A stretch of 64,000 nt of DNA from Minisyncoccia bacterium (GTDB taxonomy: Bacteria > Patescibacteriota > Minisyncoccia > Phycocordibacterales > PALSA-1337). Positions 1 to 64,000 of the stretch are shown piece after piece; the first letter of the stretch is position 1, and the number at the start of each line of letters is the position of its first letter. Under the pieces are notes generated by a model that did no database searches, had not been told where the DNA came from, and saw only the letters and a list, made by a program, of their open reading frames with translations. The stretch spans positions 65,664 through 129,663 of the forward strand of contig JBEKVT010000002.1 in NCBI GenBank assembly GCA_049997795.1, written 5' to 3'. The translations under genes and the position numbers were made by a program.

Positions 1-119
1 CTGACGGCGGCGAGCGCGGCGGCAAGCTCGTGGCTCACGGCACGCCGGAGAACGTGGCCGGGAACCCGAGATCTTACACGGGAAAGTATCTGAAGAGGGT
101 GTTAAAGGGCAATCTCTGA
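1..119 (+). CDS. uvrA: Excinuclease ABC subunit A, C-terminal end (partial, runs off the window start)
   Basis: The frame ending at TGA 117-119 translates ...[33 protein letters not shown], matching the conserved UvrA C-terminus (GGEIVA.GTPEEVA...SYTG.YLK). Confidence 0.8.
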
Positions 120-347
120 AAATAAAAGCTCGGCGATGGGCCAAGCTAGAAAGAGAGGGGGTTTAGAGACGGCGGGAACTTTATTTGACGCAAGCATAGA
201 CTAGCCAGCCCGCGATAGAGAAAAACGTTATCCAGAACAGTCCTCCCCACAGAAGAGCCTTGGTAATATGATCTTCGCGTTCATTGGTGGCTCGATTTTC
301 ATACGGAGCGTCCGGCGAAATGGCCAGACGCGGCGAGCGAGACAGGT

Positions 348-1658
348 TTGACATGGATAGGTCCTCCGGTTATCGGTTCCGAGTCTAAATTGATGAGCGG
401 CCGGTTTTACTATACGCTTACCGATATGATCGGTCAACGCCTGGCAAAGCTCAAGATACCAGACTCTCCTGGCGTCTACACATTCAAGGACGCCAAGGGA
501 CGGCCGCTATACATCGGTCGCGCCACCTCGCTCAAGGACCGGGTCAAAAGCTATTTCGGCGCCGACCTTATCGCGATGCGAGGCCCCAGGATCGTGAACA
601 TGGTCACCAAGGCCAGAACGGTCGTCTGGGAGAAGACCAGCTCGGTGCTCGAGGCCGTCTTGCTCGAAAGCGAGAGGATCAAAAAGTGTCAACCTCCTTA
701 CAACGTCGACGAGCGGGACAATAAAAGCTCGCAGTACGTTGTTATCACCGACGAGTTGTGGCCGCGGGTCTTCCTGGCGCGCTCACGGGATTTCGATCAA
801 GCCGCCAATGAGGGCCGCCTGTCTTACGCCGTCAAGCGCCGCTTCGGCCCGTATCCGGAGTCCGGCCTCATCAAAGAGGCGCTCAAGATCCTCCGCAAGA
901 TGTTCCCGTTCAAGGACAAGAAATCTTTCGACCCGCGGCACGACGCTTTTTATCGCGCTCTGGGCCGCTCTCCGGACGACAGCGACGCATCGGCTCGCCG
1001 CCGTTATCTGAGAACGATCGGCCATCTCATCCTTTTCTTCGAAGGGAAGAGGGGACAGCTCAAGACCAAGCTCAAAAGACAGATGGCGGCTTTTTCAAGA
1101 CAGCTCAAGTTCGAGGATGCCGGCGAGATCAAGAGGCTTTTGTACGCTCTTGAGCACATCAACGACATCGCCCTGGTCAAGGGCGAAACGGTCGGCCGTT
1201 TCAGGACCGGCCGACAATTCCGCTTGGAAGCTTATGACGTGGCGCATCTCGGCGGGATGGAAACGGTCGGAGCCATGGCCGTGTCGGAAAACGGCGAGCC
1301 GACGCCGGCCGGATACAGGAAGTTCAAGCTCTCAAGGAATCGGAACGATGACGTCGCCGGCCTGGCCGAGATCCTGTCACGGCGCCTCGATCATCCTGAA
1401 TGGCCTTATCCGGATGTCATCGTCGTAGACGGCAATGAGGTCCAGAAGAAGCGCGCCGAAGGGATATTGAGCGCCAGGCGCCTGGCGATCCCGGTCGTGG
1501 CCGTGACCAAGGACGAGAGGCACAAGGCGGACAGGCTCATCGGCCCCGTGGAGCTTCTCGGCCGTTATAAGCGCGACATCGTCGCGGTGAACGCCGAGGC
1601 GCATCGTTTCGCCATCAAGTACCATCGTAAGAGGAGAAGCAAGAGGGTGTTGTCTTGA
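348..1658 (+). CDS. uvrC: Excinuclease ABC subunit C, short form of 436 aa lacking the C-terminal HhH domain; the true start may be the ATG at 393 (MSGRFYYTL)
   Basis: GIY-YIG motif PGVYTFKDAKGRPLYIGRATSLKDRVKSYF, then the UvrBC-interaction region and the RNase-H-like endonuclease region (VIVVDGNEVQ...). The ORF ends before any helix-hairpin-helix domain. Confidence 0.85.
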   Translation: MTWIGPPVIGSESKLMSGRFYYTLTDMIGQRLAKLKIPDSPGVYTFKDAKGRPLYIGRATSLKDRVKSYFGADLIAMRGPRIVNMVTKARTVVWEKTSSVLEAVLLESERIKKCQPPYNVDERDNKSSQYVVITDELWPRVFLARSRDFDQAANEGRLSYAVKRRFGPYPESGLIKEALKILRKMFPFKDKKSFDPRHDAFYRALGRSPDDSDASARRRYLRTIGHLILFFEGKRGQLKTKLKRQMAAFSRQLKFEDAGEIKRLLYALEHINDIALVKGETVGRFRTGRQFRLEAYDVAHLGGMETVGAMAVSENGEPTPAGYRKFKLSRNRNDDVAGLAEILSRRLDHPEWPYPDVIVVDGNEVQKKRAEGILSARRLAIPVVAVTKDERHKADRLIGPVELLGRYKRDIVAVNAEAHRFAIKYHRKRRSKRVLS

Positions 1659-1785
1659 AGAACTCCACTTATACAAGATTACTGGCTAAAGAATGGAACA
1701 CTCGGACTGCTCCCGCTGGGAATGTTCTTCAAGACAACACCCTCCTAGCTCTCCTCCGTGATTTATGGCATGCTACAATTGATTC

Positions 1786-2766
1786 ATGGCAAATCGCATC
1801 AAAGTCGGCGTGCTCCGGGGCGGACCGAGCGCCGAATATGAGATCTCTTTGAAGACCGGCGCGGCCGTCCTTTCCGCCATCCGGTCATTCCTGGAAGATA
1901 AATACGAGCCGCGCGATGTCTTCGTCGATCGGAGCTGCATCTGGCACATCGACGGCCGGATGATACGGCCCGAAGACGCCAAGCTCTATTTCGACGTCGC
2001 TTTCAACGCCATGCACGGCGCGTACGGGGAGGACGGCAAGGTCCAAGCCATCCTCGAAGCGCACAATATACCTTTCACCGGTTCCGGTTCGCTGGCTTCG
2101 GCTCTCGGCATGAACAAGATCCTGGCGAAGAAAGTCCTGGCCATGCAGGGCATCAGATCGCCGCGTGGAAAAGAGGTCGCTTCCGAGGCCGTGGAGGCCG
2201 GCGCGGCCAAGGCGGCGGAAGGGCTTTTCAGGGCCTTTCCCGTGCCGATGGTCGTGAAGCCGGCCGGAAGCGGCTCGTCCGTCGGCGTCTCGATCGTCCG
2301 GATGCACCGGGAACTGGAACCGGCGCTCGTCGAAGCCGCAAAGCACGGCCACGCCATCCTGGTGGAAGAATATATCCCCGGCCGCGAGGCCACCTGCGCC
2401 GTCATCGAGGGCTTCAGGGGACAGGAGCTCTACGCCCTGCCGCCGATCGAGATCAGGCCGAGGAACGCCTTCTTCGACTATGAAGCCAAATACGAGGGGA
2501 AGTCCGACGAGATCGTGCCTTCGACCTTTCCGGAAGAGACCAAGAAGGAGCTTGAGGCGCTGGCCCGCAAGGTCCACGAGGCCTTGGGGCTGGTCCATTA
2601 TTCGCGGACGGATTTCATCGTCCACCCGCGTCGAGGCATCTACGTCCTGGAAACGAACACCTTGCCCGGCCTGACCGAGGGATCGCTCCTGCCGAAAGCC
2701 CTGCGCGCCGTCGGCAGCGACCTGCCGGAATTCGTCGACCATATCATCCGGCTGGCTCTGGATTGA
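1786..2766 (+). CDS. ddl: D-alanine--D-alanine ligase
   Basis: N-terminal VGVLRGGPSAEYEISLKTG, an ATP-grasp core and the EVN-TLPG motif are typical of Ddl. Confidence 0.9.
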   Translation: MANRIKVGVLRGGPSAEYEISLKTGAAVLSAIRSFLEDKYEPRDVFVDRSCIWHIDGRMIRPEDAKLYFDVAFNAMHGAYGEDGKVQAILEAHNIPFTGSGSLASALGMNKILAKKVLAMQGIRSPRGKEVASEAVEAGAAKAAEGLFRAFPVPMVVKPAGSGSSVGVSIVRMHRELEPALVEAAKHGHAILVEEYIPGREATCAVIEGFRGQELYALPPIEIRPRNAFFDYEAKYEGKSDEIVPSTFPEETKKELEALARKVHEALGLVHYSRTDFIVHPRRGIYVLETNTLPGLTEGSLLPKALRAVGSDLPEFVDHIIRLALD

Positions 2767-2782
2767 GCCGTCTTTCGCCTTG

Positions 2783-2856
2783 TGGACCCGAGCGGAATCG
2801 AACCGCTGACCTCCGCTTTGCAAAAGCGGCGCTCTAGCCGACTGAGCTACGGGCCC
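2783..2856 (-). tRNA. tRNA-Ala (anticodon TGC)
   Basis: The reverse complement GGGCCCGTAGCTCAGTCGGCTAGAGCGCCGCTTTTGCAAAGCGGAGGTCAGCGGTTCGATTCCGCTCGGGTCCA folds as a cloverleaf. It has a G3:U70 pair and anticodon loop TTTGCAA. CCA is not encoded. Confidence 0.85.
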
Positions 2857-2937
2857 TTGGTCTATGGACTTCGGAACGATTTGGATTATACTCAATCTCG
2901 GACAATAAAACCAACGACAGGATAGAAAGGAGAGCGC

Positions 2938-3429
2938 ATGAAAACGATTTGTTTGTGCCTGGTTTTCCTGTGTGCCCTCCCGGTTTTCGGCGAAGGGGCA
3001 CGGACGCCGACTAATTTTCTGGCGAATATCTACCATTGGGGCGACAAATCCACGGAAGTTCCGCCCGGAACCGTGGCCATGCAGCCGTTCAACGTCTCGG
3101 CGACCAAGATCGAGTCTGATGCCGTCTCTAAGGAAATGGACCAGTTGTTCGGTTATCACCCGGCCGACGATGAAGGAGAGGGGGGCTTGGCCAATCGATC
3201 GCTGCCGTCGTTCAGCCAGAATGAACCGGTGCTGGATGACATCGTCGACAGTTTGACGGTCCTTTCGAGGGACATCGCCCTGAAGTATCGCGGGGGAGTG
3301 AAGATCTCCCCGCGGGTCACCCTCTTTTTCAAGGGCGGCCTGTTCTGGAAGGTGAACGACAAGTATTCGATCGGCATCAGATCATTCGACTTCGGCGTCA
3401 AGGGCCTGGTCGTGAGGATCACCTGGTAG
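2938..3429 (+). CDS. Small secreted hypothetical protein (N-terminal signal peptide)
   Basis: An AAAGGAG Shine-Dalgarno lies 7 nt upstream. The N-terminus MKTICLCLVFLCALPVFGEGA is a hydrophobic signal peptide. It is the first gene of the surface-protein island. Confidence 0.6.
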   Translation: MKTICLCLVFLCALPVFGEGARTPTNFLANIYHWGDKSTEVPPGTVAMQPFNVSATKIESDAVSKEMDQLFGYHPADDEGEGGLANRSLPSFSQNEPVLDDIVDSLTVLSRDIALKYRGGVKISPRVTLFFKGGLFWKVNDKYSIGIRSFDFGVKGLVVRITW

Positions 3430-3534
3430 GTCAAGCTCCGGACAGTCGGAGCTTTTTTGTCGAAGCCGTCGTCTTCGTCGACATCATCTAGGCCTTCTTC
3501 GTCTTCGCCGCTTTCGCCATGCTATAATTTCCAC

Positions 3535-6500
3535 ATGGGAATCTTTAACCGCTTCTCTTTTCGTGGCTCCCAAAAAAATCTCATTCTGGCCGGCGCAGTC
3601 ATGGCGCTCGTGATCGCCGTATTTTTTGTTTTTCGCCCACAGCTTGGTGAGGCGAGTGTTGCGACTTCTTCTCAAGCCACGAATGGACAAGGCGCGACGG
3701 TGTCCGGAACCGTGGCTGGAGAAGGCGGCACGTCGCTCCGGATGCGATACAAAAACGCGTGGATCACTGAGCAGGCGACCAACACGCGCAGGGGAAGGCT
3801 GGTCACGATATCGGCCCAGAATGAGGACCGGGATCATCCTCTCGTCGATGTGATCGCTTCCACCACGATCCCGAAGATATTCAAAGTGGGGGACGAGAGC
3901 AAGATACGGGTCAGATGGAGGGATAACGGCGATCAGGATGTCTCTTTCCGCGCCTACGACACGGACCACGACGGCTACATCGACCGCCTAGAGTGGACGG
4001 TCCCTCATTTGTCGGACGAGACGTACGAGATCATATTCATCTCCAAGGCGTTTCAGCTCGACTCTAACCAGAATGTCATAGCCGACATATATCCCCAGGT
4101 CGAGGCCAAAGACGGCAACTGGGCGACGATCAATGACGGCCAATACGTGAGAGCCACCTTCAACCAGGTGCTGGACGATTCGAAGGATATCACCGTCTAC
4201 GCCAGACCGACGGATCAGAGCCAACCGGCAGGGATACAGGTCTATCCCGTGTACACTGACCAGAATGGCAACCAGACCGAAGGATCGCAGATCGCCGCCT
4301 TCCCGGCGATAGACCATGAGGGTACTTACAGGATCCTGCTCACCGGACTTCCGACGCCGACCGGCGTCTTCGACCTGAAGATCGCCGGCAGCGTCGCCAT
4401 CGATTGGATCGTCGACCCTCCGGGCTGGCTCTCCGGCTGGTCATACAGGAAGAAGGTAACGATATCGAACACCAATGTGGGCTCCTCTGATCTTCCGTAT
4501 TTCCCTCTGCTCGTGAATATAGCCGAGACCGGAGGCGGTTCGACCAACATCGGATATAACCTGAGCGACAAGACCAATGGCTACGACATCAGGTTCACGG
4601 ATTCGAGCGGAACGAGCCTGCTCCCATACGAAAGGGAAGCCTTGAGCGTCGCTTCGAATAACCTCACGGCCAAACTTTGGGTCCAAGTCCCGACCGTGAA
4701 CCACCTGACCACCACGGATATCTATATCTATTACGGCAATTCCGGCCAGTCAGGGAGCGACTGGACGGCCACGACTGGCTCCGGCAACTGCAGCACCATG
4801 ACAGAAGCCAAATGCACGTGGAAAGAAGGCTCTTCGCAGAACTACGACGCCGTCTGGCATTTCAAGGAAACGGGGACTAACCCGACGATCCACGACTCGA
4901 CCGCTAAAGCAAACGACAGCACGGTCCAGACATGGACGCCTACGAGTGGGCCGGTCGACGGAGCGGGAGGCGATGACGGCAGCAAATGGGTCGAATTCAA
5001 TGGGAGCACCGTATTTCTGACCGCCACAAACGCTCATACATCCTCCTTTTGGGTCAATGTCACGAGCTATGATACCGGAGGCCATACTTACCCGACCATA
5101 TTGAACCTCAAGACGGATATCGACTATTACGCGGTCTATCTGAGCGACGTATCCGGATACGAGGGTATCAGCGCGAGCACGGTCGGGATAAATGGGTGGA
5201 GAGCTTCGGGAACGAGCGCAGCCTTAATCGGCTCCTGGAATTATATAACCGTGGTCTTCGACGGGGTGGACAGGACTAATGTGAATTCCTGGAAGATCTA
5301 TGTTAACGGCGTCTCCAAATCGCTGACGACGGCGGGAGGATGGAACACTATATCGGACAACATAATCTACACCGACGACAAATCCACCGCGGACACGCTT
5401 TATGGCACCATCGACGAATTGCGAGTCGCGTCTATCGCTCGCTCTGTCGGCTGGATAAATTTCGAATATTGCAACATGATGTCGACCGCGAGCGGGACTT
5501 GCAGCGGGACGAACGAGCTCACCTTCGGCAGCCAAGACACGGGCGGCACGGACAGATACTGGATCGGCGGTACCGGCAACTGGTCGGATACCAGCCATTG
5601 GGCGAACGCGTCCGGCGGGGGAGGGGGATACAGCGTTCCAGACTCGACCACCAACGTGCACTTCGATTCCGCTTCCGGAGGAGGAACCGCGACTGTGGAT
5701 GTCGCGGCTTCCGCGGCGAATTTCACGATGGATACCGGGAACACGACCAACGTCACCCTAGGGAATACCTTGACCGCCTCGGGCAATTTTACGATAACGG
5801 CCGGCACCTTCGATGTCTCCTCCGGAAATTATGCCCTGAGCGTCGCAGGTAATTGGTCCAATGCCGGGACTTTCACGGCAAGATCAGGCACAACGACTTT
5901 TAGCGGCGCCGCTGCCGAGACGCTCGCCGGCTCGATGGTGGGTGGGAACGCGTTTAACAACATCGCTTTTAGCGGGGCCGGCACTAAATCCTTTTCGAAC
6001 AACGCCTCGACGACCAATGTGACCATCCAGGCCGGTTCGGGAGCGGTGACGGCTCCGTCCGGGCTCTGGTCCGTATCCGGCTACTGGAACAACGGCGCCA
6101 CCTTCTCGCAGACCGCCGGAACGGTCGATTTCAACTCATCGGGACCGCAATCGATCTCTGGCTCTAATACCTGGTTCGGCCTGTCGGTCTCCGGCACGAC
6201 CGCCCGCACTGTATCGTTCCAGAGCGGGGCCATCCAGACAATATCCGGGAACGGCTCACTGACGTTCATGGGAGCACCGAGCCAGACGCTCTTGCTCTCG
6301 CCGATCACTCCAGGGAGCGCCTGGAAATTGGCCGTGTCGACAACCAACGTGACCCAATCGGTCACTTACACCTCGCCGTCATACTCGGACGCGTCGGGCT
6401 CGTCGAACTACAACCAGACGGTGTACGCGACTGGCGCTGGAGACAGCGACGGCGGCAACAACACGAACTGGTCATTCGGCGTATATTCGGTCACGATAAC

Positions 6501-6873
6501 GAGCAGCGGGGTCATCTCGTACGGCTATGTGACCTTGAGCACCTCATCGACGACCCTGGGCAGCGCCTACACCCAGGTCGCGAAGAATGACGGTGCCGTG
6601 AACGAAAGATTGAACGTCAAATCGAGCGACGCCACCGGCGGAACAGGATGGACGCTCGCTTCAATCATAGGGACGAACCAGTACACCCACGAATTTTCCA
6701 CGACTACGGGATCGACCTGGACGCTCCTGCCGGACAGCTCGACCTATGTCACCGCCGACCCGGCCGTCGCGCCGAGCGGGACGACGAATTTCGATTTCCG
6801 GGTGACAGTGCCCAGCACGTCGGATTACCAGCAAAAATCCATCACTATCACCATCCAAGCGGCTGCGCCATGA
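3535..6873 (+). CDS. Giant cell-surface protein (about 1112 aa). It has an N-terminal signal anchor, a DUF2341-like region, a concanavalin/LamG-like region, a Gly/Thr/Ser/Asn-rich repetitive beta-rich region and a C-terminal WxL-type cell-wall-binding domain (CscC-like).
   Basis: The start ATG at 3535 lies 6 nt after TGCTATAAT (3520-3528), so the mRNA is leaderless; the ORF track extends it upstream to 3457. Motifs: DWIVDPPGWLSGWSYRKKVTI...PYFPLL (DUF2341-like). The C-terminus carries VKSSDATGGTGWTLAS...GSTWTLLPD...ITITIQAAAP (two W-T-L motifs). Confidence 0.7.
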   Translation: MGIFNRFSFRGSQKNLILAGAVMALVIAVFFVFRPQLGEASVATSSQATNGQGATVSGTVAGEGGTSLRMRYKNAWITEQATNTRRGRLVTISAQNEDRDHPLVDVIASTTIPKIFKVGDESKIRVRWRDNGDQDVSFRAYDTDHDGYIDRLEWTVPHLSDETYEIIFISKAFQLDSNQNVIADIYPQVEAKDGNWATINDGQYVRATFNQVLDDSKDITVYARPTDQSQPAGIQVYPVYTDQNGNQTEGSQIAAFPAIDHEGTYRILLTGLPTPTGVFDLKIAGSVAIDWIVDPPGWLSGWSYRKKVTISNTNVGSSDLPYFPLLVNIAETGGGSTNIGYNLSDKTNGYDIRFTDSSGTSLLPYEREALSVASNNLTAKLWVQVPTVNHLTTTDIYIYYGNSGQSGSDWTATTGSGNCSTMTEAKCTWKEGSSQNYDAVWHFKETGTNPTIHDSTAKANDSTVQTWTPTSGPVDGAGGDDGSKWVEFNGSTVFLTATNAHTSSFWVNVTSYDTGGHTYPTILNLKTDIDYYAVYLSDVSGYEGISASTVGINGWRASGTSAALIGSWNYITVVFDGVDRTNVNSWKIYVNGVSKSLTTAGGWNTISDNIIYTDDKSTADTLYGTIDELRVASIARSVGWINFEYCNMMSTASGTCSGTNELTFGSQDTGGTDRYWIGGTGNWSDTSHWANASGGGGGYSVPDSTTNVHFDSASGGGTATVDVAASAANFTMDTGNTTNVTLGNTLTASGNFTITAGTFDVSSGNYALSVAGNWSNAGTFTARSGTTTFSGAAAETLAGSMVGGNAFNNIAFSGAGTKSFSNNASTTNVTIQAGSGAVTAPSGLWSVSGYWNNGATFSQTAGTVDFNSSGPQSISGSNTWFGLSVSGTTARTVSFQSGAIQTISGNGSLTFMGAPSQTLLLSPITPGSAWKLAVSTTNVTQSVTYTSPSYSDASGSSNYNQTVYATGAGDSDGGNNTNWSFGVYSVTITSSGVISYGYVTLSTSSTTLGSAYTQVAKNDGAVNERLNVKSSDATGGTGWTLASIIGTNQYTHEFSTTTGSTWTLLPDSSTYVTADPAVAPSGTTNFDFRVTVPSTSDYQQKSITITIQAAAP

Positions 6874-6994
6874 TCGTCATGAGAACAGGTATGTGGATAT
6901 CTTCTCGTTATCATATGATCCCCGGATAAGCTATACTGTATGCGCGTTACAGGGATACTATATTTATTCGATCGATTAATACAAAACATAATAT

Positions 6995-7534
6995 ATGAAA
7001 CAGGATTCTCTTTTGTCTCATAAGACGTCCCAGTCTTGGCATTATGCCCTGGCGTCCCTCGTGGCCCTGGCTCTTCTCTCATGGAATATCGCCATGGCTG
7101 GTAGCACGGCCACCGTCGCGGCGACGGTCACCGCGCAGCTCTTAAACATCTCCGTCGCGCCCGGGACCATCGCTTATGGCTCGGTTCCGCTGAATACGGC
7201 TACCACCACGGTGAACCACGGCTATCAGCAGACAGTGACAAACAGCGGTTCGACTATCCAGCTCAACGTGAAGTCGAGCGACGCGACCAATGGAACGTCG
7301 TGGACGCTTGCTTCTTCCCCGGGATCCGACACATACGAGCATCAGGTCTCCACGACGACAGGATCGACCTATATGATAATGCCGAACAGCTCGACCTATA
7401 TCACCGCCTCATCGACCATGACGACCGGCGTGACCAATACGCAGAAGCTGGACTTCCAGCTGACTACGCCGACCGCCTCGACGGATTTCCTCCAAAAGTC
7501 GATCACTATCACGGTCCAAGCGGCCGCTATCTAG
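6995..7534 (+). CDS. Small secreted WxL-domain protein (CscB-like), paralogous to the C-terminal domain of the upstream giant protein
   Basis: Signal peptide WHYALASLVALALLSWNIAMA. Residues LNVKSSDATNGTSWTLASSPG...FLQKSITITVQAAAI align nearly position-for-position with the last ~110 aa of the 3535-6873 protein. Confidence 0.65.
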   Translation: MKQDSLLSHKTSQSWHYALASLVALALLSWNIAMAGSTATVAATVTAQLLNISVAPGTIAYGSVPLNTATTTVNHGYQQTVTNSGSTIQLNVKSSDATNGTSWTLASSPGSDTYEHQVSTTTGSTYMIMPNSSTYITASSTMTTGVTNTQKLDFQLTTPTASTDFLQKSITITVQAAAI

Positions 7535-7600
7535 GACATTCGTTTGGAGAATATCGCATGCTCCATATCGCGGCTGTCCGTATCGTAATGCCATAAAAAA

Positions 7601-8221
7601 ATGAAACCATCCAAGCGCGTCGCAATATTCTCTTTTGTTCTGTCGGCATTCCTCCTGCTCAGTGCTTTCTTGACAGCTTCCTATGCGGAGGCGAGGATCG
7701 GCGTGGGCATGGGCTCGAGCGAGATACGCATAACTGACTCGGTGAAACCCGGCGGCATATACAAGCTCCCGACCCTGCGCATCTTCAATACGGGCGACGA
7801 GACGACTACCTACGGCATGGACGTCAGCTATCACGAGGATTACAAACAGATCCGGCCGGCGCCGGGATGGTTCACTTTCAGTCCCACCACCTTCACTCTC
7901 GATGCCGGGAAAAGCCAGGACGTCTCGATCACCATGGTCGTTCCCGTCAAGGCGGTACCGGGCGATTATTTCGCTTTCCTCGAGGGCGGTCCGGTCTCGA
8001 GCAACAAGCCCGGCACCACCGTCGGCGTGGCCGTCGCGGCAAAATTGTTCTTCACCGTGGCGCCCGCGAACATCTTCCAGGCAGCCTTATATAGGATATC
8101 TTCGTTCTTCTCGGCATACTCGCCGTGGACATGGATAGTCTTGGGCCTCGTCCTGTGCGCCGTCGTCGTGTATCTATTCAGGAGATTCTTCTCGCTAAGC
8201 TTTGCCGTGCGGAAGAGATAG
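7601..8221 (+). CDS. CscA-like surface protein: signal peptide, beta-sandwich ectodomain, C-terminal TM anchor and a basic tail (DUF916/DUF3324-type architecture)
   Basis: N-terminal signal MKPSKRVAIFSFVLSAFLLLSAFLTASYA. Ectodomain motif FSPTTFTLDAGKSQDVSITMVVP...PGDYFAFLEG. C-terminal TM WIVLGLVLCAVVVYLF followed by RRFFSLSFAVRKR. Confidence 0.45.
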   Translation: MKPSKRVAIFSFVLSAFLLLSAFLTASYAEARIGVGMGSSEIRITDSVKPGGIYKLPTLRIFNTGDETTTYGMDVSYHEDYKQIRPAPGWFTFSPTTFTLDAGKSQDVSITMVVPVKAVPGDYFAFLEGGPVSSNKPGTTVGVAVAAKLFFTVAPANIFQAALYRISSFFSAYSPWTWIVLGLVLCAVVVYLFRRFFSLSFAVRKR

Positions 8222-8227
8222 AAAAAA

Positions 8228-9208
8228 GTGGCCAACAAGAACCTGCGCATCGCGCTAGTCTCTGCCTTAACGGTCAGTGCCGTACTTTTCGCGGGGAAGG
8301 CCCTTGCGGTCGACATCACTGCCACAGTAAGTCTGGGCGTTTTCGTCCCAGGCCAACCATCCAATCTGGCGGCGACCATCGGAGACAAGAGCGTCGAGCT
8401 GTCGTGGTCGCCGCCGTCGAACGGCGGATCGGCCATAACCGATTATATAGTCGAATACAGGCTCTCGTTGGGCGGCAGCTGGTCTTCGTTCGATGTCGGT
8501 TCCGGCGGTGATACGTCGGCGACCTTGACCGGCTTGTCCAACGATAATTCATACGACTTTCGCGTCTCCGCCGTAAACGCCATAGGCCAGGGTCCGCCAT
8601 CGCCTGTAGTGAGCGCCACGCCCGGACCGCCCGCTCAGGTCATCGTCCAGAGCTTCCTCGATCTCTATGTGCCGAGCATAGGGACGAATGTGCGCATAAC
8701 TAACGAAGGGCTGACAGCTTATGAATACAACTATACTTGGTGCGTGACCGACTCAGACACGAACCTGTGCGGCGGAGGCGACGATGTCTTCGACTCTACG
8801 GCCGCCAAATGGATCGATCCAGGACAGAACTACGATACGACGTTGAATTCCACCGTACCGTCTCCGGGGAACTATTGGTTCCATGTCGCCGTGCAGTACG
8901 GCTCTGACTCCTCGCAAGCAAGCCAGTCTTTTACAGCTGTTACGGAAACCACGCCTCCGCCGCCACCGCCACCACCGGGTGGTGGAGGGGGCGGCGGAAG
9001 TGGAGGAGCTCCGGCTTGCGTCGGCGCAGATTTCAACCATGACGGCAGGGTGGATTCGGTGGATTTCTCGATAATGCTCGCCTACTGGGGAACTTCCGGA
9101 CCGATCAATAATCCTTGCGTGGACATAAACGGCGACAAAAAGATCGATTCCGTGGACTTCTCGATCCTGCTCTACCAATGGGGCAGGAGCCCTATCCCTT
9201 TTAAATAG
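8228..9208 (+). CDS. Secreted protein with a fibronectin type III domain, a Pro/Gly linker and a C-terminal dockerin-like double calcium-binding repeat
   Basis: GTG start with a signal peptide. FN3 signature SVELSWSPPSNGGSAITDYIVEYR...YDFRVSAVNAIG. Linker PPPPPPPPGGGGGGGSGG. Dockerin repeats DFNHDGRVDSVDFSIMLAYWG and DINGDKKIDSVDFSILLYQWG. Confidence 0.6.
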   Translation: MANKNLRIALVSALTVSAVLFAGKALAVDITATVSLGVFVPGQPSNLAATIGDKSVELSWSPPSNGGSAITDYIVEYRLSLGGSWSSFDVGSGGDTSATLTGLSNDNSYDFRVSAVNAIGQGPPSPVVSATPGPPAQVIVQSFLDLYVPSIGTNVRITNEGLTAYEYNYTWCVTDSDTNLCGGGDDVFDSTAAKWIDPGQNYDTTLNSTVPSPGNYWFHVAVQYGSDSSQASQSFTAVTETTPPPPPPPPGGGGGGGSGGAPACVGADFNHDGRVDSVDFSIMLAYWGTSGPINNPCVDINGDKKIDSVDFSILLYQWGRSPIPFK

Positions 9209-9214
9209 AACGCC

Positions 9215-10099
9215 ATGCGCAGGATATCTTTATCGGATCTGATATTCGGGATAGCGATCGGATCTTTGGCGCTCTTGCCGCGCGGCGTATCTGCTGCAGA
9301 GTTGAGCTTCAAACTGATCTCTGATGATGCCGCCGGCAACGGAGCGGCCGTCGTCGAGGCCCGTATCGACTCACAAGAGAAGGACATAAACGCGATCGAC
9401 GGCATAATCAGCCTCGTGGGCACGGGAAAGACGGATATATCGTCGGTCGGGATAGAGACCGGAGGGTCGGTATTGACGTTCTGGCCGGTCCCGCCGCAGT
9501 ATTCTCCGACCGAAAAAGTCATCCGCTTCACCGGGGGAGTGCCGAACGGCTTCGATCGCGAGGGACCTCTCTTCCGCATGCATATCTTCACGTCCTCGCC
9601 TGGCGACGTGACCATCTCGTGGATCGGCGGCTCCGCCTATCTTAATGACGGCAAGGGCACTAGAGAGGGCATATACGCCAAATCCATCGTTGTGTCACTC
9701 GCCCCGCAAAACCAGAGCACATCTAACGGGTATTCTTACGACAAGACGCCGCCGAATTTCGATTCTGTCCTCGTCGGACGAGATCCGAACACGTACGGCG
9801 GAAGATATTTCGTGAGCTTCCACGCGATCGACGACATCTCCGGCGTAGCCCGATACGAAGTCAGGGAAGGACAGGCCGTGACGAGCGTCGCGAACGGAGT
9901 CTATGTGTTCAAAGACCAGACCATGGCGACGCCGGTCTTCATCACGGCGTATGATCAGGCGGGGAACAGCAAGACGGTGACCGTCGGATCGCCATCCAAC
10001 CGGCCGAAAGACATCATGATTACGGCATTATTCGCGGTCATCCTAATCATCCTTTTCGCCGTATTCAGATACGGACATAAAAGAGCCGCCAAGAGATAG
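9215..10099 (+). CDS. Membrane-anchored surface protein with an N-terminal cohesin-like beta-sandwich module (a putative anchoring scaffoldin)
   Basis: Signal peptide, then AVVEARIDSQEKDINAIDGIISLVGTGKTDISSVGIETGGSVLTFW...GPLFRMHIFTSSPGDVTISWIGGSAYLND, which resembles the cohesin fold pattern. C-terminal TM IMITALFAVILIILFAVF plus a basic tail. Confidence 0.4.
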   Translation: MRRISLSDLIFGIAIGSLALLPRGVSAAELSFKLISDDAAGNGAAVVEARIDSQEKDINAIDGIISLVGTGKTDISSVGIETGGSVLTFWPVPPQYSPTEKVIRFTGGVPNGFDREGPLFRMHIFTSSPGDVTISWIGGSAYLNDGKGTREGIYAKSIVVSLAPQNQSTSNGYSYDKTPPNFDSVLVGRDPNTYGGRYFVSFHAIDDISGVARYEVREGQAVTSVANGVYVFKDQTMATPVFITAYDQAGNSKTVTVGSPSNRPKDIMITALFAVILIILFAVFRYGHKRAAKR

Positions 10100-10182
10100 G
10101 ATAGCGGAGCTTTCGGTGGCGTCGTGATCGTAAACGATCACGACATCCTACCGAAATATAGTCACTTCGTTCCTTATTTCGG

Positions 10183-10253
10183 TGGACCTAGGGGGAGTCG
10201 AACCCCCGCCTCGGCAATGCGAATGCCGCGTAATACCACTTTACTATAGGCCC
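10183..10253 (-). tRNA. tRNA-Ala (anticodon CGC)
   Basis: The reverse complement GGGCCTATAGTAAAGTGGTATTACGCGGCATTCGCATTGCCGAGGCGGGGGTTCGACTCCCCCTAGGTCCA has a G3:U70 pair, anticodon loop TTCGCAT and T-loop TTCGACT. Confidence 0.75.
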
Positions 10254-10371
10254 CAGCGAGGTGCGAAATGAATATACCATGTCCATTCCGTCCGAGCGAC
10301 AGGCCTATATGAGCTAAGCGATCATAGGCCCGGCCGCCGCCTGCGGGTGCTTCTTGGCGGCTCTTTCAATG

Positions 10372-10442
10372 TCGGGGCGCCGAGAATCGAACTCGGACCT
10401 CACGCACCCGAAGCGTGTATACTACCACTATACTACGCCCCG
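10372..10442 (-). tRNA. tRNA-Pro (anticodon CGG)
   Basis: The reverse complement CGGGGCGTAGTATAGTGGTAGTATACACGCTTCGGGTGCGTGAGGTCCGAGTTCGATTCTCGGCGCCCCGA has C1:G72 (a Pro hallmark), anticodon loop TTCGGGT with G37, and T-loop TTCGATT. Confidence 0.75.
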
Positions 10443-10444
10443 TG

Positions 10445-10517
10445 TGGACCATACCGGACTCGAACCGGTCACCTCACCCATGCCATGGGTGCGCTCTACC
10501 AGATGAGCTAATGGCCC
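10445..10517 (-). tRNA. tRNA-Ala (anticodon GGC)
   Basis: The reverse complement GGGCCATTAGCTCATCTGGTAGAGCGCACCCATGGCATGGGTGAGGTGACCGGTTCGAGTCCGGTATGGTCCA has G3:U70 and anticodon loop ATGGCAT. Confidence 0.8.
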
Positions 10518-10608
10518 GTCATTCTGGCGCCTCCACTCTATCATAATTTGATGATTTTTCAAGAATGCCGTAAGCTTGGGGACGTGCCGACCGATCGGCT
10601 CGCGATTC

Positions 10609-10682
10609 CGGGCTGTAGTATAGTGGTAGTATACATCCATGGGGTGGATGCGGTCCGGGTTCGATTCCCGGCAGCCCGACCA
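10609..10682 (+). tRNA. tRNA-Pro (anticodon GGG), 3' CCA encoded
   Basis: CGGGCTGTAGTATAGTGGTAGTATACATCCATGGGGTGGATGCGGTCCGGGTTCGATTCCCGGCAGCCCGACCA has C1:G72 and anticodon loop ATGGGGT with G37. Confidence 0.8.
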
Positions 10683-10708
10683 GTGCGATTCGTTGGCGTG
10701 AATTATCA

Positions 10709-10782
10709 GCACCCTTAGCTCAGTCGGCTAGAGCGCGCCCTTCACACGGGCGAGGTCGCAGGTTCGAGCCCTGCAGGGTGCA
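10709..10782 (+). tRNA. tRNA-Val (anticodon CAC)
   Basis: GCACCCTTAGCTCAGTCGGCTAGAGCGCGCCCTTCACACGGGCGAGGTCGCAGGTTCGAGCCCTGCAGGGTGCA has anticodon loop TTCACAC. Confidence 0.85.
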
Positions 10783-10805
10783 CAACAAAAATAGGGGGAA
10801 ATAAA

Positions 10806-10823
10806 AAAGCGGCGCGGGCCGCT
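10806..10823. terminator. Bidirectional hairpin terminator between tRNA-Val and the convergent membrane-protein gene
   Basis: AAGCGGC GCGG GCCGCTT forms a 7-bp stem with a 4-nt loop, with an A-run upstream and T-containing sequence downstream. Confidence 0.5.
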
Positions 10824-10842
10824 TGGTTCCTTATAGGAAGAA

Positions 10843-11238
10843 TCAGAAGATCAAGAACAATATAAGCGAGAGGGTAGCTACAACGCCGACGAGGATGATG
10901 GTGGCGTTCCGCGACTTCCCGTACGCTTCGAGCTCCAGATCTCTGCCCGGCGACGGCATCTTGAGCATGGGGACTATCTCATCGAGCATCAGGCCGAAGC
11001 CGAGACCGACCAGGCCGATCGAGGCTGCGTTCCTCCAGCCGAAGACGAGCATGAATGCAGAGATCATGGCTAGCAGGAATCCCCAGTGGCCGTGATGGAT
11101 ATTGAGGCCGCTCTTCTCGCGAAGCGGCGTCCTGTCGAACGACGATCGCTTAATATTGAATTTGGTTCGCTGGTAGATCGTCGGCATGATCAACAACATC
11201 ACGAAGACCGCGAATTGCAAGTTTGTCAGAGTTTTCAT
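10843..11238 (-). CDS. Hypothetical polytopic membrane protein
   Basis: 131-aa ORF with several hydrophobic helices. It is convergent with the tRNA cluster and has no recognisable family motif. Confidence 0.5.
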   Translation of the reverse strand: MKTLTNLQFAVFVMLLIMPTIYQRTKFNIKRSSFDRTPLREKSGLNIHHGHWGFLLAMISAFMLVFGWRNAASIGLVGLGFGLMLDEIVPMLKMPSPGRDLELEAYGKSRNATIILVGVVATLSLILFLIF

Positions 11239-11347
11239 TGTTCAACATTCGGTTGTGTGTTCTAACAGTGATGTTAGCATAAGAAACCAGTTTGTCATCC
11301 CGTGATGAGCTTGCACCAACTGGGCTGTTTACGCTAGTATATCCGTC

Positions 11348-11539
11348 ATGGAAATGTTCGGCGACGCCATCGGGGCGCTTTTTAAGTTATGGGAAGAGAT
11401 GTTCCTCGTCATTCTTGCCGTCCTGCCGAAAGCCTTCAAACTCGTCCTGTGGGTTCTCCTCGCCGCCGTCATCCTGCCGTGCGTCTTCGTGGCCGGCAAC
11501 ATATACCCGAAGTGGGTGGAGTGGGGCGAAGATTTCTAG
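11348..11539 (+). CDS. Small hypothetical membrane protein (63 aa)
   Basis: Two predicted TM helices. It ends 13 nt before zwf. Presence only; weak support. Confidence 0.3.
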   Translation: MEMFGDAIGALFKLWEEMFLVILAVLPKAFKLVLWVLLAAVILPCVFVAGNIYPKWVEWGEDF

Positions 11540-11551
11540 TACAATGACCGT

Positions 11552-12970
11552 ATGAGCCAGACCCAAGGGAAAGCCGCCGCTTCGGCCGCTCTCCATCCGA
11601 CCATCTTCGTCATCTTCGGCGTGACGGGCGACCTTGCCGGCCGCAAGCTCATCCCGGCTCTCCTAGGCCTTTTCTCCAAAAGGATGCTGCCTCAGCGCTT
11701 CGCCGTCATCGGCTTCTCCCGCCGGCCGTTCTCGAGAGAGGAGTTCCGCGAACTCATCCGGGAGAAGATGGGCGTCAAGCCGGGCGAATTCAGGGAAGAG
11801 GACGTGAAGCATTTCCTGGATCACATGTCGTACGAGCAGGGCTTGTTCGACGAGCCGGCAGCTTATGAACGGCTGTCGGCCCACGTCAAGGCGATCGACG
11901 ACCGCTGGGGCCAATGCTCGAACAAGCTGTTCCATCTGGCCGTGCCGCCGAGCCTCTACGAAGGCATCCTGAGGCGCCTGTCAGAATCGGGCCTGACCGA
12001 GACGTGCGCCGACGAGACCGGCTGGACCAGGATACTCATCGAGAAGCCTTTCGGCCGCGACCTGCCGACGGCCCAGGCCCTGGACAAGCTCCTGGGCAAG
12101 CTCTTCGAAGAGGAGCAGATCTTCCGCATCGACCATTACCTCGCCAAGGAATCATTGCAGAACATCCTGGCCTTCCGCTTCAACAACTCGCTGTTCGAGC
12201 CTATCTGGCGCCGAGATTTCATCGACAAGATCCACATCAAGCTCTTCGACGGAAGCGGCGTGGAAGAGCGGGGCGACACCTACGACGCCATGGGCGCTCT
12301 TAAGGATGTCGGCCAGAACCACATGCTGATGATGCTCTCGGCCATGACCATGGACAAGCCGAAGTCGTTCTCCGGCGCCGACATCCGGGCCGAGCGCGCC
12401 CGCGTCCTAAGTAAGCTCAGGGTCGCCACAGACCGGTCGGCGAAAAAGTGTTCGGTGAGAGGGCAATATTCCGGCTACCAGGCCGAGCCGGGTGTCTCGA
12501 AGCAATCGGAGACGGAGACTTATTTCCGCGTCAAGTCTTACATCAGCTCCTTCCGCTGGAAAAAAGTGCCGCTCTATCTCGAGTCCGGCAAGGGCCTCTC
12601 GGAGACCAAGACCGAGATCGACGTCTATTTCAAGGGCGGCAAGAACGAGAACGAGCAGAACATCCTGACTTTCCGCATCCAGCCGGACGAGGGCATCAAG
12701 ATCAAGTTCTTCGTCAAGACGCCGGGCCATGAATTCAGGGTCGAGCCGAAGACCTTGAAGTTCAAGTACGCCGACGTGCCAGCCGCCAACTGGCAGTCCA
12801 TGCCCAACGACTATGAGCGCCTGATCCACGATGCTTTCATCGGCGACCAAACCTTGTTCGCCTCGACCGAAGAGATCCTGGCCTCATGGAAATTCATCGA
12901 AGCCGTCCTCACGAGCTGGGAGGGCCTGCCGCTAATCAAATACGGAAGGGGAGCGAGGGAAGTGGGGTAA
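11552..12970 (+). CDS. zwf: Glucose-6-phosphate 1-dehydrogenase
   Basis: IFGVTGDLAGRKLIPAL NADP-binding motif and the RIDHYLAKE active-site signature. TACAAT lies 6 nt upstream of the ATG (leaderless). Confidence 0.9.
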   Translation: MSQTQGKAAASAALHPTIFVIFGVTGDLAGRKLIPALLGLFSKRMLPQRFAVIGFSRRPFSREEFRELIREKMGVKPGEFREEDVKHFLDHMSYEQGLFDEPAAYERLSAHVKAIDDRWGQCSNKLFHLAVPPSLYEGILRRLSESGLTETCADETGWTRILIEKPFGRDLPTAQALDKLLGKLFEEEQIFRIDHYLAKESLQNILAFRFNNSLFEPIWRRDFIDKIHIKLFDGSGVEERGDTYDAMGALKDVGQNHMLMMLSAMTMDKPKSFSGADIRAERARVLSKLRVATDRSAKKCSVRGQYSGYQAEPGVSKQSETETYFRVKSYISSFRWKKVPLYLESGKGLSETKTEIDVYFKGGKNENEQNILTFRIQPDEGIKIKFFVKTPGHEFRVEPKTLKFKYADVPAANWQSMPNDYERLIHDAFIGDQTLFASTEEILASWKFIEAVLTSWEGLPLIKYGRGAREVG

Positions 12971-12976
12971 AGGAAA

Positions 12977-13005
12977 AGCCCGCTCCAGTGAAGGTGCGGG
13001 CTTGT
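12977..13005. terminator. Hairpin terminator shared by convergent zwf and the 13028-13363 gene
   Basis: AAGCCCGC tccagtgaaggt GCGGGCTT is an 8-bp perfect stem. Confidence 0.45.
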
Positions 13006-13027
13006 AAATGCTCGTCTCGTCAGTCGC

Positions 13028-13363
13028 TTACCTCATCATCTTCAGCGTTTCTTCAATGAGGAACGCTGCGATAAACGCGGTGAGCATGATCGCAGGCAAG
13101 TACCTGAGGGCCATGCTCGGCGGGCCCTTCCATTCGCCCGGGGGAGCCTTCAGCCCCTTGCTCACACTGACGAGGATGAACGCCACCCCGGCCACGAACG
13201 AGCAGAAGCTCAACAATTCGGTCAGACGGATGTAGGGCAGGGCTTTCGCTACCCCCAGCGGCTCACAGAGGATGTAGCCAAATCCCCAGAAAGAGAGGAT
13301 GACACCACCCACTCCGAGGAAGAGACAAATATCCGAGATGATGTTTTTGGTCTTGTTATTCAT
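13028..13363 (-). CDS. Hypothetical membrane protein (111 aa)
   Basis: Three hydrophobic segments. No family assignment possible by eye. Confidence 0.45.
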   Translation of the reverse strand: MNNKTKNIISDICLFLGVGGVILSFWGFGYILCEPLGVAKALPYIRLTELLSFCSFVAGVAFILVSVSKGLKAPPGEWKGPPSMALRYLPAIMLTAFIAAFLIEETLKMMR

Positions 13364-13548
13364 TGGTTAAGTCTGGTTTGAAAGGCGATAATCCGCTCGG
13401 CGCAATGCCGGCAAGTCGATTATTTCCTTTCTGCCAAACTCAACCTGAATACCTGATCTCAATGTGCTTTTACCCTTATATTATACACCATAATATACCT
13501 ACTTGTCAAGCTCTATTAAACGCCTCAAAATAATGCTAATTTAGCCGT

Positions 13549-14646
13549 ATGTCTCTCTCTATCGGCATAGTTGGCTTGCCGAATGTCGGAAAATCGACGC
13601 TATTCAACGCGCTCACGAAAAAGTCGGTGCCGGCGGAGAATTATCCTTTCTGCACCATAGACCCGTCGGTCGGTGTGGTGGCCGTGCCCGACGAGCGACT
13701 CGGCAAGCTCTCGGCATTCTCGAAGTCCGAAAAGACCATTCCGGCGGCGGTCGAATTCACGGACATCGCCGGCCTGGTCAAGGGCGCCTCGGAAGGCGAG
13801 GGCCTCGGCAACCAGTTCCTGTCGCACATCCGCGAGACCGATGCCATCGCCGAGGTCGTGCGCATCTTCGAGGACGAGAACGTCATCCATGTGCACGGCA
13901 AGATCGACCCCCTGAAAGACATAGAAGTCGTCAACCTGGAATTGATCATGGCTGATATGCAGACCATCGCCAAGAGGAAGAATTCCATCGGCAAAGAGGT
14001 CAAGGCCGGCAAGAAGGAGGCCGTCATTGAGGCCGGGCTATTGGAAAAACTCGAACCGGCCCTTCAGGCCGGCAAATTGGCTTCAATGGTCAAAACGACC
14101 GAGTTCGAAGCGCCTTTCTTGAAACAATTGTGTTTGATAACCGCCAAGCCGATCCTGTACGTCCTGAACAAGAAGGCCGGCGCGAAGAATCTGGACGAAT
14201 TGAAAGACGGAAGATGGAACAGGCTCATGGAGCTTTTAAAATCAACGAATGCCGGCTATGTGATAGTGGACGCCGGCATCGAACAGGAATTGAAAGACCT
14301 GGAAGAATCTGACAAGAAGGAGATGCGGGAAGGGCTTGGCTCGCATGACGACGGAGTCAACGACCTCATCCGCAAGGGTTATGACCTGCTTGGCCTCATC
14401 ACTTACTTCACGACTGGGACCGACGAGACGCGAGCCTGGACGATCAAGGGCGGCTGGACTGCCCCGGAAGCCGGCACCGCCATTCACACCGACTTCAAGG
14501 ATAAATTCGTGCGGGCCGAAGTCATTCAATGGCAAGAGCTCCTCAACGTAGGCTCTTACGCCGCTGCCCGCGAGAAGGGCCTGATCAGGACGGAAGGGAA
14601 AGAATACGTCGTCAAGGACGGCGACGTCATCGAATTCAAGATATAG
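13549..14646 (+). CDS. ychF: Ribosome-binding ATPase YchF (Obg-like GTPase family)
   Basis: P-loop [18 protein letters not shown] and a C-terminal TGS-like region ([12 protein letters not shown]). Confidence 0.9.
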
Positions 14647-14670
14647 CCGGCAAGTGCTATGATGATGCGT

Positions 14671-17091
14671 ATGAATAACAAGCTCCCGGCATACGACCCG
14701 GCCAAGATAGAGAAGAAGTGGCAGAAGAAGTGGGCCGCTTCGAAGCTGTACCGCTCCGAAGAGACGGCCGGCAAGAAGAAGGCTTATATCCTGGACATGT
14801 TCCCGTATCCGTCCGGCGAAGGCCTTCACGTCGGTCATCCCAAAGGCTACATCGCCACGGATATTGTCTCGCGCATGAGGCGCATGCAGGGCCTGAACGT
14901 CCTGCATCCCATGGGCTTCGACGCTTTCGGCCTGCCGGCGGAGAATTACGCCCTGAAGATGAAGACCAATCCCATGATCGGCGTAGCCAAGAACGTCGAG
15001 CGCTTCAAGGAACAGCTGGAGATCCTCGGCTTCGATTATGATTGGTCGCGGGAGATCAATACGACCGACCCGGAGTATTACAAGTGGACGCAATGGATCT
15101 TCTTGCGATTATTCAAGAAGGGCCTGGCCTACGAATCGTACGAGCCGATCAACTGGTGCCCGTCGTGCAAGACGGGACTCGCCAATGAGGACGTCGAGGG
15201 CAGCCGGTGCGAGCGCTGCGGCACGCCGGTCGAGAAGAAGCCGATGAGGCAGTGGGTGCTCAAGATCACCGACTACGCAGACAAGCTTCTGCGCGATCTC
15301 GACGCGAAAGGCCCGGACAGCAAGCCGCTCATCGAATGGCCGGAGTCCATCAAGGAATTACAGAGAAACTGGATAGGCCGGAGCGAGGGGGCGCTCCTCA
15401 CGTTCAAGGTGAAGGGCGGCGGACGGGCGATCGACGTCTTCACCACGAGGCCGGACACTTTGTTCGGCGTGACTTACATGGTCGTCGCCCCAGAACACAA
15501 GCTGGTGAAAGAGCTTTTGCCGTCCGTCGAGAACAAGAAGGAAGTAGAGAGTTATATCGCCAAGGCCGCGATCGCCACGGAGATCGAGCGGACGGACATG
15601 ACCAAGGATAAGACCGGCGTCGAATTGAGGGGCGTCAAGGCGGTGAATCCCGCCAACAATGAGGAAGTGCCGGTATGGATCGCCGACTACGTTCTGGCCG
15701 ATTACGGCACCGGCGCCGTCATGGCCGTGCCGGCACACGATGATAGGGATTACGCTTTCGCCAAGAAGTTCGGGCTGGCTATACGGGAAGTCATCGCGGG
15801 AGGGGATATCAACAAGACCGCGTACATCGAAGACGGTCGACTGGTCAATTCCGGCAAGTTCGACGGCAAGGATTCGCAAGCCGTGATGAAAGAGATCACG
15901 GGCTTCGCCCACGGCAAATGGGTGACGAAATACAAGCTCCGCGACTGGGTCTTCTCGCGCCAGAGGTATTGGGGCGAGCCGATCCCGATCATCCATTGCG
16001 AGAAGTGCGGCGCGGTGCCCGTGCCCGAAGAAGACCTGCCGGTCAAATTGCCTAAGGTGAAATACTATGAGCCTACGGGGACGGGGGAATCACCTCTGGC
16101 CGCTATCGATAAGTGGGTGAATGTGAAGTGCCCCAAGTGCGGCGGCAAAGGAAAGCGCGAGACCAACACCATGCCGCAATGGGCCGGCTCGAGCTGGTAC
16201 TATTTGCGATACGAGGACCCGAAGAATGACAAGGCGCTCGTCGACCTCGAAAAAGAGAAGTATTGGTCGCCTGTCGATTTGTATGTTGGTGGCGCCGAGC
16301 ACGCCACCCGCCATTTGATCTACGCCCGCTTCTGGCACAAATTCTTGTATGACATCGGCGCGGTCTCGACCATCGAGCCGTTCACCAGATTGCAGTCTGT
16401 CGGCCTCATCATGGGCGAGGACGGCCGGAAGATGTCCAAGCGCTTCGGCAACATCGTCAACCCGGACGACATCGTCAAGACTTACGGCGCCGACACCATG
16501 CGCCTCTATGAGATGTTCATGGGGCCGTTCGATCAGCAGATCTCTTGGAACACCTCGAGCATGGTCGGAGCGCGGCGGTTCATCGAGCGGGTGTGGAAAT
16601 TAAGAGAGAAAGCCGCCGAAGTTGGAGCTTCCGACCGGATCATTCACAAGACCGTCAAGAAGGTCACTGAGGACATAGAGAACCTCCGTTTCAACACTGC
16701 CATCAGCGCTCTGATGATAGCCCTGAACGAACTGGATAAAGGCAAGTCGATCGCCAGAAAAGACTTTGAATCATATTTGAAGCTACTGGCTCCGTTCGCT
16801 CCTCACGTCGCCGAAGAGCTGTGGATATCTCTCGGCAACAAGAAGTCGATCCATGTATCCGAATGGCCGAAATTCGATCCTGCCATGGTCAAGGACTCGA
16901 ATGCGTCGATAGTCGTCCAGATAAACGGCAGAGTCCGCGGATCCTTCGAGTCGGAGCGCGGGAAGGGGAAGGAATGGCTGGAGAACACGGCAAAAACCCT
17001 TCCGGAGGCCAAAAAATGGCTCGAGGGCAAGAAGATCAAGCGGATCGTGGTCGTGCCGGACAAATTGGTCAATGTCGTGACGGAATCTTGA
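14671..17091 (+). CDS. leuS: Leucyl-tRNA synthetase (short, about 807 aa)
   Basis: N-terminal YDPAKIEKKWQKKW, HIGH-region PYPSGEGLHVGHPKGY and a KMSKRFGN KMSKS motif. The ATG at 14671 lies 7 nt after TGCTATGAT; the ORF track starts it at 14659. Confidence 0.9.
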   Translation: MNNKLPAYDPAKIEKKWQKKWAASKLYRSEETAGKKKAYILDMFPYPSGEGLHVGHPKGYIATDIVSRMRRMQGLNVLHPMGFDAFGLPAENYALKMKTNPMIGVAKNVERFKEQLEILGFDYDWSREINTTDPEYYKWTQWIFLRLFKKGLAYESYEPINWCPSCKTGLANEDVEGSRCERCGTPVEKKPMRQWVLKITDYADKLLRDLDAKGPDSKPLIEWPESIKELQRNWIGRSEGALLTFKVKGGGRAIDVFTTRPDTLFGVTYMVVAPEHKLVKELLPSVENKKEVESYIAKAAIATEIERTDMTKDKTGVELRGVKAVNPANNEEVPVWIADYVLADYGTGAVMAVPAHDDRDYAFAKKFGLAIREVIAGGDINKTAYIEDGRLVNSGKFDGKDSQAVMKEITGFAHGKWVTKYKLRDWVFSRQRYWGEPIPIIHCEKCGAVPVPEEDLPVKLPKVKYYEPTGTGESPLAAIDKWVNVKCPKCGGKGKRETNTMPQWAGSSWYYLRYEDPKNDKALVDLEKEKYWSPVDLYVGGAEHATRHLIYARFWHKFLYDIGAVSTIEPFTRLQSVGLIMGEDGRKMSKRFGNIVNPDDIVKTYGADTMRLYEMFMGPFDQQISWNTSSMVGARRFIERVWKLREKAAEVGASDRIIHKTVKKVTEDIENLRFNTAISALMIALNELDKGKSIARKDFESYLKLLAPFAPHVAEELWISLGNKKSIHVSEWPKFDPAMVKDSNASIVVQINGRVRGSFESERGKGKEWLENTAKTLPEAKKWLEGKKIKRIVVVPDKLVNVVTES

Positions 17092-17206
17092 CAAATCATA
17101 GATATGAAGGTAATATGAAAAAACCCTGATTTTGACCGATTTTCAGCAAATCCACACATAATTGACTTTATTACAAGCAGGTGATAGAAATAACATAACA
17201 ACACCC

Positions 17207-18247
17207 ACCATGGCCACCGCCGTCGTCTCATTCAAACCAAAACAAGTCGTCAAGCGCCTGCTTTCGAGCCTGCCTGATCGCGCCCGCGAGATCATCGTCT
17301 ATCGCTACGGCCTCGGCTCGGACGACAAACGCATGACCCTGGACGCCATCGGCAAAAAATACGGCATCACCAGGGAACGCGTCAGGCAAGTCGAGAATTA
17401 CGCTCTCGGCGTCGTCCGCAAATCGCAGGAATATGCCCGCGAGAAAGCGGCCTTCGCGGAGATGGAGACTCTGCTGCACTCGCTCGGCGGGGTAGTGGTG
17501 GAAGAAGACTTCCTCGGCCACGTCTCCAAAGACAAGAGCCTGCAGAATCACGTCCACTTCCTCTTGGTCGTGGGCGAGCCTTTCAAGAAGCGCAAGGAAG
17601 ACGAGGATTTCCGCCACCGCTGGCACGTCAACGAGGAGCTCGCCAAGAAGGTCGAAGAGGCTCTGAAGAAGCTGTACGCCGGCCTCTCCACCGAAGCCCT
17701 TCTACCGGAGTCGGAGATGGTCAACCGGCTCCTCACTCACCTCGAAGACGTCTCCGAGCGCTACAAGAACCAGGAGATCATCAAGCGCTGGCTTTCCATC
17801 TCCAAGAAGGTCGGCCGTAACAGCCTGGGCGATTGGGGTCTCACCCATTCCTCGAACATCCGCACCAAGGGCGTGCGCGACTACGCATTCCTGGCTATCC
17901 GGAAGCACGGTTCGCCGATCCATTTTCGCGACGTGGCCAAGCAGATCGAGAAGCTTTTCAACAAGAAAGCCCACGTGGCCACCACCCATAACGAGCTCAT
18001 CAAGGACAAGCGCTTCGTCCTGGTCGGCCGCGGCCTCTACGCCCTGGCCGAGTGGGGCTATGCGCCCGGCGTCGTCCGTGACGTCATCAAGAATATCCTG
18101 GAGAAGAACGGGCCGCTTTCGAAGGAGGACGTCATCGCCAAGGTCCTGAAAGAGCGCTACGTCAAAGAGAACACCATCGCCGTCAATCTGCAGAACCCGA
18201 AATATTTCAAGCACGACAAGGACGGCAGATACGCCATCGCGGCATAG
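17207..18247 (+). CDS. DNA-binding protein with a sigma-70 region-4-like HTH and a C-terminal HARE-HTH/winged-helix domain
   Basis: REIIVYRYGLGSDDKRMTLDAIGKKYGITRERVRQVENYAL resembles sigma-70 region 4. FLAIRKHGSPIHFRDVAKQIE...VLVGRGLYALAEWGY resembles HARE-HTH. The ORF track begins at a TTG (17162); the ATG at 17207 is preferred. Confidence 0.6.
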   Translation, partial: TMATAVVSFKPKQVVKRLLSSLPDRAREIIVYRYGLGSDDKRMTLDAIGKKYGITRERVRQVENYALGVVRKSQEYAREKAAFAEMETLLHSLGGVVVEEDFLGHVSKDKSLQNHVHFLLVVGEPFKKRKEDEDFRHRWHVNEELAKKVEEALKKLYAGLSTEALLPESEMVNRLLTHLEDVSERYKNQEIIKRWLSISKKVGRNSLGDWGLTHSSNIRTKGVRDYAFLAIRKHGSPIHFRDVAKQIEKLFNKKAHVATTHNELIKDKRFVLVGRGLYALAEWGYAPGVVRDVIKNILEKNGPLSKEDVIAKVLKERYVKENTIAVNLQNPKYFKHDKDGRYAIAA

Positions 18248-18269
18248 GAAACTTTGTTATAATAGGGCC

Positions 18270-19550
18270 ATGACATACGCCGATATCGTCCGGCTCCTCG
18301 TTGGGAGCTTCCGATCTTCGCTCTGGCCGTCTACCCTGAATCATCTTATCTACGTCTCGCCGATCGTCCTGGCTATATGCCTGGGCGCGATCTTCTGGCA
18401 CGTCTGGGTCCGTTATGTCCGGCTCAAGCGATTCCTCGGCTCGAAATACACGGTGCTGGAGCTTCGGCTGCCGAAAGACACCTACAAGTCGCCGCTCGCC
18501 ATGGAGACCGTCCTGCACGCTATCCACAGCACTTCCGACGGCACCGCATACGACCAATACTGGAAGGGCAAGGTGAGAACTTGGTATTCGCTGGAGATCG
18601 TGTCCTTCGAGGGCCAGGTTAAATTCATGATATGGACCGAGGACGGCCGCAAGGCCAATCTGATGTCGGCCTTGTACGCGCAATATCCTGGCGTGGAGAT
18701 ATACGAACGGGATGATTACGCCAAGGCGGTCCAATTCGATCCAGAGAAGATAAAGATCTGGGCCGCTGAGTTCGAATTCACTAAGCCAGACCCGTATCCC
18801 ATCAAGACGTACGTGGATTTCGGCCTCGGCGACGATCCCAAGGAGGAATTTAAGGTGGATCCGCTGACGCACATAATCGAATGGATGGGGAGCCTAGGCC
18901 CGAACGAGGAAGTCTGGTTCCAATTCATCATCCGGGCCCACAAGAAGGACGCCCGGAAGCCCGGCCACATCTTCAAGAAGACCGACCGCTGGAAAGACCA
19001 GGCGGAGGAGGAAGTGAACACGATCTTGATGCGCAAAAAGGGCACCAAGACGGCCGCAGGAGAGCCGGATCCTGATACCGGCTATACCAAGATGCCCATC
19101 ATATCCAAGGGCGAGCAGGAGATCGTGGCGGCCCTGGAACGTAGCGTGACCAAGCTCCCGTTCGACGTCTGCGTGCGCACCTTGTACATCGCCGAAAAGG
19201 AAGCTTTTGACACGGCTTTCGGCGCCGGCGGGTGCATCTCCTGCATGAAGCAATTCAATACCGAGCACCTGAACGGCTTCAGGCCGAACGGCAAGATATA
19301 CCACAACAGGCTATCCGGCGTGCCGTGGGAAGACTACAAAGGCCTCCGGGAGAACCGCTTCAGCCGGCAGGCGCTCATGGCTTACCGCCGGCGTTCGGCT
19401 TTCTATCCGCCGTACAAGACGAGAACCTTGGTCTTGAATACCGAGGAGCTCGCGACTATATACCACCTGCCCGGCTCCGTGTCCGCCACACCGGGCCTCG
19501 AGCGCGTGCCTTCGAAGAAGGCCCAGGCACCGACCAATCTGCCGGTGTAA
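18270..19550 (+). CDS. Hypothetical protein with an N-terminal TM helix (426 aa), conserved-looking but unassignable
   Basis: TTGTTATAAT lies 6 nt upstream of the ATG (leaderless). One TM helix (IYVSPIVLAICLGAIFWHVWV). No recognisable catalytic motif. Confidence 0.55.
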   Translation: MTYADIVRLLVGSFRSSLWPSTLNHLIYVSPIVLAICLGAIFWHVWVRYVRLKRFLGSKYTVLELRLPKDTYKSPLAMETVLHAIHSTSDGTAYDQYWKGKVRTWYSLEIVSFEGQVKFMIWTEDGRKANLMSALYAQYPGVEIYERDDYAKAVQFDPEKIKIWAAEFEFTKPDPYPIKTYVDFGLGDDPKEEFKVDPLTHIIEWMGSLGPNEEVWFQFIIRAHKKDARKPGHIFKKTDRWKDQAEEEVNTILMRKKGTKTAAGEPDPDTGYTKMPIISKGEQEIVAALERSVTKLPFDVCVRTLYIAEKEAFDTAFGAGGCISCMKQFNTEHLNGFRPNGKIYHNRLSGVPWEDYKGLRENRFSRQALMAYRRRSAFYPPYKTRTLVLNTEELATIYHLPGSVSATPGLERVPSKKAQAPTNLPV

Positions 19551-19551
19551 C

Positions 19552-20562
19552 ATGGAACAGCATTTCATCGATCCGTCGCGCCCGATCGCCGCGCCATCTT
19601 CGGGCTTTTCCCGCACGGCCTGGGCCGTCTGCCTCGTCGTCGCGTTCGCCGCCGTCTCGGGCGGCATCATCGTCCTGGATTCGGCCGCTCCGGCCGATTT
19701 TCCGAGCGGCACGGTCGTATCCATAGAGAACGGCCTCACCCTCGACCAGACCGCCGGCCTCTTAGCGGCCAAGGGGATCATCCGTTCCGCCTTCCTGTAC
19801 AAGGTCTATTCGGTCTTCCTCGAGGGGGGCACCACCGGCGTCAAGACCGGCGATTATCTCTTCGACGCTCCCCAGTCCGCTCTACGCGTGGCATATCGGA
19901 CGGCGCGTGGTCTTGAAGGGTTTCCGACGGTGAAAGTGACCATACCGGAGGGCAGCGATTCGACGGACATGGCTGGGGTGATATCCAAAGCCATCCCCGG
20001 TTTCGACGCCGCCGGCTGGAAGAAGCTGGCCGCGCCCGAAGAAGGATACCTCTTTCCGGATACGTACCTTTGGGCCGTCAATATCAAACCTGACCAGGCC
20101 GTCGCCGACATGAGGGGGGTCTTCGACACCAAAATCCGATCTATCGGCAATGACCTGTCCGCCTTCGGCAAGCCATTGAAAGACGTCGTGGCCATGGCCT
20201 CGATCATCGAAAAAGAAGCGACTTCGAGCGCCGACCGGCGCATCGTCGCCGGCATCCTCTGGAAGCGCCTCTCGATCGGCATGGCTCTACAGGTCGACCC
20301 GCCGTTCTATTATTTCCTGGATAAGCGTCCGGACCAGTTGACGCTCGACGATCTGAAGATCGAATCGCCTTATAATCTCTATCTGCATACGGGGTTGCCG
20401 CCGACGCCGATAGACAGCCCGGGCCTGGATGCCATCATCGATACTATCCATTCTTCTACGACGACCCCATACTGGTTCTATCTCTCCGGTAAAGACGGCT
20501 CTATGCATTACGCCACTGATCTGGACGGACACAACGCCAATAAAGCAAAATATCTGAATTGA
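19552..20562 (+). CDS. mltG: Endolytic murein transglycosylase MltG (YceG-like)
   Basis: N-terminal TM anchor, then the YceG-like signature (IIEKEA...RIVAGILWKRL...LQVDPPFYY). Confidence 0.8.
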   Translation: MEQHFIDPSRPIAAPSSGFSRTAWAVCLVVAFAAVSGGIIVLDSAAPADFPSGTVVSIENGLTLDQTAGLLAAKGIIRSAFLYKVYSVFLEGGTTGVKTGDYLFDAPQSALRVAYRTARGLEGFPTVKVTIPEGSDSTDMAGVISKAIPGFDAAGWKKLAAPEEGYLFPDTYLWAVNIKPDQAVADMRGVFDTKIRSIGNDLSAFGKPLKDVVAMASIIEKEATSSADRRIVAGILWKRLSIGMALQVDPPFYYFLDKRPDQLTLDDLKIESPYNLYLHTGLPPTPIDSPGLDAIIDTIHSSTTTPYWFYLSGKDGSMHYATDLDGHNANKAKYLN

Positions 20563-21635
20563 GAGCTTCCCCGGGAAAAACCAATAAAAACGTATTCGTC
20601 GGCATGTCCGGCGGAGTGGATTCATCCGTCTCGGCGGCCCTGCTCAAAAAGGCCGGCAACGATGTTACCGGCGTCTTCATGAAGGTCTGGCAGCCGGATT
20701 GGCTCGAGTGCGATTGGAAAGAAGAACGGCTGGACGCCATGCGCGCGGCGGCTCACATCGGCATCCCGTTCGTGACGCTCGACCTCCAAAAAGAATACAA
20801 GGAAGGCGTCATCGATTACATGATCTCAGAATACAAGGCCGGCCGGACGCCGAATCCTGACGTCGCGTGCAACAGGGAAGTGAAGTTCGGCGCTTTCTGG
20901 AAGTGGGCCAAAGGACAAGGCGCCGATCTTATCGCCACAGGGCATTATGCCAGGAATAAGGATGATCGCCTGTTCGTCTCAAAAGACACGAACAAGGACC
21001 AGACTTATTTTCTCTGGACGCTGACTAAGGATGATCTGAAACATATCCTATTCCCGATCGGCGGCATGACCAAGCCGGAGGTGCGTAAGCTCGCCAAAGA
21101 TCTCAAATTGCCTAACGCCGACAAGAAAGACAGCCAGGGCCTCTGCTTCATCGGTAAGGTCGATCTGAAGGGATTCCTAAGACATTACATCAGGGCCGAA
21201 CCGGGCGAAGTATTGAGTGAAAACGGAGAGGTCATCGGCAAGCATCCCGGCGCTTTGCTGTTCACGATAGGCGAGCGCCGCGGCTTCACCATCACCAAGA
21301 AGACGCCGGCCGACGCGCCGTATTTTGTAATCGGAAAAGATGTCGAGCACAACATCATCACGGTCTCGAATAAGAGCGCGGACAATTCATTATCCGGCGC
21401 AAAGAAGGTCGTTGAGATTTCCAGGATTAATTGGATATCGGGCGCGCCGGAGCCTGGCAGGCCGCTTAAGGCCAGGAGCCGCTATCGCGAGACTCTTCAG
21501 GGCGCAAAAGCCTCTTCGACGAGCGGCGATAAGGCTACGATAGAATTCGACGAGCCGCAGAGCACTTTGACGCCCGGCCAGTCGCTGGTCATATACGACG
21601 GCGGCGAATGCCTGGGCGGCGGAATCATTGTATAA
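20559..21635 (+). CDS. mnmA: tRNA-specific 2-thiouridylase MnmA
   Basis: PP-loop VFVGMSGGVDSSVSAALL plus a conserved Cys pair. The start overlaps the mltG stop (ATGA). Confidence 0.9.
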   Translation: MRASPGKTNKNVFVGMSGGVDSSVSAALLKKAGNDVTGVFMKVWQPDWLECDWKEERLDAMRAAAHIGIPFVTLDLQKEYKEGVIDYMISEYKAGRTPNPDVACNREVKFGAFWKWAKGQGADLIATGHYARNKDDRLFVSKDTNKDQTYFLWTLTKDDLKHILFPIGGMTKPEVRKLAKDLKLPNADKKDSQGLCFIGKVDLKGFLRHYIRAEPGEVLSENGEVIGKHPGALLFTIGERRGFTITKKTPADAPYFVIGKDVEHNIITVSNKSADNSLSGAKKVVEISRINWISGAPEPGRPLKARSRYRETLQGAKASSTSGDKATIEFDEPQSTLTPGQSLVIYDGGECLGGGIIV

Positions 21636-21643
21636 TCCTTCGC

Positions 21644-22495
21644 ATGGACCGCCCCATCTCCGTCACCAAGTCCGACGGCACCAAACAGCTCTTCGACGAG
21701 GAGAAGCTCGTCAATTCTCTGAGGCGCGTCGGGGCTTCGGCCGGAGCCATCGATGAGATCACGGATGAGATAGAGAAGGAGATGTGGGACGGCATGCCGA
21801 CCACCGACATCTACAGCCGAGCCTTCAACCTCCTCAAGAAGCACCATCATCCGACGGCGGTCAAATATTCGGTCCGCCGGGCCCTGTTCGAGCTCGGGCC
21901 GGACGGCTTCCCGTTCGAGAAGTTCGTGGCGCGCATCTTCAGGCTCTGGGGCTACGAGGCGGTGACCGATCAGACGCTCACGGGCACGTGCGTCGAGCAT
22001 GAGGTCGACGTGGTGGCCTGGAAAGGGGACGAGCTTGCCATGGCCGAAGCCAAGTTCCACAATGTTTTCGGCCTGAAATCCGATCTGAAAGTGGCCCTCT
22101 ACGTCAAGGCCAGGTTCGACGATCTCACCGAGACGATCTTCGATTTCGGCGGCCGGGAGCGCAAACTCTCGCCAACCGGGCATTATCTTGTGACCAATAC
22201 CAAGTTCACCGACTCGGCCGTGAAGTACGGCGAATGCAAGGATTTGAAGATGATCGGCTGGAACTATCCGGCGAAAGGCAGCCTACACAAGATCATCGAG
22301 GAGAACGGCTTGCATCCCGTCACCTGCCTGACCTCGCTCTCGCATCAGGAGAAAAGGGACGTCATCGGCCGCGGCGTCCTGACTTGCGTCGATCTCATAG
22401 GGACCCCCGCCGTTCTGAAAGACGCTGGCGTGAAGGGCGAAGCGGCTGAAAAAGTCCTGACCGAAGCCGAGCTTATCGTCGAACAGGCGAAGTAA
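21644..22495 (+). CDS. ATP-cone domain fused to an Mrr-like PD-(D/E)xK restriction-endonuclease-fold domain
   Basis: ATP-cone: ISVTKSDGTKQLFDEEKLVNSLRRVGAS. Nuclease core: FEKFVARIFRLWGYEAV...CVEHEVDVVAWKGDELAMAEAKF (D...EAK). TGTATAAT lies 7 nt upstream of the ATG at 21644 (leaderless); the ORF track starts at 21608. Confidence 0.6.
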   Translation: MDRPISVTKSDGTKQLFDEEKLVNSLRRVGASAGAIDEITDEIEKEMWDGMPTTDIYSRAFNLLKKHHHPTAVKYSVRRALFELGPDGFPFEKFVARIFRLWGYEAVTDQTLTGTCVEHEVDVVAWKGDELAMAEAKFHNVFGLKSDLKVALYVKARFDDLTETIFDFGGRERKLSPTGHYLVTNTKFTDSAVKYGECKDLKMIGWNYPAKGSLHKIIEENGLHPVTCLTSLSHQEKRDVIGRGVLTCVDLIGTPAVLKDAGVKGEAAEKVLTEAELIVEQAK

Positions 22496-22502
22496 TCCCA
22501 TC

Positions 22503-23096
22503 ATGGCCAAATACGACGAGATGAAGAAGATCCGCGACGAGCTTCTCAACTTCAAGGATTCGCCGCTTTACGAGTACCGCACGGGGAGCGGGTTCTTCCC
22601 GGTCATCGGCGAAGGCAGCCACGACGCCAAGATCATGTTCGTCGGCGAAGCCCCCGGCCTGAACGAGGCCAGGACGGGCCGGCCTTTCTGCGGAGCGGCG
22701 GGCAAGCTCCTGGACGAGCTCATCGCCGGCATCGGCCTGAAGCGGGGAGAGGTCTACATCACCAACGTCGTCAAGGATCGGCCGCCGGAGAACCGCGATC
22801 CGACGCCGGAAGAGATAGAGCTGTACGCCCCGTTCCTGGACCGGCAGATCGAGATTATCCAGCCGAGGGTCGTCGCCACCCTGGGGCGTTATTCGATGAA
22901 TTACGTCATGAGGAAGTTCGGCCTCGACTTCGAGCTCGAGCCGATCGGCAAGATCCACGGTAAGTCGTTCGATGCCACGGCTTCATATGGCCCGCTATCG
23001 ATAGTCACCCTGTACCATCCGGCTGCCGCGCTATACAACGGCTCCATGCGCGAGATCATGAAGAACGATTTCGAGATTTTGAAGAAGTTCGAGTGA
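22503..23096 (+). CDS. udg: Uracil-DNA glycosylase, family 4
   Basis: The GEAPG.NE...G.PFCGAAGKLLD motif of UDG family 4. It lies 8 nt after the preceding gene. Confidence 0.85.
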   Translation: MAKYDEMKKIRDELLNFKDSPLYEYRTGSGFFPVIGEGSHDAKIMFVGEAPGLNEARTGRPFCGAAGKLLDELIAGIGLKRGEVYITNVVKDRPPENRDPTPEEIELYAPFLDRQIEIIQPRVVATLGRYSMNYVMRKFGLDFELEPIGKIHGKSFDATASYGPLSIVTLYHPAAALYNGSMREIMKNDFEILKKFE

Positions 23097-23101
23097 GACG
23101 C

Positions 23102-23333
23102 TTGACAGAATTACATTATATATGCTACACTTTAAGCAAGCTTAAATGTGGGGAAGGTAACTAATAAGGTTGCCAGGTGGGAAGGTAAACCCACTGTCCA
23201 TAAAAAAGCGAAAGGGGGGTCCTAAAGGCTTTCCCCATAGAATTCCCCCCGGCAGGCGCGTCTGTCGGGGTTTTCTTTTAAAAAATCGGATTAAATCGTG
23301 GCTGAATGATTGATTATCTGCTATATTTCTCGC
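23102..23333 (+). promoter_or_regulatory. Promoter plus a structured ~190-nt leader with an intrinsic terminator/anti-terminator pair upstream of alaS (candidate attenuator/riboswitch or small RNA)
   Basis: TTGACA (23102-23107), an 18-nt spacer and TACACT. There are direct repeats GTGGGGAAGGTAAC / GGTGGGAAGGTAAAC. A G6 run (about 23213-23218) is complementary to the 5' half of the terminator stem CCCCGGCAG-gcgcgt-CTGTCGGGG, which is followed by TTTTCTTTT (about 23245-23280). Confidence 0.5.
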
Positions 23334-25139
23334 ATGAATTCAGCTGAGATCCGCAGGCGATTCCTGGCCTTCTTCGAAAAGCGCGGCCATGCGGTCATCC
23401 CGTCGGCCTCATTGGTAACTTCCGACGAGAAGGGGGTAACGAACCCGACTCTTTTCAACACGGCCGGCATGCAGCCCTTGATCCCGTTCCTTTTGGGCAA
23501 ACCGCATCCCCTTGGTAATCGCCTTGTCGACATCCAGAAATGCTTGCGTACCGTCGATCTCGACGACGTCGGCGACGCCATCCACGCCACGTTCTTCGAG
23601 ATGCTCGGCAACTGGTCGCTCGGCGATTATTTCAAGAAAGAAGCCATAAATTGGAGCTATGAATTCTTGACCGACAAGAATGAGGGCCTGGGTCTCGATC
23701 CGAAGCGGCTTTACATAACCGTCTTCGAGGGCGACGCCAATGCGCCCAAGGACGACGAGGCCGCGGACATCTGGCGCGAGGTCTTCAAGAAGAACGGGGT
23801 GGATGCCGACGGCCGGATCTTCTTCATGGGAGCGGACAAGAATTGGTGGGAGGCCGGCGAGAACGGCCCATGCGGACCGGACACGGAGATGTACTACGAC
23901 ATCAAAGGCAAGCATGGCGGCAATGGCATCACCAAAGAACAATTCCTCGCCGGCGACGAAGCTCGCGAAATCGTCGAGGTCTGGAACGACGTCTTCATGC
24001 AGTACGAGAAGAAAGACGACAAAGTCGTCGGCAAGCTGGCCAAGCCGTCCGTCGACACCGGCGCCGGCTTGGAGCGCATGGCCATGACTATGCAGAACGT
24101 GGACAGCATCTATGACATCGATTCGTTGAGGCTGGTGATGGAGAGAATCAAAGAATTTTCCAAGAATTGGGATCTGAGATCCGCTAGGATCATGGTAGAT
24201 CACACGCGAGCATCGATTTTTCTAATAGCCGACGGGATAACTCCATCAAATGTTGATAGAGGGTATGTATTGCGCAAACTTATTCGGAGGGCAGTTCGAT
24301 ATTCGGACAAACTCGGCATCGAGTGGATAGAACAGGCGGGAGAAAAAGATTTAATCAAACCGATCGTAAGCGCATATAAAGATATATATCCGGAGATGCG
24401 GAATGAGGCCAACATACGTTCAGTTCTCCTTAAAGAAGAGACCAGATTTCGAGAGACCATCAAACTTGGCCTGAAAGAATTCGAAAAAGGCGTCGACGCT
24501 TTCACTCTCTTCTCGAGCTACGGCTTCCCGCTGGAGCTGACGCTCGAGCTCGCAAAAGAAAAGGGGGTAAAAGTGGACATCGAAGATTTCGAGAAAAAAT
24601 TTAAGGCTCACCAGGAGCTCTCCCGCGCCGGCGCCGAGCAGAGATTCAAGGGCGGTTTGGCGGACGCGAGCGACGAAATGGTGGTCAGGTACCACACGGC
24701 CACGCACCTTTTGCATCAGGCTCTGCACGACGTCCTGGGCGAGAGCGTCGGCCAGAAAGGCTCGAATATAACGCCGGAAAGGCTGCGGTTCGACTTCTCG
24801 CACGGCACCAAGATGACGGACGAGGAGAAAAAGCGGGTCGAAGACATCGTCAATGGGAAGATCGCCGCGGCGATACCGGTCAACCAAGCCATAATGCCGC
24901 GCGCAGAGGCGGAAAAAACAGGGGCAAGGCATTTCTTCGGGGAGAAATACGGCGACCAGATATCCATCTATTTCATCGGTGACGACCTTCGGTCCGCGTA
25001 TTCGAAAGAATTCTGCGGCGGACCGCACGTCAAGAACACGCGGGAATTGGCCGGCCCGGAAGGGAAGTGGCGGTTCAAGATCCAAAAAGAAGAGGCGGTG
25101 GCCCAGGGCGTCCGGAGGATAAGGGCGGTCTTAGGATGA
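23334..25139 (+). CDS. alaS: Alanyl-tRNA synthetase, short form (about 601 aa) with a catalytic core and an AlaX-like editing domain but no C-Ala domain
   Basis: N-terminal SAEIRRRFLAFFEKRGH and class II motifs. Editing-domain signatures HTATHLLHQALHDVLG and CGGPH near the C-terminus. The ORF ends right after the editing domain. Confidence 0.85.
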   Translation: MNSAEIRRRFLAFFEKRGHAVIPSASLVTSDEKGVTNPTLFNTAGMQPLIPFLLGKPHPLGNRLVDIQKCLRTVDLDDVGDAIHATFFEMLGNWSLGDYFKKEAINWSYEFLTDKNEGLGLDPKRLYITVFEGDANAPKDDEAADIWREVFKKNGVDADGRIFFMGADKNWWEAGENGPCGPDTEMYYDIKGKHGGNGITKEQFLAGDEAREIVEVWNDVFMQYEKKDDKVVGKLAKPSVDTGAGLERMAMTMQNVDSIYDIDSLRLVMERIKEFSKNWDLRSARIMVDHTRASIFLIADGITPSNVDRGYVLRKLIRRAVRYSDKLGIEWIEQAGEKDLIKPIVSAYKDIYPEMRNEANIRSVLLKEETRFRETIKLGLKEFEKGVDAFTLFSSYGFPLELTLELAKEKGVKVDIEDFEKKFKAHQELSRAGAEQRFKGGLADASDEMVVRYHTATHLLHQALHDVLGESVGQKGSNITPERLRFDFSHGTKMTDEEKKRVEDIVNGKIAAAIPVNQAIMPRAEAEKTGARHFFGEKYGDQISIYFIGDDLRSAYSKEFCGGPHVKNTRELAGPEGKWRFKIQKEEAVAQGVRRIRAVLG

Positions 25140-25160
25140 GGCCTGTGCTATAATTCGGTC

Positions 25161-26324
25161 ATGCTCTTCTCTCATAAAAAGGAGGGAAAGATCGTTCTGA
25201 TGCTCGAGATCCAGAGCTCGCTTACGCGCGGCTCGCTCGTCTGGTTCCGTTCCGGAAGGCCTCCCATGGTCCTTTCGACCGACAGCCGCGCCGTCCCGTA
25301 CAAATCGGACGTCGACACCTCTTATTTCATCAAGACGACCATGCAGGTCCTCGCCGAGACGATCGACGATGCCCTCCGGCGCCTTGCCAGCCTCAAGACG
25401 GAAGAGAACAGGAGGATGGGGATGCCACGGGCCGTCAAAGAGGCTCATTACGTCCTTTCTTCGCCCTGGATAGCTTCCCAAGCCAGGTCTCTCTCCTTGT
25501 CGTTCCACAAGGATACCGCCATAACCGGAGACAAGGTGGCTGGGATCCTGGACGCCGAGAGGGCCGCCCTAGCGCCGGAAGGCAGCGCCATCCTGGAAGC
25601 CATAGAGGAAAAGATATTCGACGTGCGCCTGAACGGCTATTCGGTCTCGGCCTGGCGCGGCAAACAGGCCCGCGAGCTCGGGATCTCATACGCCGTCTCC
25701 GTCTGCGGCGCCGACACGACCAGGCGCCTCCGGAGGGCCTGCGAACGGGCCGTGAAGCCGGCCGACGTGCATTTCCATTCGTCGCTCCTCCTGCAATACG
25801 TCGGCTTGTGCAAGGCCATGCCGGCACGCGACTCTTATATCTTGATCCACGTCCACGGCGAGCTGACCGACGCAGTGGTTGTGAAAGACGGCTCTTGCGT
25901 CTTCTTCGGCTCTTATCCGATGGGGACCAACACGGTCGTGAGGAAAATCGCTAAGGCAGCCAAGACGGACGTGGAGATAGCCGATTCGCTCCTTACGCTC
26001 TATTTGAGCGACAAGTTTGACAGAGAGCACGGAAAGCAAGCCGAGAAGATCATGGAAGAGATGTCCGCCGGCTGGAGCGGGGAATTCAAGAAGCTCTTCA
26101 AAGACAGCCCCCTCGCGGAGTCCATGCCGACGGAGGCGATCATGGCCGCCCGCGCCCACGAGGATTTCTTCCTGAGAAGCTTCAGCGCCGCGTATCCGGG
26201 GATCCGCTTGCAGACCCTGTCGATCGAAGACATCTCGCCGCTCATCGAATTCGACGCCCCGGCCGAGCTGAAACGCGTCGTCGGCCTTTACGCCCTGGCT
26301 ATTAACAGCCTGAAAAAGGACTGA
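25161..26324 (+). CDS. Actin-fold ATPase-like protein (PilM/FtsA-like), hypothetical
   Basis: TGCTATAAT lies 6 nt upstream of the ATG. IVLMLEIQSSLTRGSLV resembles the phosphate-1 region of PilM/FtsA. A second glycine-rich segment is HVHGELTDAVVVKDG...GTNTV. Confidence 0.35.
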   Translation: MLFSHKKEGKIVLMLEIQSSLTRGSLVWFRSGRPPMVLSTDSRAVPYKSDVDTSYFIKTTMQVLAETIDDALRRLASLKTEENRRMGMPRAVKEAHYVLSSPWIASQARSLSLSFHKDTAITGDKVAGILDAERAALAPEGSAILEAIEEKIFDVRLNGYSVSAWRGKQARELGISYAVSVCGADTTRRLRRACERAVKPADVHFHSSLLLQYVGLCKAMPARDSYILIHVHGELTDAVVVKDGSCVFFGSYPMGTNTVVRKIAKAAKTDVEIADSLLTLYLSDKFDREHGKQAEKIMEEMSAGWSGEFKKLFKDSPLAESMPTEAIMAARAHEDFFLRSFSAAYPGIRLQTLSIEDISPLIEFDAPAELKRVVGLYALAINSLKKD

Positions 26325-26358
26325 TGACCGGGGCGTTATGTGATATCATGTAAGGAAC

Positions 26359-27735
26359 ATGCCTCGCCGCGTAGTAGAAGACATCGTCCTGAACGACCGG
26401 CGCTCGATCCGGGACATACCGATCGAGCGGGAACGGGAAAAACACAAGGCCGGACAGGCTGAAAAGGCTAAAGGGCAGCACCATCAGCCGGAAGGAACCG
26501 AGGAGATCCCCATCCATCGCATGCACGTGACGCCGCCCATGCCTCCGAAGCCGCGGCCTTTCCGGAAAAGCGGCTGGATGCTGGCTCTCGCGGCGCTTTC
26601 AGTCGTGATCCTGGCCGCCATAGCGGCTTATTCCTCTTCCATCTACTTCTCGCGAGCCATCTTCAACATCGTGGCCGTCTCGATGGACGTGCCGGTAGAC
26701 AATGTCACCATCGTGGCCGTAGGGACAACCACTCCCGGATATCTAACGTACAAGACCGAGGAGTTCAAGGGCTCGGCTTCGGCGGTCGTGCCGGCTTCAG
26801 ACGGTCCCTACGTCTCGACCAAAGCGACGGGCAGCGTCGCTCTGTACAATGCCTATTCGTCTCTACCGCAGAGGTTCATCGCCGGCACGCGCCTGGCTAA
26901 CGATTCGGGCCTCATATACCGTCTCGCCGGATCGGTCGTCATACCGGGATACACGGTCGCAAATGGCGTGACGATCCCGGGGAAGGCCGGCGCGGCCATC
27001 GTGGCCGATGCTGCCGGAGCATCCTACAACATCTCAGGGAGCGATGCCCTCTCCGACTTCAAGATCGTCGCTTACAAGGGCACGCCGCGCTACAGCAGCT
27101 TCTATGGGAGGCTTGTCTCCGACGTCTCAGGCGGGTTCGTCGGCCGGAAGAAGATAGTGAGCCAAGACGCGATCTCGACCACCACCGCGGAGCTCCGGAC
27201 AGCCATCACGACCAGGCTTCTCGCGGAAGCCAAGGCGGTGGTGCCGGCCGGATACATCATGTACGACACCGGCTATACGGCCTCATTCTCGGCACCGGTC
27301 GTAAGCGGCGAGGCGACAGGGACGGCCTCGATCGCCATCAACGGGACGCTTTACGGCGTTATTTTCCGGCAGACCGACCTCGTGGCCAAGCTCGACAAGG
27401 AACAAAAGCGGCTGGCCTTCGGAGGCCTGGCCTACGCGACCCTCGGTCTGGAATCGCTGTCTTTCTCTATCTCCAATCCAAAAGATTTCTCCCCGATGAA
27501 AGGCAATACTCTCATCGCCCGTCTGAACGGCAACGTCCGGCTCGTCGGCACAGTGCCGGTCCAAGAATTGAAGAAGAGGCTAGCCGGCCTGCCGCTTTCC
27601 GAGACGCAGAGCGTCTTGCAGTCCTACAGCCGGGTCATAGACGTCGCCAGAAGCTCCGGGGAGCTGTCCCCGTCATGGGCTGCTTCGGTGCCGAGGGATT
27701 TGAGCCGCATCTCGGTCACCCTGAACGGCCAGTGA
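26359..27735 (+). CDS. Hypothetical bitopic membrane protein (458 aa): a basic cytoplasmic N-terminus, one TM helix and a large extracytoplasmic Gly/Ala/Ser-rich domain
   Basis: TM helix MLALAALSVVILAAIAAY. No catalytic motifs. Its position downstream of the PilM-like gene suggests a pilus/divisome accessory role (inference only). Confidence 0.45.
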   Translation: MPRRVVEDIVLNDRRSIRDIPIEREREKHKAGQAEKAKGQHHQPEGTEEIPIHRMHVTPPMPPKPRPFRKSGWMLALAALSVVILAAIAAYSSSIYFSRAIFNIVAVSMDVPVDNVTIVAVGTTTPGYLTYKTEEFKGSASAVVPASDGPYVSTKATGSVALYNAYSSLPQRFIAGTRLANDSGLIYRLAGSVVIPGYTVANGVTIPGKAGAAIVADAAGASYNISGSDALSDFKIVAYKGTPRYSSFYGRLVSDVSGGFVGRKKIVSQDAISTTTAELRTAITTRLLAEAKAVVPAGYIMYDTGYTASFSAPVVSGEATGTASIAINGTLYGVIFRQTDLVAKLDKEQKRLAFGGLAYATLGLESLSFSISNPKDFSPMKGNTLIARLNGNVRLVGTVPVQELKKRLAGLPLSETQSVLQSYSRVIDVARSSGELSPSWAASVPRDLSRISVTLNGQ

Positions 27736-27810
27736 TAAAAACGCCTATATTCAGGCGCTATTGACTAGATAAGGCCTTATTTGCTAGGATTCAAAAACGC
27801 GTTCATACGC

Positions 27811-28032
27811 ATGGATACCGCCCCAGAGCCGAAGAATACAGCCACCGGCACCGTTACAGAAGCGTTGCCGGATACGCTATTCCGTGTGACGCTTGAAGGA
27901 ACGGATTCGGTCCTTCTGGCATATCTCTCCGGCAAGATGAGGATGAACCGGATCCGGGTGCTTGTCGGAGACCGGGTGGAGCTCACGCAAGATCCGTACG
28001 GCGGCAGAGCGCGCATCATAAGACGTTTATAA
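27811..28032 (+). CDS. infA: Translation initiation factor IF-1
   Basis: [60 protein letters not shown] matches the IF-1 S1-like fold. An upstream promoter is TTGACT-N18-TAGGAT. Confidence 0.85.
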
Positions 28033-28034
28033 CC

Positions 28035-28151
28035 ATGAAAGTCAGAGCCGCGGTCAAGCGAATATGCCCGAAATGCAAGATCGTCCGCCGACGGGGCTAT
28101 GTTTACGTGGTCTGCAAGGCTAACCCGCGCCATAAGCAACGGCAAGGATAA
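28035..28151 (+). CDS. rpmJ: Ribosomal protein L36
   Basis: Translates [38 protein letters not shown], the L36 zinc-ribbon C..C...C..H pattern. It is too short to appear in the ORF track. Confidence 0.9.
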
Positions 28152-28155
28152 TCTT

Positions 28156-28536
28156 ATGCGCATCCTAGGAGTAACACTGCCGGAGAACAAGCGGATGGAG
28201 ATCGCGTTGACCGCCATATACGGCGTCGGCCGTTCCAGGGCCCGCCAGATCCTTTTGAAGACCCGAGTCGACGGCGGCCTTTCTCCCAAGGATCTTTCGG
28301 TCGACCAGGAGAACGCCGTCCGCAAGGAGATCGAGGGTTTCAAGATCGAAGGCGACCTGAAGCGGGAAGTGGCCGGTAACATCAAGCGCCTGAAGGACAT
28401 CAAGACCTATCGCGGCCTCCGCCATTCCCGGCATCTCCCCGCGCGCGGCCAGCGGACCAAGACCAATTCCAGGACCGTCCGAGGCAACACCAGAAAGACC
28501 ATGGGCTCCGGCCGGCGCAAGGAAGAGAAGACATAA
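28156..28536 (+). CDS. rpsM: Ribosomal protein S13
   Basis: MRILGVTLPENKRMEIALTAIYGVGRSRA... matches S13. An AAGGA sequence lies upstream. The ORF track extends it to 28099. Confidence 0.9.
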   Translation: MRILGVTLPENKRMEIALTAIYGVGRSRARQILLKTRVDGGLSPKDLSVDQENAVRKEIEGFKIEGDLKREVAGNIKRLKDIKTYRGLRHSRHLPARGQRTKTNSRTVRGNTRKTMGSGRRKEEKT

Positions 28537-28546
28537 TCATCCATAT

Positions 28547-28984
28547 ATGGGAAAGAAACGCATAGTCACAAGCGAGACGGGAGAAGGAGCCGCGGCCGAG
28601 AACAAGCCGAAGGCTTCTCCCGCATCCGGGAAGAAGCACTTGGAATCTGGCGTCTTGTACGTCCAATCAACATACAACAACACCAAGCTGTCCTTGGCAG
28701 ACAGGGAAGGCAACGTCCTCTTGTGGGGATCGAGCGGCGGCGCCGGCTTCAGGGGCGCCAAGAAGGGCACGCCATTCGCCGCCGCCAAGGTCGGCGAAGC
28801 CCTGGCTGCCCGGGCCCAGAGCCTCGGCCTGAAAGAAGTCAGTATCGTAGTGAAGGGCGTCGGCTCCGGCCGCGAGTCCGCCATCCGCGGCTTCGTGAGC
28901 AAAGGCCTTGGCATCGTCTCCATCAAGGACGAGACGCCGGTGCCGTTCAACGGCCCGTCGCCGAAGAAGCCCCGCCGCGTCTAA
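28547..28984 (+). CDS. rpsK: Ribosomal protein S11
   Basis: GVLYVQSTYNNTKLSLADREGNVLLWGSSGGAGFRGAKKGTPFAA matches S11. Confidence 0.9.
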   Translation: MGKKRIVTSETGEGAAAENKPKASPASGKKHLESGVLYVQSTYNNTKLSLADREGNVLLWGSSGGAGFRGAKKGTPFAAAKVGEALAARAQSLGLKEVSIVVKGVGSGRESAIRGFVSKGLGIVSIKDETPVPFNGPSPKKPRRV

Positions 28985-28993
28985 TCAATCATC

Positions 28994-29599
28994 ATGCGAA
29001 TCGGCCCACGCTACAAGAAAGCCCGCTATCTCGGCACTCCCGTCTTCAGGAAGACCCAGACCCAGAAGTACGCCATGCGCGCCCAGCGCAAGCAGAAGAC
29101 GCCGCGGAGGCGCGGAGGCAAGAGCGAGTACGGCCGGCAGCTCCTGGAGAAGCAGAAGGCCCGCTACAGCTACGGCGTCTCCGGCGGCCAGTTCACCAAC
29201 TACGTGAGGAAGGCCCTCCGGGCCGAAGGCGACAACGCCAAGAACCTGATTTGCCTCCTCGAGAGCCGGCTCGACAATGTGGTGGTCAGGGCTGGCTTCG
29301 CTCCGACCCGTGCGGCCGCCCGGCAGATGGTCTCGCACGGCCACATCACCGTCGGCGGCAAGATCGTCACCGTGCCGTCTTACGGGGTCGAGGTCGGCGA
29401 CGTCATAGCCATCCGCGAAGGCAGCCGGAAGAAAGCCTTGTTCGCCAAATTGGACGAGGAGCTCGCGGACGTGAAGACGCCGGCTTGGCTCGTTGTCGAC
29501 CCTTCGAAGAGGGAGATCCGGATCAACGGAGAGCCCGCGGCCGAGGCAAGCGACCTTTTGTTCGACGTGCGTTCGGTCCTGGAATTCTACACCCGCTAG
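28994..29599 (+). CDS. rpsD: Ribosomal protein S4
   Basis: YGRQLLEKQKARYSYGVSGGQF...RLDNVVVRAGFAPTRAAARQMVSHGHITVGGK (S4 domain). Confidence 0.9.
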   Translation: MRIGPRYKKARYLGTPVFRKTQTQKYAMRAQRKQKTPRRRGGKSEYGRQLLEKQKARYSYGVSGGQFTNYVRKALRAEGDNAKNLICLLESRLDNVVVRAGFAPTRAAARQMVSHGHITVGGKIVTVPSYGVEVGDVIAIREGSRKKALFAKLDEELADVKTPAWLVVDPSKREIRINGEPAAEASDLLFDVRSVLEFYTR

Positions 29600-29648
29600 A
29601 CTTCCGGGCTTTTTGAAGTATAATTACTCATTTATCCAATAAATCATC

Positions 29649-30623
29649 ATGACGTACGACATCGTCCTTCCTTCGAAGCCCAAGATCGTCCGCGAGGACG
29701 GCCCGAGCGGCGTGTATGAGATAGACGGCCTTTATCCGGGCTACGGTCACACTTTGGGCAATTCTCTGCGTCGCATCATCCTCTCGTCCCTGCCCGGCGC
29801 GGCCGTGACCCGGGTCAAGATCGCCGGCGTCGAGCATGAATTCTCGACCATAAGCGGCGTCAAAGAGGACGTCATCCTCATCATCCTTAACCTGAAGAAG
29901 CTCCGCATCCGCTTGAACACCGATGAGCCCCAGATCCTGAAGCTCAAAGGGAAAGGAGCCAAGGAATTGACTGGTAAGGACGTCGAGATCCCCGGCCAAG
30001 CCGAAATCCTGAATCCCGAACTGCACATCGCCACTCTCTCCGAAAAGTCGGCCGAGCTCGACATCGAGATGACCGTCGAGAAGGGCCTGGGCTACGTGCC
30101 GAAGGAGAGCCTTCAGAAAGAACGCGTGGAGATCGGCTCGATCACCCTGGACGCCGCCTTCACTCCCATCCGCAAGGCCAACTACGAAGTGGAGAACATG
30201 CGCGTCGGCGACCGCACCGATTTCAACCGCCTGCGCCTCTTCATCGAGACGGACGGCACCATAAGCCCGCGCGAAGCCATGGAGAAATCCATCATTTTGA
30301 TGATAGAACAGCTGAAGGCCATCGTAGGCTTCGTCGAGAAAGAGCCGGCAGCCCCGGCGGAAACGAAAGCTGAGGAGGGCGCGCCGACTCCGGCGACAAG
30401 GCCTGAAAGGGAGATCGATACCGAGCTTCTGAAGACTAGGATAGACGCTCTTAACCTGTCGTCCAGGACCGTTAAGGCCCTGACCAACGCCAATATCCGC
30501 ACTCTCGGGGGACTGGCCCGCAAGAAGGAGTCCGACATCATGGACGTCGACGGCCTGGGCGCCAAGGGCATGCAGGAGATCAAAAAATTACTGGCCCAAC
30601 AGGGCATCATCCTGAAACAATAA
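29649..30623 (+). CDS. rpoA: DNA-directed RNA polymerase alpha subunit
   Basis: N-terminal dimerisation domain ([32 protein letters not shown]) and a C-terminal alpha-CTD ([22 protein letters not shown]). Confidence 0.9.
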   Translation: [324 protein letters not shown]

Positions 30624-30632
30624 CCGTCTATC

Positions 30633-30983
30633 ATGCGCCACCATTCGAACGTCAGGAAATTCGGCCGAGAGAAGAACCAGAGAAAAGCTCTGGTGCGTTC
30701 TTTGGCGCGCAACCTCATACGGGACAGCCGGATTCGGACCACCGTGGCCAAAGCCAAAGAGCTCAGGCCTTTTATCGAGAAGCTCGTGACCCGCGCCAAG
30801 ACCACCACTGTGGCTTCGCGCCGCCTGGTGAACTCCAGGATAATGGGCGCCACGGAGACCAAGAAGCTCTTCGACGAGATAGCCCCCAAGTACAAGGACC
30901 GCCATGGCGGCTATACGAGGATCGTCCGCCTGCCCTCGCGCGAATTAGACGGCAGCCCTATGGCCCTGATCGAATTCGTCTAA
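30633..30983 (+). CDS. rplQ: Ribosomal protein L17
   Basis: MRHHSNVRKFGREKNQRKALVRSLARNLI... matches L17. Confidence 0.9.
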   Translation: MRHHSNVRKFGREKNQRKALVRSLARNLIRDSRIRTTVAKAKELRPFIEKLVTRAKTTTVASRRLVNSRIMGATETKKLFDEIAPKYKDRHGGYTRIVRLPSRELDGSPMALIEFV

Positions 30984-30987
30984 AGCC

Positions 30988-31332
30988 ATGAAGCACGTAA
31001 TCGACGCGCAAGGCAAGAAGATCGGCAGGGTCGCGAGCCAAGCGGCGGCCGTCCTTCTCGGCAAGGATTCGCCGAGCTTCGCCAAGAATAAGGTGGCGGA
31101 GAGGCAAGTGGAGATCGTGAACGCCGGGAAAGCCGATGTGCCGCCCAGGAAGAAGCGGGACGACGTCTACGTGACCTATACCGGCCACCGGGGCGGCCTG
31201 AATAAGGAAACTCTCGGAAATCTGATCGCTCGCCGCGGCATGAAGGAAGTCTTCCGCCGGGCCGTCTATAGAATGCTGCCGTCGAACAAGCTGCGCGACA
31301 TCCGCATGAAGAATCTCACCATTAAAGAATAA
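30988..31332 (+). CDS. rplM: Ribosomal protein L13
   Basis: HVIDAQGKKIGRVASQAAAVLLGKD matches the L13 N-terminus. Confidence 0.85.
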   Translation: MKHVIDAQGKKIGRVASQAAAVLLGKDSPSFAKNKVAERQVEIVNAGKADVPPRKKRDDVYVTYTGHRGGLNKETLGNLIARRGMKEVFRRAVYRMLPSNKLRDIRMKNLTIKE

Positions 31333-31335
31333 AAC

Positions 31336-31749
31336 ATGACGCCGACCGCCAAACCAGTGAGCAAATATTTCGAAGCCGTCGGGCGGCGCAAGACCGCCGT
31401 GGCCCGCGTCCGGCTCTTTCCGGGGAAGGAAACGCGCTATGAAGTGAACGGCAAGGCCTTGGAGGCATATTTTCCGGTCAAGGAGATGCAGATCACGGCT
31501 TCGGAATCCATGAAGAACGCCAAGGCCGCCGAGAAATTCATGGTCTCCGCCAAGATCAGGGGCGGCGGCATTGCCGCCCAATCGGAAGCTCTGCGCCTCG
31601 GCATCGCCCGCGCCCTCACAGTCTACGACCAGAATCTCCGCGGCCCTCTGAAGAAGGCCGGCTACCTGAAGCGCGACGCCCGGGCCAAGGAGCGCCGCAA
31701 GTTCGGCCTGAAGAAGGCCCGCAAGGCCCCGCAGTGGTCCAAGCGCTAA
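31336..31749 (+). CDS. rpsI: Ribosomal protein S9
   Basis: GRRKTAVARVRLFPG...GGGIAAQSEALRLGIARAL...KKARKAPQWSKR matches S9. Confidence 0.9.
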   Translation: MTPTAKPVSKYFEAVGRRKTAVARVRLFPGKETRYEVNGKALEAYFPVKEMQITASESMKNAKAAEKFMVSAKIRGGGIAAQSEALRLGIARALTVYDQNLRGPLKKAGYLKRDARAKERRKFGLKKARKAPQWSKR

Positions 31750-31756
31750 ATCCCCC

Positions 31757-32326
31757 ATGAAGGATAAGAAGCACGACGACATCTCGATTGGAACGGACGA
31801 GAGTCTGGATGATTCGGTCGTGGCCGAGGAAGCCGCCGCGGAGACCATCAAAAAGCTCCGGGAGAAGCTGAAGGCTTCCGAGAAGGAAAGGCATGAATAC
31901 CTGACCGGCTGGCAAAGGGCTAAGGCAGATCTCATCAACGCCAGGAAGCGCGACGAGGCCGATCGCGTCGAATTCATGAAGTTCGCCAACGAGCGGCTCG
32001 TCGACGGCCTGATCCCGGTCCTTGAGAGCTTCGATCTGGCCGTGGCGAACAAGGAGGCCTGGGAGAAGGCCGACAAGAGCTGGCGCACTGGCGTGGAATA
32101 CATCCATTCGCAATTGAAAAAGGCCCTGAATGACGCCGGACTCGAAGAAATAAATCCTGTCGGCAAGCTCTTCGATCACAACCGCGACGAAGCGGCCGAA
32201 TACGTGCCTGTCGAGAAAGAGGCCGACCATCACAAGATCATTTCCGTGGTACAAAAAGGATATTCGCTCCACGGCAAGATCATGCGTCCGCCGAAGGTCA
32301 GGGTAGGGGAATTCAAGAAGCCGTAA
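31757..32326 (+). CDS. grpE: Nucleotide exchange factor GrpE
   Basis: Coiled-coil N-terminus, then EYLTGWQRAKADLINARKR...LIPVLESFDLA...KIMRPPKVRV (GrpE fold). Confidence 0.85.
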   Translation: MKDKKHDDISIGTDESLDDSVVAEEAAAETIKKLREKLKASEKERHEYLTGWQRAKADLINARKRDEADRVEFMKFANERLVDGLIPVLESFDLAVANKEAWEKADKSWRTGVEYIHSQLKKALNDAGLEEINPVGKLFDHNRDEAAEYVPVEKEADHHKIISVVQKGYSLHGKIMRPPKVRVGEFKKP

Positions 32327-32335
32327 AATAAAAAA

Positions 32336-32358
32336 CCGCGGACTAGATGCCCGCGGCT
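32336..32358 (-). terminator. Intrinsic terminator of the pilin gene (also the hairpin after grpE)
   Basis: CCGCGG actagatgc CCGCGG, preceded on the + strand by AAAATAAAAAA, which gives a T-run after the hairpin on the minus strand. Confidence 0.55.
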
Positions 32359-32376
32359 GTCGAACGTGCCGTTCCT

Positions 32377-32748
32377 TTACGGCTTTTTCCTGAAGACCAC
32401 GGTATAGCCGACGGCTTCCCCGTAAGCGGAGTCAAAGCGGCCTTGCTTCACGACATCCGGAGCGATGGCCGACACTTCCAGCCCGGGATGCGAGTCGAGG
32501 AACGACTTCAGGGTCTGCGGGAAATCCAGGTGGACTTGGGGAAAATAATAGATGATCTCCGAGAATCGGAGCGGCTGATGGCACTGTTTCGCTTCTTCCA
32601 GCGCCTCATCTGGCGTCGGCCTCTGCTTCTGCTGTCGTTGCACCTCATTATAGATTTTCTGATAAGCCGGGACAGCTATAGCGACAAGGAGGCCGATGAT
32701 GCAGACGATTATCATGCCCTCGATGAGCGTAAAAGCCCTGTTCTTCAT
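32377..32748 (-). CDS. Type IV pilin / pseudopilin with a class III (prepilin) signal peptide
   Basis: MKNRAFTLIEGMIIVCIIGLLVAIAVPAY: a G/F cleavage-methylation site, E at +5 and a hydrophobic alpha1 helix. An own promoter TTGACA-N17-TACATT lies upstream on the minus strand (around 32800-32830). Confidence 0.8.
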   Translation of the reverse strand: MKNRAFTLIEGMIIVCIIGLLVAIAVPAYQKIYNEVQRQQKQRPTPDEALEEAKQCHQPLRFSEIIYYFPQVHLDFPQTLKSFLDSHPGLEVSAIAPDVVKQGRFDSAYGEAVGYTVVFRKKP

Positions 32749-32852
32749 AAGTGGGTTCCTTTCCGATATGTGGTTTTAAAACAACTAGTGGATATTGGAG
32801 GCGTTTAATGTAACATTTATGGGTAAATATGTCAATACCAATCGGATTAAAA

Positions 32853-32877
32853 AGCCGCGGGCAAGATGTCCGCGGCC
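32853..32877 (-). terminator. Intrinsic terminator of the small membrane-protein gene 32896-33093
   Basis: GCCGCGG gcaagatgt CCGCGGC; on the minus strand the hairpin is followed by TTTTTAATCC. Confidence 0.55.
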
Positions 32878-32895
32878 CTCAACTTGGCAATGGCC

Positions 32896-33093
32896 TTATG
32901 AAGTCGGGCGCTTCTTCAGTTTGTTCAGGAGATCGGGGATACCGAACTCCTTGAGATCACAGAGGTTGCCCCAGAGACTGCCGAGCAGGGCCAATACGAC
33001 AAGCACCACAATCCCCACGCACCCCACGAGCGTGACCATGACATCACAGAGAAAGTGGCCGATTTTCCCAAGACAGAAAGAGACTATCTTCAT
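32896..33093 (-). CDS. Small hydrophobic membrane protein (65 aa)
   Basis: GGAGATAGTC-ATG ribosome-binding site, two TM helices and its own terminator. Function unknown. Confidence 0.5.
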   Translation of the reverse strand: MKIVSFCLGKIGHFLCDVMVTLVGCVGIVVLVVLALLGSLWGNLCDLKEFGIPDLLNKLKKRPTS

Positions 33094-33193
33094 GACTATC
33101 TCCAGGTTAAAGGTTTAGAGATCAACTAAGCTGTCTAAATCTTAACATATAATAATTCAATTTGTCAAGCAACCCTTGACCTGTGCATAAATA

Positions 33194-33202
33194 TGCTATA
33201 AT
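33194..33202 (+). promoter_or_regulatory. Extended -10 promoter TGCTATAAT heading the dnaK upstream region
   Basis: TGCTATAAT with TTGACC 15-16 nt upstream. The ATG at 33212 lies 9 nt downstream. Confidence 0.5.
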
Positions 33203-33211
33203 GGCCCCGTA

Positions 33212-33517
33212 ATGCTCACGCCGTATATACAGCCAAGATTCGTAGAAAAGGTCATTTCTGACCGCTCTGGCCGCCGATTCCGGATGATATTCCTGGTGGC
33301 GCTCGTGGACGGGGAAGTGAAAGGACGCCTGATCTCCGTAGAGCTGATCGTCGAATCTTTCCGCTCCGCTGAATGCGTCGCTTGTTTGCCGGGCGCCAGC
33401 ATCAAAAAGGTCCCCGCAACCGAATATATTCCTACTTTCGCTCCGGCCGTTTCTCCATATTTTTCTCTGGAATTTCTCATAAACAGCCAACCCACTCGGG
33501 CGCCCGCTTATAGATAA
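33212..33517 (+). CDS. Candidate leaderless ORF (101 aa) in the dnaK leader region; function unknown
   Basis: It starts 9 nt after the TGCTATAAT -10, the same arrangement used by many confirmed genes in this window. No family motif; weak. Confidence 0.25.
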   Translation: MLTPYIQPRFVEKVISDRSGRRFRMIFLVALVDGEVKGRLISVELIVESFRSAECVACLPGASIKKVPATEYIPTFAPAVSPYFSLEFLINSQPTRAPAYR

Positions 33518-33608
33518 GCGTAATGCCCCTTAATCGGGGTGTTACGGGAACGCAGAATAGATTTTTGCGTGTTTATGTTATTCGTTATCACTTAATCAAA
33601 CAATAATC

Positions 33609-35501
33609 ATGTCCAAAATCATCGGAATAGACCTAGGCACGACATTCTCGGCAGTAGCCGTCGTGGAAGCCGGCGTGCCGAAAGTGCTCGAGAACGCCGA
33701 GGGCGCCAGGACCACGCCGTCGATCGTCGCCCAATCAAGAACGGGCGAGCGGATGGTCGGCCTTCTGGCCAGACGCCAAGCTGTCACCAACCCCAAGAAC
33801 ACCATCTTCCAGATCAAGCGCTTCATGGGCCATACTTTCGACGAGCCGGGCGTCCAAAAGGACATCAAGAACGTCTCGTTCGATGTCCACAAGGCCGCGA
33901 ATGGCGGCGTCGAGGTCAAGATGGCCGACAAATGGTACCGGCCGGAAGAGATCTCGGCCATGATCCTCACCAAACTGAAGACCGACGCCGAGACTAGGCT
34001 CGGTGAGAAGATCACCGACGCCGTCATCACCGTGCCGGCCTACTTCAACGACTCCCAGCGCCAGGCCACCAAGGACGCAGGTAAGATCGCCGGCCTCGAC
34101 GTCAAGCGCATCATCAACGAACCCACGGCCGCAGCTCTGGCTTACGGCTTCAACAAGAAGAAGAACGAGAAGATCGCTGTCTTCGACTTCGGCGGCGGCA
34201 CCTTCGACATCTCCGTTCTGGAAGTCGGCGACGACGTCGTAGAGGTCAAATCCGTCGACGGTGACAGCCATCTCGGTGGCCGCGACATCGACGCCAAGAT
34301 CGTCAATTGGCTGGCCGATACCTTCAATAAGGAGAACGGTATCGATCTGCGCAAGGATCCTTTGGCATTGCAGAGGCTAGATGAGTCCGCGGAGAAAGCC
34401 AAGATCGAGCTCTCGACCGCCATGCAGACTGAGATCAATGTCCCCTTCGTCTCGTCCGGCGCCGACGGGCCGAAACACCTTCTGGTGACCATGACTCGCG
34501 CCAAGCTCGAGGAGATCTGCCAGGAATTCATCGACCGGGCCATGATGATCACCAAGCGCGCCATGGAGGCCTCGCCTTTCAAGATCGGCGAGATCAACGA
34601 AGTGGTCCTGGTCGGCGGCCAGACGCGCATGCCGGCCCTGCAGGAGGCAGTCAAGAAATTCTTCGGCAAAGACCCTCACATGGGCGTCAACCCGGACGAA
34701 GTCGTAGCAGTAGGCGCCGCAATAGAAGGCGGCATCCTCGGGGGCGAGGTCCGCGACGTCCTTCTCTTGGACGTCATCCCGTTGTCCCTCGGCATCGAGA
34801 CTTTGGGCGGCGTGGCCACGAAACTCATCGAAAAGAACACGACCGTGCCGACCCAGCGCTCGCAGATATTCTCTACGGCCGCGGATAATCAGACTTCCGT
34901 GGAAATCCACATAACCCAGGGCGAACGCGCCATGTCGGCGGACAATAAATCGCTAGGTAGGTTCATCCTGGACGGCATACCCCCGGCTCCGCGCGGCATG
35001 CCTCAGGTCGAAGTGACCTTCGACATCGACGCCAACGGCATCCTGAACGTCACCGCCAAGGATAAAGCTACGGGCAAGGCCAACAGCATCAAAATCACCG
35101 CCTCGTCCGGCTTGTCCAAGGAAGAGGTCGAGAAAATGAAGAAAGAGGCCGCGGCTCACGAAGCCGAAGACGCCAAGAAGAAAGAGGCCATCGAGGCCAA
35201 GAATATCGCCGAACAGCTTGTCTACACCTCGGAGAAGGCCTTGAAGGACGCCGGCGAGAAAGTCCCGGCTGAATTAAGGAAAACGATCGAAGACAAGATC
35301 TCCGACCTGAAGCGCGTCAAAGACGCGTCGACGCCGGATATGGCGGCCATCAGGACGGCCACGGAAGCGCTTTCGACCGAGATCCAGAAGATTGGCCAGT
35401 ACATGAGCCAGCAGGGAAGTCAGCCCGGCTCGAATGACGGCAAAGGCCCCGAAGGCGGCGACGGCAACGTCAAAGACGCCGAGTTCAAGGAGAAGAAGTA
35501 G
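33609..35501 (+). CDS. dnaK: Chaperone DnaK (Hsp70)
   Basis: [22 protein letters not shown], the Hsp70 signatures and a C-terminal lid ending EFKEKK. Confidence 0.95.
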
Positions 35502-35581
35502 TTCATCAAAACAAAAAAGACCTCCGCCGTTTCCCCGAGCGCAAGCTCCAGGAAAACGTACGGGGATCTTGGGGATGAAGT

Positions 35582-35887
35582 TCAGAACGGGGAAAAATCG
35601 TCGACCGAGATCGGGGGGAGCTTCTTCATCCACCTGCCGAGATTAATCAGCAGAAGGATGACGAAGACAAGGAGCGAGAAGTAAAGCGACGATTCGTATA
35701 GACCCGCGACCACCTTGCTCGGCGCATCCATCAACGGGATGCCGCCGAATCCCACCAGGCCGGAGAAGACGGTGATCATTACGAGCAGGGGAAAATTGAG
35801 AAATCCCCAAAACGACTTGAGTGACGCTGGCATGCTGGAGGTTCGGTTTTGGATTCGGGAATAACCATGGCTTCCTTTCAGAGCCAA
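35582..35887 (-). CDS. Small hypothetical membrane protein encoded antisense within the dnaK-dnaJ spacer
   Basis: 101-aa ORF with two hydrophobic helices (LNFPLLVMITVFSGLVGFGGI; SLLVFVILLLINLG). It fills a 458-nt gap between two normally adjacent genes. Confidence 0.35.
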   Translation of the reverse strand: MALKGSHGYSRIQNRTSSMPASLKSFWGFLNFPLLVMITVFSGLVGFGGIPLMDAPSKVVAGLYESSLYFSLLVFVILLLINLGRWMKKLPPISVDDFSPF

Positions 35888-35959
35888 CCCGTTGTTGATG
35901 TAAGAGGACCAAATTCAATTGGAGATTAAGACAAAACGTGTTACAAGTCAAGCCATTAA

Positions 35960-36874
35960 ATGAAAGACTACTACAAAACCTTGGGCATTGATAAGAGCGC
36001 TTCGAAAGAGGACGTCAAGAAGGCGTTCCGAAGGCTCGCGCACGAATTCCACCCGGACAAGACCAAGAATGACCCGGCGGCTTCGCAGAAATTCAAGGAA
36101 GCCAGCGAGGCGTACGCGATCCTGTCCGATGACCAGAAGCGCAAGCAGTACGACATGTTCGGCCAGGCCGGCCCGGGCTTCAATCCCGGCGCCGGCGGCT
36201 TCCAGGGCGGATTCAATCCGGGCCAAGGCTTCGGCGGCTTCGACTTCTCGGGCTTCGCCCAGAATGGCGGCTTCAATTTCACCCAGAACGGCGTGGAGTT
36301 CGACCTGGGCGACATCTTCGGCGAATTCTTCGGCGGTGGCCGGCGGCCGAGGAGAGGCCGGAACATCACGATCGACGTGGAGCTCCCGTTCAAGGAATCG
36401 ATCTTCGGAACGGAAAAGGAAGTGACGATCAACAACGAGCGCCTTACCGTGACCATCCCGCCGGGGGTGGAGAGCAATCAGGGCCTGCGGGTCAAGGAGA
36501 AGGGCGAGGAAGGCCCGGGCGGCCGGGGCGATCTCATCGTGCGCCTCTGGGTCAAGGAGCATCCCGTCTTCCGCAAGGAAGGTTTTAATCTCATCATGGA
36601 GCTCCAGATCAAGCTCACCGTGGCCCTTTTGGGCGGCACCGTCAATCTGGAGACCCTCGACGGCCCGATCGAGCTCAAGATCCCCGCCGGCACTTCCCAC
36701 GGCGAGATTCTGCGCCTAAAAGGCAAGGGCGTGCCGTACGAAAGCTCCGGCGGCATGTTCAGCGGTCACGGCAAGCGCGGCGACCTCCTCATCGTCACCA
36801 AAGTCGTCATGCCCAAGAAGCTGTCAAAGGAGGCGCAGAGACTGATTGACGAGCTCAAAAAAGAGGGTATTTGA
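35960..36874 (+). CDS. dnaJ: DnaJ-family co-chaperone, type II (J domain, G/F region and C-terminal substrate-binding domains; no CxxCxGxG zinc finger)
   Basis: DYYKTLGIDKSASKEDVKKAFRRLAHEFHPDK (HPD motif) and a G/F-rich region GFNPGAGGFQGGFNPGQGFGGFDFSGF. No cysteine repeats. Confidence 0.8.
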   Translation: MKDYYKTLGIDKSASKEDVKKAFRRLAHEFHPDKTKNDPAASQKFKEASEAYAILSDDQKRKQYDMFGQAGPGFNPGAGGFQGGFNPGQGFGGFDFSGFAQNGGFNFTQNGVEFDLGDIFGEFFGGGRRPRRGRNITIDVELPFKESIFGTEKEVTINNERLTVTIPPGVESNQGLRVKEKGEEGPGGRGDLIVRLWVKEHPVFRKEGFNLIMELQIKLTVALLGGTVNLETLDGPIELKIPAGTSHGEILRLKGKGVPYESSGGMFSGHGKRGDLLIVTKVVMPKKLSKEAQRLIDELKKEGI

Positions 36875-36950
36875 TATAAAAACACCCTCGCCGCCGGAGC
36901 GGGGAGGGTGCAGTGGTTTGCGGGTGTTGGCAGCAGGGCCGTATTATTGG

Positions 36951-37415
36951 CTAGGAACTCGGTGGATTCACATCACTCCTGTATTCATCCGCCGTTTTGA
37001 TGTTGCCGACAAAGTAAACTGATGTTCCTTGCGTCCTCGGATAGAGCAGGTAGGCCTTGTCGCCCTTGTCCAAGAACTTCATCTTGAGACAGACATTGTT
37101 ATCGGGCGAACAAATTGCCAGGACCACCGGCAACTCCATGCGCTTTACGTAAGCTTGATCTACGGGTGTTTCGGCCGCAGGCGTTCTGGAGAGATAACAC
37201 GTCACTTCCCACAATTGAGCTTTCTCGTTCCAGATCGGCTTGCTGGCGATGGTGCACCAGCCAACCTCGTCCGCAGGGATCGTTGATGCCTGAGTCGTTG
37301 CTGGGGCCTGGGCTGTTGAGGGGAGGATAACCTTAAACCAGAAGAAGGTGAAGGCTATAAGCAGGACAAACAATGCAGCAACAAGGAAATCTTTAGTTCC
37401 ATCTTTAATTTTCAT
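36951..37415 (-). CDS. Hypothetical membrane-anchored protein with an extracytoplasmic Cys-containing domain
   Basis: AGGAGA lies 6 nt upstream of the ATG at 37415 (MKIKDGTKDF...). One TM helix. The ORF track extends it to 37442. Confidence 0.5.
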   Translation of the reverse strand: MKIKDGTKDFLVAALFVLLIAFTFFWFKVILPSTAQAPATTQASTIPADEVGWCTIASKPIWNEKAQLWEVTCYLSRTPAAETPVDQAYVKRMELPVVLAICSPDNNVCLKMKFLDKGDKAYLLYPRTQGTSVYFVGNIKTADEYRSDVNPPSS

Positions 37416-37555
37416 AAAGTCTCCTGAAAGCTCAAACCTCATCGCGTGATTGCGATTACAAAGAGCAGTGTTAAGGTTTAGCTAGCTAAATAATACATTG
37501 ATTTAATATTTTGTCAATGGTATAGAAAACCCTGAATTCTTGGTATTATTTACCC

Positions 37556-38506
37556 ATGCCAAAGAAAATCCTTCTTTCCGGCGTCAAACCGACCGGACGC
37601 CCTCATATAGGCAATTACTTCGGGGCCATGAAGCAATTCGTGGATCTTTTGAATAAGGGCGAATACGAGTGCTTCTTCTTCATCGCCGATTATCACGGGC
37701 TCAATTTCATCCAGAATAGGGAGGAGATGCGCCGGCTGTCCATGGACCTGGCCATCGATTATCTCGCTATCGGCATAGACCCAGACAAGGCCGTTCTCTT
37801 CAAGCAAAGCGACGTTTCGGCCCATACCGAGCTCGCTTGGATCTTCGACACCATCGTCACCGTGCCGTATCTCCAGAGGGCTCACGCCTACAAGGACGCC
37901 ATCGCTAGGAAGGAAGAGGCGAGCGTCGGCACCTTCAATTATCCAGTGCTCATGGCCGCCGACATCCTGCTCTACGGCACCGACCTGGTGCCCGTGGGTC
38001 AAGATCAGAAACAGCATGTGGAATACGCCCGCGACATCGCCCAGAAGTTCAACAATGCCTTTGGCGAGACTTTCAAGCTGCCGGATGCGCTCATCCTGGA
38101 GCATGTCGCCGTCGTGCCCGGCACGGACGGCCAGAAGATGTCCAAGAGCTACAATAACGACATTCCGCTTTTTGCTACTCGTGCCGAAATTGAAAAAGCC
38201 GTTATGGGCATCGTCACAGATTCGAGCGGCGACAGGCCGGCTAATGTCTACAATATCCACAAGCTGTTTAGATCCGAGAAAGAGCTGAAGCCGCTTTATG
38301 ATTCGAATAAGGGCAAATACAAGGTCCTTAAAGAAGCTCTGATCGAAGATATAGACGCTTTCGCCAAACCTTTGAGGGAACGCCGGGCGGAATTGGCTAA
38401 AGACAAGAAGAAGGTCCTAGAGATATTGAAGAAGGGCGCCGAGAAGGCTAATGCGGCGGCTTCTGCCAAGCTGCGCGAGGTGAAAGAGAGAATCGGTGTC
38501 ATTTAA
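37556..38506 (+). CDS. trpS: Tryptophanyl-tRNA synthetase
   Basis: SGVKPTGRPHIGNYFGA (HIGH region) and KMSKS. TGGTATTAT lies 6 nt upstream of the ATG (leaderless). Confidence 0.9.
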   Translation: MPKKILLSGVKPTGRPHIGNYFGAMKQFVDLLNKGEYECFFFIADYHGLNFIQNREEMRRLSMDLAIDYLAIGIDPDKAVLFKQSDVSAHTELAWIFDTIVTVPYLQRAHAYKDAIARKEEASVGTFNYPVLMAADILLYGTDLVPVGQDQKQHVEYARDIAQKFNNAFGETFKLPDALILEHVAVVPGTDGQKMSKSYNNDIPLFATRAEIEKAVMGIVTDSSGDRPANVYNIHKLFRSEKELKPLYDSNKGKYKVLKEALIEDIDAFAKPLRERRAELAKDKKKVLEILKKGAEKANAAASAKLREVKERIGVI

Positions 38507-39229
38507 ATGCCTTTCACTGTCAAAACCGAGGCGTTCAGCGGGCCTTTAGACCTTCTGCTCGAACTCATCGAGAACAGGAAGCTCTTCATCAATGACATCG
38601 CCCTGGCCAAGGTCACCGACGACTTCATCGAGCACGTTAAACAGTTCGAGGATCTGCCGATGGGGGAGTCGGCTCATTTTATTTTGATCGCTTCAACGCT
38701 CCTCCTCATCAAGTCTAAATCGCTCCTGCCCGGTTTGAATCTCACCGAGGAAGAACAAGGCGACATCCGCGACCTCGAGATCCGCCTGAAGATATACCAG
38801 CGCATCAAGGCCGCCGGGAAGCACGTTCAGGCGCTCTGGGACGGCGACATGATATTCCCGCAATCCGACAGGCGGGTCATAAACCCCGTATTCGTGCCGG
38901 ATCCTGAATTCACGCTGAATAAGGCGCTCGATTCGTTGAAAGACCTCATCAGCCGCCTACCCAAGAAAGAGACTTTGCCGAAGGCTGTGGTGGAGAAAGT
39001 CATCAGCTTGGAGGACATGATAACCGACCTGACCAAGCGCATCACCGGACAACTCAAGATGAGCTTCAGCCAGTTCACCGCCGACCACAAGGAGAACCGC
39101 CTGAACGTCATCGTGAGCTTCCTGGCCATGCTCGAACTCGTGAAGCAAGGAGTCCTCCAGGTCTCCCAGAAGCGCGAATATGCCGACATCGAGATGGAGA
39201 CTAAGGAAGTCGGCCTGCCGAAGTACTGA
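38507..39229 (+). CDS. scpA: Segregation and condensation protein A
   Basis: FSGPLDLLLELIENRKLFINDIALAKVTDDF matches the ScpA N-terminus. Confidence 0.85.
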   Translation: MPFTVKTEAFSGPLDLLLELIENRKLFINDIALAKVTDDFIEHVKQFEDLPMGESAHFILIASTLLLIKSKSLLPGLNLTEEEQGDIRDLEIRLKIYQRIKAAGKHVQALWDGDMIFPQSDRRVINPVFVPDPEFTLNKALDSLKDLISRLPKKETLPKAVVEKVISLEDMITDLTKRITGQLKMSFSQFTADHKENRLNVIVSFLAMLELVKQGVLQVSQKREYADIEMETKEVGLPKY

Positions 39230-39248
39230 TTCTGCTATAATCAACATC

Positions 39249-39821
39249 ATGGATTTGCCGCAAAAGATCGAAGCCGTGCTGTTCTGGAAAGCCGAACCGG
39301 TGGCCGTGAAGAAGCTCGCTTCGCTCCTCGATACGGACGTGAAGTCGGTGAGAGACAGTCTAGCCGAATTGGAGAAATCCTTGCAGGGCAGGGGATTGAC
39401 ATTGGTCCAGACCGACGACGATGTCATGCTCGGCACGGCCAAGGAGCTTTCGCCTTTGATAGAGAAGCTTACGAAAGACGAGCTCAGCAGAGACCTGGGA
39501 CGGGCAGGCCTGGAAACGCTCTCCATTGTCCTTTACCAGGGCCCTATCTCGCGCTCAAACATCGATTACATCCGCGGCGTCAATTCGCAGTTCATCCTGC
39601 GGTCGCTCATGATCCGCGGCTTGATCGAGAGGATAGACAATCCGGATGACGCCAGGAGCTATCTTTACAAGCCGACTTTGGACCTCCTGTCCCATCTCGG
39701 CATCTCCAAGATAGCCGACCTGCCGGAATACGGAGAGGTGAAGAAGGACATAGAATCGTTCAAACAGAGCGCCGCCCCCGCTTCGGCCGAGGCCAGAGAC
39801 AGTGCTACAATAGGGGAGTGA
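39249..39821 (+). CDS. scpB: Segregation and condensation protein B
   Basis: IEAVLFWKAEPVAVKKLASLL... winged-helix tandem. TGCTATAAT lies 7 nt upstream of the ATG at 39249; the ORF track begins at 39180 inside scpA. Confidence 0.8.
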   Translation: MDLPQKIEAVLFWKAEPVAVKKLASLLDTDVKSVRDSLAELEKSLQGRGLTLVQTDDDVMLGTAKELSPLIEKLTKDELSRDLGRAGLETLSIVLYQGPISRSNIDYIRGVNSQFILRSLMIRGLIERIDNPDDARSYLYKPTLDLLSHLGISKIADLPEYGEVKKDIESFKQSAAPASAEARDSATIGE

Positions 39822-40921
39822 TGTCTTCCGGCGCTCGTATCGATCGTTTCTTCTTGTATTCGACCGCTCTCCTCACGACGGCCGGTTTTTTCATCTTCCT
39901 GTCCGCCTCGCTCGGTCTCCTCGCCCAGAACGGCGCCAGCTTCGGGACCGTGGCCGCGAAACAAGCTGTGAGCCTTCTCATGGGCGCCGGGGCATTCTAT
40001 CTGTTCTCCAGGATAGATCATGCCTATCTGAGGAAGCTCGCCCTGCCGATCCTCTTCGGCGCCGTCTGCCTCAACCTGCTCATCTTCGTCCCCTGGCTCG
40101 CCATCCACTACAACGGCGCTTCCAGGTGGATTAACATCGGCCAGGTATCCGTCCAGCCATCGGAGTTCCTTAAGCTCGGCTTCATCATATACCTTTCGGC
40201 CTGGATATATTTCGCCAAGGACCGCGTCAAGCGCATGAAGTACGGCCTCGTCCCGTACGTCGCCATCATGGCCATCTTAGGCATCCTGCTCCTCGTCCAG
40301 TCCGACACCGATACCCTGGTCATCATCGGCGCAACGGGCATCATCATGCTCTGGGTCGCCGGCATGCCCATCCGGCACGTCTTCCTGGCCTTCCTTCTCA
40401 TGGCGGCGGTCGTCGCCGGCGTGGTCTTCATGCGCCCGTACGCCTGGGAGCGCGTCAAGGTTTTCCTTGATCCGGGAGCGAGCTCCCAGAGCTCGAGCTA
40501 TCAGATCAACCAGGCCAAGATCGCCATCGGCTCCGGCGGCCTCCTCGGCCGGGGCTTCGGCAAGAGCATCCAGAAATTCGGCTATCTGCCGCAGCCGACC
40601 GATGACTCGATATTCGCCGTGGCGGCCGAAGAGTTCGGCTTCGCCGGCATCATGGTCCTTCTCGCCTTATACTGCTCGTTCGCCGCGAGCGCCCTCCGAG
40701 TCGGCACCCGGGCGCCGGACGCTTTCGGCGGCTTCCTGTCGATAGGCATCGCCGTCCTCGTCATCATCGAATCGTTCCTGAACATGGCAGCCATGCTCGG
40801 CCTGGTGCCTCTCTCCGGCGTGCCGCTCCTCTTCGTCTCGCACGGCGGCACGGCTCTCATCATCACTCTCATGGCGGCCGGCATGGTGGCGAACATCTCC
40901 AGGCATCCCCGCGGCTCGTGA
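39818..40921 (+). CDS. ftsW: SEDS-family peptidoglycan glycosyltransferase (FtsW/RodA)
   Basis: Ten predicted TM helices. Conserved QPSEFLK and PLLFVSHGGTAL motifs. It lies next to murG. Confidence 0.85.
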   Translation: MMSSGARIDRFFLYSTALLTTAGFFIFLSASLGLLAQNGASFGTVAAKQAVSLLMGAGAFYLFSRIDHAYLRKLALPILFGAVCLNLLIFVPWLAIHYNGASRWINIGQVSVQPSEFLKLGFIIYLSAWIYFAKDRVKRMKYGLVPYVAIMAILGILLLVQSDTDTLVIIGATGIIMLWVAGMPIRHVFLAFLLMAAVVAGVVFMRPYAWERVKVFLDPGASSQSSSYQINQAKIAIGSGGLLGRGFGKSIQKFGYLPQPTDDSIFAVAAEEFGFAGIMVLLALYCSFAASALRVGTRAPDAFGGFLSIGIAVLVIIESFLNMAAMLGLVPLSGVPLLFVSHGGTALIITLMAAGMVANISRHPRGS

Positions 40922-40940
40922 TTATGATAAGATTAGATCT

Positions 40941-42077
40941 ATGAAGATAGCGTTCACGGGAGGGGGGACCGGCGGCCATTTCTACCCGATAATCGCCGTA
41001 GTCGAGGCTCTCCGGGAGCGGGTCAAAGAGCGCAAGCTCATCGCGCCGGAGCTGTATTACCTAGCCCCGACGCCCTATAACCCCGGCATATTGTTCGACA
41101 ATGAGATAAGATTCGTGTCCATGCCGGCCGGCAAGGTCCGGCGGTATTTCTCGCTGCTCAACCTGACCGACATCCTGAAGACCGTCTCCGGCTGCTTCAT
41201 GGCCATTTTCAAGCTCTATTCCATATATCCGGACGTCGTCTTCTCGAAGGGCGGCTATGGGAGCTTCCCGGCCCTATTCGCCGCCCGCCTGCTCCGGATC
41301 CCGGTCATCATCCATGAATCCGATTCCAAGCCCGGCAGAGTGAACAGGTGGTCGGCTAACTTCGCCCGCAATATCGCCTTGTCATATCCGGCGGCGGCTC
41401 CGTTCTTCGGCGCCCGGAACCAGGCCAAGATCGCCTATACGGGCAACCCCATCCGCCACGACATCGAGAAGCCCTTGAAGAGCGGCGCCCATGAATTCCT
41501 GAAGCTCGAGCAGGGGACGCCCATGGTCCTCATCCTCGGCGGCTCGCAGGGCGCGGCTTCCATAAACGAGGTCCTTATGGAGGCCCTGCCGGATCTCTTG
41601 AACCGCTACCAGATCGTCCATCAGACCGGCCAAGCCAACTTCGATGAGATCAAGGGGACGTCGGCGGTCATCTTGAAGGATCATCCTTACGCTTACCGCT
41701 ACCATCCTTTCGGCTATCTGAACGAGCTTTCCATGCGCATGGCTTCCGGCGTGGCCGACATCGTCGTCTCGCGCGCCGGTTCCACCATATTCGAGATCGC
41801 CGCCTGGGGCCTGCCGTCCATCATCATCCCTCTGCCGCCGTCGGTCTCGCACGACCAGACGGGGAATGCCTATGCCTACGCCGGGACCGGGGCCGCCTCG
41901 GTCATCGAAGAGAACAATCTCCACGCCCACATCCTCTCGGAAGAGATAGATCGGATCTATTCGTCCCCGGCCATAAGACAGACCATGAAGGAACGGGCCG
42001 CGGCTTTCGCCCGCCTGGACAGCGCCCGGGTGATCGCCGATGCCATCTTGAACATTGCTCTGGAGCACGAAAAGTAG
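40941..42077 (+). CDS. murG: UDP-N-acetylglucosamine--N-acetylmuramyl-(pentapeptide) pyrophosphoryl-undecaprenol N-acetylglucosamine transferase
   Basis: FTGGGTGGHFYPIIAV and a GT-B fold with LGGSQGA. Confidence 0.9.
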   Translation: MKIAFTGGGTGGHFYPIIAVVEALRERVKERKLIAPELYYLAPTPYNPGILFDNEIRFVSMPAGKVRRYFSLLNLTDILKTVSGCFMAIFKLYSIYPDVVFSKGGYGSFPALFAARLLRIPVIIHESDSKPGRVNRWSANFARNIALSYPAAAPFFGARNQAKIAYTGNPIRHDIEKPLKSGAHEFLKLEQGTPMVLILGGSQGAASINEVLMEALPDLLNRYQIVHQTGQANFDEIKGTSAVILKDHPYAYRYHPFGYLNELSMRMASGVADIVVSRAGSTIFEIAAWGLPSIIIPLPPSVSHDQTGNAYAYAGTGAASVIEENNLHAHILSEEIDRIYSSPAIRQTMKERAAAFARLDSARVIADAILNIALEHEK

Positions 42078-42151
42078 TATGATAGGCCCTTAAATAAGGT
42101 CGTAGATTTAGCAGCCCCTAACGTCTATTACAAGGTCTAACCGACAAAATC

Positions 42152-42664
42152 ATGGAACCAGAAACAGCAAGCGGCATCAGGACTTGGCAGTGGGTCGTCA
42201 CGGTCATTGTCGTCATCGTCCTCATTGTGATCGGTGTCATGGTCTTCGGCAATAAGGGAGCTCAGGCGCCGACCGTCGCGCCCGCGGAAACGGCCAACAA
42301 CAGCCAGACCGGCGCTCCGAGCGCGTCCGGCATCGTCATGTCCGATCAGTATCCGGGGAACGTCGTCTATCTTTCGTCAGTCCAGATGTCGGCCCCGGGC
42401 TGGGTCGTCATACACAAGGACAACGCCGGGCAGCCCGGCGACGCGATCGGCGAGACATATTTCAACGCCGGCATCAATCCCGGCAAGGTCACCCTGACCG
42501 AGCCCATGATCGACGGCGGCACGTATTACGCCGTGCTCAACTCAGATGACGGCAACAAGAAGTTCGACGCGACCACGGACTTGCCGATGAAGGACGGCAA
42601 CGGGAACGTGATCATGCATGTCTTTCACGCCTCGTCTTCCGCCGGCGCCAACCTGAAAGGCTAA
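42152..42664 (+). CDS. Hypothetical membrane-anchored extracytoplasmic protein (170 aa)
   Basis: N-terminal TM helix WQWVVTVIVVIVLIVIGVMVF. The exported domain is rich in G/N/D. It is followed by a textbook terminator. Confidence 0.5.
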   Translation: MEPETASGIRTWQWVVTVIVVIVLIVIGVMVFGNKGAQAPTVAPAETANNSQTGAPSASGIVMSDQYPGNVVYLSSVQMSAPGWVVIHKDNAGQPGDAIGETYFNAGINPGKVTLTEPMIDGGTYYAVLNSDDGNKKFDATTDLPMKDGNGNVIMHVFHASSSAGANLKG

Positions 42665-42691
42665 AGATTATCTCTTCCAGTCGTGAATAAA

Positions 42692-42724
42692 AGACCGGCT
42701 CTCCCGAGCCGGTCTTTTATTTCC
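42692..42724 (+). terminator. Rho-independent terminator
   Basis: AGACCGGCTC tccc GAGCCGGTCT followed by TTTTATTT. Confidence 0.8.
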
Positions 42725-42776
42725 TCTCCGAGCCAGACATTCCTGACAAATCCGCGGAATGCGCTATAATGCCTTC

Positions 42777-44111
42777 ATGAACGGGAAAGTCGTCACCCGC
42801 TTCGCCCCTTCGCCGACCGGCTATTTGCACGCCGGCAGCTATCGCACGGCTCTTTACTCCTCGATCTTCGCCAGGCAGAACGGCGGCAAATTCATCCTGC
42901 GCATCGAAGACACCGACAGGGAGCGCTCCAAGAAAGAATACGAAGACGACATCATAGACAGCTTGAGGTGGCTCGGCTTGAAGTACGACGGGCTCTTCCG
43001 CCAGTCGGAGCGCCAAGGCATATATAAGAAACATCTGGAGAGCCTGCTCGCTTCCGGCTTGGCTTACGTCTCGAAAGAGACGCCAAAAGAGCCAGGTGAC
43101 AGGGAAGAGGTCATCCGTTTCAAGAATCCGAACAGGCGGGTCGCTTTCGAAGACTTAATCCGCGGCCGCATAGAGTTCGACACCGCCGAGCTGGGAGATT
43201 TCGTCGTAGCGAAGAGCATGGACGAGCCGACCTTCCATCTGGCGAACGTCATCGACGACTACGAGATGGGCGTCTCCCACGTCATCCGCGGCGAAGACCA
43301 CATCTCGAACACTCCGAGGCACATCCTCATATACGAAGCCCTGAAAGCGCCGGTCCCGAGGTTCGCTCACATCCCGCTTCTCCTCGCGGCCGATCGGTCC
43401 AAGCTGTCCAAGAGGAACGGCGCCGTGCCGGTCTCCGAGTACAGGGCCCGCGGCTTCCTGCCCGAGGCCGTGGTGAATTATCTCTCTCTCCTCGGCTGGC
43501 ATCCGGAAGACGACAGGGAGATCCTGTCGTGGGGCGAGATCGTCAAGGAATTCTCCTTGGAGCGCGTCCAAAAAGCCGGCGCCGTCTTCGACGAAGACAA
43601 GCTCAGATGGTTCAACCGGCAATACTCGATGAAACTATCCGATGCCGATTTCGTCGCGCATGCCGCGGCATTCCTGCCAAAATGGCTCCAGGTGAAAAGC
43701 CCGGTCTTCAAGCGCTTGTTGCCGCTCGTAAGGAACAAGGTCTCGACGTTCGGGGATATCGCCGGCTTGTTCGGTCCAGAAGGGGAGCTTGGCTTCGTCC
43801 GGGCTCTGCCCGACTATCCGGCCGAGCTCATCCTCTGGAAGAAGGAACCGGATCGCAAGGCGGCGCTCGGACACCTCAAGGAATGCCGCGACCTCATGGG
43901 AAGATCACCAGACGGGGGATGGACAGCCGAGGCCCTGAAGCAGGCCGTCTGGCCTTACGCCGAGAAAGAAGGCAGGGGGAACGTCCTCTGGCCCCTGCGT
44001 GTCGCCTTGACTGGCCAAGAGAGATCCCCGGACCCGTTCGCCTCGGCCGCCCTCCTCGGCAGGGAAGAGTCTTTGCGCCGCATAGACGCGGCGATAAAGG
44101 GATGCGCCTGA
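42777..44111 (+). CDS. gltX: Glutamyl-tRNA synthetase
   Basis: RFAPSPTGYLHAGSYRTALYS (HIGH region) and KLSKR. The ATG at 42777 lies 6 nt after GCGCTATAAT; the ORF track starts at 42759. Confidence 0.9.
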   Translation: MNGKVVTRFAPSPTGYLHAGSYRTALYSSIFARQNGGKFILRIEDTDRERSKKEYEDDIIDSLRWLGLKYDGLFRQSERQGIYKKHLESLLASGLAYVSKETPKEPGDREEVIRFKNPNRRVAFEDLIRGRIEFDTAELGDFVVAKSMDEPTFHLANVIDDYEMGVSHVIRGEDHISNTPRHILIYEALKAPVPRFAHIPLLLAADRSKLSKRNGAVPVSEYRARGFLPEAVVNYLSLLGWHPEDDREILSWGEIVKEFSLERVQKAGAVFDEDKLRWFNRQYSMKLSDADFVAHAAAFLPKWLQVKSPVFKRLLPLVRNKVSTFGDIAGLFGPEGELGFVRALPDYPAELILWKKEPDRKAALGHLKECRDLMGRSPDGGWTAEALKQAVWPYAEKEGRGNVLWPLRVALTGQERSPDPFASAALLGREESLRRIDAAIKGCA

Positions 44112-45391
44112 GATATGCCCTAGTGCCGCTCGTAATGGCCGCAACGACATTCGCGCCCGGCCTTGCGCGTGGAGAGCAGGGCTTCATGGATCTGGAGACG
44201 AAGATCGATCAGCGCGCCGCCGACATCCAGGCCCTGGAAAAGGAGATCACGGGGTACCAAGACCAGATCGACGCTCTCGACAACCAGAAATCGTCGCTCT
44301 CCGCCGCTCTCCAATCGCTCGATCTGACCCAGAAGAAATTGCAGGCCAATATCAAAGTGACGCAGGACAAGATCGACTCCACCGCCCTGCAAATAGAACA
44401 ATTGGCCTCGAAGATAGACACGACCGGGAATACGATAGCCGACGACGCTCGTTATGTGGCCGGGTCTTTCAGGGACATGGGCGAGCTTTCCAGCCGATCG
44501 CCTTTAGAGATATTCCTGGAGAGCCAATCCTTATCGGGCGCCTGGAATGCCGTGGCCGAGCTCTCCGCCCTAGAGAGCGGCTTGAACGACCGCATCGCCG
44601 GACTCTCGAAAGCCAAAGCGGACCTGGAAACCAACAAACGGGCCACCGAAAGGGCCAAGGCCGATCTGGTGACGCTTCAGGATCAGCTCAAAGACCAGCG
44701 CCGGGTCGTCCTTTCCACCCAGACGGAGAAGAGCCAGCTCCTGTCGCAAACCAAAGACTCCGAGGCGTCATATCAGACCCTTCTTGCCCAGAAAAAGGCC
44801 ATGAAGGACGCCTTCGAGCGGGAGATGCTCGCGTACGAATCAGAGCTCCGGCTCGTCGTAGACCGCTCAAAACTGCCGCCGTCCGGTTCGGCTCCTTTGT
44901 CATGGCCCTTGGACAGCGTCTTCATCACCCAATATTTCGGCAACACTCCCTTCGCCACGGCCAATCCGCAGATCTACAACGGCTTCGGCCACGATGGCAT
45001 AGACCTGCGGGCCTCGATCGGCACGCCGGTTCGAGCGGCTCTTTCCGGCACGGTCTCCGGGGCAGGGAACACGGACCTCGTCCCCGGCTGCTATTCCTTC
45101 GGCAAATGGATCATGGTCGAGCATCCGGACGGCCTGTCCACCCTGTACGCCCATCTTTCCTTGCAGACGGCCTCGGTCGGACAGGATGTGTATACGGGAG
45201 AGACGATAGGCTATAGCGGCAATACCGGCTACACCACCGGACCACATCTTCACCTCGGCGTCTATGCCACGGACGGCGTGGAGATAAAGCAGTTCACGGG
45301 GAGCAAGAATTGCCAGGGAGCGATCGTCCCGCTCGCCGTCCTGTCGGCTTATCTCAATCCACTTTCGTATTTGCCACCGGCGCCAAATTGA
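44102..45391 (+). CDS. M23-family metallopeptidase with an N-terminal signal peptide and a long coiled-coil (EnvC/NlpD-like)
   Basis: It starts at MRLRYALVPLVMAATTFAPGLA and overlaps the gltX stop by 10 nt. The C-terminus carries HDGIDL...YAHLS...GNTGYTTGPHLHLGV (the LytM HxxxD/HxH motifs). The ORF track's 43529 start is an in-frame artefact through gltX. Confidence 0.8.
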   Translation: MRLRYALVPLVMAATTFAPGLARGEQGFMDLETKIDQRAADIQALEKEITGYQDQIDALDNQKSSLSAALQSLDLTQKKLQANIKVTQDKIDSTALQIEQLASKIDTTGNTIADDARYVAGSFRDMGELSSRSPLEIFLESQSLSGAWNAVAELSALESGLNDRIAGLSKAKADLETNKRATERAKADLVTLQDQLKDQRRVVLSTQTEKSQLLSQTKDSEASYQTLLAQKKAMKDAFEREMLAYESELRLVVDRSKLPPSGSAPLSWPLDSVFITQYFGNTPFATANPQIYNGFGHDGIDLRASIGTPVRAALSGTVSGAGNTDLVPGCYSFGKWIMVEHPDGLSTLYAHLSLQTASVGQDVYTGETIGYSGNTGYTTGPHLHLGVYATDGVEIKQFTGSKNCQGAIVPLAVLSAYLNPLSYLPPAPN

Positions 45392-45405
45392 GGTATGATG
45401 TCGCC

Positions 45406-45735
45406 ATGAAAAAATATGCGGCGGGGAACAGGGGGCTCATCAAGATGATCCTGATCGTAGTCATAGCCCTGCTCATCTTGAGCTACTTCAACATCAATCT
45501 CCGCCAATTGGTCAATGCTCCGACCACCCAGGACAACGTCTCCTACGTGGCTTCCAGCACCGTCACCATCTGGGACAGCTACCTCAAGGTCCCGGCTACT
45601 TATCTTTGGAACAACGTATTCATCGACCTCATCTGGAACCCGGCCATAACCAATCTGACGAACATGAAGAACGGGGAGCCGACGAACATAAGCACTTCGT
45701 CGCCGACTCTGCCGTCTATACCGCTGGTGCAGTAA
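45406..45735 (+). CDS. Small membrane protein (109 aa)
   Basis: GGTATGAT lies 6 nt upstream of the ATG. TM helix LIKMILIVVIALLILSYF. Confidence 0.5.
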   Translation: MKKYAAGNRGLIKMILIVVIALLILSYFNINLRQLVNAPTTQDNVSYVASSTVTIWDSYLKVPATYLWNNVFIDLIWNPAITNLTNMKNGEPTNISTSSPTLPSIPLVQ

Positions 45736-45814
45736 GAATAAGGGGTTAGTGGATTAAAGTGCCAACAAGGTATATTGTACGACGTGGCATGTTTCAGTAA
45801 ATTAACTGGTTTGT

Positions 45815-46498
45815 TTATCCCCTGTCCTGTTTGTTTGGTTCAGCAGCTAATTCAAGCAGCACCGTCTTCTTGAAAAATTTCTCCGTCATCACACTGATGT
45901 TTTGTGGTAGTTTCTTATCCTTCCTTCTTATAAGCTCATCAATCTCCTTTTGATCTATCTTCTCATTATTTACAAGAACAAAGTAGATCTTTGAGTGGAT
46001 ACTAGAATATCGCTTCATTTTAATACTAACCACTCCCCCGAGAGACTTGATATCCTGAGCATAGAATAGGTCTATTACGATACCCTCGTTATCTGATTTA
46101 TAAATAAAGAAATCGCAACAAATATAGCCGGGCCGAAGAATTTTGTGTTCGTGTACCCTTACCTCCGGGATATTTGATATAAGATACCTATAAAAGCTTT
46201 CCTCATAATTTACAGCCTGTGAATGCGTTCTGCGCGCCACTGCAGCTCGATGTTCTCCCATGGTTAAATTAAGACCTGTGTTTAATGACAGTGCTTTTCT
46301 GACATTTGAAATGCCCTCGAAATTTCTTTGAATCAGCCTGGCTGACGGAAGATATTCAAAAGTATCAAAATCTTGGATTCTGGGATAATTACCATTCAAA
46401 GATTTGAAATACTCCATACCCTGCCTGATTTCCTCAAGAGTCCACTTTTGTTGGTGTCCGATTTTCTTTTTCTTATCTGGAATTATCATTGAATACAC
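45815..46498 (-). CDS. Homing-endonuclease-like protein: an N-terminal homing-endonuclease-associated repeat-type DNA-binding module plus a C-terminal PD-(D/E)xK-like nuclease core. It is encoded in an AT-rich islet.
   Basis: WTLEEIRQGMEYFKSLNGNYPRIQDFDTFEYLPSARLIQRNFEGISNVRKAL resembles the W.EEI...F....GR.P...DF...LPS...I.R.FGSW motif. Candidate nuclease residues are GYICCDFFIY...GIVIDLFYAQDIK. Codon usage and base composition are visibly AT-rich compared with the flanks. Confidence 0.5.
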   Translation of the reverse strand: MYSMIIPDKKKKIGHQQKWTLEEIRQGMEYFKSLNGNYPRIQDFDTFEYLPSARLIQRNFEGISNVRKALSLNTGLNLTMGEHRAAVARRTHSQAVNYEESFYRYLISNIPEVRVHEHKILRPGYICCDFFIYKSDNEGIVIDLFYAQDIKSLGGVVSIKMKRYSSIHSKIYFVLVNNEKIDQKEIDELIRRKDKKLPQNISVMTEKFFKKTVLLELAAEPNKQDRG

Positions 46499-46623
46499 TT
46501 TAACACATAATAATATAGACGTGATCGTTTCCCCTTCCTATAGGAAAAAACCTTATAGCCTTGAGTCCAATATCACAAAAAGCCCTACCCTTCCGGACAG
46601 GACCTTCCGCGGTTTATGATAAT

Positions 46624-47121
46624 TCACTTCCTGGCGAGATCTCCCGAACTTGACCAGCATTTTTCCGACGAGATCCACGGTTCTATCCCGTATTTCTCGT
46701 AAAGATGCTTGGCGAAAGCCACGTTCCCTTTGGTCTCGTATATGTCGTACCCCAGCTTGGCCGCCTCGGCGGCGTGATACTTCTCGTTGATCTGCATCAC
46801 GCCCACGTCGGCCGGGTTGGCCTCGCCGCGGATGGCCTTGCCGCCGCTTCCGTACTGGCGGAAGGCCGACTCGCAACGGGCGATGTCGACCAAGATCGGC
46901 TCGTCCGCGTATTGCTCGCGGACGTACGCTTCTATGTCTTTGGAGACGTCCAGGGGCTGGGCTTCGGCGGCCGTCGCCTGCTCCGCCTGCGGAGGAGCGA
47001 TGTCGGGAGCCGCCGCATTCGCCTGCCCCGCGCCGTAGAGCGAGGACATGAGGAATGCCGCACCTGTAGCTATTTCTATCATTTTCCAATTAAAAAACGA
47101 GCTTGCGAGCATGACGCTCAT
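46624..47121 (-). CDS. Secreted transglycosylase-like (Rpf/lysozyme-like) protein
   Basis: The signal peptide likely starts at the internal MIEIATGAAFLMSSLYGAGQANA. The motif DIARCESAFRQYG...NPADVGVMQINEKYH resembles the Rpf/transglycosylase-like CES...GhhQ core. Confidence 0.45.
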   Translation of the reverse strand: MSVMLASSFFNWKMIEIATGAAFLMSSLYGAGQANAAAPDIAPPQAEQATAAEAQPLDVSKDIEAYVREQYADEPILVDIARCESAFRQYGSGGKAIRGEANPADVGVMQINEKYHAAEAAKLGYDIYETKGNVAFAKHLYEKYGIEPWISSEKCWSSSGDLARK

Positions 47122-47288
47122 TAGCTCATTTTTGTGAGTCCAGTCTAGCAGATCAAGTCCATGAAGTCAATGCTGTCTGTGTCATAATATGGCTCAACGG
47201 AGGCATATTTTGTGACTAAAATAGCCTTATTTTGAGCCATTCTATCGAACTTGCGCCGAAAATAGCCTCGTGTTAAGCTCTATCCGCT

Positions 47289-47561
47289 ATGGCGCATCGC
47301 AAAGCCGAAGGAACGACTAAGAACGGCCGGGATTCCAACCCGAAATATCTCGGCGTGAAGATAAACCACGGCCAGAGCGCCCTGACCGGCCAGATCATCG
47401 TGCGCCAGCGCGGCACGACTGTGCTTCCGGGCAAGAACGTCGGGGTCGGCAAGGACTATACCCTGTTCGCCCTGAAAGACGGCACGGTCCATTTCTCCTC
47501 GAAACGCAAGATCGGCTTCAACAGCGACATCGACCGCAGGAAGATAGTGAGCGTGGTGTAG
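47289..47561 (+). CDS. rpmA: Ribosomal protein L27
   Basis: [62 protein letters not shown] matches L27. Confidence 0.9.
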
Positions 47562-47569
47562 ACAATAAG

Positions 47570-47687
47570 GGAGACACGAAAACCTCTCTCTAAGAAACAT
47601 TCCCAGCGGGAGCCCGTCTGGGACGTTTTTCTTCAGCCTTGAATCTTGAATAAGTAGAGTTTCTTAGGGAGAGGTTTTCGCGTCTCC
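47570..47687. repeat. Long imperfect inverted repeat (29-nt arms, 2 mismatches) enclosing an intrinsic terminator; a convergent-gene terminator structure or MITE-like element
   Basis: Arm 1 is GGAGACACGAAAACCTCTCTCTAAGAAAC (47570-47598). Arm 2 is GTTTCTTAGGGAGAGGTTTTCGCGTCTCC (47659-47687). The inner hairpin is CCCAGCGGG-agc-CCGTCTGGG plus ACGTTTTTCTTC (47603-47634). Confidence 0.6.
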
Positions 47688-47700
47688 TTACCTAAGCCTT

Positions 47701-48147
47701 TCACTGCGCCTCTATGACTATCTTGAACTTGGCCGACTCTCCCGTCGCCGTCTTGACTTCGATCTCGTGCTCGCCGGCCTCCTTGATAGGATGCTCCAGC
47801 TGGATGAACGACGGGTCCACTTGTAGCTGAGTCTGCTTCAAGATCTCCGCGGCGATCGCCTCGCGGTGCAGGCCGGCGAAGAGATGGCCTTTGTCGCTCG
47901 CCTTACCGGAGACCGAGAGGACGAGGCCATCGAGGCCTTTCAAATTCTTGGCGATCAAGTCTTCCTGGAGCTTCCTCTCTCCTTCCGCTTTCGCTCTTTC
48001 GGCCTTCAGGCGCTTCATGGCCTCTGGGACGGCGGCGACGGCCGCGCCGGTCGGGATGAGAAGGTTCAGAGCGTAGCCGGCCGGCACGTCTTTGACGTCG
48101 TATTTCTTGCCGAGCTTCGGCACGTCTTTCAAAAGGATGATCCTCAT
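47701..48147 (-). CDS. rplI: Ribosomal protein L9
   Basis: MRIILLKDVPKLGKKYDVKDVPAGYALNLLIP matches the L9 N-domain. Confidence 0.85.
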   Translation of the reverse strand: MRIILLKDVPKLGKKYDVKDVPAGYALNLLIPTGAAVAAVPEAMKRLKAERAKAEGERKLQEDLIAKNLKGLDGLVLSVSGKASDKGHLFAGLHREAIAAEILKQTQLQVDPSFIQLEHPIKEAGEHEIEVKTATGESAKFKIVIEAQ

Positions 48148-48169
48148 GGCGTTCGTATGATATCGGGGC

Positions 48170-49390
48170 TTAAGGTTTGGCCAGAAGAAGCTCGACGGCC
48201 TTGTCCATCTGCGGGTCTTTGCCGGCCTTGGCGTCGGCGTCCGTCAGGGGCACGTTATAATCTGGATCGAGGCCGTCATGGGAGAGATTGTGGCCGTTCG
48301 GCGTGAGCCAGCGGGCGATGGTCACTTTGAGCGAGGTGTCATCGGTGACCGGTATGAGCTCCTGGACGGAACCCTTGCCGAAGGTCTTCACGCCCACCAG
48401 CTCGGCCACACCCTGCTCTTCCAGGGCGCCAGCCAGGATCTCCGAGGCGGAAGCCGTGCCATTGTCCACCAGGATGACCATCTCCAGGCTGCTGCTGAAG
48501 ACATTGTATCCTTTGCTCCGATATATCTGCGGCAAGCCGTTGTGGCCGAAGTCTTCCGTCACCACCACCTTGCCGATAGGCAGGAACCAGGACGCCATGT
48601 CCCAGGCGGCGTCTAGATAGCCCCCGGGATTGCCGCGCAAGTCGAGGACGAGCTTATGGTCGCCGGAGAGGACGAATTCCCGGAGAGCGTTCCTGAAGAG
48701 GTCCGGGGAATCCGAGGTGAAGCTGTATAGCTTGATGACGAAGATATGATCCGGCCTTTGGACGGTATCGAGAGTCGGGATATTGATGACCTCCCGGACG
48801 ATGGTCCGATCGACCGGTTTGGACGCTCCTTGAGAAAGGAAGGATATCTTGACCTTGCTGCCTTCCGGCCCGCGGATAAGCCCCACCGCCTCGTCCACGC
48901 TCATGTCGGCCGTGGAAGTGCCGTTTATGGAAAGGACGGCGTCGCCGGCCTTGACGCCGGCTCTCTCGGCCGGGCCGCCCTTCAAGGGCGCCACCACCAC
49001 GACTTGGCCGTCCTTCATGCCTATCTCCATGCCGACGCCGCCGAAATTGCCGGAGATGTTCTCCAGGAACATCTTCGACTGTTGCGGCGGGAAGAAGACG
49101 GTGTAGGGATCGCCGTAAGACGAGGCCAGGCCCTTGATCGAGCCCCAGACCTTATCCGCGGCCGTGGTCGAGGCGGCGTTCAGGGCTTTGTCATCCAGGA
49201 TCTGCCAGGCCTTCCAGAACGGGTCGAATTGATCGGCGGTCGTGAACGAGCCGTTGGTCAGAGCGGAGGTGTCGAGGGGCGGCGCTTTCGTGCCGCCGGA
49301 ACGGTAGCCGGCAAGGAAGGCGACCACCAGGGCCAGGAGGCCGATCGCGACATAGGCGGCTTTTCTGTTCTTTTCGCTTGGATGGTCCAT
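48170..49390 (-). CDS. ctpA: Carboxyl-terminal processing protease (S41 family) with a PDZ domain
   Basis: N-terminal TM anchor. PDZ region: GVGMEIGMKDGQVVVVAPLKGGPAERAGVKAGDAVLSING. S41 motifs: LVLDLRGNPGGYL and TASASEILAGAL. Confidence 0.85.
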   Translation of the reverse strand: MDHPSEKNRKAAYVAIGLLALVVAFLAGYRSGGTKAPPLDTSALTNGSFTTADQFDPFWKAWQILDDKALNAASTTAADKVWGSIKGLASSYGDPYTVFFPPQQSKMFLENISGNFGGVGMEIGMKDGQVVVVAPLKGGPAERAGVKAGDAVLSINGTSTADMSVDEAVGLIRGPEGSKVKISFLSQGASKPVDRTIVREVINIPTLDTVQRPDHIFVIKLYSFTSDSPDLFRNALREFVLSGDHKLVLDLRGNPGGYLDAAWDMASWFLPIGKVVVTEDFGHNGLPQIYRSKGYNVFSSSLEMVILVDNGTASASEILAGALEEQGVAELVGVKTFGKGSVQELIPVTDDTSLKVTIARWLTPNGHNLSHDGLDPDYNVPLTDADAKAGKDPQMDKAVELLLAKP

Positions 49391-49466
49391 GATGGAAGTC
49401 CGCCCATTATCGCATAGAACCGTTGTGGAGCAAAGCGGGAGCGGCCGATGTGCTATAATTCACGGC

Positions 49467-50393
49467 ATGATAATCACTCACGCCGCGCGGGGATTGGTGT
49501 GGCTCGATCTCGTTTCGCCGACGGAAGAAGAAATCGGCGGACTGGTCAAGCGCTACAACCTGCACCCCTTGGTCGGCGAGGAGTTGAAGAGCTCCCCTTC
49601 CCTGGCCAAGATCGACTTCTACAAGGATTATGTCCTGGTGGTGCTCACCCTGCCGTCGCGAGAGAAGCGCGAGGAGGGGGGCTACACCATAACCGACCGC
49701 GAGGTGGATTTCGTCATCGGCCGGGACTTCCTGATAACTTCGCGCTCCGACACCGTCGAACAGCTAGAGTACTTCGCCAAGATCTTCGAGACCAACACCA
49801 TCCTGAACAGGGACGAGAAGATCGAGCGCACCGCCCACCTGTTCTATTACATGGTCATGCGCCTCTACGCCGGCATGTGCGAGGACCTGGAGAACATCAA
49901 GGACGCCTTGATCGACGCAGAAAGCCGCATCTTCAAGGGCGACGAGCGCAGAATGGTCGAGGTCCTTTCCGGCCTGTCCCGGGAGCTCATCGACTTCCGC
50001 CAGACGGCCAGGGTCCATCGCGACATCTGGGAAGACATGGCCGTCCTCGCAGACAGGGATTTCTTCGGCAAGGACTTCAGGCCCTACGCCCATGACCTCT
50101 CCGAAGAGTTCGACCGGGTGAATGAGCTCGTCGACAACGCCCGCGAGCTTCTGGCCGATCTGCGCGAGACCAACGATTCTCTTTTGAACACCAAGCAGAA
50201 CGAGATCATCAAGACTCTGACCATCGTCACTTTCATATTCTACCCGGCTACCTTCATCGCTTCCCTCTTCACCATCCCGGCGTCCTTCGTGCCTCTGGTC
50301 GGCGCCAAGAACGGCTGGACGATCATCCTCGTCTTCATGATCGCCGTGACCGCGCTCATCTGGTGGTACATCAAGCGCCAGAAGTGGCTCTAG
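49467..50393 (+). CDS. CorA-family divalent-cation transporter-like protein with a non-canonical pore motif (no GMN)
   Basis: Cytoplasmic alpha/beta domain plus two C-terminal TM helices. NEIIKTLTIVTFIFYPATFIASLFTIPASF stands where CorA has ...LT..T.IF.P.TFI.G.YGMNF. TGCTATAAT lies 7 nt upstream of the ATG at 49467; the ORF track starts at 49389. Confidence 0.6.
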   Translation: MIITHAARGLVWLDLVSPTEEEIGGLVKRYNLHPLVGEELKSSPSLAKIDFYKDYVLVVLTLPSREKREEGGYTITDREVDFVIGRDFLITSRSDTVEQLEYFAKIFETNTILNRDEKIERTAHLFYYMVMRLYAGMCEDLENIKDALIDAESRIFKGDERRMVEVLSGLSRELIDFRQTARVHRDIWEDMAVLADRDFFGKDFRPYAHDLSEEFDRVNELVDNARELLADLRETNDSLLNTKQNEIIKTLTIVTFIFYPATFIASLFTIPASFVPLVGAKNGWTIILVFMIAVTALIWWYIKRQKWL

Positions 50394-50411
50394 GCGGCAT
50401 CGAGGCCAGTC

Positions 50412-51800
50412 ATGGACATCCAGCTCTACAACACCCTTTCCCGAGGCAAGGAGGCATTCAAACCCATAAAGAAGGGCCTAGTCGGCATGTACAACTGCGG
50501 GCCGACGGTCCACGATTACGCCCACATCGGCAATCTGCGGTCGTACGTCTTCGCCGATTCTCTGCGCCGGATGTTCGAATACAACGGCTATGAAGTCGCC
50601 CAGGTCGTAAATATCACCGACGTCGGCCATCTCGTGAGCGATGCCGACGAGGGCGAGGACAAGATGACCAAGGCCCTGAAGCGCGAGGGCAAGCCTCTCT
50701 CCCTGGAAGCGATGCGCGAGGTCGCTACTTTCTACTACGAGCGGTTCGTCGAAGACTTGAAGGCCTTGAATGTCGAGCTGCCGAAGGCGTTCCCGCGGGC
50801 GAGCGACCACATCAAAGAGGACATCGAGCTCATCGGCGCCCTGGAAAAGAAGGGGTTCGTCTACAAGGCGAGCGACGGGATCTATTTCGACACCAGGAGG
50901 TTCCCCGCTTACGGCAAGCTCGGCGGGCGCGCCGATAAGACCGCAGGGACCGGCTCGCGCATCGGCGCCAATCCGGAGAAGCGCGATCCCGCCGATTTCG
51001 CCTTGTGGAAATTCAATCCGAAGCTCGGCTGGCCGAGCCCGTGGGGCCAGGGCTTCCCGGGTTGGCACATTGAGTGCTCGGCCATGTCGGCGAAGTATCT
51101 CGGCCAGCCGTTCGACATCCACACCGGCGGCATCGACCACATCCCCGTGCACCACACGAACGAGATCGCCCAATCGGAAGCGGCGTACGGCAAGCCTCTC
51201 GCCCATTACTGGCTGCACAACGAATTCCTGACCGTCGGCGGAGACGGCAAGATGGCGAAATCGGCCGGCAACTTCATCACCTTGAAGACGCTCGCCGACG
51301 AGTCCATCTCTCCCCTCGCCTACCGGTATTGGCTCCTCTCCGCCCATTACCGTTCGCCAGTCAGATTCACCTATGATGCCGTCAGGGCGGCTCAAAACGC
51401 CCTTATAAGGCTCCTGGCGGCCGTGGGAAGCTATCCGGACGGCGGCAAGGCTGTTCCGGCCTATAAAGAGCGCTTTTTGGCTTTTGTAAACGATGACTTG
51501 GACATGCCCGAGGCCGTGGCTTTAGCTTGGGAACTGGTCAAGGACCCGAAGGTAAACGACGCTGACAAGCGCGCCACTCTCCTCGATTTTGATCGGGTCT
51601 TCGGCCTGAAGCTAGATTCCGCGCCCCGAGTCGAAGAAGAAACGGTTCCGGAAGAGATCAAGGCCCTCTCGGATGCTCGCGAAGGAGCCAGAAAAGCCAA
51701 AGACTGGAAGAAGGCCGACGCTATCCGCGTCGAGATAGAGGCCCGTGGCTTTGAAGTGAGCGACACCCCGGAGGGCGCCCGCGTCAGGCCGAAACGCTAG
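50412..51800 (+). CDS. cysS: Cysteinyl-tRNA synthetase
   Basis: MYNCGPTVHDYAHIGNLRSYV (HIGH region), KMAKSAGN (KMSKS) and Zn-binding Cys/His residues. Confidence 0.9.
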   Translation: MDIQLYNTLSRGKEAFKPIKKGLVGMYNCGPTVHDYAHIGNLRSYVFADSLRRMFEYNGYEVAQVVNITDVGHLVSDADEGEDKMTKALKREGKPLSLEAMREVATFYYERFVEDLKALNVELPKAFPRASDHIKEDIELIGALEKKGFVYKASDGIYFDTRRFPAYGKLGGRADKTAGTGSRIGANPEKRDPADFALWKFNPKLGWPSPWGQGFPGWHIECSAMSAKYLGQPFDIHTGGIDHIPVHHTNEIAQSEAAYGKPLAHYWLHNEFLTVGGDGKMAKSAGNFITLKTLADESISPLAYRYWLLSAHYRSPVRFTYDAVRAAQNALIRLLAAVGSYPDGGKAVPAYKERFLAFVNDDLDMPEAVALAWELVKDPKVNDADKRATLLDFDRVFGLKLDSAPRVEEETVPEEIKALSDAREGARKAKDWKKADAIRVEIEARGFEVSDTPEGARVRPKR

Positions 51801-51972
51801 ATAATCCGATCTTGTCTTCTACATCCGATAGTCTCGAATATATCCGCGACTCGGCGGCGTCGATGCGCTCTTCCAGGCGCTCGAAGCTCCTTGCGAGCGA
51901 AACGGCGATGTCGTCCCCATTCTTGTATATGACCCGTTCCAGCAATTCCACATCTTTTTGATCCAATGACAT
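51784..51972 (-). CDS. Candidate small coiled-coil protein (62 aa), tail-overlapping cysS
   Basis: MSLDQKDVELLERVIYKNGDDIAVSLARSFERLEERIDAAESRIYSRLSDVEDKI is a heptad-like acidic helix. No RBS or promoter is obvious. Low confidence. Confidence 0.2.
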   Translation of the reverse strand: MSLDQKDVELLERVIYKNGDDIAVSLARSFERLEERIDAAESRIYSRLSDVEDKIGLSSVSA

Positions 51973-52052
51973 TTGAGTGCGCGGCGCTTCGGCAGCGCCG
52001 CAGCGGCTAGCTTTTAATGTGTAAAAGATACCAGACGCTTGCTAAAATGGGC

Positions 52053-52213
52053 CTCAAAAAAGGTTCAAATTCCGGTGAAAAAAGATTAAAATCCTGGTGA
52101 AGAAAATCTCAAATCCGCCTGAATTTCCTTTCCACACCTTTTCCACTTTTCCCTAAAACGCCGAAAAATCCCCGGCGGGACCGTGCTACAATCATCCGTG
52201 CTACAATGCTTCC
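52053..52213 (+). promoter_or_regulatory. dnaB upstream control region: three ~21-nt tandem direct repeats, two DnaA-box-like TTTCCAC motifs and tandem duplicated extended -10 promoters
   Basis: Repeats are TCAAATTCCGGTGAAAAAAG / TAAAATCCTGGTGAAGAAAA / TCAAATCCGCCTGAATTTCC. They are followed by TTTCCACAC and TTTTCCACT. CCGTGCTACAAT occurs twice (52181-52192 and 52196-52207), the second 6 nt before the dnaB ATG. Confidence 0.5.
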
Positions 52214-53611
52214 ATGAGCCCCGTATCCCCATACGTCAAAGCCAAAGACCTGAAGATCCCGCCCCAGAGCCTGGAAGCGGAAAAGGCCCTGCTCGGCTCG
52301 ATCATGACCCGCGGCGAAGCCATGAACGACGTCGTGGACCTCGTGAACGAGCAGTCTTTCTATTCGAACCAGCACCGCATGATCTGGTCGGCGCTCCTGG
52401 AACTCCACACCAAGAGCAACCCGATAGACATCCTGTCCGTCTCGGCGCGCCTCAAGGACAAGGGCCAGTTGGACGAGATCGGCGGCATGTCATATCTCTC
52501 CGAGCTCATCAACACCGTCCCCTCTTCCACCAACGCCGCTCACTACGCCGAGATCGTCGAGAAGAAGCACGTCATGCGCGAGCTCCTGCGCGCCGCAGAA
52601 GTCATAAGCGGCCTCGGCTACGACGAAGAGGCCGACCTGCACGAGCTCCTGGAAAAGGCGGAGAAGGAGCTGTACGCCGTGACCTCGAAGACCGGCTCGC
52701 ACAAGTTCGTGGCTCTGAAGGACATCCTGGACACGGCCTTCGAGCGGATCGACCATCTGCACAATACCAAGAACGAGCTGCGCGGCGTGCCTACCGGCTT
52801 CCCGGAGCTCGATAACAGGCTAGCCGGCTTCCAGAAATCTGACCTGATAATCTTGGCCGCCCGCCCCTCGATGGGCAAGACTTCGCTCGCCCTCGACATC
52901 GCCAGGAAGACGGCGGTCAACCACAAGATACCAGTGGCTATCTTCTCTCTCGAGATGAGCTCGCAGCAGCTCGTCGATCGCATGCTGGCCGCCGAATCGC
53001 ACGTCGATTCCTGGAAGCTCCGGACCGGCCGCAATCTCTCGGTGGAGCACGACTTCAAAGCCATAGGCGACGCCATCAGCCGGCTGTCTGAAGCGCCGAT
53101 ATTCATCGACGACACCGCCGGCAACAACATCCTGAAGATCCGCGCCGTAGCCAGGCGCCTGAAGAGCGAGAAGAATCTGGGGCTCATCGTCGTCGATTAC
53201 CTTCAGCTCATGGTGCCGACTCAGGCCGGCCGCTATAACGACAACCTCGTCCAGCAGGTCACGGAGATCTCAAGGTCGCTTAAGACCCTGGCCCGCGAGC
53301 TCGAGATACCCGTCTTGGCCCTTTCCCAGCTTTCCCGCGCCGTGGAACAGCGCGGCGGCAAGCCTCGCTTGTCCGACCTCCGCGATTCCGGCTCGATCGA
53401 GCAGGACGCCGACGTGGTCATGTTCATCCATCGCGAGATAGACCAGGAGCGGGGCGGCCACAAGGAGGAAGCCGATATCCTGATCGAGAAGCACCGGAAC
53501 GGCCCGACCGGCTCGGTCAAGCTCTTCTTCGACCAGAGGAAGACGACTTTCTTGTCGATCGACAAGGCGGACTTCGGAGAAGCCGAGAAACCGGCCGAGC
53601 CGACGTTCTGA
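52214..53611 (+). CDS. dnaB: Replicative DNA helicase DnaB
   Basis: PQSLEAEKALLGSIM N-terminal domain, Walker A GKTSLALD and an RecA-like core. Confidence 0.9.
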   Translation: MSPVSPYVKAKDLKIPPQSLEAEKALLGSIMTRGEAMNDVVDLVNEQSFYSNQHRMIWSALLELHTKSNPIDILSVSARLKDKGQLDEIGGMSYLSELINTVPSSTNAAHYAEIVEKKHVMRELLRAAEVISGLGYDEEADLHELLEKAEKELYAVTSKTGSHKFVALKDILDTAFERIDHLHNTKNELRGVPTGFPELDNRLAGFQKSDLIILAARPSMGKTSLALDIARKTAVNHKIPVAIFSLEMSSQQLVDRMLAAESHVDSWKLRTGRNLSVEHDFKAIGDAISRLSEAPIFIDDTAGNNILKIRAVARRLKSEKNLGLIVVDYLQLMVPTQAGRYNDNLVQQVTEISRSLKTLARELEIPVLALSQLSRAVEQRGGKPRLSDLRDSGSIEQDADVVMFIHREIDQERGGHKEEADILIEKHRNGPTGSVKLFFDQRKTTFLSIDKADFGEAEKPAEPTF

Positions 53612-53613
53612 AC

Positions 53614-54189
53614 ATGAAGCGGGCAGTCATCGTCCATTGTTGGAGCGGCACCCCGGGATACTGCTGGTATCCGTACGCAAGGAGAGAGCTGGAAGGGCGC
53701 GGCTTCGAAGTGGAAGTGCCCGCCATGCCGGACACGGACGCGCCGGATCTCGCCAAGTGGCTGCCGAAGCTCCGGGAAGCCGTCGGAACGCCCGATGAAG
53801 ACACGTATCTCGTGGGCCACAGCGTCGGTTGCATCACCATATTGCGCTATTTGGAGTCGCTGCCGGCCGGCCAAAGGGTCGGCGGCGCGGTCTTGGTCGC
53901 CGGTCCCGCTGACGACATCGGCTATGAAGAGATCGAAAGCTTTTTCAAGACGCCAGTCGATTTCAATAAAGCAAAGGCGAGCGTCAAGAACGGTTTCGTG
54001 GCCATACATTCCGATAATGATCCGTACGTCGGCCTCAAGCACGGCGAGACGCTCAAAAAAGAATTGGGCGCGGAATTGATCGTCAAGCACGACGCCAATC
54101 ACTTCGCCGGGATGGAAAACTACGGCGAGAAGGACTGCCTTGAATTACCGGACGTTGTCGATGCCGTAGTCAGGCTTTCGTCGAGATAA
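53614..54189 (+). CDS. Alpha/beta-hydrolase of the YdeN/RBBP9 serine-hydrolase family
   Basis: VIVHCWSGTP...LVGHSVGC (GxSxG nucleophile elbow)...IHSDNDPYV...H (catalytic triad pattern). Confidence 0.6.
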   Translation: MKRAVIVHCWSGTPGYCWYPYARRELEGRGFEVEVPAMPDTDAPDLAKWLPKLREAVGTPDEDTYLVGHSVGCITILRYLESLPAGQRVGGAVLVAGPADDIGYEEIESFFKTPVDFNKAKASVKNGFVAIHSDNDPYVGLKHGETLKKELGAELIVKHDANHFAGMENYGEKDCLELPDVVDAVVRLSSR

Positions 54190-54204
54190 CGATCATTCCC
54201 TACC

Positions 54205-54819
54205 ATGGATTCATTGCGGAAACTAGAAGAGATCTTCGCCCGCTTCCCCGGCATCGGGCCGCGGCAGGCCAGGCGCTTCGTCTATTACCTGTTGAATAAA
54301 TCGCCGGCATCCATAAAAGAGCTGGCGGACTTGATAGAAGAGGTCAAAAAGACCACGGCCGAATGCAGCAGATGCCACAGGTTCTTCGTCGGCACGGATT
54401 CGAAAATCGTCGCGTGCCCCATCTGTTTGGACCAAACGCGCGACGCTTCGTCGCTCATGGTGGTCGCTCGTGACTCGGATTTCGAATCCATCGAGAAGAG
54501 CGGCGCCTACAAGGGCCTTTATTTCATCCTCGGCGGCACGGTGCCGATCCTAGATAAAGAGGCCGAGAAGCGCGTCCGCCTGAAGCCCTTGCTCGAAAGG
54601 ATAGCCGGCAAGGCCTCCGGGATAAAAGAGGTCATCCTGTCCTTGAATGCCACGCCGGACGGCGAGAATACGGCGGAAATCGTCAAGGAGGCTATTTTAA
54701 AGACGGCCACCGGCAAGAGGATCAAGGTCACGATACTCGGCCGCGGTCTCTCGACTGGCGCCGAGCTCGAATACGCGGACACCGACACGATCAAAAGCGC
54801 CCTGAAGAATAGGCACTGA
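54205..54819 (+). CDS. recR: Recombination protein RecR
   Basis: RFPGIGPRQARRFVYYLL (HhH), a C4 zinc finger CSRC...CPIC and a Toprim domain. Confidence 0.9.
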   Translation: MDSLRKLEEIFARFPGIGPRQARRFVYYLLNKSPASIKELADLIEEVKKTTAECSRCHRFFVGTDSKIVACPICLDQTRDASSLMVVARDSDFESIEKSGAYKGLYFILGGTVPILDKEAEKRVRLKPLLERIAGKASGIKEVILSLNATPDGENTAEIVKEAILKTATGKRIKVTILGRGLSTGAELEYADTDTIKSALKNRH

Positions 54820-54931
54820 AACACATTCGTCTCTCGATACCCGGAAAAGCCCCTGCAGGGGCTTTTCCTTATCCTCGGAGATTTCTTGCTAGAAATCTCC
54901 TGCGGAGGTATTTCGAGACGAATGTGTTTCA
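54817..54931. repeat. Nested inverted-repeat element: perfect 17-bp terminal inverted repeats enclosing two strong hairpins (a bidirectional terminator) between convergent recR and rplU
   Basis: TIR TGAAACACATTCGTCTC (54817-54833) and GAGACGAATGTGTTTCA (54915-54931). Inner hairpin 1: AAAAGCCCCTG/CAGGGGCTTTT (54845-54866). Inner hairpin 2: GGAGATTTCT-tgct-AGAAATCTCC (54877-54900). Confidence 0.6.
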
Positions 54932-54935
54932 GTGC

Positions 54936-55256
54936 TTATTTGAGCGAGTTTATCTTGACCTTGAAGAAGGGCTGGCGATGGCCGTTCCGCTTCCAGCCCG
55001 AGCGGCTCTTCTGCTTGTACCGGACGACCAGGACCTTCGGGGCGCGGCCGATCTTCGCGATGGTGCCGGTCACTTTGGCTTTGGGAATGTAAGGGGTGCC
55101 GATGGTTGTGTCCTTGCCGTCGTCGACCAGAAGGACTTTGTCAAAGGCAACAGAATCGCCCTCTTTGTGGGCGCCGGCGAGCTTCTCGATGGTGATGGTG
55201 TCACCTTTCGAGACCGTGTACTGCTTGCCTCCCGTTTGGATGACGGCGAATTCCAT
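54936..55256 (-). CDS. rplU: Ribosomal protein L21
   Basis: MEFAVIQTGGKQYTVSKGDTITIEKL matches L21. Confidence 0.85.
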   Translation of the reverse strand: MEFAVIQTGGKQYTVSKGDTITIEKLAGAHKEGDSVAFDKVLLVDDGKDTTIGTPYIPKAKVTGTIAKIGRAPKVLVVRYKQKSRSGWKRNGHRQPFFKVKINSLK

Positions 55257-55315
55257 AGGCGGATACTATACAGGAATCCGCTAAGGAACGCAAACAGCAG
55301 CTTATAATATCGAGA

Positions 55316-56371
55316 TCACTCGGTGTCGGGCTTCTCCAGCGCCGGCACTTCGATCCCAGGCGCTTCTCCGGTGATGCGCAGGACATCCTTGTCAACCTTC
55401 TTGAGCTCCTTGCCGGAATTATTGTAATGGTTGATGACCGTCGATAGCGACATGCCAAGCTTGCTGTGATAATCGGCGTATTTATTCAGATGCGTGCCGA
55501 GCTCTCCTACCCGCTTGATGATGTCTTTGGCAGTCTCTTCGATCTGCATAGCCTTCAAGCCCTGAAGAACGGTCTGCAGATAAGCCAGGAATGAGGTCGG
55601 CGAAACGATGATGACCTTGTATTTGCCGGCGGCGCGCTGGATCAAGTTGTCGGTCTCCTCGGTAACTTCCCCGATCTTATTCACCAAGAGGTCGTAATAG
55701 ATGGCTTCGTGCGGGATGAACATGAAGGCGAAGTCCATGGTGCCTTCGGCCGGCCGGACGTATTTGGCGGTCTCCTGGATGCGGATCTTCAAGTCGCCGA
55801 CGAAGGCCTTCTCCAGTTTCTCGCGCTCCGCCGGATTGTGCTCCTCGGCCAGCTTGTTGTAATTCTCGAGCGAGAACTTCGAATCGACCGGGATTATCTT
55901 GTCTTTGACGAAGATGGCGGCGTCCACCACTTCCCCGTTCTTGAAAGCGTACTGCATCTGATACTGGCCCGGCGCCAGGACGTTCTTCAGGAGCGTCTCC
56001 AGATAGTACTCGCCGAGGACGCCGCGGTGCTTCGGGTTTTTCAAGATGTCTTGGAGATCCTGCAGCTGCGTGGTGAACGAAACCGTCTGCTTGCCTATCT
56101 CCTTGACCTGGGCCAATTCATTGGTGATATCCTTGATCAACCGTTGCGACTCGCTGAATTGCCGGTGCAAGGCCGCGGCCATCTCTTTGGTATTTTCCCC
56201 GAGCTTGGCGTCGACGGAGCGGCGCAAATCGCTGACCTGATCGGCCACGAGCTTCAGGCCGGCCCCGTCCTCCTGTTTGTCCGGCTTGCGGCGCGAAAGC
56301 ATCGTAGCCAGAACAATGTTGGCAATAACCGCCAAAACGATTAGAATGATGAGCACAGTCTCCATAACCAT
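55316..56371 (-). CDS. rmuC: DNA recombination protein RmuC
   Basis: N-terminal TM helix, long coiled-coil and the RmuC core (FAFMFIPHEAIYYDLL). The start is MVMETVL at 56371; the ORF track extends in-frame to 56929. Confidence 0.8.
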   Translation of the reverse strand: MVMETVLIILIVLAVIANIVLATMLSRRKPDKQEDGAGLKLVADQVSDLRRSVDAKLGENTKEMAAALHRQFSESQRLIKDITNELAQVKEIGKQTVSFTTQLQDLQDILKNPKHRGVLGEYYLETLLKNVLAPGQYQMQYAFKNGEVVDAAIFVKDKIIPVDSKFSLENYNKLAEEHNPAEREKLEKAFVGDLKIRIQETAKYVRPAEGTMDFAFMFIPHEAIYYDLLVNKIGEVTEETDNLIQRAAGKYKVIIVSPTSFLAYLQTVLQGLKAMQIEETAKDIIKRVGELGTHLNKYADYHSKLGMSLSTVINHYNNSGKELKKVDKDVLRITGEAPGIEVPALEKPDTE

Positions 56372-56389
56372 AAGTATATAGAAACTATC

Positions 56390-56860
56390 ATGATTCACCA
56401 AACCATAAAAGAGCAGATCAAGGATGCCCTGCGCGCTAAGGACACGATCCGCCTGGAGACGTTGCGTGGCTTGAACGCCCTTTGTCAGAACGAGCTCCTG
56501 TCTGCCAAGGTGCCGGCCGGCCAGGCATTCCTGCCTGATGAAGCGGTCCTCGCCCTCATAAAGCGCAGCGTCAAGCAGAGGAAGGATTCCATCGAGCAAT
56601 TCGGGAAGGGCGGCCGCGACGATCTGGTCGAGAAGGAGAAGGCCGAGCTCAAGATCCTGGAATCGTATCTGCCGCAGATGATGACCCGGGCCGAGATCGC
56701 GGTCGTAGCCAAGGCGCGCGTCGAAAAGCTCAAATCGGAAGGCACCTTCGACCCCAAGGCCGGCGGCAAGATGACGGGCATGATCATGAAGGAACTCGCC
56801 GGCAGGGCCGACGGCGCCGACGTGAAGGCGGTAGTAGACGAGCTCATGGAAGCCAAATAA
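56390..56860 (+). CDS. yqeY: GatB/YqeY-domain protein
   Basis: IKEQIKDALRAKDTIRLETLRGL...IKRSVKQRKDS matches the YqeY family. Confidence 0.8.
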   Translation: MIHQTIKEQIKDALRAKDTIRLETLRGLNALCQNELLSAKVPAGQAFLPDEAVLALIKRSVKQRKDSIEQFGKGGRDDLVEKEKAELKILESYLPQMMTRAEIAVVAKARVEKLKSEGTFDPKAGGKMTGMIMKELAGRADGADVKAVVDELMEAK

Positions 56861-56891
56861 AAACAGGCACCTCGGTGGAGACGCCTGTCCG

Positions 56892-57404
56892 TCAGTGGAG
56901 TTTGCCACTGGCTCTGCGTTTGACGGCAAGATCCCTGAACCATTCCCTTCCCCCGAGTTTATCGATGATAGGAAACAGAAGGGTCAGGAAGATGTCAGTA
57001 AGCGCATTTGTTGGTATCGGCATCCCCCACGTCGTGATGTGAGTCGCTTTCAAACCCCTGGCAAGCCTTTGGACCCTCCAGTGATGGAGAAAGCTTGAGA
57101 TCAGGATCAATTCGACACCAGGTATTTTTTCGGCCAATGCTCCGGCCGCTTTCCTGATGAAATCGATTTGTCCCATGGTCTCTTTCCCTTTCCTGATTAC
57201 CTTGAGGTTCTGACAGCCGAGCTCCTTGAGAGTCTCGGCATATGTGTCTGCCTCATGGCGCCCTCCTTTGATTTGTACGTCGGAGAGCACCAGGACCATC
57301 GAGTCTTTACTCGCCTTCGCGAGCTCGACGGCTCTTACCAGTCCCCGATACCAATCCTGCCATTTCCTTGGCCCGATCCGGAATCCGTAGGGCCATTTTG
57401 TCAA
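56892..57404 (-). CDS. Hypothetical protein, possibly DUF218/YdcF-like
   Basis: 170-aa ORF. VLVLSDVQIKGGRHEADTYAETLKELGCQNLKVIRKGKETMGQIDFI weakly resembles the DUF218 core. Low confidence. Confidence 0.3.
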   Translation of the reverse strand: MTKWPYGFRIGPRKWQDWYRGLVRAVELAKASKDSMVLVLSDVQIKGGRHEADTYAETLKELGCQNLKVIRKGKETMGQIDFIRKAAGALAEKIPGVELILISSFLHHWRVQRLARGLKATHITTWGMPIPTNALTDIFLTLLFPIIDKLGGREWFRDLAVKRRASGKLH

Positions 57405-57496
57405 TGGAACTATGAGTTTTATGGGTATTCACCCCCTTTCGGCTGACAGGATAACATAATAAATGGCTTCTGTCAATAAGTGTATAATAATATGGC

Positions 57497-58135
57497 ATGG
57501 GGCCGCTCAAAAAAGAACCGCTCATCCTAGTCCTCACGGCGTTGGCCGTCTTTTCGATCGGCTGGCTCATTTGGAATACCTACCGCCCGACGGCCATCGT
57601 GAATCTCGACTCCAAGGGCACGGCCATCGTGGCCTTCGGGGACAGCCTGATCCAAGGCGTCGGCGCCTCGGAGGGGCATGACTTCGTTTCCCTGCTTGCG
57701 GCGCGCCTGGGTCAATCCATAGTCAATCTCGGCAAAAGCGGCGACACCGCGGCCGACGGCTTGGCGCGGCTCGACGACGTCTTCCGATACGATCCGCGGA
57801 TCGTCATCGTCCTTCTGGGCGGCAACGACCTCCTGCACGGGGTGCCGATAGACAAGACCTTCGCCGATCTGGACAAGATCGTGACGACCATTGAATCCCG
57901 CGGCGCCGCGGTGCTCCTTCTCGGCGTGCGCGGCGGCCTCCTGTACGACAGCTACGACAGCCGGTTCGAGGCTCTCGCCAAGGCGCGCGGGACCGGCTTC
58001 GTGCCGAACGTCCTCGCGGGCCTCATCGGGGACCAGGAATACATGTCGGACGAGGTCCACCCCAACGACGCCGGCTACGCGAAGATCGCCGACAAGGTGG
58101 AACCGGTGTTAAAAGAGATGCTCGCCGGACGGTGA
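57497..58135 (+). CDS. SGNH/GDSL-family hydrolase (lipase/acylhydrolase-like) with an N-terminal TM anchor
   Basis: Block I IVAFGDSLIQG, block III LLGGNDL and block V DEVHPNDAGY. Confidence 0.8.
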   Translation: MGPLKKEPLILVLTALAVFSIGWLIWNTYRPTAIVNLDSKGTAIVAFGDSLIQGVGASEGHDFVSLLAARLGQSIVNLGKSGDTAADGLARLDDVFRYDPRIVIVLLGGNDLLHGVPIDKTFADLDKIVTTIESRGAAVLLLGVRGGLLYDSYDSRFEALAKARGTGFVPNVLAGLIGDQEYMSDEVHPNDAGYAKIADKVEPVLKEMLAGR

Positions 58136-58241
58136 GGGACGGATTGACATAAGATCAACTACTGCTACTATTCCATTGGAAGGCCGTGGCGAAGAGTCCG
58201 GCAAAACCAAACAAAATCGAATATAGCTAAGGAGCGCCCAC

Positions 58242-58490
58242 ATGCTACTGCTAGCAATCTTGCTGCCATTCGTATACTTCTTTGTCAGAGGACGGATCCT
58301 GGCAGGGATCGTGACGGTTATCGTTCTCCTCATGTCCTTGGGATTCCTGTGGCCGGTCTTCTCGATCTGGGCGATTATCGACTGGAGCGCACAGCGCAGG
58401 GACAAGGCCTTGCACAAGCACGCCGAAGACATCGGCCGCCAAGTCGCCGCCAATATGGCCTCCGGCAAACAGACGCCGCCAATGCTCTGA
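58242..58490 (+). CDS. Small membrane protein, possibly of the YqaE/Pmp3 (UPF0057) proteolipid family
   Basis: AAGGAG Shine-Dalgarno 8 nt upstream. LLLAILLPFVYFFVRGRILAGIVTVIVLLMSLGFLWPVFSIWAII is a two-helix hairpin resembling UPF0057. Confidence 0.45.
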   Translation: MLLLAILLPFVYFFVRGRILAGIVTVIVLLMSLGFLWPVFSIWAIIDWSAQRRDKALHKHAEDIGRQVAANMASGKQTPPML

Positions 58491-58595
58491 GGATCCGCAG
58501 GATCCGCCGGCGGTCATCCCCCAAATGCCCTCTCGGATCGTCTTAAGAAGATGATCCACGAGGGCTTTTATTTTGTGCGGAGGAGGGATAGAAAA

Positions 58596-58620
58596 AGGGC
58601 CCGTCTGTGACGACGGGGCC
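58596..58620 (-). terminator. Intrinsic terminator of the 58628-58891 gene
   Basis: GGGCCCGTC tgtgac GACGGGGCCC, followed on the minus strand by a T-run (AAAAA on the plus strand at 58591-58595). Confidence 0.6.
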
Positions 58621-58627
58621 CTGAAGG

Positions 58628-58891
58628 TCAACCTCTGTGGCTATTCACCACCTCGTTGATGTGCTTGTTCAGCAGCCTCTCCCGGCGGATCGCGAAGTAG
58701 ATCGCAAGCGAGACACAGACTGCCCAGATGGGAAGAAATTCCATCTTCCAGAATTCATCCTGGTGGGACTTGAGCCAGTCGCTCGCAACGATGAGAGTGA
58801 TGGCGAGAGCGAGGAATGACAGCGCGGCGGGGACGATGGAGAAAAAAACGGAAAGCCGTCCCAGCTTGTCCAACTCTTTGTCGATGTTCAT
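58628..58891 (-). CDS. Small hypothetical membrane protein (87 aa)
   Basis: AAGGGG Shine-Dalgarno upstream on the minus strand. Two TM helices. Confidence 0.45.
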   Translation of the reverse strand: MNIDKELDKLGRLSVFFSIVPAALSFLALAITLIVASDWLKSHQDEFWKMEFLPIWAVCVSLAIYFAIRRERLLNKHINEVVNSHRG

Positions 58892-59018
58892 GATAAACCC
58901 CTTCTAAATGATTTCTGTCTCTTCTTTCGCGGCCGGAGGTGGCGCTTCAGATTCGACAGGATAGCTTCTTATCTTCTTACATTATACTACTTTAGTGGTT
59001 ATTTGTCAATAGCCCAAC

Positions 59019-60623
59019 CTATACCTTCCCGAACGGTTCGATCTCGACGATGAAGGTGGCGCCCTTCCCTTCCCCGGCCGACTCGGCGCGGATCGTGCCG
59101 TGGTGGGCCTCCACCAGCTGTTTGGCCACGAAAAGGCCGAGGCCGGTGCCTTTGATGTTGACCTTCGAGGCGTTCTCGGCCCGGGAGAATTTCTGGAAGA
59201 GGTGCGGCAGGACTTTCGGGTCGATGCCGACGCCGGTGTCCTTGACGGCGAAGACGAAGAGGTGCCGCGGCCGGTCGAAGGCGAGAGTCACGGCGACCGA
59301 GCCGGACGGCGTGTATTTCATGGAATTGTCGATCAGGTTGGCGATGACCTGTTTGAATTTATCGCGGTCGGCGGTGATGCGGTAATCGATGTTGCTGTCC
59401 TCGGCGGTGAAGGAGAACTTGAGGCCGGCCTTCTCGATGTTCGGCTGGAGCTCGGCGATGACGTCTTCGATCAAGGTCTTCAGGTCAATGGTCTCGAAGT
59501 TGTACTTCATGGTGCCGAGTTCGATCCTGGAGACGTTCAGATAGTCATCGACGATGCTGACCAGGGTGTTGGTCGAATCGAAGATGTGCCGGATGCCGTC
59601 AAGGGCTTGCCGGCCGAGCTCCCCCATGTCGCCCTCAAGAAGGAGCGAGGCGTAGCCTTTCATGGCCGAGAGAGGGGCCCGCAGCTGATGCGTGGCGAAG
59701 GATATGAACTCCGACTTCTGCCGGTCCAGCTCCGTCAGCCGCTCGTTCGCCTTCTCCAGGTCATCCGCCAGCTTTTGGATGCGCTCGCGTTGAAGAACTT
59801 CTTTAATAACACTTCGAATTAAGAAAACACCCGTAATTATGACTAAAACAAAAAGAATCCCGTTTATAATAATATCTTCGAATGAAATCGAAAGCAGTGT
59901 CCTGACAAAGATAAAAATGGAAAGTGCAAAGACCAACAATTCGGTTGCGATAACCTTTATGTTCAAAAAGTGTAGTTTCAATATTGCATAAGCCGTGAAG
60001 CCGACAAATAAAATCAAGCTTGGCGCATCAAGGAGGGTAAAGTCAAAAACATTAAAATATACAGGCAATATAACGCTGAATGATAGAGCTGCAAGGCTAT
60101 AAGATGAAACCCCAAGAAGGATGAACCTTAATTGTAATTTTGATATTCCTGTAGCCTTCTTTTGGGCTTGATATATAAGATAAATAAACGAACAGATGTA
60201 AAGCAGAAAATACAGCGCGTATATTGTGAAGAATGGCCCTAAATGACCTTGATAACCTAGCACGGTCAGACGATCAATTCCACTGACAACATATCCGTCT
60301 AAATAACAAATAGCGAAGAGGAAAATGCTGGGTATAAAAATGCCTATTTTTTGCCACAGTGGAATTCTTTTTAAATCAATGTTACATATTTCAAGAATCC
60401 AGATTAGGCCGGTTAGTGGTACAAGTGTCGTAAACGCATAACTGCTTCGTAGAATAATCAGGGTTGGGTAGAATCTGAACAAATAATCAAATATGATGGA
60501 AATGACTGTGCTAAGACTAAATACAGCAAAACCATAATTTAATCTTTCATTCGGTTTTCGTAACCAGACTATCAACCCAAGAAAAAGGTTGAGTATCCCG
60601 GATAATAAGATAATGACAGACAT
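59019..60623 (-). CDS. Sensor histidine kinase with an N-terminal polytopic (7TM-receptor-type, HisKA_7TM-like) sensor domain. The sensor part is AT-rich and the kinase core GC-rich.
   Basis: About 8 TM helices over the first ~270 aa, then a coiled-coil linker (QRERIQKLADDLEKANERL), an H-box FATHQLRAPLSAMKGY, an N-box LIDNSMKYT, G1 VKDTGVGID and G2 GTGLGLFVAKQLV. The nucleotide composition switches near 59800. Confidence 0.85.
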   Translation of the reverse strand: MSVIILLSGILNLFLGLIVWLRKPNERLNYGFAVFSLSTVISIIFDYLFRFYPTLIILRSSYAFTTLVPLTGLIWILEICNIDLKRIPLWQKIGIFIPSIFLFAICYLDGYVVSGIDRLTVLGYQGHLGPFFTIYALYFLLYICSFIYLIYQAQKKATGISKLQLRFILLGVSSYSLAALSFSVILPVYFNVFDFTLLDAPSLILFVGFTAYAILKLHFLNIKVIATELLVFALSIFIFVRTLLSISFEDIIINGILFVLVIITGVFLIRSVIKEVLQRERIQKLADDLEKANERLTELDRQKSEFISFATHQLRAPLSAMKGYASLLLEGDMGELGRQALDGIRHIFDSTNTLVSIVDDYLNVSRIELGTMKYNFETIDLKTLIEDVIAELQPNIEKAGLKFSFTAEDSNIDYRITADRDKFKQVIANLIDNSMKYTPSGSVAVTLAFDRPRHLFVFAVKDTGVGIDPKVLPHLFQKFSRAENASKVNIKGTGLGLFVAKQLVEAHHGTIRAESAGEGKGATFIVEIEPFGKV

Positions 60624-60626
60624 GAT

Positions 60627-61697
60627 TTATACAGATATAAATTTATTAACAAAATTCCTTCCTAGTATATTCCCCATAATATCCCCAGACGTCTCTCCGT
60701 TATTGCATTTCTTCGCGGCCAGATATACACATCCTATGTTGTAAGCAATTCTATTGTACAGGGCATCCGATCCAAAGATAAGTTTTGAGCTTGGTATTAT
60801 ATTAAGAGTTCTTGAAATGACTGACGTGGACACGCCTGAGGTATCGAAAAACAGATTGCTGTATTTATCACTCAGTTTCTTTATCAAACGATAATCAATG
60901 TTAACCATACCGTAATGACCTATGTGGGCAATAATGACCTTTATGTCATAAGCGCTCAGAAGTTCACTGGCTCCATCTTTATCACAGAAATTTTCTAGTA
61001 AACCATTTGTCCTACTTCGTTCGATATAACCGTATTTCCTGTTTATCTTAAGGGTATAATTTGAAATGCCGCCGTGGAACAAAACATAAAGTTTGTATTT
61101 GGCGGCAGTCTCGTATATCTTGCGGAGTTTTTTTGCAATCTCATCGCCGTTTTTATATGGTTCTGGTTTGAAATTCTGAAGATTGGGGTGAAATTTAAGT
61201 CCAACAATATGGTAATTATCTACATACGACTTTATGGTGGATTCGATTTCTGAAAGATTGATGTTGTGGATGTCGACGGAACCAAGAAGCATAAATCTAG
61301 TATCCTGAGAATATTTTTTACCGACGTTTTCTGTCGGCGCCCATGGGTCGAGAGACAAAAGAATGCTTTTATCGGCTAGTGATGCTTCCATTTCTTCAAG
61401 GATTCGATCAGCATTAGTTTTTTTGTAAGTATGCTCAATCATAGAGAACACACTCCTAGGAAAAAGTTTAAAGTACAATCGTGATCCTATCTTTTCAAGT
61501 TTACTGTAATTAAATTTTTCTAAAATTCCTGGGCTCAAATAATCTTCGTGGCAGCATTCATCGACAATTTCTTCATAATGGACAACGCCCATAACGTCAA
61601 TCGGGTGAATGTGAGTGTCAATGATCCGAAAACTTAAATCATTTTTTAGTTTTCGTACATCTTTTAGGACCTCTATAATTTGTCTTTTGTACATCAA
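60627..61697 (-). CDS. Metal-dependent amidohydrolase-2-family (TIM-barrel) hydrolase
   Basis: IIDTHIHP (HxH metal ligands), FHGG, AHIGH and FGSDA. It lies 3 nt from the sensor-kinase gene and overlaps the upstream gene by 4 nt. Confidence 0.65.
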   Translation of the reverse strand: MMYKRQIIEVLKDVRKLKNDLSFRIIDTHIHPIDVMGVVHYEEIVDECCHEDYLSPGILEKFNYSKLEKIGSRLYFKLFPRSVFSMIEHTYKKTNADRILEEMEASLADKSILLSLDPWAPTENVGKKYSQDTRFMLLGSVDIHNINLSEIESTIKSYVDNYHIVGLKFHPNLQNFKPEPYKNGDEIAKKLRKIYETAAKYKLYVLFHGGISNYTLKINRKYGYIERSRTNGLLENFCDKDGASELLSAYDIKVIIAHIGHYGMVNIDYRLIKKLSDKYSNLFFDTSGVSTSVISRTLNIIPSSKLIFGSDALYNRIAYNIGCVYLAAKKCNNGETSGDIMGNILGRNFVNKFISV

Positions 61698-62908
61698 AAT
61701 CCTATTTCGCTTTTAATTTCTTTTAGATTTTCAATCAGGACGTTAATCTGTTCCTTTGTGTGTGCGGTTGACACGGTCGTGCGCAGGCGAGCCTTGCCTT
61801 TCGGTACGGCCGGCCAACGAGCTGCAGGAATGAAGATGCCGCGCTCCAGGAGCTTGACGCTGGCATCCATAGCCTTTTTCTCATTTCCTATAAAAATGGG
61901 TATTATCTGCGTTCTAGAATTGAGGAAATTGATTCCGATATTCGCTAATTGGTCTTTCATATATAGCGCATTGGCAAGTACTTTCTCTCTCCTCCAGGTC
62001 TCCTCGGTTGCGATCTCGATCGACTTAATCAGACCACAGACCACCGGGGGCGCGATCGGCGCCGTGAAGATGAATGAGTCAGAAGTTATTTTGAGATAAT
62101 CGACCAAATCTTTTGAACCAACCACGAAACCACCGACCCCGCCAAAACATTTGGTGAATGTCCCCATAATCACATCGACTTGCCCTTCAACGTTGTAGTA
62201 GTCTTCGACTCCTCGGCCGTGCGGGCCAAGGATGCCAGTGCCGTGAGCATCATCGAGATAAACGATCGCTTTGTATTGTCTCGCTTGTTCAAGTATCTGG
62301 GGTAGCGGAGCGATGTCGCCATCCATACTAAAAACTCCGTCCGTCACAATCATCTTTCTTTGGGATACGGGATAATTCTTCAGTTTTTCCAGTAAGTCAT
62401 TAATGTCCAAATGCTTGTAGATCTCTTTCTTCGCACCGCTCAATCGTATACCGGCGATGGCACTCGCGTGATTGTACTCATCGCTGAAGATAATTGTGTC
62501 TTTATCTTTCGCGATTTTTTCGCTGAAGAGCGACGCCAGAGAAAATTTCGGGACATTGACTAATGCCGGGATGGTGCCGGAGTTTGCCATGTATCCAGAG
62601 ACGAACGACACTGCCGCTTCCCTGTGTTTGAACGCAGCGATTTTTTCTTCCAACTGATTATGAATCTCAAGATTGCCGGTCAGGAGACGGGCGCTGCCAT
62701 TACCGATACCCCATTTCCTTGCTCCTTGAACAGCCGCCTCGATAACACGTGGATCTGTCATCAAATCCAAATAATTATTAGTCGCGAACATTAAGACCTT
62801 TTTTCCGTTGACTACAACTTCTGGAGCATGCGGCGAAGATACTACGGGCGGGTACGGGTAAAAACCATGTTTCTTAATGAAATTTACCGCTTGAGAAAGA
62901 CTTTTCAT
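61694..62908 (-). CDS. PLP-dependent alpha-oxoamine synthase family enzyme (BioF / Kbl / serine palmitoyltransferase / CqsA-type)
   Basis: Fold-type I PLP enzyme. DDAHGTGILGPHGRG and GTFTKCFGGVGGFVVG (PLP lysine in TFTK). The length of about 404 aa is typical for this family. Confidence 0.8.
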   Translation of the reverse strand: MKSLSQAVNFIKKHGFYPYPPVVSSPHAPEVVVNGKKVLMFATNNYLDLMTDPRVIEAAVQGARKWGIGNGSARLLTGNLEIHNQLEEKIAAFKHREAAVSFVSGYMANSGTIPALVNVPKFSLASLFSEKIAKDKDTIIFSDEYNHASAIAGIRLSGAKKEIYKHLDINDLLEKLKNYPVSQRKMIVTDGVFSMDGDIAPLPQILEQARQYKAIVYLDDAHGTGILGPHGRGVEDYYNVEGQVDVIMGTFTKCFGGVGGFVVGSKDLVDYLKITSDSFIFTAPIAPPVVCGLIKSIEIATEETWRREKVLANALYMKDQLANIGINFLNSRTQIIPIFIGNEKKAMDASVKLLERGIFIPAARWPAVPKGKARLRTTVSTAHTKEQINVLIENLKEIKSEIGF

Positions 62909-63022
62909 GACTTCATTTTAACATTATCTGGTAATTTTTGCGTGTTGGATATGTGGGTAGAAATCTTATAGATGACGCGCGTAACAGATTTCTGAATTAC
63001 CTTGGTACCTTATCTTGATATA

Positions 63023-64000
63023 ATGAACGGCGTGGTTATATCAGCATATGTTGTAATCATCTGGACTGCTGCTGTACTTATTGGCAGTCTAGCTCTAGTT
63101 ATATTTCTAGGTAACAACAAACCTTCTTCGAGGGCTTTCGCCTTTACTATATCCATAGTCACCTTGTGGACAATGAGTGTTGGGCTTTTTACAGCTTCAA
63201 GGGATCCGAATCTTGCTGAATTTTGTATAAAGATGAATTTTTTCCTTGGGAGCGCTATAGCCTCATCATTTTTATATTTTTTCTTCACATTTCCTTACGA
63301 CAAAAGGCCTAACCATAAACTTGCCTTGTCTCTTGTAATGCTCCAACTTATTTTCTTATATTTATATTTTTTTACGAATATCATTGTATATGGACCAGTC
63401 CCATTAACAAATCCTTCTTCTGCTATTTGGTGGGGATGGGGATTGGGTCCAGGATATTTTGTATATAACCTATTCTTTTTCGGTTTTTTCTTGACCGGAA
63501 TCGTACTCTTATATCATAGATACCGTTTAACCAAAGATTATTCTCAAAAGAATAATCTAAAATACATGTTGTCAACAGTGATTATAGGCCTAATCCCGCC
63601 AACGCTTTTTAATCTAATTTTACCTCCATTAGGATATTTTGGTCTTAATTGGGTTGGACCAGCCAGTGGTATGTTCTGGGTACCGATTATGGCCTATTCC
63701 ATCATCCGTTATCATCAAATGAATGTACGGGTGGTGGTTACAGAGGTGCTGGCCATCGGTATGGCGTTCATTTTCTTCATGGACATCTTTATCACGATGT
63801 CGTTCGGTATTTGGGGGCGTATCGGTACCTTCGGGGCTTTCCTTGTTTTGAGCGCATATTTGATTCGCGGTGTTCTCCGGGAAGCTAAGCAGAGAGAACA
63901 GCTCGACGATCTAAACCGAAATCTCGAGCAGAAAGTCGCCGATCAGACGGTGGAGATCAGGAAGTCGTACGAAGCAGAGAAACATGCCCGCGCGGAATTG
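63023..64000 (+). CDS. Second sensor histidine kinase-like protein, 5' part only (runs off the window). It has a polytopic 7TM-type sensor domain paralogous to that of 59019-60623.
   Basis: An open frame from ATG 63023 with no stop before the window end. The start codon is uncertain because the -10-like TATAAT (63019-63024) overlaps this ATG. LVIFLGNNKPSSRAFAFTISIV resembles LIVWLRKPNERLNYGFAVFSLS of the first kinase. After the last TM helix the sequence becomes GC-rich and enters a coiled-coil linker (REAKQREQLDDLNRNLEQKVADQ). Confidence 0.6.
   Translation, partial: MNGVVISAYVVIIWTAAVLIGSLALVIFLGNNKPSSRAFAFTISIVTLWTMSVGLFTASRDPNLAEFCIKMNFFLGSAIASSFLYFFFTFPYDKRPNHKLALSLVMLQLIFLYLYFFTNIIVYGPVPLTNPSSAIWWGWGLGPGYFVYNLFFFGFFLTGIVLLYHRYRLTKDYSQKNNLKYMLSTVIIGLIPPTLFNLILPPLGYFGLNWVGPASGMFWVPIMAYSIIRYHQMNVRVVVTEVLAIGMAFIFFMDIFITMSFGIWGRIGTFGAFLVLSAYLIRGVLREAKQREQLDDLNRNLEQKVADQTVEIRKSYEAEKHARAEL

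Follow-up and report, generated by a model that had tools for sequence, protein, structure and literature searches.

Two adjacent genes for exported proteins lie on the forward strand of the window, the whole stretch of 64,000 nucleotides that was analysed, and all features described below are on the same strand. The first gene (8228..9208; GTG start, TAG stop) encodes a secreted protein of 326 aa with Pfam fn3 and Dockerin_1 domains (protein 1). The second (9215..10099) encodes a cohesin-like type I membrane protein of 294 aa (protein 2), as judged from the ORF list, the gene call, its homologues and an AlphaFold2 (AF2) model. Both ORFs are identical to the JGI gene calls on the source contig (326 and 294 aa), and the protein P0077 is an exact match to protein 1. 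A previous sequence-only reading had placed the second gene 7 nt downstream of the first. It is indeed the next gene, but the gap between the TAG stop (9206-9208) and the start of protein 2 at 9215 is 6 nt, the value of 7 being obtained when counting from the last base of the stop codon. When the 64 kb were read in all six frames, no ORF other than protein 1 carried two dockerin-type repeat motifs.

Upstream of the pair are three co-directional genes (3457..8221) which, according to ORFs, Pfam and locus comparison, accompany it in a subset of relatives; the same upstream gene order was found in loci L008, L010, L011, L012 and L046. They encode a DUF2341 protein of 1138 aa, a secreted protein of 179 aa and a 206-aa protein with a signal peptide, beta structure and a transmembrane (TM) segment. 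The 179-aa protein shares its C-terminal domain with the 1138-aa protein, the two copies (6508-6867 and 7163-7531) being 53% identical. The two small proteins matched no Pfam family above the gathering cut-off and, in PDB sequence searches, no entry (6995-7534 and 7601-8221). In the five-gene operon as a whole, no protein showed a CAZyme domain by Pfam. Just past the stop codon of protein 2 lies a stem-loop (10111..10156). The folded stretch 10095-10175 reaches -35.7 kcal/mol (z -5.7), and none of 200 shuffled sequences folded as well. The stem-loop is missing from the terminator scan because it lacks a T-tract, and it possibly marks the end of the operon. Scans for sigma-70 promoters and intrinsic terminators gave counts not above those in shuffled sequence.

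The dockerin-bearing protein

Protein 1 starts with a signal peptide, recognized by reading the sequence (aa 1-27, MANKNLRIALVSALTVSAVLFAGKALA/VD; 8228..8308), which is followed by an FN3 domain (aa 43-130; 8354..8617; PF00041, E 1e-16, 61.3 bits), an Ig-like beta sandwich of seven strands with a conserved YxYxWC...CGGGDD motif (aa 135-240; 8630..8947) and a flexible linker (aa 241-263; 8948..9016). The linker consists of a Pro8 run (aa 243-250) and a Gly-rich run (aa 251-260) and comprises the lowest-scoring blocks of the model (block mean pLDDT 61-74, three residues <50). Modelled as a two-domain fragment, the Ig-like domain and the dockerin reached a pTM of only 0.59. The architecture proposed earlier, a dockerin after an FN3 domain and a Pro8-Gly linker, thus holds for the FN3 domain and the linker but lacked the Ig-like sandwich between them. 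No X module is packed on the dockerin as in the X-dockerin dyads of types II and III; instead, the 23-residue Pro8/Gly linker intervenes.

The C-terminal dockerin is type-I-like (aa 264-319; 9017..9184) and matches Pfam PF00404 (Dockerin_1) over aa 268-314 with an E-value of 1.6e-9 and 38.3 bits (gathering score 22.9). The duplication described in the sequence-only reading was confirmed, with the repeats DFNHDGRVDSVDFSIMLAYWG (aa 268-288; 9029-9091) and DINGDKKIDSVDFSILLYQWG (aa 299-319; 9122-9184) each forming a calcium loop and a helix. Loss of the calcium-binding D/N pattern upon closer alignment had been named as a possible objection. The pattern D1/N3/D5/(N,D)9/D12 is however kept, both loops are canonical, and in either repeat 49-53 of the 53 orthologues retain each of the calcium positions 1, 3, 5, 9 and 12. 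In the same orthologues, residues F13, S14 and I15 of the two repeats show no or almost no variation, whereas position 10 separates an S-type class of dockerins (Ser) from an L-type class (Leu or Ile). The model shows a loop-helix-loop-helix arrangement with helices at aa 277-285 and 308-316 (block mean pLDDT 84-95). The closest PDB sequences are the type I dockerins 2vn5_B (E 2.6e-4) and 1daq, and the alignment with 2vn5_B spans both repeats without gaps. By its Pfam score, calcium pattern and model, the C-terminus of protein 1 is a dockerin, for which calcium-dependent folding is predicted. One cysteine precedes each repeat (C264 and C297), and the two covary, with both present in 24 of the 53 orthologues, both absent in 25 and only the first present in four. 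A C264-C297 disulfide possibly staples the dockerin.

The membrane protein with a cohesin fold

Protein 2 carries a signal peptide, identified by inspection (aa 1-27, MRR...LLPRGVSA/AE; 9215..9295; model helix aa 6-19), and ends in a hydrophobic TM helix (aa 263-288 by hydropathy scan; model helix aa 263-293) with the basic cytoplasmic tail KRAAKR (10001..10096), in agreement with the signal peptide and C-terminal TM anchor reported earlier. The AF2 model (pLDDT 92, pTM 0.77) shows nine beta strands within aa 28-162, which form a cohesin-fold domain (aa 28-165; 9296..9709). A cohesin-like beta sandwich had been predicted for the first ~140 mature residues, and the model bears out this prediction including the nine-stranded fold. 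Between this domain and the TM helix lies a second, Ig-like domain of seven modelled strands (aa 176-257; 9740..9985), which was absent from the earlier description. This spacer resembles DUF7743 (PF24893) with 24.4 bits, below the cut-off of 27, and the same Pfam model matches 58 of 67 family members.

The HMMER check with the Pfam cohesin model PF00963 (threshold 24.1 bits) gave a divided answer: protein 2 itself showed no match at E<=1, whereas relatives of the same family do match. Pfam and NCBIfam scans of protein 2 returned no cohesin, only sub-threshold DUF7743 and a weak OmpL47. Among family members, 10 of 56 match Pfam Cohesin, five of them above the gathering score, including L053 (33.1 bits), L050 (32.7), P0071 (28.0) and L044 (25.3). 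Since hhalign ties the subfamily of the window to this Pfam-positive subfamily (100%, E 1.5e-45), homology of protein 2 to cohesins is supported, albeit indirectly. Searches of PDB sequences with protein 2 (phmmer) and with the family profile (hmmsearch) returned no cohesins. The family profile matched the Ig domain of chitinase 6bt9 (E 0.0057), and the cohesin matches of the subfamily profile were sub-significant (E 0.12-0.6). Matches of protein 2 or the family profile to Fab and shark V-NAR entries were rejected as chance matches.

The conserved residues of the cohesin domain are N59, E62 and G63; W90 and P94; F105, G107 and G108; and Y142, D145 and G146, located in predicted strands 3, 5, 6 and 8. 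In known cohesins, the sheet of strands 8-3-6-5 is the dockerin-binding face. On the model, the conserved residues of protein 2 would thus map to this face.

Conservation of the gene pair in Patescibacteria

In the Patescibacteria loci analysed, the double dockerin motif occurs in 56 ORFs and is confined to their extreme C-terminus; in 55 cases the next gene downstream matches the family profile of protein 2 (signal peptide, cohesin-like domain, TM helix). The adjacency of dockerin and membrane cohesin genes is therefore conserved in Patescibacteria. At the C-terminus, each of the 53 non-redundant partners has a hydrophobic segment and, behind it, a basic tail; 51 exceed the threshold of the hydropathy scan. 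A hydrophobic N-terminal leader was scored in most of the 53, the remainder being leader-like by inspection. The pair was found in dozens of related genomes, and protein 2 has 76 full-length homologues. Its family forms at least 2,362 clusters when grouped at 50% identity (E<=1e-30), mostly of about 290-310 aa and aligned end to end, and is annotated almost entirely as "hypothetical" or DUF7743.

The dockerin carriers range from about 290 aa in the small type, to which the window protein with 326 aa belongs, up to 5,301 and 6,437 aa in two complete giant examples. The last 400 residues of these two giant homologues consist of FN3-like repeats, an Ig-like domain and the dockerin, and in most relatives the module of FN3, Ig-like domain, linker and dockerin ends a giant protein. 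The FN3 domain, previously regarded as the cargo, is present, but it is rather a conserved C-terminal module of a usually giant protein. Divergence of dockerins and cohesins is correlated (Mantel r 0.66, reached by 0 of 2000 permutations). As shared phylogeny is not removed in this test, we take the correlation only as consistent with co-divergence.

Most relatives encode a second membrane cohesin as a third gene (495-596 aa; cohesin, Ig, TM and a cytoplasmic helical tail of ~80 aa), which is absent from the window. Not every member of the phylum has this arrangement: SEML1_0315, a dockerin protein essential to the cultivated Saccharibacterium Southlakia, lacks a cohesin neighbour and is flanked by an alpha/beta hydrolase gene on the other strand and a tRNA gene.

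A candidate surface tether and its alternatives

We consider it likely that the two genes encode a cohesin-dockerin pair by which this Patescibacteria (CPR) bacterium anchors a surface protein non-covalently at the cytoplasmic membrane. This reading is built on what was observed of the domains, the signals of membrane topology, the fold of the cohesin domain, its homology to cohesins that Pfam recognizes and the adjacency of the genes, and each in silico refutation test that was run favoured it as the earlier interpretation of the locus. From these observations we infer that the two proteins bind each other, that binding depends on calcium, and what the displayed protein does for the cell. Both proteins would be exported through Sec. 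Protein 2 would be held in the cytoplasmic membrane by its TM helix, with the basic tail inside, and would present the distal N-terminal cohesin on the Ig-like stalk. Its ectodomain of about 235 residues may barely span the cell wall. Protein 1 would be freed from the membrane once its signal peptide is cleaved and is proposed to be recaptured because its C-terminal dockerin, on the flexible Pro/Gly tether, would bind the cohesin in a non-covalent, calcium-dependent manner. As the pair occurs in dozens of related genomes and the dockerin usually ends a giant surface protein, the tethering of surface proteins to the cell is probably its function in these bacteria. We posit that the pair is a lineage-wide tether for large surface proteins, presumably adhesins, of which the window would hold a "minimal" version with a 326-aa carrier.

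The most serious rival places both proteins in one surface structure but has the dockerin leave the neighbouring cohesin-like domain unoccupied. In that case the dockerin would be a calcium-stabilised terminal module or a binder of a glycan, a host-cell ligand or another protein, and the neighbour an independent membrane adhesin or stalk. Candidates for such another protein exist: three more co-directional surface-protein genes belong to the window-type operon (the products of 6995-8221 among them), and the second cohesin-bearing membrane protein is encoded downstream in most relatives, so that the dockerin's true partner could be this paralogue in other genomes. In the stretches examined of the window, L008, L011 and L012, however, the adjacent protein is the only cohesin-like gene, and the adjacency (55/56) persists with or without the third gene or the upstream genes. 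A Saccharibacteria dockerin protein has been interpreted as glycan-targeting (Wang et al., 2023), which would suit this rival, whereas the invariance of F13, S14 and I15 in the dockerin helix points to a protein as the conserved partner, and among the solved top matches dockerin binding is the only known role of the cohesin fold. On balance we regard a dockerin that ignores its neighbour as rather unlikely.

Protein 2 might also be an export or assembly factor, either a membrane chaperone or "usher" that grips the usually giant protein at its C-terminus while or after it passes through Sec, without anchoring it permanently, or a processing partner analogous to sortase and exosortase systems that recognise a C-terminal sorting domain. 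A C-terminal recognition domain with a one-to-one adjacent membrane protein is generally the genomic signature of sorting systems, and carriers of 5,301-6,437 aa might need help with secretion, but the small 326-aa carriers retain the same partner, the dockerin ends the protein and lacks a motif of the cleavage type, and in protein 2 only beta-sandwich domains and one TM helix were found, none of them catalytic or protease-like. These points make an export role improbable. Even less credit is due to a mere resemblance of fold, with protein 2 being a generic beta-sandwich adhesin domain like CLIPPER, MSCRAMM N2 or the alpha-2-macroglobulin receptor-binding domain in a coincidental neighbourhood; this explanation is already largely refuted.

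The proposed tethering pair differs in several respects from known systems. The single-cohesin anchoring scaffoldins OlpA, OlpC and SdbA of Clostridium thermocellum (PDB 3ul4, 4dh2, 2bm3) are attached to a wall polymer by SLH domains and carry cellulosomal enzymes or scaffoldins. Protein 2, whose sequence similarity to them is below Pfam detection, has a TM helix and basic tail in place of an SLH or sortase (LPXTG) wall anchor; Pfam found no SLH, and LPXTG only weakly (E 0.017-0.089) in one or two family members. Likewise, its proposed partner is no carbohydrate-active enzyme or enzyme-bearing scaffoldin but consists, apart from the dockerin, of FN3 and Ig-like domains only; the cargo in this Patescibacteria lineage would be non-enzymatic FN3/Ig-repeat proteins. 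ScaE of Ruminococcus flavefaciens (PDB 2zf9, type III) binds the XDoc of the adhesin-like CttA and of ScaB, but it is attached covalently by sortase and its dockerin sits behind a rigid X module rather than a disordered 23-residue Pro/Gly linker. The non-cellulosomal modules of Archaeoglobus fulgidus (2xdh), of the Clostridium perfringens GH84/GH33 toxin complexes (2w1n, 2vo8, 2ozn) and of ANME archaea reside on soluble enzymes or on proteins with both module types. To our knowledge, none of these is described as a dedicated TM-anchored receptor beside its single dockerin partner. In sortase/LPXTG and SLH anchoring of Gram-positive bacteria, a functional analogue, a C-terminal module likewise decides on the surface retention of a Sec-exported protein, but attachment there is covalent or to a wall polymer, whereas a non-covalent plug to a membrane protein is proposed here.

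Non-cellulosomal cohesin-dockerin pairs are already known from several lineages (Peer et al., 2009, as summarized in a citing paper). Our literature searches for cohesin or dockerin in Patescibacteria, CPR or Parcubacteria, and for DUF7743, yielded no description of this pair. Giant "dockerin-type" proteins of Omnitrophota, which are also very large surface proteins of ultra-small bacteria, contain dockerin-type calcium-binding repeats and are regarded as mediators of attachment (West-Roberts et al., 2023, bioRxiv 10.1101/2023.11.21.568195). In the parts of that preprint consulted, their dockerin/EF-hand repeats are numerous and internal, the proteins have their own C-terminal TM anchor and no separate cohesin receptor is mentioned, in contrast to the one terminal dockerin and the separate membrane cohesin described here.

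More tentatively, and with considerable doubt, the membrane cohesins of ~300 aa might be a general tether specific to Patescibacteria/CPR that replaces sortase or SLH anchoring and holds the largest surface proteins, presumably the adhesins by which these episymbionts contact their hosts. Through its ~80-aa cytoplasmic tail, the second paralogue could link attachment to an intracellular signal. The proposal would extend cohesin-dockerin biology to a TM-anchored, non-enzymatic setting, and the self-contained pair of a cohesin of about 140 aa and a dockerin of about 55 aa might be of use as an orthogonal tool for protein display.

A large part of bacterial diversity belongs to the CPR/Patescibacteria, whose cultivated members live attached to host cells. 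The proposed one-to-one module of a terminal dockerin and an adjacent membrane cohesin offers a concrete and easily testable tethering mechanism for these organisms and would give a function to thousands of related proteins now called "hypothetical". If true, a terminal dockerin encoded beside this gene would make the proteins of host attachment easy to recognise in genomes of uncultivated CPR.

The two genes and the dockerin

The genes of the dockerin-bearing protein (protein 1; 8228-9208, + strand) and of the membrane protein encoded directly downstream (protein 2; 9215-10099, + strand) were located where the sequence-only reading had placed them. Both open reading frames are identical to JGI gene calls of 326 and 294 aa, respectively (metagenome 3300038416, contig Ga0427927_000007, 657 kb). 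The protein 2 gene starts 6 nt past the TAG stop of the protein 1 gene. The genes at 7601, 8228 and 9215 are consecutive and share one reading frame with exactly 6 nt from stop to start between neighbours, which is consistent with tight translational coupling and a single operon.

All parts that had been claimed for protein 1, namely the FN3 domain, the Pro8/Gly-rich linker, the two repeats and the C-terminal dockerin, were recovered. A signal-peptide-like N-terminus is followed by FN3 (Pfam, aa 43-130, E 1e-16), a linker with a Pro8 run (aa 243-250) and a Gly-rich run (aa 251-260), and Dockerin_1 (PF00404, aa 268-314), which scored 38.3 bits against a curated threshold of 22.9 (E 1.6e-9). In the AlphaFold model of aa 135-326 (pLDDT 91), a sandwich of seven strands is connected by a linker of low confidence to the dockerin, where a short helix directly follows each of the two loops. 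As the linker between the preceding domain and the dockerin is disordered, an X-dockerin dyad was rejected for this protein.

The two repeats (aa 268-288 and 299-319, 21 residues each) both carry D1, N3, D5, D9 and D12, and calcium positions 1, 3, 5, 9 and 12 are each conserved in 49-53 of 53 non-redundant orthologues; the D/N pattern, on which some doubt had been raised, is therefore canonical. F13, S14 and I15 at each helix start are invariant or nearly so in the same orthologues. No other open reading frame in the six frames of the window contains a double dockerin loop according to a motif scan. In a PDB sequence search the closest solved structures were type I dockerins, namely Clostridium cellulolyticum Cel5A (2vn5_B, E 2.6e-4, both repeats aligned without gaps) and C. 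thermocellum CelS (1daq, 2mte). Sequence identity between the two repeats is 62%, and they have their helix residues in common, which would allow a dual binding mode as in type I dockerins. One cysteine precedes each calcium loop (C264, 9017-9019; C297, 9116-9118; + strand). Of the 53 orthologues, 24 have both, 25 have neither and 4 have the first alone, and this joint presence or absence suggests an optional disulfide staple.

A cohesin recognizable by structure

By sequence, protein 2 of the window is unrecognizable as a cohesin. The Pfam scan returned only DUF7743, below threshold and in the second domain, and no match to the Cohesin model (PF00963), NCBIfam yielded nothing useful, and PDB sequence searches gave chance matches only. 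In a structure model based on 67 homologues (pLDDT 92, pTM 0.77), a helix at the N-terminus precedes nine strands (between aa 28 and 162) and a second domain of seven strands (aa 181-257), and the C-terminus forms a long helix (aa 263-293). Searched with this model against the PDB, Foldseek returned cohesins almost exclusively, with the cohesin-FN3 didomain of C. perfringens GH84C as top match and a TM-score of 0.70 to the non-cellulosomal cohesin of Archaeoglobus fulgidus. The nine-stranded cohesin fold proposed for the N-terminal module is thus borne out by the model, and judged by predicted structure this domain is a cohesin.

Homology beyond mere fold likeness is supported by the wider partner family, in which 10 of 56 members match Pfam Cohesin. 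Five of them exceed the gathering score of 24.1 bits (loci L053, 33.1; L050, 32.7; L044, 25.3; protein P0071, 28.0; and a paralogue in locus L001, 25.7), and hhalign ties this Pfam-positive subfamily to that of the window with a probability of 100% (E 1.5e-45). The residues N59, E62, G63, W90, P94, F105, G107, G108, Y142, D145 and G146 are invariant in the cohesin domain across the family. They are located in predicted strands 3, 5, 6 and 8, which may correspond to the dockerin-binding sheet of solved complexes.

Distribution, carriers and genomic context

Close homologues of protein 2 number 76; they are about 290 aa long and without exception named 'hypothetical'. In a search of 1.84 billion cluster representatives, the number of clusters matched by the family profile fell from 9,248 (E<=1e-3) to 6,252 (E<=1e-10) and 2,362 (E<=1e-30) as the cut-off was tightened; the best matches were mostly 290-310 aa long and covered end to end. 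With each species represented by one genome, a scan found 60 related loci, nearly all from Patescibacteria MAGs (Falkowbacteria, Wolfebacteria, Kaiserbacteria, Moranbacteria, Kerfeldbacteria, Nomurabacteria, Gribaldobacteria, Magasanikbacteria, Paceibacterota and MAGs labelled Saccharibacteria). A double dockerin motif is present in 56 open reading frames of the fetched loci, in every case at a distance of 49-81 residues from the C-terminus, and 55 of these open reading frames lie directly upstream of a cohesin-like gene. The 53 non-redundant partners all fit the family profile, and each has a basic tail behind a hydrophobic C-terminal segment; a hydropathy scan scored this segment in 51 and, in most, also a hydrophobic leader at the N-terminus. 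Distances among the dockerins rise and fall with those among the cohesins (Mantel r 0.66, 0 of 2000 permutations), a correlation that includes the effect of shared ancestry.

The dockerin carriers occur in small and giant forms. Small carriers of about 325 aa, like protein 1, form >100 clusters at 90% identity and are annotated at best as 'fibronectin type III domain-containing protein'. Two giants have complete gene calls (6,437 aa in Falkowbacteria CP066698, and 5,301 aa), and several further carriers span the entire 10 kb flank examined. Since the last ~300 residues of the giants are collinear with and about 60% identical to the whole of protein 1, the latter is the conserved 'anchoring module' of their C-terminus, equipped with a signal peptide of its own. 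A gene fragment was rejected as an explanation for protein 1, given how widespread the small form is. The family profile also matches giant proteins (P0197, P0198, P0203 and P0244; 2,183-4,269 aa) through 18-31 tandem copies of the DUF7743-like Ig domain, which thus serves both as spacer in the anchor and as a repeated unit in large surface proteins.

Most relatives carry a third gene, which overlaps the end of the cohesin gene (L001:8842-10632; L003:8851-10338). Its product of 495-596 aa combines a signal peptide with a paralogous cohesin (the 25.7-bit match in L001) and Ig-like domains, together with a TM helix and ~70-80 aa of helical tail in the cytoplasm. Among the loci compared, the third gene is absent from the window, L008, L011 and L012. 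In the window its position is occupied by five tRNA genes on both strands (10181-10783; Ala-CGC, Pro-CGG, Ala-GGC, Pro-GGG, Val-CAC). Directly behind the stop codon of the cohesin gene lies a long, nearly perfect stem-loop (10111-10156; folded stretch 10095-10175, -35.7 kcal/mol, z -5.7) with no T-tract, which may act as a terminator or stabilise the RNA. The tRNA cluster and small open reading frames are followed by a glucose-6-phosphate dehydrogenase gene (11552-12970) and syntenic YchF, LeuRS and sigma-factor genes. The window and L003 have these last three in common, which places the 'giant' and 'split' forms at the same chromosomal position in related genomes.

Upstream, three co-directional genes (3457-8221) encode proteins of 1138 aa (DUF2341), 179 aa (secreted) and 206 aa (signal peptide, beta-sandwich, TM), and the trio precedes the pair in identical order in L008, L010, L011, L012 and L046. 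The two smaller proteins matched no Pfam family at the gathering cut-off and no PDB sequence. The C-terminal ~120 aa of the 1138-aa protein (6508-6867) are 53% identical to the 179-aa protein (7163-7531), and this common C-terminal domain contains a W-T-L motif. A large and a small protein with a common C-terminal domain next to a TM-anchored beta protein are reminiscent of the WxL/DUF916 'Csc' surface clusters of Firmicutes. The 1138-aa protein also contains an EF-hand-like calcium loop, DTDHDGYIDRLE (aa 163-180, 3943-3996), with weak Pfam EF-hand matches (E 2.4e-4 to 3e-3); it was rejected as a dockerin because it is a single, internal loop. At the far end of the window (60000-64000) GC drops from about 0.57 to 0.38-0.43. 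This stretch holds the end of a membrane histidine kinase gene (59019-60623), an amidohydrolase-like open reading frame judged by eye (60627-61697) and an AONS/serine-palmitoyltransferase-like aminotransferase (61694-62908), and may represent a horizontally acquired island.

Probable anchoring to the cytoplasmic membrane

The best-supported reading of the pair, which we consider probable, is cohesin-dockerin anchoring to the cytoplasmic membrane by a predicted non-covalent, calcium-dependent binding. Both proteins would be exported, the type-I TM anchor of protein 2 would hold the cohesin distally on an Ig-like stalk, and the dockerin of protein 1, on its flexible Pro/Gly tether, would plug into it. 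The sequence-only reading, which had proposed a surface display pair, is confirmed in its observation and supported in its interpretation as far as computation allows.

Such anchoring is not new in principle. In function it resembles anchoring scaffoldins with a single cohesin (OlpA, OlpC and SdbA of C. thermocellum; ScaE-CttA of Ruminococcus flavefaciens), and the pair is also similar to the cohesin-dockerin pairs that A. fulgidus, C. perfringens and ANME archaea have outside cellulosomes. It differs from known systems in its anchor (a TM helix instead of SLH or sortase), in its non-enzymatic and often giant FN3/Ig cargo, in its one-to-one gene arrangement, and in a sequence divergence by which most family members escape the Pfam cohesin model. 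The literature searched contained no description of this pair in CPR bacteria. An essential dockerin-domain protein has been reported in a Saccharibacterium (Wang et al., 2023), with no cohesin neighbour at its locus, and giant proteins of Omnitrophota have been described in which dockerin repeats are numerous and internal and which carry a TM anchor of their own (West-Roberts et al., 2023; bioRxiv 10.1101/2023.11.21.568195). The anchoring proposed here would assign a function to a protein family that is very large and unannotated. It also provides a model, open to direct testing, of how giant surface proteins may be retained by CPR bacteria.

Follow-up and report, generated by a model that had tools for sequence, protein, structure and literature searches.

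What is the AT-rich islet found in the 64-kb window (the whole 64,000-nucleotide stretch of Minisyncoccia DNA that was analysed), and what determines its position? The first-pass annotation had described a sharp drop in GC content over 45740–46560, and the drop was confirmed by calculation. The GC content of this span was 0.378, compared with 0.574 ± 0.031 in windows of the same size elsewhere (z = −6.4), and the composition check proposed in that annotation gave 0.35–0.41 in 200-nt windows over 45800–46599 versus 0.52–0.70 on either flank. A likelihood-ratio maximal-segment scan delimited the AT-rich segment to 45733–46581 (GC of approximately 0.37, compared with 0.57 for the rest), which ranked second in the window after the segment at 59790–63727. 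The islet contained one ORF at 45815–46498 on the minus strand, as previously annotated, and the gene is referred to as NUC. Its codons were A/T-ending, also in line with the annotation, with a GC3 of 0.40 versus 0.75–0.84 for all eight flanking genes. One of these eight, a membrane protein gene equal to NUC in F/Y/N/K/I richness, had a GC3 of 0.79, and thus the codon bias is not explained by the amino acid content. The islet and its borders comprised the following features:

45733–46581, no strand: AT-rich islet, the maximal AT-rich segment (GC of 0.373).
About 45786–46565: segment inserted relative to the empty sites; homology to three NUC-less relatives stops after 45785 and restarts at approximately 46566 (alignment A2).
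45406–45735, plus strand: small membrane protein gene (109 aa in public records), whose place beside the M23 peptidase gene is conserved in relatives.
45815–46498, minus strand: NUC, a solitary gene for a predicted two-domain endonuclease (227 aa from the GTG at 46498; 224 aa from the ATG at 46489 in public records).
46499–46565, minus strand: upstream non-coding part of the islet, with the palindrome CCTATAGG and the −10-like hexamers TATATT and TATTAT, as read from the sequence.
46566–46623, no strand: chromosomal spacer 3' of the SLT-like gene (CACAAAAAGCCCTACCC...), common to the empty sites and marking the right edge of the insertion (alignment A2; intergenic sequences of L038 and L039).
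46624–47121, minus strand: SLT/lysozyme-like gene (165 aa), with NUC downstream on the same strand.

NUC sits between the 3' ends of the membrane protein gene and the SLT/lysozyme-like gene, with flanking spacers of 79 and 125 bp. The product of the latter gene matched Pfam SLT with an E-value of 0.003, which is below the cut-off. The upstream part of the islet (46499–46565) had no counterpart in the empty sites (alignment A2) and, judging from its hexamers, presumably carries the promoter of NUC; a consensus promoter scan of this part on the minus strand retrieved nothing that reached the threshold. The islet had no terminal inverted repeats and no target duplication, and its single ORF encodes neither a transposase nor a recombinase. 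A known-RNA search of the window retrieved only tRNAs, all of them outside the islet.

The comparison with relatives suggested in the first-pass annotation revealed an empty site. The closest relatives with available DNA (L038, L039, and L040) had the same gene order without NUC (GltX–M23–membrane protein/SLT–L27–L9–CtpA–CorA), with 54–201 bp at the place where NUC lies and with flanking proteins 58–79% identical to those of the window. A fourth NUC-less relative, known from gene calls only, showed the same order. The presence or absence of NUC at one site differs between related genomes, as these empty sites show. When metagenomes were scanned for near relatives using the M23 protein as the query, only distant loci were retrieved, L035 among them.

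The NUC protein was divided into two domains using an AlphaFold2 model with a mean pLDDT of 89.9:

46289–46444, minus strand: N-terminal helical module (aa ~19–70) of the PF18780 HNH_repeat type, with helices at 21–35, 41–46, 53–60, and 63–69 in the AlphaFold2 model.
45842–46258, minus strand: C-terminal PD-(D/E)xK-like nuclease domain (aa ~81–219), with an alpha-beta-beta-beta-alpha-beta core in the AlphaFold2 model.

The N-terminal module is predicted to bind DNA. It had been assigned to a homing-endonuclease-associated repeat under the name HEARO, which is not the name of PF18780, and the assignment itself held at the level of the family rather than through a direct match of the individual protein. 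PF18780 (gathering score of 26 bits) was matched by 5 of 38 and 50 of 123 NUC family members (best E = 7e-6), whereas the window protein gave no match even at E ≤ 1. P0183, which has the same architecture as NUC, scored 30.3 bits. In addition, positions 12–73 of the family profile matched 8–17 tandem repeats in P0194, P0200, P0219, and P0274, and these four proteins scored 89–134 bits for PF18780, compared with the cut-off of 26. Transitive homology at the profile level thus supports the membership of the module, at the family level, in PF18780 ('Homing endonuclease associated repeat').

The core of the C-terminal domain was modelled as a helix (81–109), three strands (115–117, 130–133, and 139–145), a helix (150–164), and a strand (170–175). 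Candidate active-site residues were E99, H116/E117, D129, D143, and K160. Among 123 family sequences, D129 was invariant, and H116, D143, F145, and K160 were at least 90% conserved. The PD-(D/E)xK-like residues pointed out in the first-pass annotation were consistent with the restriction-endonuclease-like fold, D129 lying in CDFFIY and D143 in IVIDLFY. Both aspartates occupied the places expected for PD-(D/E)xK; F145 was found at the position of the strand-3 lysine, with K160 on the next helix instead, and the predicted catalytic residues are, in the model, a variant PD-(D/E)xK motif. The top PDB matches from Foldseek were all PD-(D/E)xK nucleases (Bax1, Can2, Card1, SfsA, McrC, NucS, and EcoO109I) with weak E-values of 1.4e-3 (best) to 0.1, and the BFVD matches were endonuclease-like phage proteins. 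The predicted core fold, with acidic residues on helix 1, strand 2, and strand 3, resembles those of Bax1, Can2/Card1, McrC, NucS/EndoMS, EcoO109I, and DUF2726/Vsr-like proteins, but it differs from these nucleases in the replacement of the strand-3 lysine and in the lack of any significant sequence or profile match to them. According to the model, the fold of the C-terminal domain is that of a PD-(D/E)xK nuclease and is covered by no Pfam family; none of the nuclease families in Pfam was matched.

Nothing significant was retrieved for the window protein from Pfam or PHROGs (best E of 0.04 and 0.067, respectively), and PADLOC gave zero matches. Sequence and profile searches of the PDB found nothing (profile E > 1), and these searches provided no sequence-level link to any characterised nuclease. 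Weak HSDR_N_2 and DpnII-MboI matches were observed in a few family members, and some members had extra HTH domains.

The uncharacterised nuclease family comprised about 800 clusters at 50% identity. NUC homologues formed 39 clusters, compared with more than 3198 M23 orthologues, and NUC was present in 22 of 185,579 species genomes (<0.02%), all of them from named Patescibacteria groups. The distribution was patchy and confined to Patescibacteria wherever a taxon name was available. In 17 of 25 loci, no segment was lower in GC content than NUC, and its GC3 was below that of every host ORF of at least 200 aa in 20 of 23 loci. The GC3 of NUC tracked that of the host (r = 0.79, slope of 0.48), and the window copy fell within this family trend (z = −1.8). 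As AT-richness is a family-wide trait, it cannot by itself date a recent arrival, and the window copy, being no outlier, does not prove one. The pairwise identity of NUC was flat at approximately 50% at any host distance, equalling or exceeding that of neighbouring housekeeping genes; this plateau makes the congruence of NUC and flanking-gene trees uninformative, and the phylogeny neither shows nor excludes transfer. No homologues were found on phage, plasmid, or IMG/VR contigs, and thus no vehicle is known. Short NUC contigs were considered as possible mini-circles, and this idea was rejected as the contigs carry chromosomal neighbours and are chromosomal fragments.

NUC occurred in two neighbourhoods, L27...M23–GltX and FtsW–MurG–FtsQ-like, whose flanks differ completely. 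The recurrent neighbours were housekeeping genes only, with no methyltransferase or other defence gene among them. The islet of the window abuts a conserved 15-nt motif, which is half of a 28-bp site and is identical in the NUC-less L038–L040:

45758–45785, minus strand: dif-like site in a half or hybrid form, ACGTCGTACAA-TATACC-TTGTTGGCACT, 30 nt downstream of the NUC stop codon.

Of the 27 other loci, 21 had the 15-mer taken from the NUC-less relatives, with at most three mismatches, no more than 300 nt from NUC, compared with 0.93 matches expected (P ~5e-26). The full 28-bp form was present in most NUC loci, and the consensus from 18 loci, ATGTCGCACAA-TATATC-TTTTACGACAT, is an 11-6-11 quasi-palindrome. 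In an independent test using three loci fetched afterwards, the site was located 54–90 nt after NUC in all three. Four of 28 NUC loci had no site nearby. In the window, the left arm and central region (45769–45785) were conserved and the right arm was degenerate; the site was the best PWM match in the 64 kb, at 17.2 bits versus 32–45 bits for full sites. The site also persisted without NUC, as L038–L040 kept the left arm and central region (32.3 bits for L040) and NUC-less L035 had a full site (39.9 bits). Since the window and its NUC-less relatives alike have only a half-site (17 bits in the window), current Xer activity there is doubtful.

NUC lay on the left-arm side of the site in 18 of 21 loci, which is the same side as that of inovirus prophages, and its orientation relative to the site differed between clades. 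On the opposite side of NUC, a search of 900 nt yielded no second (hybrid) site or half-site in any locus; an apparent half-site at 46565–46580 was discarded as a chance match homologous to empty-site sequence. The motif was also considered as a general promoter, and this was rejected because the three other matches with three mismatches in the window lay in a promoter spacer or inside genes.

In its 11-6-11 layout, the Patescibacteria site follows dif (PMC5357621), with two 11-bp arms, dyad symmetry, and a 6-bp centre. Compared by hand with the sequences in PMC3025954, it agreed with E. coli dif at 17 of 28 positions and with B. subtilis dif at 16 of 28. The dyad symmetry was in the outer arm positions, with only three pairs among 7–12/17–22, which is below the more than four inner pairs required for canonical dif (PMC3025954). 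At most one full site was present per locus examined, and genes converge on it in most loci, a setting that resembles a replication terminus. GC skew dropped across the site in approximately 11 of 19 loci, with no drop in the clade of the window. A crude motif search detected neither an Xer nor a DnaA gene in the 64-kb window, and a literature search retrieved no account of what PF18780 does or of a dif site in Patescibacteria.

The site pattern matched 24 IMG/VR contigs with Zot and G2P-Rep genes and without an integrase. Saccharibacteria inovirus prophages of 5.2–5.9 kb had a full site at one end and a hybrid site at the other, with the left arm and central region in common, and both sites were present around the prophages in L057, L060, L062, and L064. 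A full and hybrid site pair without an integrase is the signature of elements exploiting Xer recombination at dif. The inovirus prophages occupied the MurG–FtsQ-like slot, where NUC also sits. TM7 prophages, including inovirus-detector matches, have been reported, and the available portions of those accounts mention no att or dif site. The first-pass annotation had missed that NUC recurs beside one conserved 28-bp dif-like site and that integrase-less inoviruses make use of this site too. The inovirus prophages carried a DUF2726 (PF10881) nuclease at an att-proximal position equivalent to that of NUC. The DUF2726 motifs aligned with E99, H116, D129, and D143 of NUC at a non-significant level (hhalign E = 0.087, probability of 0.7%, 106 columns), and HMMER gave no match between the NUC family and PF10881.

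The islet is probably an accessory cassette of one gene, encoding a predicted nuclease, that has lodged next to a dif-like site. It measures approximately 0.78 kb and occupies the convergent spacer of two conserved genes, against the outer edge of one dif-like arm. The PF18780-type N-terminal module would supply DNA recognition, and the divergent PD-(D/E)xK domain (E99, H116/E117, D129, and D143, with K160 from the following helix) would supply Mg-dependent cleavage. In the most likely mechanism, a host Xer-type recombinase, recombining at the site, would bring the cassette there and keep it there, as in IMEX and Acinetobacter dif modules, and the nuclease would target dif-like sequences or DNA close to them as part of a conflict between elements competing for the site. 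The islet and the site point to a mobile element of small size, as yet undescribed, that is linked to the dimer-resolution site of the chromosome.

Known systems share parts of this arrangement. Similar to IMEX such as CTXphi, VGJphi, and TLCphi of Vibrio and the gonococcal genetic island, the NUC cassette adjoins a 28-bp 11-6-11 site and encodes neither a recombinase nor an integrase (PMC5357621). In contrast to IMEX, it consists of one gene (~0.8 kb) without replication or virion genes, it has one recognisable site per NUC locus rather than two Xer-type sites (attL and attR) bounding the element, and no free or circular form or vehicle was found. The plasmid dif (pdif) modules of Acinetobacter, in the available excerpts of PMC6449649 and PMC7399989, are likewise small cassettes of one or a few genes that are positioned by Xer-type sites and encode no recombinase. 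The pdif modules are located on plasmids with two pdif sites and carry resistance or toxin-antitoxin cargo, whereas the NUC cassette is chromosomal, has one site, belongs to a different phylum, and carries a nuclease. ISAjo2 of the IS1202 family, according to the available part of PMC10132070, also lies a few bp outside one arm of an Xer site, flanking dif/pdif. Unlike the IS1202 family, which has a transposase and terminal inverted repeats, the NUC cassette has neither of these and no target duplication.

A more specific version of the enzyme's role, which we propose only tentatively, is that NUC is a dif-directed enzyme in which PF18780 would read the 28-bp site or its recombination intermediates and the PD-(D/E)xK domain would cut there. 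If so, dif-directed cutting could serve to place or hold the cassette next to dif, or to eliminate rival dif-integrating elements such as inoviruses; in either case, the NUC family would be the first example of a conflict system centred on the dimer-resolution site of the chromosome.

The first-pass annotation had favoured a free-standing homing endonuclease, which would cut NUC-less chromosomes at or near the site, with double-strand-break repair copying the gene in. Similar to the seg and mob genes of phage T4, NUC is a lone AT-rich nuclease ORF that is intergenic, harmlessly placed, and absent from the closest relatives; it is patchy and AT-rich in all hosts, and its DNA-binding module is of a type found with, and named for its association with, homing endonucleases. 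The adjoining ultra-conserved sequence would suit as a target, and two disrupted copies (L033 and L034, each split across frames) would fit the invasion-decay cycle of homing genes. However, the full site is intact beside NUC in most NUC-bearing genomes, and such hosts would be cut if the site were the target. Beyond the left arm, NUC-less genomes are unconserved, which leaves no other candidate target, and the wholly different flanks of the two neighbourhoods mean that repair-mediated copying cannot explain the spread between clades. Unlike seg and mob, NUC has a PD-(D/E)xK domain rather than GIY-YIG or HNH, with a candidate target left intact beside the gene, and the searches returned nothing similar to known PD-(D/E)xK homing enzymes. 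Homing is thus considered unlikely, and the recurrence of NUC beside a conserved dif-like site makes Xer-type lodging the more likely explanation. The foreign-looking composition, the PF18780 module, the nuclease-like fold, and the empty site survive from the earlier description; the HEARO name does not, and homing is the less favoured explanation.

We regard as similarly improbable that NUC is a solitary defence nuclease (Type IV-like or an orphan restriction enzyme), with the dif region acting as a sink for acquired DNA and the adjacency being a by-product. The fold matches to McrC, EcoO109I, Can2/Card1, and phage 'restriction endonuclease' models and the weak HSDR_N_2 and DpnII-MboI matches agree with such a role, modification-dependent enzymes need no partner gene, and AT-richness is typical of restriction genes. 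The homologue in L007 sits among DpnI-like, RelA_SpoT, and NUDIX genes with no site nearby. Nevertheless, NUC had no model match in PADLOC and no cognate methyltransferase or partner, and methyltransferase or defence genes did not recur as neighbours. A generic sink would hold varied cargo, and it would not be expected that two unrelated neighbourhoods have the same lone gene 30–285 nt away on one and the same side of the site.

An old, vertically inherited gene with a terminus- or dif-linked housekeeping role (e.g., junction resolution) that was lost in most lineages is a still poorer candidate, and it is just as doubtful that its AT-richness arose from amino acid make-up and weak expression. 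NUC keeps its genomic position even among distant Patescibacteria, L017 and L021, the closest host pair, have it at one shared location, and NUC GC3 follows host GC3. The identity between genomes is comparable to or above that of MurG, L9, and M23, which implies purifying selection. This reading is opposed by the rarity of NUC, as thousands of relatives carry the flanking genes and all four of the closest relatives examined lack it. The GC3 deficit of 0.1–0.4 at synonymous sites is far beyond amino acid effects, the orientation to the site varies by clade, and disrupted copies exist.

A CdiA-CT tRNase-type toxin or toxin-antitoxin nuclease cutting RNA rather than DNA is highly improbable: the PF18664 CdiA_C_tRNase matches in 7 of 38 members (best E = 0.013) were weak and all below the Pfam cut-offs, the flanking spacers held no immunity or antitoxin ORF, NUC has no delivery domain, and the N-terminal module and extra HTH domains point to DNA binding, against an E...D...D...K spacing, its lysine placed on a later helix, that may resemble the active site of Burkholderia CdiA-CT.

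Patescibacteria (CPR) represent a large share of bacterial diversity, and very little is known of their mobile elements or their chromosome-maintenance sites. The 28-bp site is a testable candidate dif/Xer site for this group, for which the integrase-less filamentous prophages serve as natural reporters. The locus also carries a warning that a 'foreign-composition islet' can reflect a family-wide trait and not a recent arrival. The NUC family comprises uncharacterised nucleases whose position is tied to the candidate dif site. If the nuclease acts on this site, nucleases would be connected with Xer-exploiting elements; we found no such link described for IMEX or dif modules in the available parts of that literature.

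The AT-rich islet was delimited by comparing its base composition with that of its flanks. In 200-nt windows, the GC content was 0.35–0.41 over 45800-46599, clearly below the 0.52–0.70 of both flanks, and a maximal-segment scan placed the bounds of the islet at 45733-46581. The sharp drop that the first-pass annotation had seen by eye was borne out, as its span had a GC content of 0.378 against 0.574 ± 0.031 for equal-size windows elsewhere (z = −6.4). The islet ranked second within the window, behind a larger AT-rich island (59790-63727, 3.9 kb, GC of 0.39) extending towards the window end. Features of the two segments, and the tRNA genes of the window, are as follows:

45815-46498, minus strand: NUC, the predicted nuclease gene (227 aa), sole ORF filling the islet
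59019-60623: histidine kinase gene, N-terminal half inside the second AT-rich island
60627-61697: Amidohydro_2 gene, in the second island
61694-62908: class I/II aminotransferase gene, in the second island
10181-10783 and 2782-2856: tRNA genes, namely a cluster of five (Ala, Pro, Ala, Pro, and Val; both strands) and a separate tRNA-Ala with a promoter-like TTGGTT-18-TATAAT upstream

The GC3 of NUC was 0.40 against 0.75–0.84 in eight flanking genes, the bias lying at synonymous sites; one of these high-GC3 genes encodes a membrane protein with an F/Y/N/K/I content equal to that of NUC. Across the family, no segment of the host locus had a lower GC content than NUC in 17 of 25 cases, and its GC3 was under that of every host ORF of at least 200 aa in 20 of 23 loci. 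It tracked the host GC3 (r = 0.79, slope of 0.48), and the window copy was no outlier from this trend (z = −1.8). AT bias that follows host composition is a known pattern in mobile elements with a limited host range. AT-richness is a property of the NUC family and the window copy is no outlier, and thus, the islet composition alone cannot date its arrival.

In public records, the NUC protein corresponds to a 224-aa hypothetical protein from a Minisyncoccia MAG. Direct scans against Pfam, PHROGs, PADLOC, and PDB sequences gave no significant match. The AlphaFold2 model (mean pLDDT of 89.9) has two parts: an N-terminal module of four helices (residues 21-69), and a C-terminal part in which a long helix (81-109) precedes a beta-beta-beta-alpha-beta core. 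An exhaustive family profile search retrieved 797 clusters (E ≤ 1e-3), the majority being 200–230 aa with the same architecture, and also proteins with 8–17 tandem N-terminal modules. The first-pass annotation had identified the N-terminal module as a homing-endonuclease-associated repeat; this held in substance, as PF18780 was matched by 50 of 123 family members and by the tandem-module proteins at 89–134 bits (cut-off of 26), although the family is named HNH_repeat and not "HEARO". Four tandem-module proteins of 600–1300 aa (P0194, P0200, P0219, and P0274) carry overlapping PMBR and LexA_DNA_bind matches, and another family member (P0199, 363 aa) has an RNase H/RVT_3-like domain fused ahead of the complete nuclease architecture.

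The PD-(D/E)xK-like character proposed for the C-terminal region was supported by Foldseek, in which all leading PDB matches were PD-(D/E)xK nucleases (Bax1, Can2, Card1, SfsA, McrC, NucS, and EcoO109I), but the E-values were modest (best, 1.4e-3), and the nuclease domain matched no Pfam family. Matches among viral models were endonuclease-like proteins. Sixteen residues were invariant among 38 homologues of approximately 50% identity (R58, G62, E99, L106, H116, E117, H118, R122, G124, D129, Y133, G139, D143, F145, Y146, and K160); over 123 sequences, D129 was invariant and H116, D143, F145, and K160 were conserved in at least 90%. The strand-3 position of the usual lysine is occupied by F145, and the conserved lysine, K160, lies in the next helix.

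Of 185,579 species genomes, 22 had a NUC homologue, and each of these carries the label of a Patescibacteria group (Paceibacteria, Saccharibacteria, or Taylor-, Lipton-, Morani-, or Doudnabacteria). NUC homologues formed 39 clusters; for the M23 peptidase encoded nearby, orthologues numbered more than 3198. Two copies, in L033 (10001-10536) and L034 (4233-4752), are split over more than one frame, which probably makes them pseudogenes. The comparison with close relatives that had been proposed as empty-site evidence showed that NUC was missing from the four nearest by M23 identity (63–69%), which have a 54–201-bp spacer within the retained order GltX-M23-membrane protein-(spacer)-SLT-L27-L9-CtpA-CorA. 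DNA alignment with the NUC-less relatives defined an inserted segment of approximately 45786-46565; neither terminal repeats nor a target duplication were found at the islet ends. In the empty-site spacers (L038 8663-8773, L039 8654-8854), a G+C-rich hairpin (AAAGGCCCCACCC...GGTGAGGCCTTT) follows the SLT-like gene; where the islet ends on its right side, the window has only a degraded version (46573-46604). An ORF of 211 aa, without a recorded Pfam match, also lies between L27 and L9 in NUC-less L038 (9834-10469); the window has no such ORF there, and L039 and the P0050 relative have a far smaller gap. This gap seems to be a further variable position in the gene block.

A 15-mer at 45771-45785 adjoins the left edge of the islet and is identical in the NUC-less relatives. 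When up to three mismatches are allowed, 21 of the 27 other loci carry it no more than 300 nt from NUC, compared with 0.93 hits expected (binomial P ~5e-26). At the majority of loci, it forms the left half of a quasi-palindrome of 28 bp, ATGTCGCACAA-TATATC-TTTTACGACAT, the 11-6-11 layout of which is that of dif (PMC5357621). The site was also found 54–90 nt after NUC in all three later-fetched loci, which had no part in building the site matrix. The association occurs in two unrelated neighbourhoods, between L27 and M23-GltX (Paceibacteria type) and after FtsW-MurG-FtsQ-like genes (Saccharibacteria type). Among NUC-less loci, the site is complete in L035 (39.9 bits), and L038-L040 retain the left arm and central region, both conserved (32.3 bits in L040); these are also kept in the window, where the right arm is degenerate (17 bits). 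No second site was found on the far side of NUC, within 900 nt, in any NUC locus. Several loci have extra arm-like half-sites 0.2–0.8 kb from the full site, a pattern that repeated recombination there would be expected to leave:

L017, 2674-2684: arm-like half-site
L018, 11392-11402: arm-like half-site
L025, 1229-1239: arm-like half-site
L028, 9618-9628: arm-like half-site
L029, 9826-9842: arm-like half-site
L034, 3645-3655: arm-like half-site

Compared by hand, the site shares 17 of 28 positions with E. coli dif and 16 of 28 with B. subtilis dif (sequences from PMC3025954). Only 3 of its inner positions pair, fewer than the more than 4 that PMC3025954 asks of canonical dif, and its dyad symmetry falls on the outer positions of the arms. 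At most loci, the surrounding genes run towards the site, and GC skew falls across it in approximately 11 of 19 loci, but not in the clade of the window.

A degenerate 24-mer of the site matched 24 IMG/VR contigs (L041-L064). These carry genes for Zot ATPases, which score above the Pfam cut-off, and for a G2P-type rolling-circle Rep, and none for an integrase. They represent inovirus prophages in oral Saccharibacteria-type genomes (e.g., L057 2193-7633). In four contigs of 9–11 kb (L057, L060, L062, and L064), a 5.2–5.9-kb prophage lies between a full site and a hybrid site having the left arm and central region in common with it, and such a pair is the hallmark of Xer-exploiting elements. The prophages follow MurG-FtsQ-like genes, the slot of NUC in Saccharibacteria-type loci, and in 18 of 21 loci NUC lies to the left-arm side of the site, as the prophages do. 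The prophage gene nearest the hybrid site (L057 6994-7521) encodes a 175-aa DUF2726 protein of the PD-(D/E)xK clan, relatives of which are named as from Nanogingivalaceae. Its motifs were in register with NUC at E99, H116, D129, and D143, an alignment that was not significant (hhalign E = 0.087). From the position of this gene, elements at this site may repeatedly carry a nuclease beside the attachment site, a lead rather than a result.

On the best-supported reading, the islet is a single-gene accessory cassette that has lodged at a dif-like site. Xer-mediated placement, similar to that of integrative mobile elements exploiting Xer (IMEX) or dif modules, would account for the recurrent position, the absence of a recombinase, the side shared with inoviruses, and the hybrid-like form of the half-site; it leaves the lack of a second site at NUC unexplained. 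A defence nuclease independent of the site and an old, vertically inherited chromosomal gene are both possible at lower probability; as NUC identity plateaus near 50%, the phylogeny does not discriminate among the readings. The selfish, homing-type nuclease of the first-pass annotation accounts for the solitary nuclease, its patchy distribution, and the decayed copies, but classical homing is hard to square with an intact site right beside NUC and unrelated flanks in the two clades. For the cassette at the dif-like site, NUC is a predicted DNA endonuclease, the recognition module and position of which suggest action on or near that site, and the cassette is best filed as a variant of the Xer/dif-associated mobile cassettes with an uncharacterised predicted nuclease.

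Follow-up and report, generated by a model that had tools for sequence, protein, structure and literature searches.

The hypervariable region of the staphylococcal agr locus covers agrB, agrD, and agrC, i.e., the signal precursor and processing genes and the N-terminal transmembrane (TM) half of the kinase; it stops within the kinase gene, the core of which is conserved (PMC10482373). In comQXPA of Bacillus subtilis, the signal, the enzyme that modifies it, and the membrane domain at the N terminus of ComP concentrate the polymorphism, whereas the cytoplasmic kinase domain of ComP is conserved (PMC4008528). The PLP enzymes CqsA and LqsA each have a membrane kinase as partner (PMC3376566); in these α-hydroxyketone systems, CqsA/CqsS of Vibrio and LqsA/LqsS of Legionella, the kinase has no large periplasmic domain and senses a hydrophobic product (PMC3376566, PMC3285556).

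The locus presented in this study is located in a 64,000-nt stretch of DNA (the window) from an uncultured Minisyncoccia bacterium (Patescibacteria, CPR) of metagenomic origin. Similar to agr, it combines a variable biosynthetic gene with a variable sensor half that ends at the TM/linker junction of a kinase. In agr, however, alleles coexist in one species, the signal is a peptide, and the cognate regulator AgrA is adjacent, whereas the variation here is between species only, the enzymes point to a nonpeptide product, two divergent kinases (K1 and K2) are present in one locus, and the variable part is strongly AT-shifted. Unlike in agr, neither a peptide precursor nor an adjacent response regulator was found at the locus, and neither the window nor the 6.6 kb beyond it contains a response regulator. 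The Bacillus polymorphism reportedly stops abruptly inside comP (described by Tortosa et al. in 2001). That system has a HisKA_3 kinase, an adjacent ComA, and an isoprenylated peptide signal, whereas the locus here has HisKA and an α-oxoamine synthase (AONS) with an amidohydrolase or a methyltransferase. As in the α-hydroxyketone systems, an AONS-family PLP enzyme adjoins a multi-TM kinase, but here the kinase has a 7TM sensor of the HisKA_7TM type, compared with 6TM in CqsS/LqsS. A receiver domain makes CqsS a hybrid kinase; K1 and K2 have none in the Pfam search. The AONS is nearer to BioF/KBL/SPT than to CqsA: its nearest PDB matches are 8s1y/7poa (BioF/KBL) and 3a2b (SPT), while CqsA reaches only 1e-16, and it scores below every NCBIfam equivalog cutoff (174 bits on the autoinducer-synthase model, the cutoff of which is 428). 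Flexible cassettes, such as O-antigen/capsule loci, the central domain of fliC, and the target-recognition domains of hsdS, also hold AT-rich variable DNA at one fixed site of the chromosome, with conserved sequence on either side, and are exchanged via flank recombination, with mosaic boundaries. Unlike in those cassettes, one or both anchors here fall at a domain junction within a signaling gene, and each swap would therefore rewire a sensor onto a kinase.

Composition of the locus and boundaries in K1 and K2

Table 1. Coordinates of the features at the two-kinase locus (window positions)
Feature	Position	Strand	Evidence or property
Kinase K1	59019-60623	-	534 aa
K1 core (coiled-coil linker, HisKA, HATPase_c), residues 279-534	59019-59789	-	GC3 0.88, host-like
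K1 breakpoint, codons 276-279 (KEVLQ/RER)	59787-59798	-	Switch of composition and ancestry
K1 multi-TM sensor half, residues 1-278, HisKA_7TM-like family	59790-60623	-	AT-rich
Amidohydro_2-family enzyme, 355/356 aa	60627-61697	-	Pfam PF04909, 1.4e-10; GC3 0.36
AONS, PLP-dependent, BioF/KBL/SPT-like	61694-62908	-	Pfam PF00155, 6.9e-56
AT-rich divergent intergenic region, AONS operon/K2	62909-63022	.	Presumed promoter region; ORF map
K2 sensor, AT-rich part, residues 1-216, HisKA_7TM	63023-63670	+	PF16927, 3.5e-13, 50.4 bits
K2 intermediate zone, residues 217-326 in the window	63671-64000	+	GC3 ~0.63

The GC content of the window, with a mean of 0.55 to 0.61, drops to 0.32 to 0.50 across 59800-63700. 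The low-GC tract described in an earlier note on this DNA is therefore real, but it is not uniform: it consists of two AT-rich blocks, 59790-61697 (K1 sensor and amidohydrolase) and 62909 to ~63670 (intergenic region and K2 sensor), with the AONS of intermediate GC between them (GC 0.45 to 0.50; GC3 0.52 versus 0.31 to 0.36 in the amidohydrolase and both sensors). The gene identities given in that note agree with Pfam, which assigns HisKA (residues 302 to 369) and HATPase_c (residues 419 to 528) to K1, Amidohydro_2 to the amidohydrolase, Aminotran_1_2 (AONS-type) to the AONS, and HisKA_7TM to K2. The amidohydrolase, which is the variable tailoring gene of the locus and has no match in PDB or NCBIfam, is separated from K1 by a 3-nt gap and has a stop/start overlap with the AONS. 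A scan of the intergenic region for consensus promoters gave 7 sites, compared with 11.3 expected.

The composition flip proposed at the TM/linker junction of K1 was borne out by the sliding-GC profile, which shows a sharp transition there. The GC3 changes from 0.35 (codons 1 to 278) to 0.88 (codons 279 to 534), and the per-codon listing places the switch between codon 278 (CAA, 59790-59792) and codon 279 (CGC, 59787-59789), i.e., at 59789/59790, approximately 16 nt from the start of 59806 that had been proposed. The log-likelihood ratio (LLR) of this change-point is 85.5, while the maximum over 2,000 shuffles is 8.1. The crossover maps to codons 276 to 279: in blastn comparisons, the DNA is homologous to the sister locus L123 from 12 nt before the junction onward and to the cassette relative L097 up to 7 nt before it. 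Codons 265 to 276 match L097 at 31 of 36 nt (86%), right up to the junction, and the DNA from codon 279 on resembles L174 and L123 (74% nucleotide identity of the core with the L123 orthologue).

K2 was also said to flip within a few codons of its linker, which is not the case; its boundary is gradual and lies away from the TM/linker junction. The full-length K2 (559 aa, read from L002) extends ~680 nt past the window end, where the GC3 reaches 0.81 to 0.9. A three-segment fit gives GC3 values of 0.31 (residues 1 to 216), 0.63 (217 to 335), and 0.81 (336 to 559). The change-point LLR for K2 is 53, while the shuffle maximum is 9.7. The rise starts at ~63670-63730, 55 to 70 codons upstream of the REAKQREQ motif (63887), and the GC3 at the linker is just 0.45 to 0.6; the intermediate zone holds the last two TM helices, the linker, and the start of the DHp. 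In L174, the closest relative, the K2 change-point is at the equivalent residue 222 (LLR = 50.8).

The locus in relatives and the ancestry of sensor and core

The two-kinase layout with 7TM sensors on kinase cores was found in L123, L174, L175, L177, L013, L014, and L017. This architecture, with two divergent kinases, is ancestral to the locus, and the earlier suggestion that the sequence captures domain shuffling as a new event does not hold. In the syntenic locus L123, the flanks are 67 to 84% identical, and an AT-rich tract (5751-8750; GC 0.31 to 0.43 versus 0.55) is bounded by the same two kinase cores; identities are 42% for the AONS, 34% for the K1 sensor, 73% for the K1 core, and 26% for the K2 sensor, and the amidohydrolase is absent. 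In L174, L175, and L177, a hypothetical protein and an ICMT/PEMT methyltransferase take the place of the amidohydrolase, and the identities are 69 to 77% for the K1 core and 31 to 35% for the K1 sensor. The AONS is 79 to 84% identical to that of syntenic relatives over its whole length, with no mosaic switch found along it, and is a conserved resident gene. The K2 sensor is 26 to 50% identical to the K2-type sensors of relatives (49 to 62% for their cores) and roughly equidistant (42 to 50%) from most of them; it may have been inherited vertically, yet it is AT-rich. Related Patescibacteria carry the two-kinase locus with conserved cores and with replaced, AT-rich sensors and tailoring enzymes: the AT-rich blocks differ from one relative to the next but stop at the same junction, and the AONS is conserved in most.

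Across the family, the GC3 of the sensor is below that of the core in 55 of 62 loci (Wilcoxon, 2e-9). More than 20 loci have a significant GC3 change-point at K1-equivalent residues 263 to 291, clustering at the linker motif seen in K1; another group of change-points lies at residues 202 to 225, and K2 orthologues have theirs at residues 205 to 245 or 288 to 297. The composition of sensors and cassettes tracks host GC with a slope of 0.94 to 0.97, approximately half that of the core (1.78), and even the low-GC host L013 is AT-shifted (0.23 to 0.30 versus 0.37). Since the AT-richness is family-wide and scales with host GC, it is due in part to a local compositional regime and cannot be ascribed to low-GC donors alone.

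A tightly coupled upstream ORF is present in 81 of 115 family loci; its families include AONS (20), amidohydrolase (14), nitroreductase-like (12), acyltransferase (9), and ThiF (9), as well as methyltransferases, FeeM, and aromatic-amino-acid lyase. Sensor similarity is 0.37 for the same enzyme type and 0.29 for different types (permutation P < 0.0005, with core identity controlled), whereas core similarity shows no association with enzyme type (P = 0.85). The sensor and its adjacent enzyme are inherited jointly, and sensor types are reassorted on core types, although the joint inheritance could stem from physical linkage alone.

The K1 sensor has only 11 homologues among 5.8 billion proteins (best identities, 60% and 50%), some of which carry PF16927. 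Its identity is 59 to 62% to L094 to L097 and L101, and its nearest neighbors are L097 (59%) and L019 (56%) in 1,000 of 1,000 bootstraps. The bootstrapped nearest neighbors of the K1 core are L123, L016, and L015 (73 to 74%), a set disjoint from that of the sensor; the core is 73 to 80% identical to Paceibacterota kinases that bear unrelated sensors. Sensor and core identities over 82 kinases are not significantly correlated (Spearman, 0.12), and the incongruence test proposed in the earlier note is positive. In L097, the identities are 62% (AONS), 52% (amidohydrolase), 59% (sensor), and 49% (core); L094 has a sensor of 62% and a core of 28%; and in L019, a K1-type sensor (56%) is joined to a K2-type core (45%, versus 32% to the K1 core). 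The amidohydrolase is 51 to 52% identical to its positional counterpart in L094 to L097. The sequence comparisons support a history of the AT-rich K1 sensor and amidohydrolase that differs from that of the GC-rich core, and an in-frame joining of the sensor half to the core at the TM/linker junction.

Proposed module exchange and its alternatives

Composition breaks that recur at the same positions in many species, together with the phylogenetic incongruence of sensor and core, are best explained by a recurrently exchanged module of tailoring enzyme and receptor half, as in agr or comQXP, to which we assign a probability of approximately 0.68. The AT-rich tract would be the variable center of a conserved two-kinase locus of Minisyncoccia/Paceibacteria with a presumed ancestral order of acyltransferase, K2 (minus) divergent from AONS, tailoring enzyme(s), K1 (plus), YqeY, and RmuC. 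The kinase cores and, in most relatives, the AONS are conserved and have host composition, while exchangeable AT-rich modules would make up the TM sensor halves and the gene(s) that separate AONS from K1. Here, a block of amidohydrolase and K1 sensor was probably installed by recombination, with one end at the boundary of AONS and the next gene and the other in frame within K1, at the conserved last-TM/linker motif (LIRSVIKEV-QRE, codons 276 to 279); donor-type AONS-amidohydrolase-sensor arrangements occur in lower-GC Patescibacteria. The K2 sensor would be a second block, with an older or mosaic boundary ~60 codons upstream of the linker. Crossovers may use the conserved flanks (AONS and kinase linker/DHp) as homology arms, and the AT-richness may reflect a lower-GC cassette pool with turnover faster than drift to host composition, to which local maintenance of AT-richness in variable DNA possibly adds.

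An artifact, either a chimeric metagenome assembly or a codon effect of hydrophobic TM segments, is scarcely credible. Although the source is metagenomic and the MAG contigs L012, L018, L026, L033, and L039 terminate exactly at the junction, the locus sequence is 100% identical in at least seven contigs from independent samples and assemblers (ENA/MEGAHIT, Logan, and JGI), and across contigs of up to 657 kb, which excludes a chimera. The codon effect had been doubted since FtsW (39818-40921) and MltG/YceG (19552-20562) are GC-rich; rightly, as predicted TM codons outside the island have a GC3 of 0.775 (0.90 in FtsW) versus 0.736 for non-TM codons, which excludes it, and the amidohydrolase is AT-rich although soluble. 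A one-off recent acquisition of a single foreign AT-rich cassette of ~4 kb, fused in frame with two resident cores into chimeric kinases, is improbable. The very sharp K1 boundary, the incongruence, and the uniformly low-GC contigs of the cassette relatives L008 to L011 (GC 0.35 to 0.40) would suit it, but the AONS in the middle is resident, the K1 and K2 boundaries differ in sharpness and position, and no integrase, tRNA, flanking repeat, or phage/plasmid similarity was found at the locus; the syntenic loci, with their own AT-rich blocks at the same junctions, already largely refute it. In-frame recombination with resident cores, as proposed earlier, thus stands for the K1 sensor and amidohydrolase, with their separate history, but not as a single island. 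The search yielded no donor above roughly 60% amino-acid identity, and the best sensor and amidohydrolase kin are only 52 to 62% identical, so the exchange is not datable. With no close donor, the sharp, unameliorated boundary needs either an unsampled recent donor or an AT-maintaining force. In-situ divergence without exchange is an unlikely explanation, in which AT-biased mutation or relaxed selection on codons drives rapid change of sensors and adjacent accessory genes, the cores are kept or driven GC-rich, e.g., by GC-biased gene conversion where similarity permits recombination, and the boundary marks the onset of conservation. It is consistent with the family-wide gap, the intermediate GC of the more conserved AONS, the K1 core GC3 above the window average of ~0.74, the roughly vertical K2 sensor, and the failure to find a close donor, and it may account for the blocks staying AT-rich. 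As the sole cause, however, it is refuted by nonorthologous replacement: the kin of the K1 sensor and amidohydrolase lie outside the syntenic clade, in lower-GC lineages and on unrelated cores, the tailoring gene belongs to another enzyme family in the closest relatives, and L019 combines a K1-type sensor with a K2-type core. The 36-nt match to L097 also speaks against it, and a change from 0.35 to 0.88 in a single codon is hard to obtain by gradual processes.

Within the module-exchange reading, we tentatively suggest that AONS and the tailoring enzyme may make a lipid-like small molecule, sensed in the membrane by the co-inherited, loop-poor 7TM sensor; enzyme and sensor would then be a signal/receptor pair. 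The enzymes might instead just modify envelope lipids, with AONS/SPT-like, PlsC-like acyltransferase, ICMT/PEMT, and amidohydrolase activities directed at the cell's own lipids and the 7TM kinases watching the membrane state or regulating the pathway, with neither a cell-to-cell signal nor a pherotype. This is a somewhat unlikely alternative, to which the similarity of AONS to BioF/KBL and bacterial serine palmitoyltransferases, the frequent neighboring PF01553 acyltransferases, and the single allele per species lend weight. On the other hand, sensors covary with enzyme type, and the diversity of cassettes (FeeM N-acyl-amino-acid synthase with methyltransferase; aromatic-amino-acid lyase with ThiF and nitroreductase; AdoMet decarboxylase with NNMT-like methyltransferase) is more in line with diversified small-molecule products than with the synthesis of housekeeping lipids. 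Intraspecific pherotypes would go beyond the variation known here, which is between species, with one allele of this species in the data examined. If the signal/receptor reading is true, the joint swap of enzyme and sensor would alter the specificity of signal and receptor while the kinase core and an unlinked response regulator are kept, a logic shared with agr, comQXP, and CqsA/CqsS.

Composition break and breakpoint in K1

GC content is 0.52-0.62 nearly throughout the 64-kb window and falls to 0.32-0.40 over ~59800-61700, is 0.44-0.50 over 61700-62800, and is 0.32-0.43 from 62800 to ~63700. The gene content of this tract is limited to two enzymes, an amidohydrolase and an alpha-oxoamine synthase (AONS), and the multi-TM sensor halves of two divergent kinases, K1 and K2, whose cores consist of the linker, HisKA, and HATPase_c. 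Since the amidohydrolase and the AONS differ in GC3 as listed below, the tract is not a uniform island; rather, two AT-rich blocks flank a gene of intermediate composition. The composition break described in the earlier note is real, but its single low-GC island is not.

Positions in the window of the tract genes and of other features mentioned in the text
Feature	Position	Strand	Description
K1	59019-60623	-	534 aa; Pfam HisKA + HATPase_c
Amidohydrolase	60627-61697	-	Pfam Amidohydro_2; GC3 0.36
AONS	61694-62908	-	Pfam PF00155; GC3 0.52
K2	from 63023, past window end	+	N-terminal HisKA_7TM; 559 aa full length, from locus L002
ORF antisense to the K2 N-terminus	63010-63288	-	92 aa
FtsW	39818-40921		TM-codon GC3 0.90
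tRNA cluster	10181-10783	both	Ala-CGC, Pro-CGG, Ala-GGC, Pro-GGG, Val-CAC
Second low-GC patch	45815-47089	-	GC ~0.47; two hypothetical ORFs, 227 aa (GC3 0.40) and 178 aa (GC3 0.47); no Pfam match
ORF of lower GC3	28723-29616		GC3 0.48; no Pfam match
ORF of lower GC3	32347-32808		no Pfam match
ORF of lower GC3	33122-33490		no Pfam match

GC3 of K1 is 0.35 in codons 1-278 and 0.88 in codons 279-534. Eleven A/T-ending codons in succession lead to Q278 (CAA), and the codons from R279 (CGC) onward end in G or C almost without a break; the log-likelihood ratio of this change-point is 85.5, compared with 8.1 as the highest value among 2000 shuffles. K2 is best fitted by three segments with GC3 of 0.31 (residues 1-216), 0.63 (residues 217-335), and 0.81 (residues 336-559), which places the onset of its gradual increase at ~63670-63730, i.e., 55 to 70 codons upstream of the "REAKQREQ" linker. 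A flip exactly at the sensor/kinase junction, as had been proposed for both genes, is thus observed in K1 (codons 278/279), while the transition in K2 is graded and displaced. The K1 core (59019-59789) is itself richer in GC3 than the window (0.88 versus ~0.74). Cores in relatives L107, L175, and L177 also exceed their genomic backgrounds (in L107, GC of 0.44-0.48 versus 0.38), and such GC-rich anchor cores could have arisen from recurrent recombination through GC-biased gene conversion.

K1 matches the Pfam models HisKA (1e-11) and HATPase_c (8.9e-26). In full-length K2, the kinase models match residues 325-558, the gene calls give HisKA and HATPase_c, and the N-terminus exceeds the cut-off of PF16927 (HisKA_7TM; 50.4 bits versus 28.6). 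Residues 1-278 of K1 have no Pfam match; PF16927 is present in the alignable homologous proteins P0002 and P0004 and in the orthologues from the syntenic loci L174 and L175. No receiver domain was found in K1 or K2, and none was matched in the 64-kb window, in the adjacent 6.6 kb, or in L001 and L002.

The breakpoint in K1 was located by blastn against two relatives. Homology to the sister locus L123 starts 12 nt before the junction and continues through the core at 74% identity, and homology to L097, a metagenomic locus with a related sensor, spans the AONS, the amidohydrolase, and the sensor and stops 7 nt before the junction. Codons 265-276 are identical to L097 at 31 of 36 nt, and the DNA from codon 279 on follows the pattern of L174, L123, and L012. 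These limits place the crossover within codons 276-279, at 59787-59798, inside a motif (LIRSVIKEV-QRE) that is conserved family-wide at the protein level. The opposite end of the replaced unit is at the AONS stop and the start of the next gene, near 61694-61700.

Syntenic relatives and the separate histories of sensor and core

Syntenic loci were retrieved via the K1 core and the AONS. Their common layout begins with a tRNA synthetase, a hypothetical protein, (TatD), an acyltransferase, and a K2-type kinase (-) and ends with the AONS or other enzymes, a K1-type kinase (+), YqeY, and RmuC. At L123, on an 856-kb contig, amino acid identity to the window is 84% for DnaB, 80% for L21, 69% for YqeY, 68% for RmuC, and 67% for RecR; it is 73% and 56% for the K1 and K2 cores, 42% for the AONS, and 34% and 26% for the K1 and K2 sensors, respectively. 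L123 has its own AT-rich tract (5751-8750; GC of 0.31-0.43 versus 0.55) between the same two cores. In L174, L175, and L177, the AONS is 79-84% identical to that of the window over its full length, and the K1 core is 69-77% identical, while identity of the K1 sensor drops to 31-35%; a hypothetical protein and an ICMT/PEMT methyltransferase lie between the AONS and K1 in place of the amidohydrolase. Mosaicism within the AONS was considered and rejected, since these three loci are nearest along its entire length. The AONS is therefore a resident gene, and in L174 (background GC of 0.56) it is near host composition (0.50-0.57), with AT-rich blocks on both sides. Comparison of the locus among relatives, which the earlier note had suggested as a check on the island, thus does not reveal one acquired island, and by sequence comparison the unit replaced in this genome is the amidohydrolase plus the K1 sensor. 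L177 carries additional kinase genes at the same locus (4333-7699 and 10686-13699): a 571-aa 7TM kinase and a kinase split into ORFs of 372 aa and 85 aa on the K2 side, and kinases of 527 aa and 380 aa on the K1 side. The locus can therefore expand.

Homologues of the K1 sensor are rare, numbering only 11 among 5.8 billion proteins (best identities, 60% and 50%). A metagenome scan yielded sensors of 59-62% identity in L094-L097 and L101, each with an amidohydrolase (51-52%) directly upstream, and L097 has an AONS (62%) upstream of the amidohydrolase. The cores in this group are just 28-51% identical to the K1 core. In a column-bootstrapped nearest-neighbor analysis of 83 full-length kinases, the nearest neighbor of the K1 sensor was L097 or L019 in 1000 of 1000 bootstraps, and that of the K1 core was L123, L016, or L015 and never L097 or L019. 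Identity to K1 in the sensor does not correlate with identity to K1 in the core (Spearman 0.12, p = 0.27), which bears out the predicted incongruence of the two halves. The L019 kinase (2490-4202) joins a K1-type sensor (56%) to a K2-type core (45%, versus 32% to the K1 core), so sensor and core types re-assort. This kinase adjoins an acyltransferase and a tRNA synthetase, like K2, and has a divergent methyltransferase and a 279-aa ORF on its flanks. In-frame recombination with a resident core is thus upheld as modular replacement on the K1 core, although the resulting architecture is not new.

Artefacts, recurrence, and the source of AT-richness

The exact K1 protein (NCBI entry MGC9605702.1, "Minisyncoccia bacterium"; the phylum Minisyncoccota includes the class Minisyncoccia) is present on 17 contigs, and seven loci assembled from different samples (ENA, Logan, and JGI) match the window at 99.99-100% identity over the whole region. 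An assembly chimera is ruled out by the identical locus in seven independent contigs and by contigs of up to 657 kb. A hydrophobic-codon effect, which the earlier note had rightly dismissed, is ruled out because GC3 of predicted TM codons outside the island is 0.775 and that of other codons is 0.736; FtsW and MltG/YceG are GC-rich membrane proteins, and the amidohydrolase, a soluble protein, matches the sensors in AT-richness. An origin as a mobile element or genomic island was likewise rejected, as the tract encodes enzymes and sensor halves only, the boundaries have no meaningful repeats, a distance of 49 kb separates the tract from the closest tRNA, and neither phage nor plasmid DNA was matched. 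Site-specific recombination or inversion between the divergent kinases would be in keeping with the sensor/core combination of L019; it has no direct support, however, and was rejected, because the junctions lack inverted or direct repeats except for weak kinase G-box homology. All five tRNAs of the listed cluster read G/C-rich codons, consistent with the GC3 bias of the host.

The composition flip recurs throughout the family. Of 62 family loci, 55 have a lower GC3 in the sensor than in the core (Wilcoxon, 2e-9), and non-Patescibacteria controls have no such gap. More than 20 loci have a significant change-point at K1-equivalent residues 263-291, and a second cluster of change-points falls at 202-225, ahead of the last two TM helices; those of K2 orthologues lie at K2 residues 205-245 or 288-297, and K2 of L174, the closest relative, switches at residue 222, like that of the window. 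AT-rich tracts of 3-4.5 kb extend upstream from the junction in L014, L017, L022, L042, and L047. The present locus is thus one instance, the most extreme of the 62 surveyed, of a lineage-wide exchangeable module of enzyme and sensor.

Contigs with relatives of the cassette have low to moderate GC (0.35-0.40 in L008-L011; 0.42 in L097). The sensor and the cassette nevertheless track host GC, with GC3 slopes of 0.94 and 0.97, respectively, about half that of the core (1.78), and the sensor/core gap is present even in a host with a GC of 0.37; low-GC donors are therefore unlikely to account for the AT-richness by transfer alone. A local regime, or fast turnover with partial drift to host composition, would have to act too. 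The flip is found in hosts of every GC, which raises the question of why the variable DNA stays AT-rich beside cores with a GC3 of 0.9.

Gene callers cut these kinases short at the flip (JGI data list K1 with 349 aa and K2 with 343 aa), and the sensor domains are therefore systematically absent from public annotations. Calls of this kind concern K1 and K2 of the window, L001 (5922-6953), and proteins P0133-P0136, P0018, P0020, P0021, and P0053. Annotation as a "soluble" or "HAMP" kinase of 259-370 aa is common among relatives, although the ORF extends upstream into an AT-rich 7TM sensor; the kinase ORF of L012, for instance, extends to the contig start. In five species (L012, L018, L026, L033, and L039), a MAG contig stops no more than a few dozen bases from the junction of sensor and core, which suggests that assemblies tend to break there, via strain variation or an effect of coverage or composition. 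The ORF antisense to the K2 N-terminus, a called gene in one JGI contig (L007, 381-659), is most likely not a real gene but a shadow ORF of AT-rich DNA.

Coupled enzymes and a possible signalling role

A single, tightly coupled operon comprises the AONS, the amidohydrolase, and K1, with an overlap followed by a 3-nt gap; a promoter/terminator scan gave fewer sites than shuffled sequences. A tightly coupled ORF lies upstream of the kinase in 81 of 115 family loci, and the enzyme families recur: AONS (20 loci), Amidohydro_2 (14), nitroreductase-like (12), PlsC-type acyltransferase (9), and ThiF (9), in addition to methyltransferases, an epimerase/reductase, a FeeM N-acyl-amino-acid synthase, an aromatic-amino-acid lyase, and an AdoMet decarboxylase. 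Sensors linked to the same enzyme type are more similar than those linked to different types (0.37 versus 0.29; permutation p < 0.0005, with core identity controlled), whereas core similarity has no association with enzyme type (p = 0.85). It appears that a receptor half moves along with its enzyme cassette. A recurrent alternative cassette, found upstream of 7TM kinases from this family (L042, 728-6016; also L143, L162, and L045), encodes an aromatic-amino-acid lyase, a protein of ~500 aa of unknown function, and two proteins that are ThiF/E1-like and nitroreductase-like; its E1-like and nitroreductase-fold pair resembles azole-forming peptide-modification enzymes.

The closest relatives of the AONS are BioF/KBL and bacterial serine palmitoyltransferases (SPT), and its relation to CqsA is only distant. 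Its NCBIfam scores are below every named-enzyme equivalog cut-off (bioF, 406.8/426.45; glycine C-acetyltransferase, 381.9/460; CFB-type SPT, 343.6/640; AHK autoinducer synthase, 174.1/428), and its membership is confined to the fold family (PF00155). The amidohydrolase has no PDB or NCBIfam match.

The agr hypervariable region spans agrB/D/C (PMC10482373), ComP combines a variable N-terminal domain with a conserved cytoplasmic domain (PMC4008528), and CqsA/CqsS and LqsA/LqsS pair an AONS-family enzyme with a multi-TM kinase (PMC3376566). As in agr and comQXP, the variable segment here comprises biosynthetic gene(s) and a sensor half and ends inside the kinase (at codons 276-279), the core being conserved (69-77% identity to syntenic relatives, versus 31-35% for the sensor, with another tailoring-gene family). 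As in CqsA/CqsS, an AONS-family synthase is genetically linked to a multi-TM kinase. By this analogy the locus may work like these systems, but we do not file it as a member. The alleles of agr and comQXP coexist within species, whereas variation here was seen only between species in limited sampling: the 17 contigs and seven cluster members are the same, bar single L-to-P changes, with no alternative alleles. Moreover, no response regulator is adjacent in the 64-kb window or in L001 and L002, no small-peptide (pheromone) gene was identified, the AONS falls outside the CqsA clade, and K1 and K2, with no receiver, are not hybrid kinases. Our search of the literature on HisKA_7TM and on quorum sensing in Patescibacteria found no description of this locus.

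In the most economical reading, the AONS and tailoring enzymes would make an amphiphilic small molecule that the co-inherited, loop-poor 7TM sensor would detect in the membrane, and the kinase core would retain its regulator when the sensor is swapped. Envelope-lipid homeostasis instead of signalling is a serious alternative. The signalling reading, extended to the Patescibacteria (CPR), would make these loci widespread, previously undescribed small-molecule signalling modules, each a variable biosynthetic cassette inherited together with the ligand-binding 7TM half of a histidine kinase (AONS with a tailoring enzyme, FeeM with a methyltransferase, lyase/ThiF/nitroreductase, and others), which lineages would trade at a fixed in-frame junction onto conserved cores. 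We consider this extension tentative, with a probability of roughly 0.3.

The locus is an unusually clean natural case of two-component sensor re-wiring, in which the crossover can be pinned to four codons of the TM-to-DHp linker. Dozens of species use this junction again, and evolution has therefore validated it as a place to splice 7TM kinases when chimeras are engineered. To our knowledge, signalling in CPR bacteria is essentially unknown, and the locus yields a testable hypothesis of cell-cell or membrane-lipid signalling in these organisms. If the module reading is true, rapid turnover of the cassettes would have left the AT-rich composition as its footprint, and a non-peptide "pherotype" system would serve kin or host recognition in ultra-small episymbionts.
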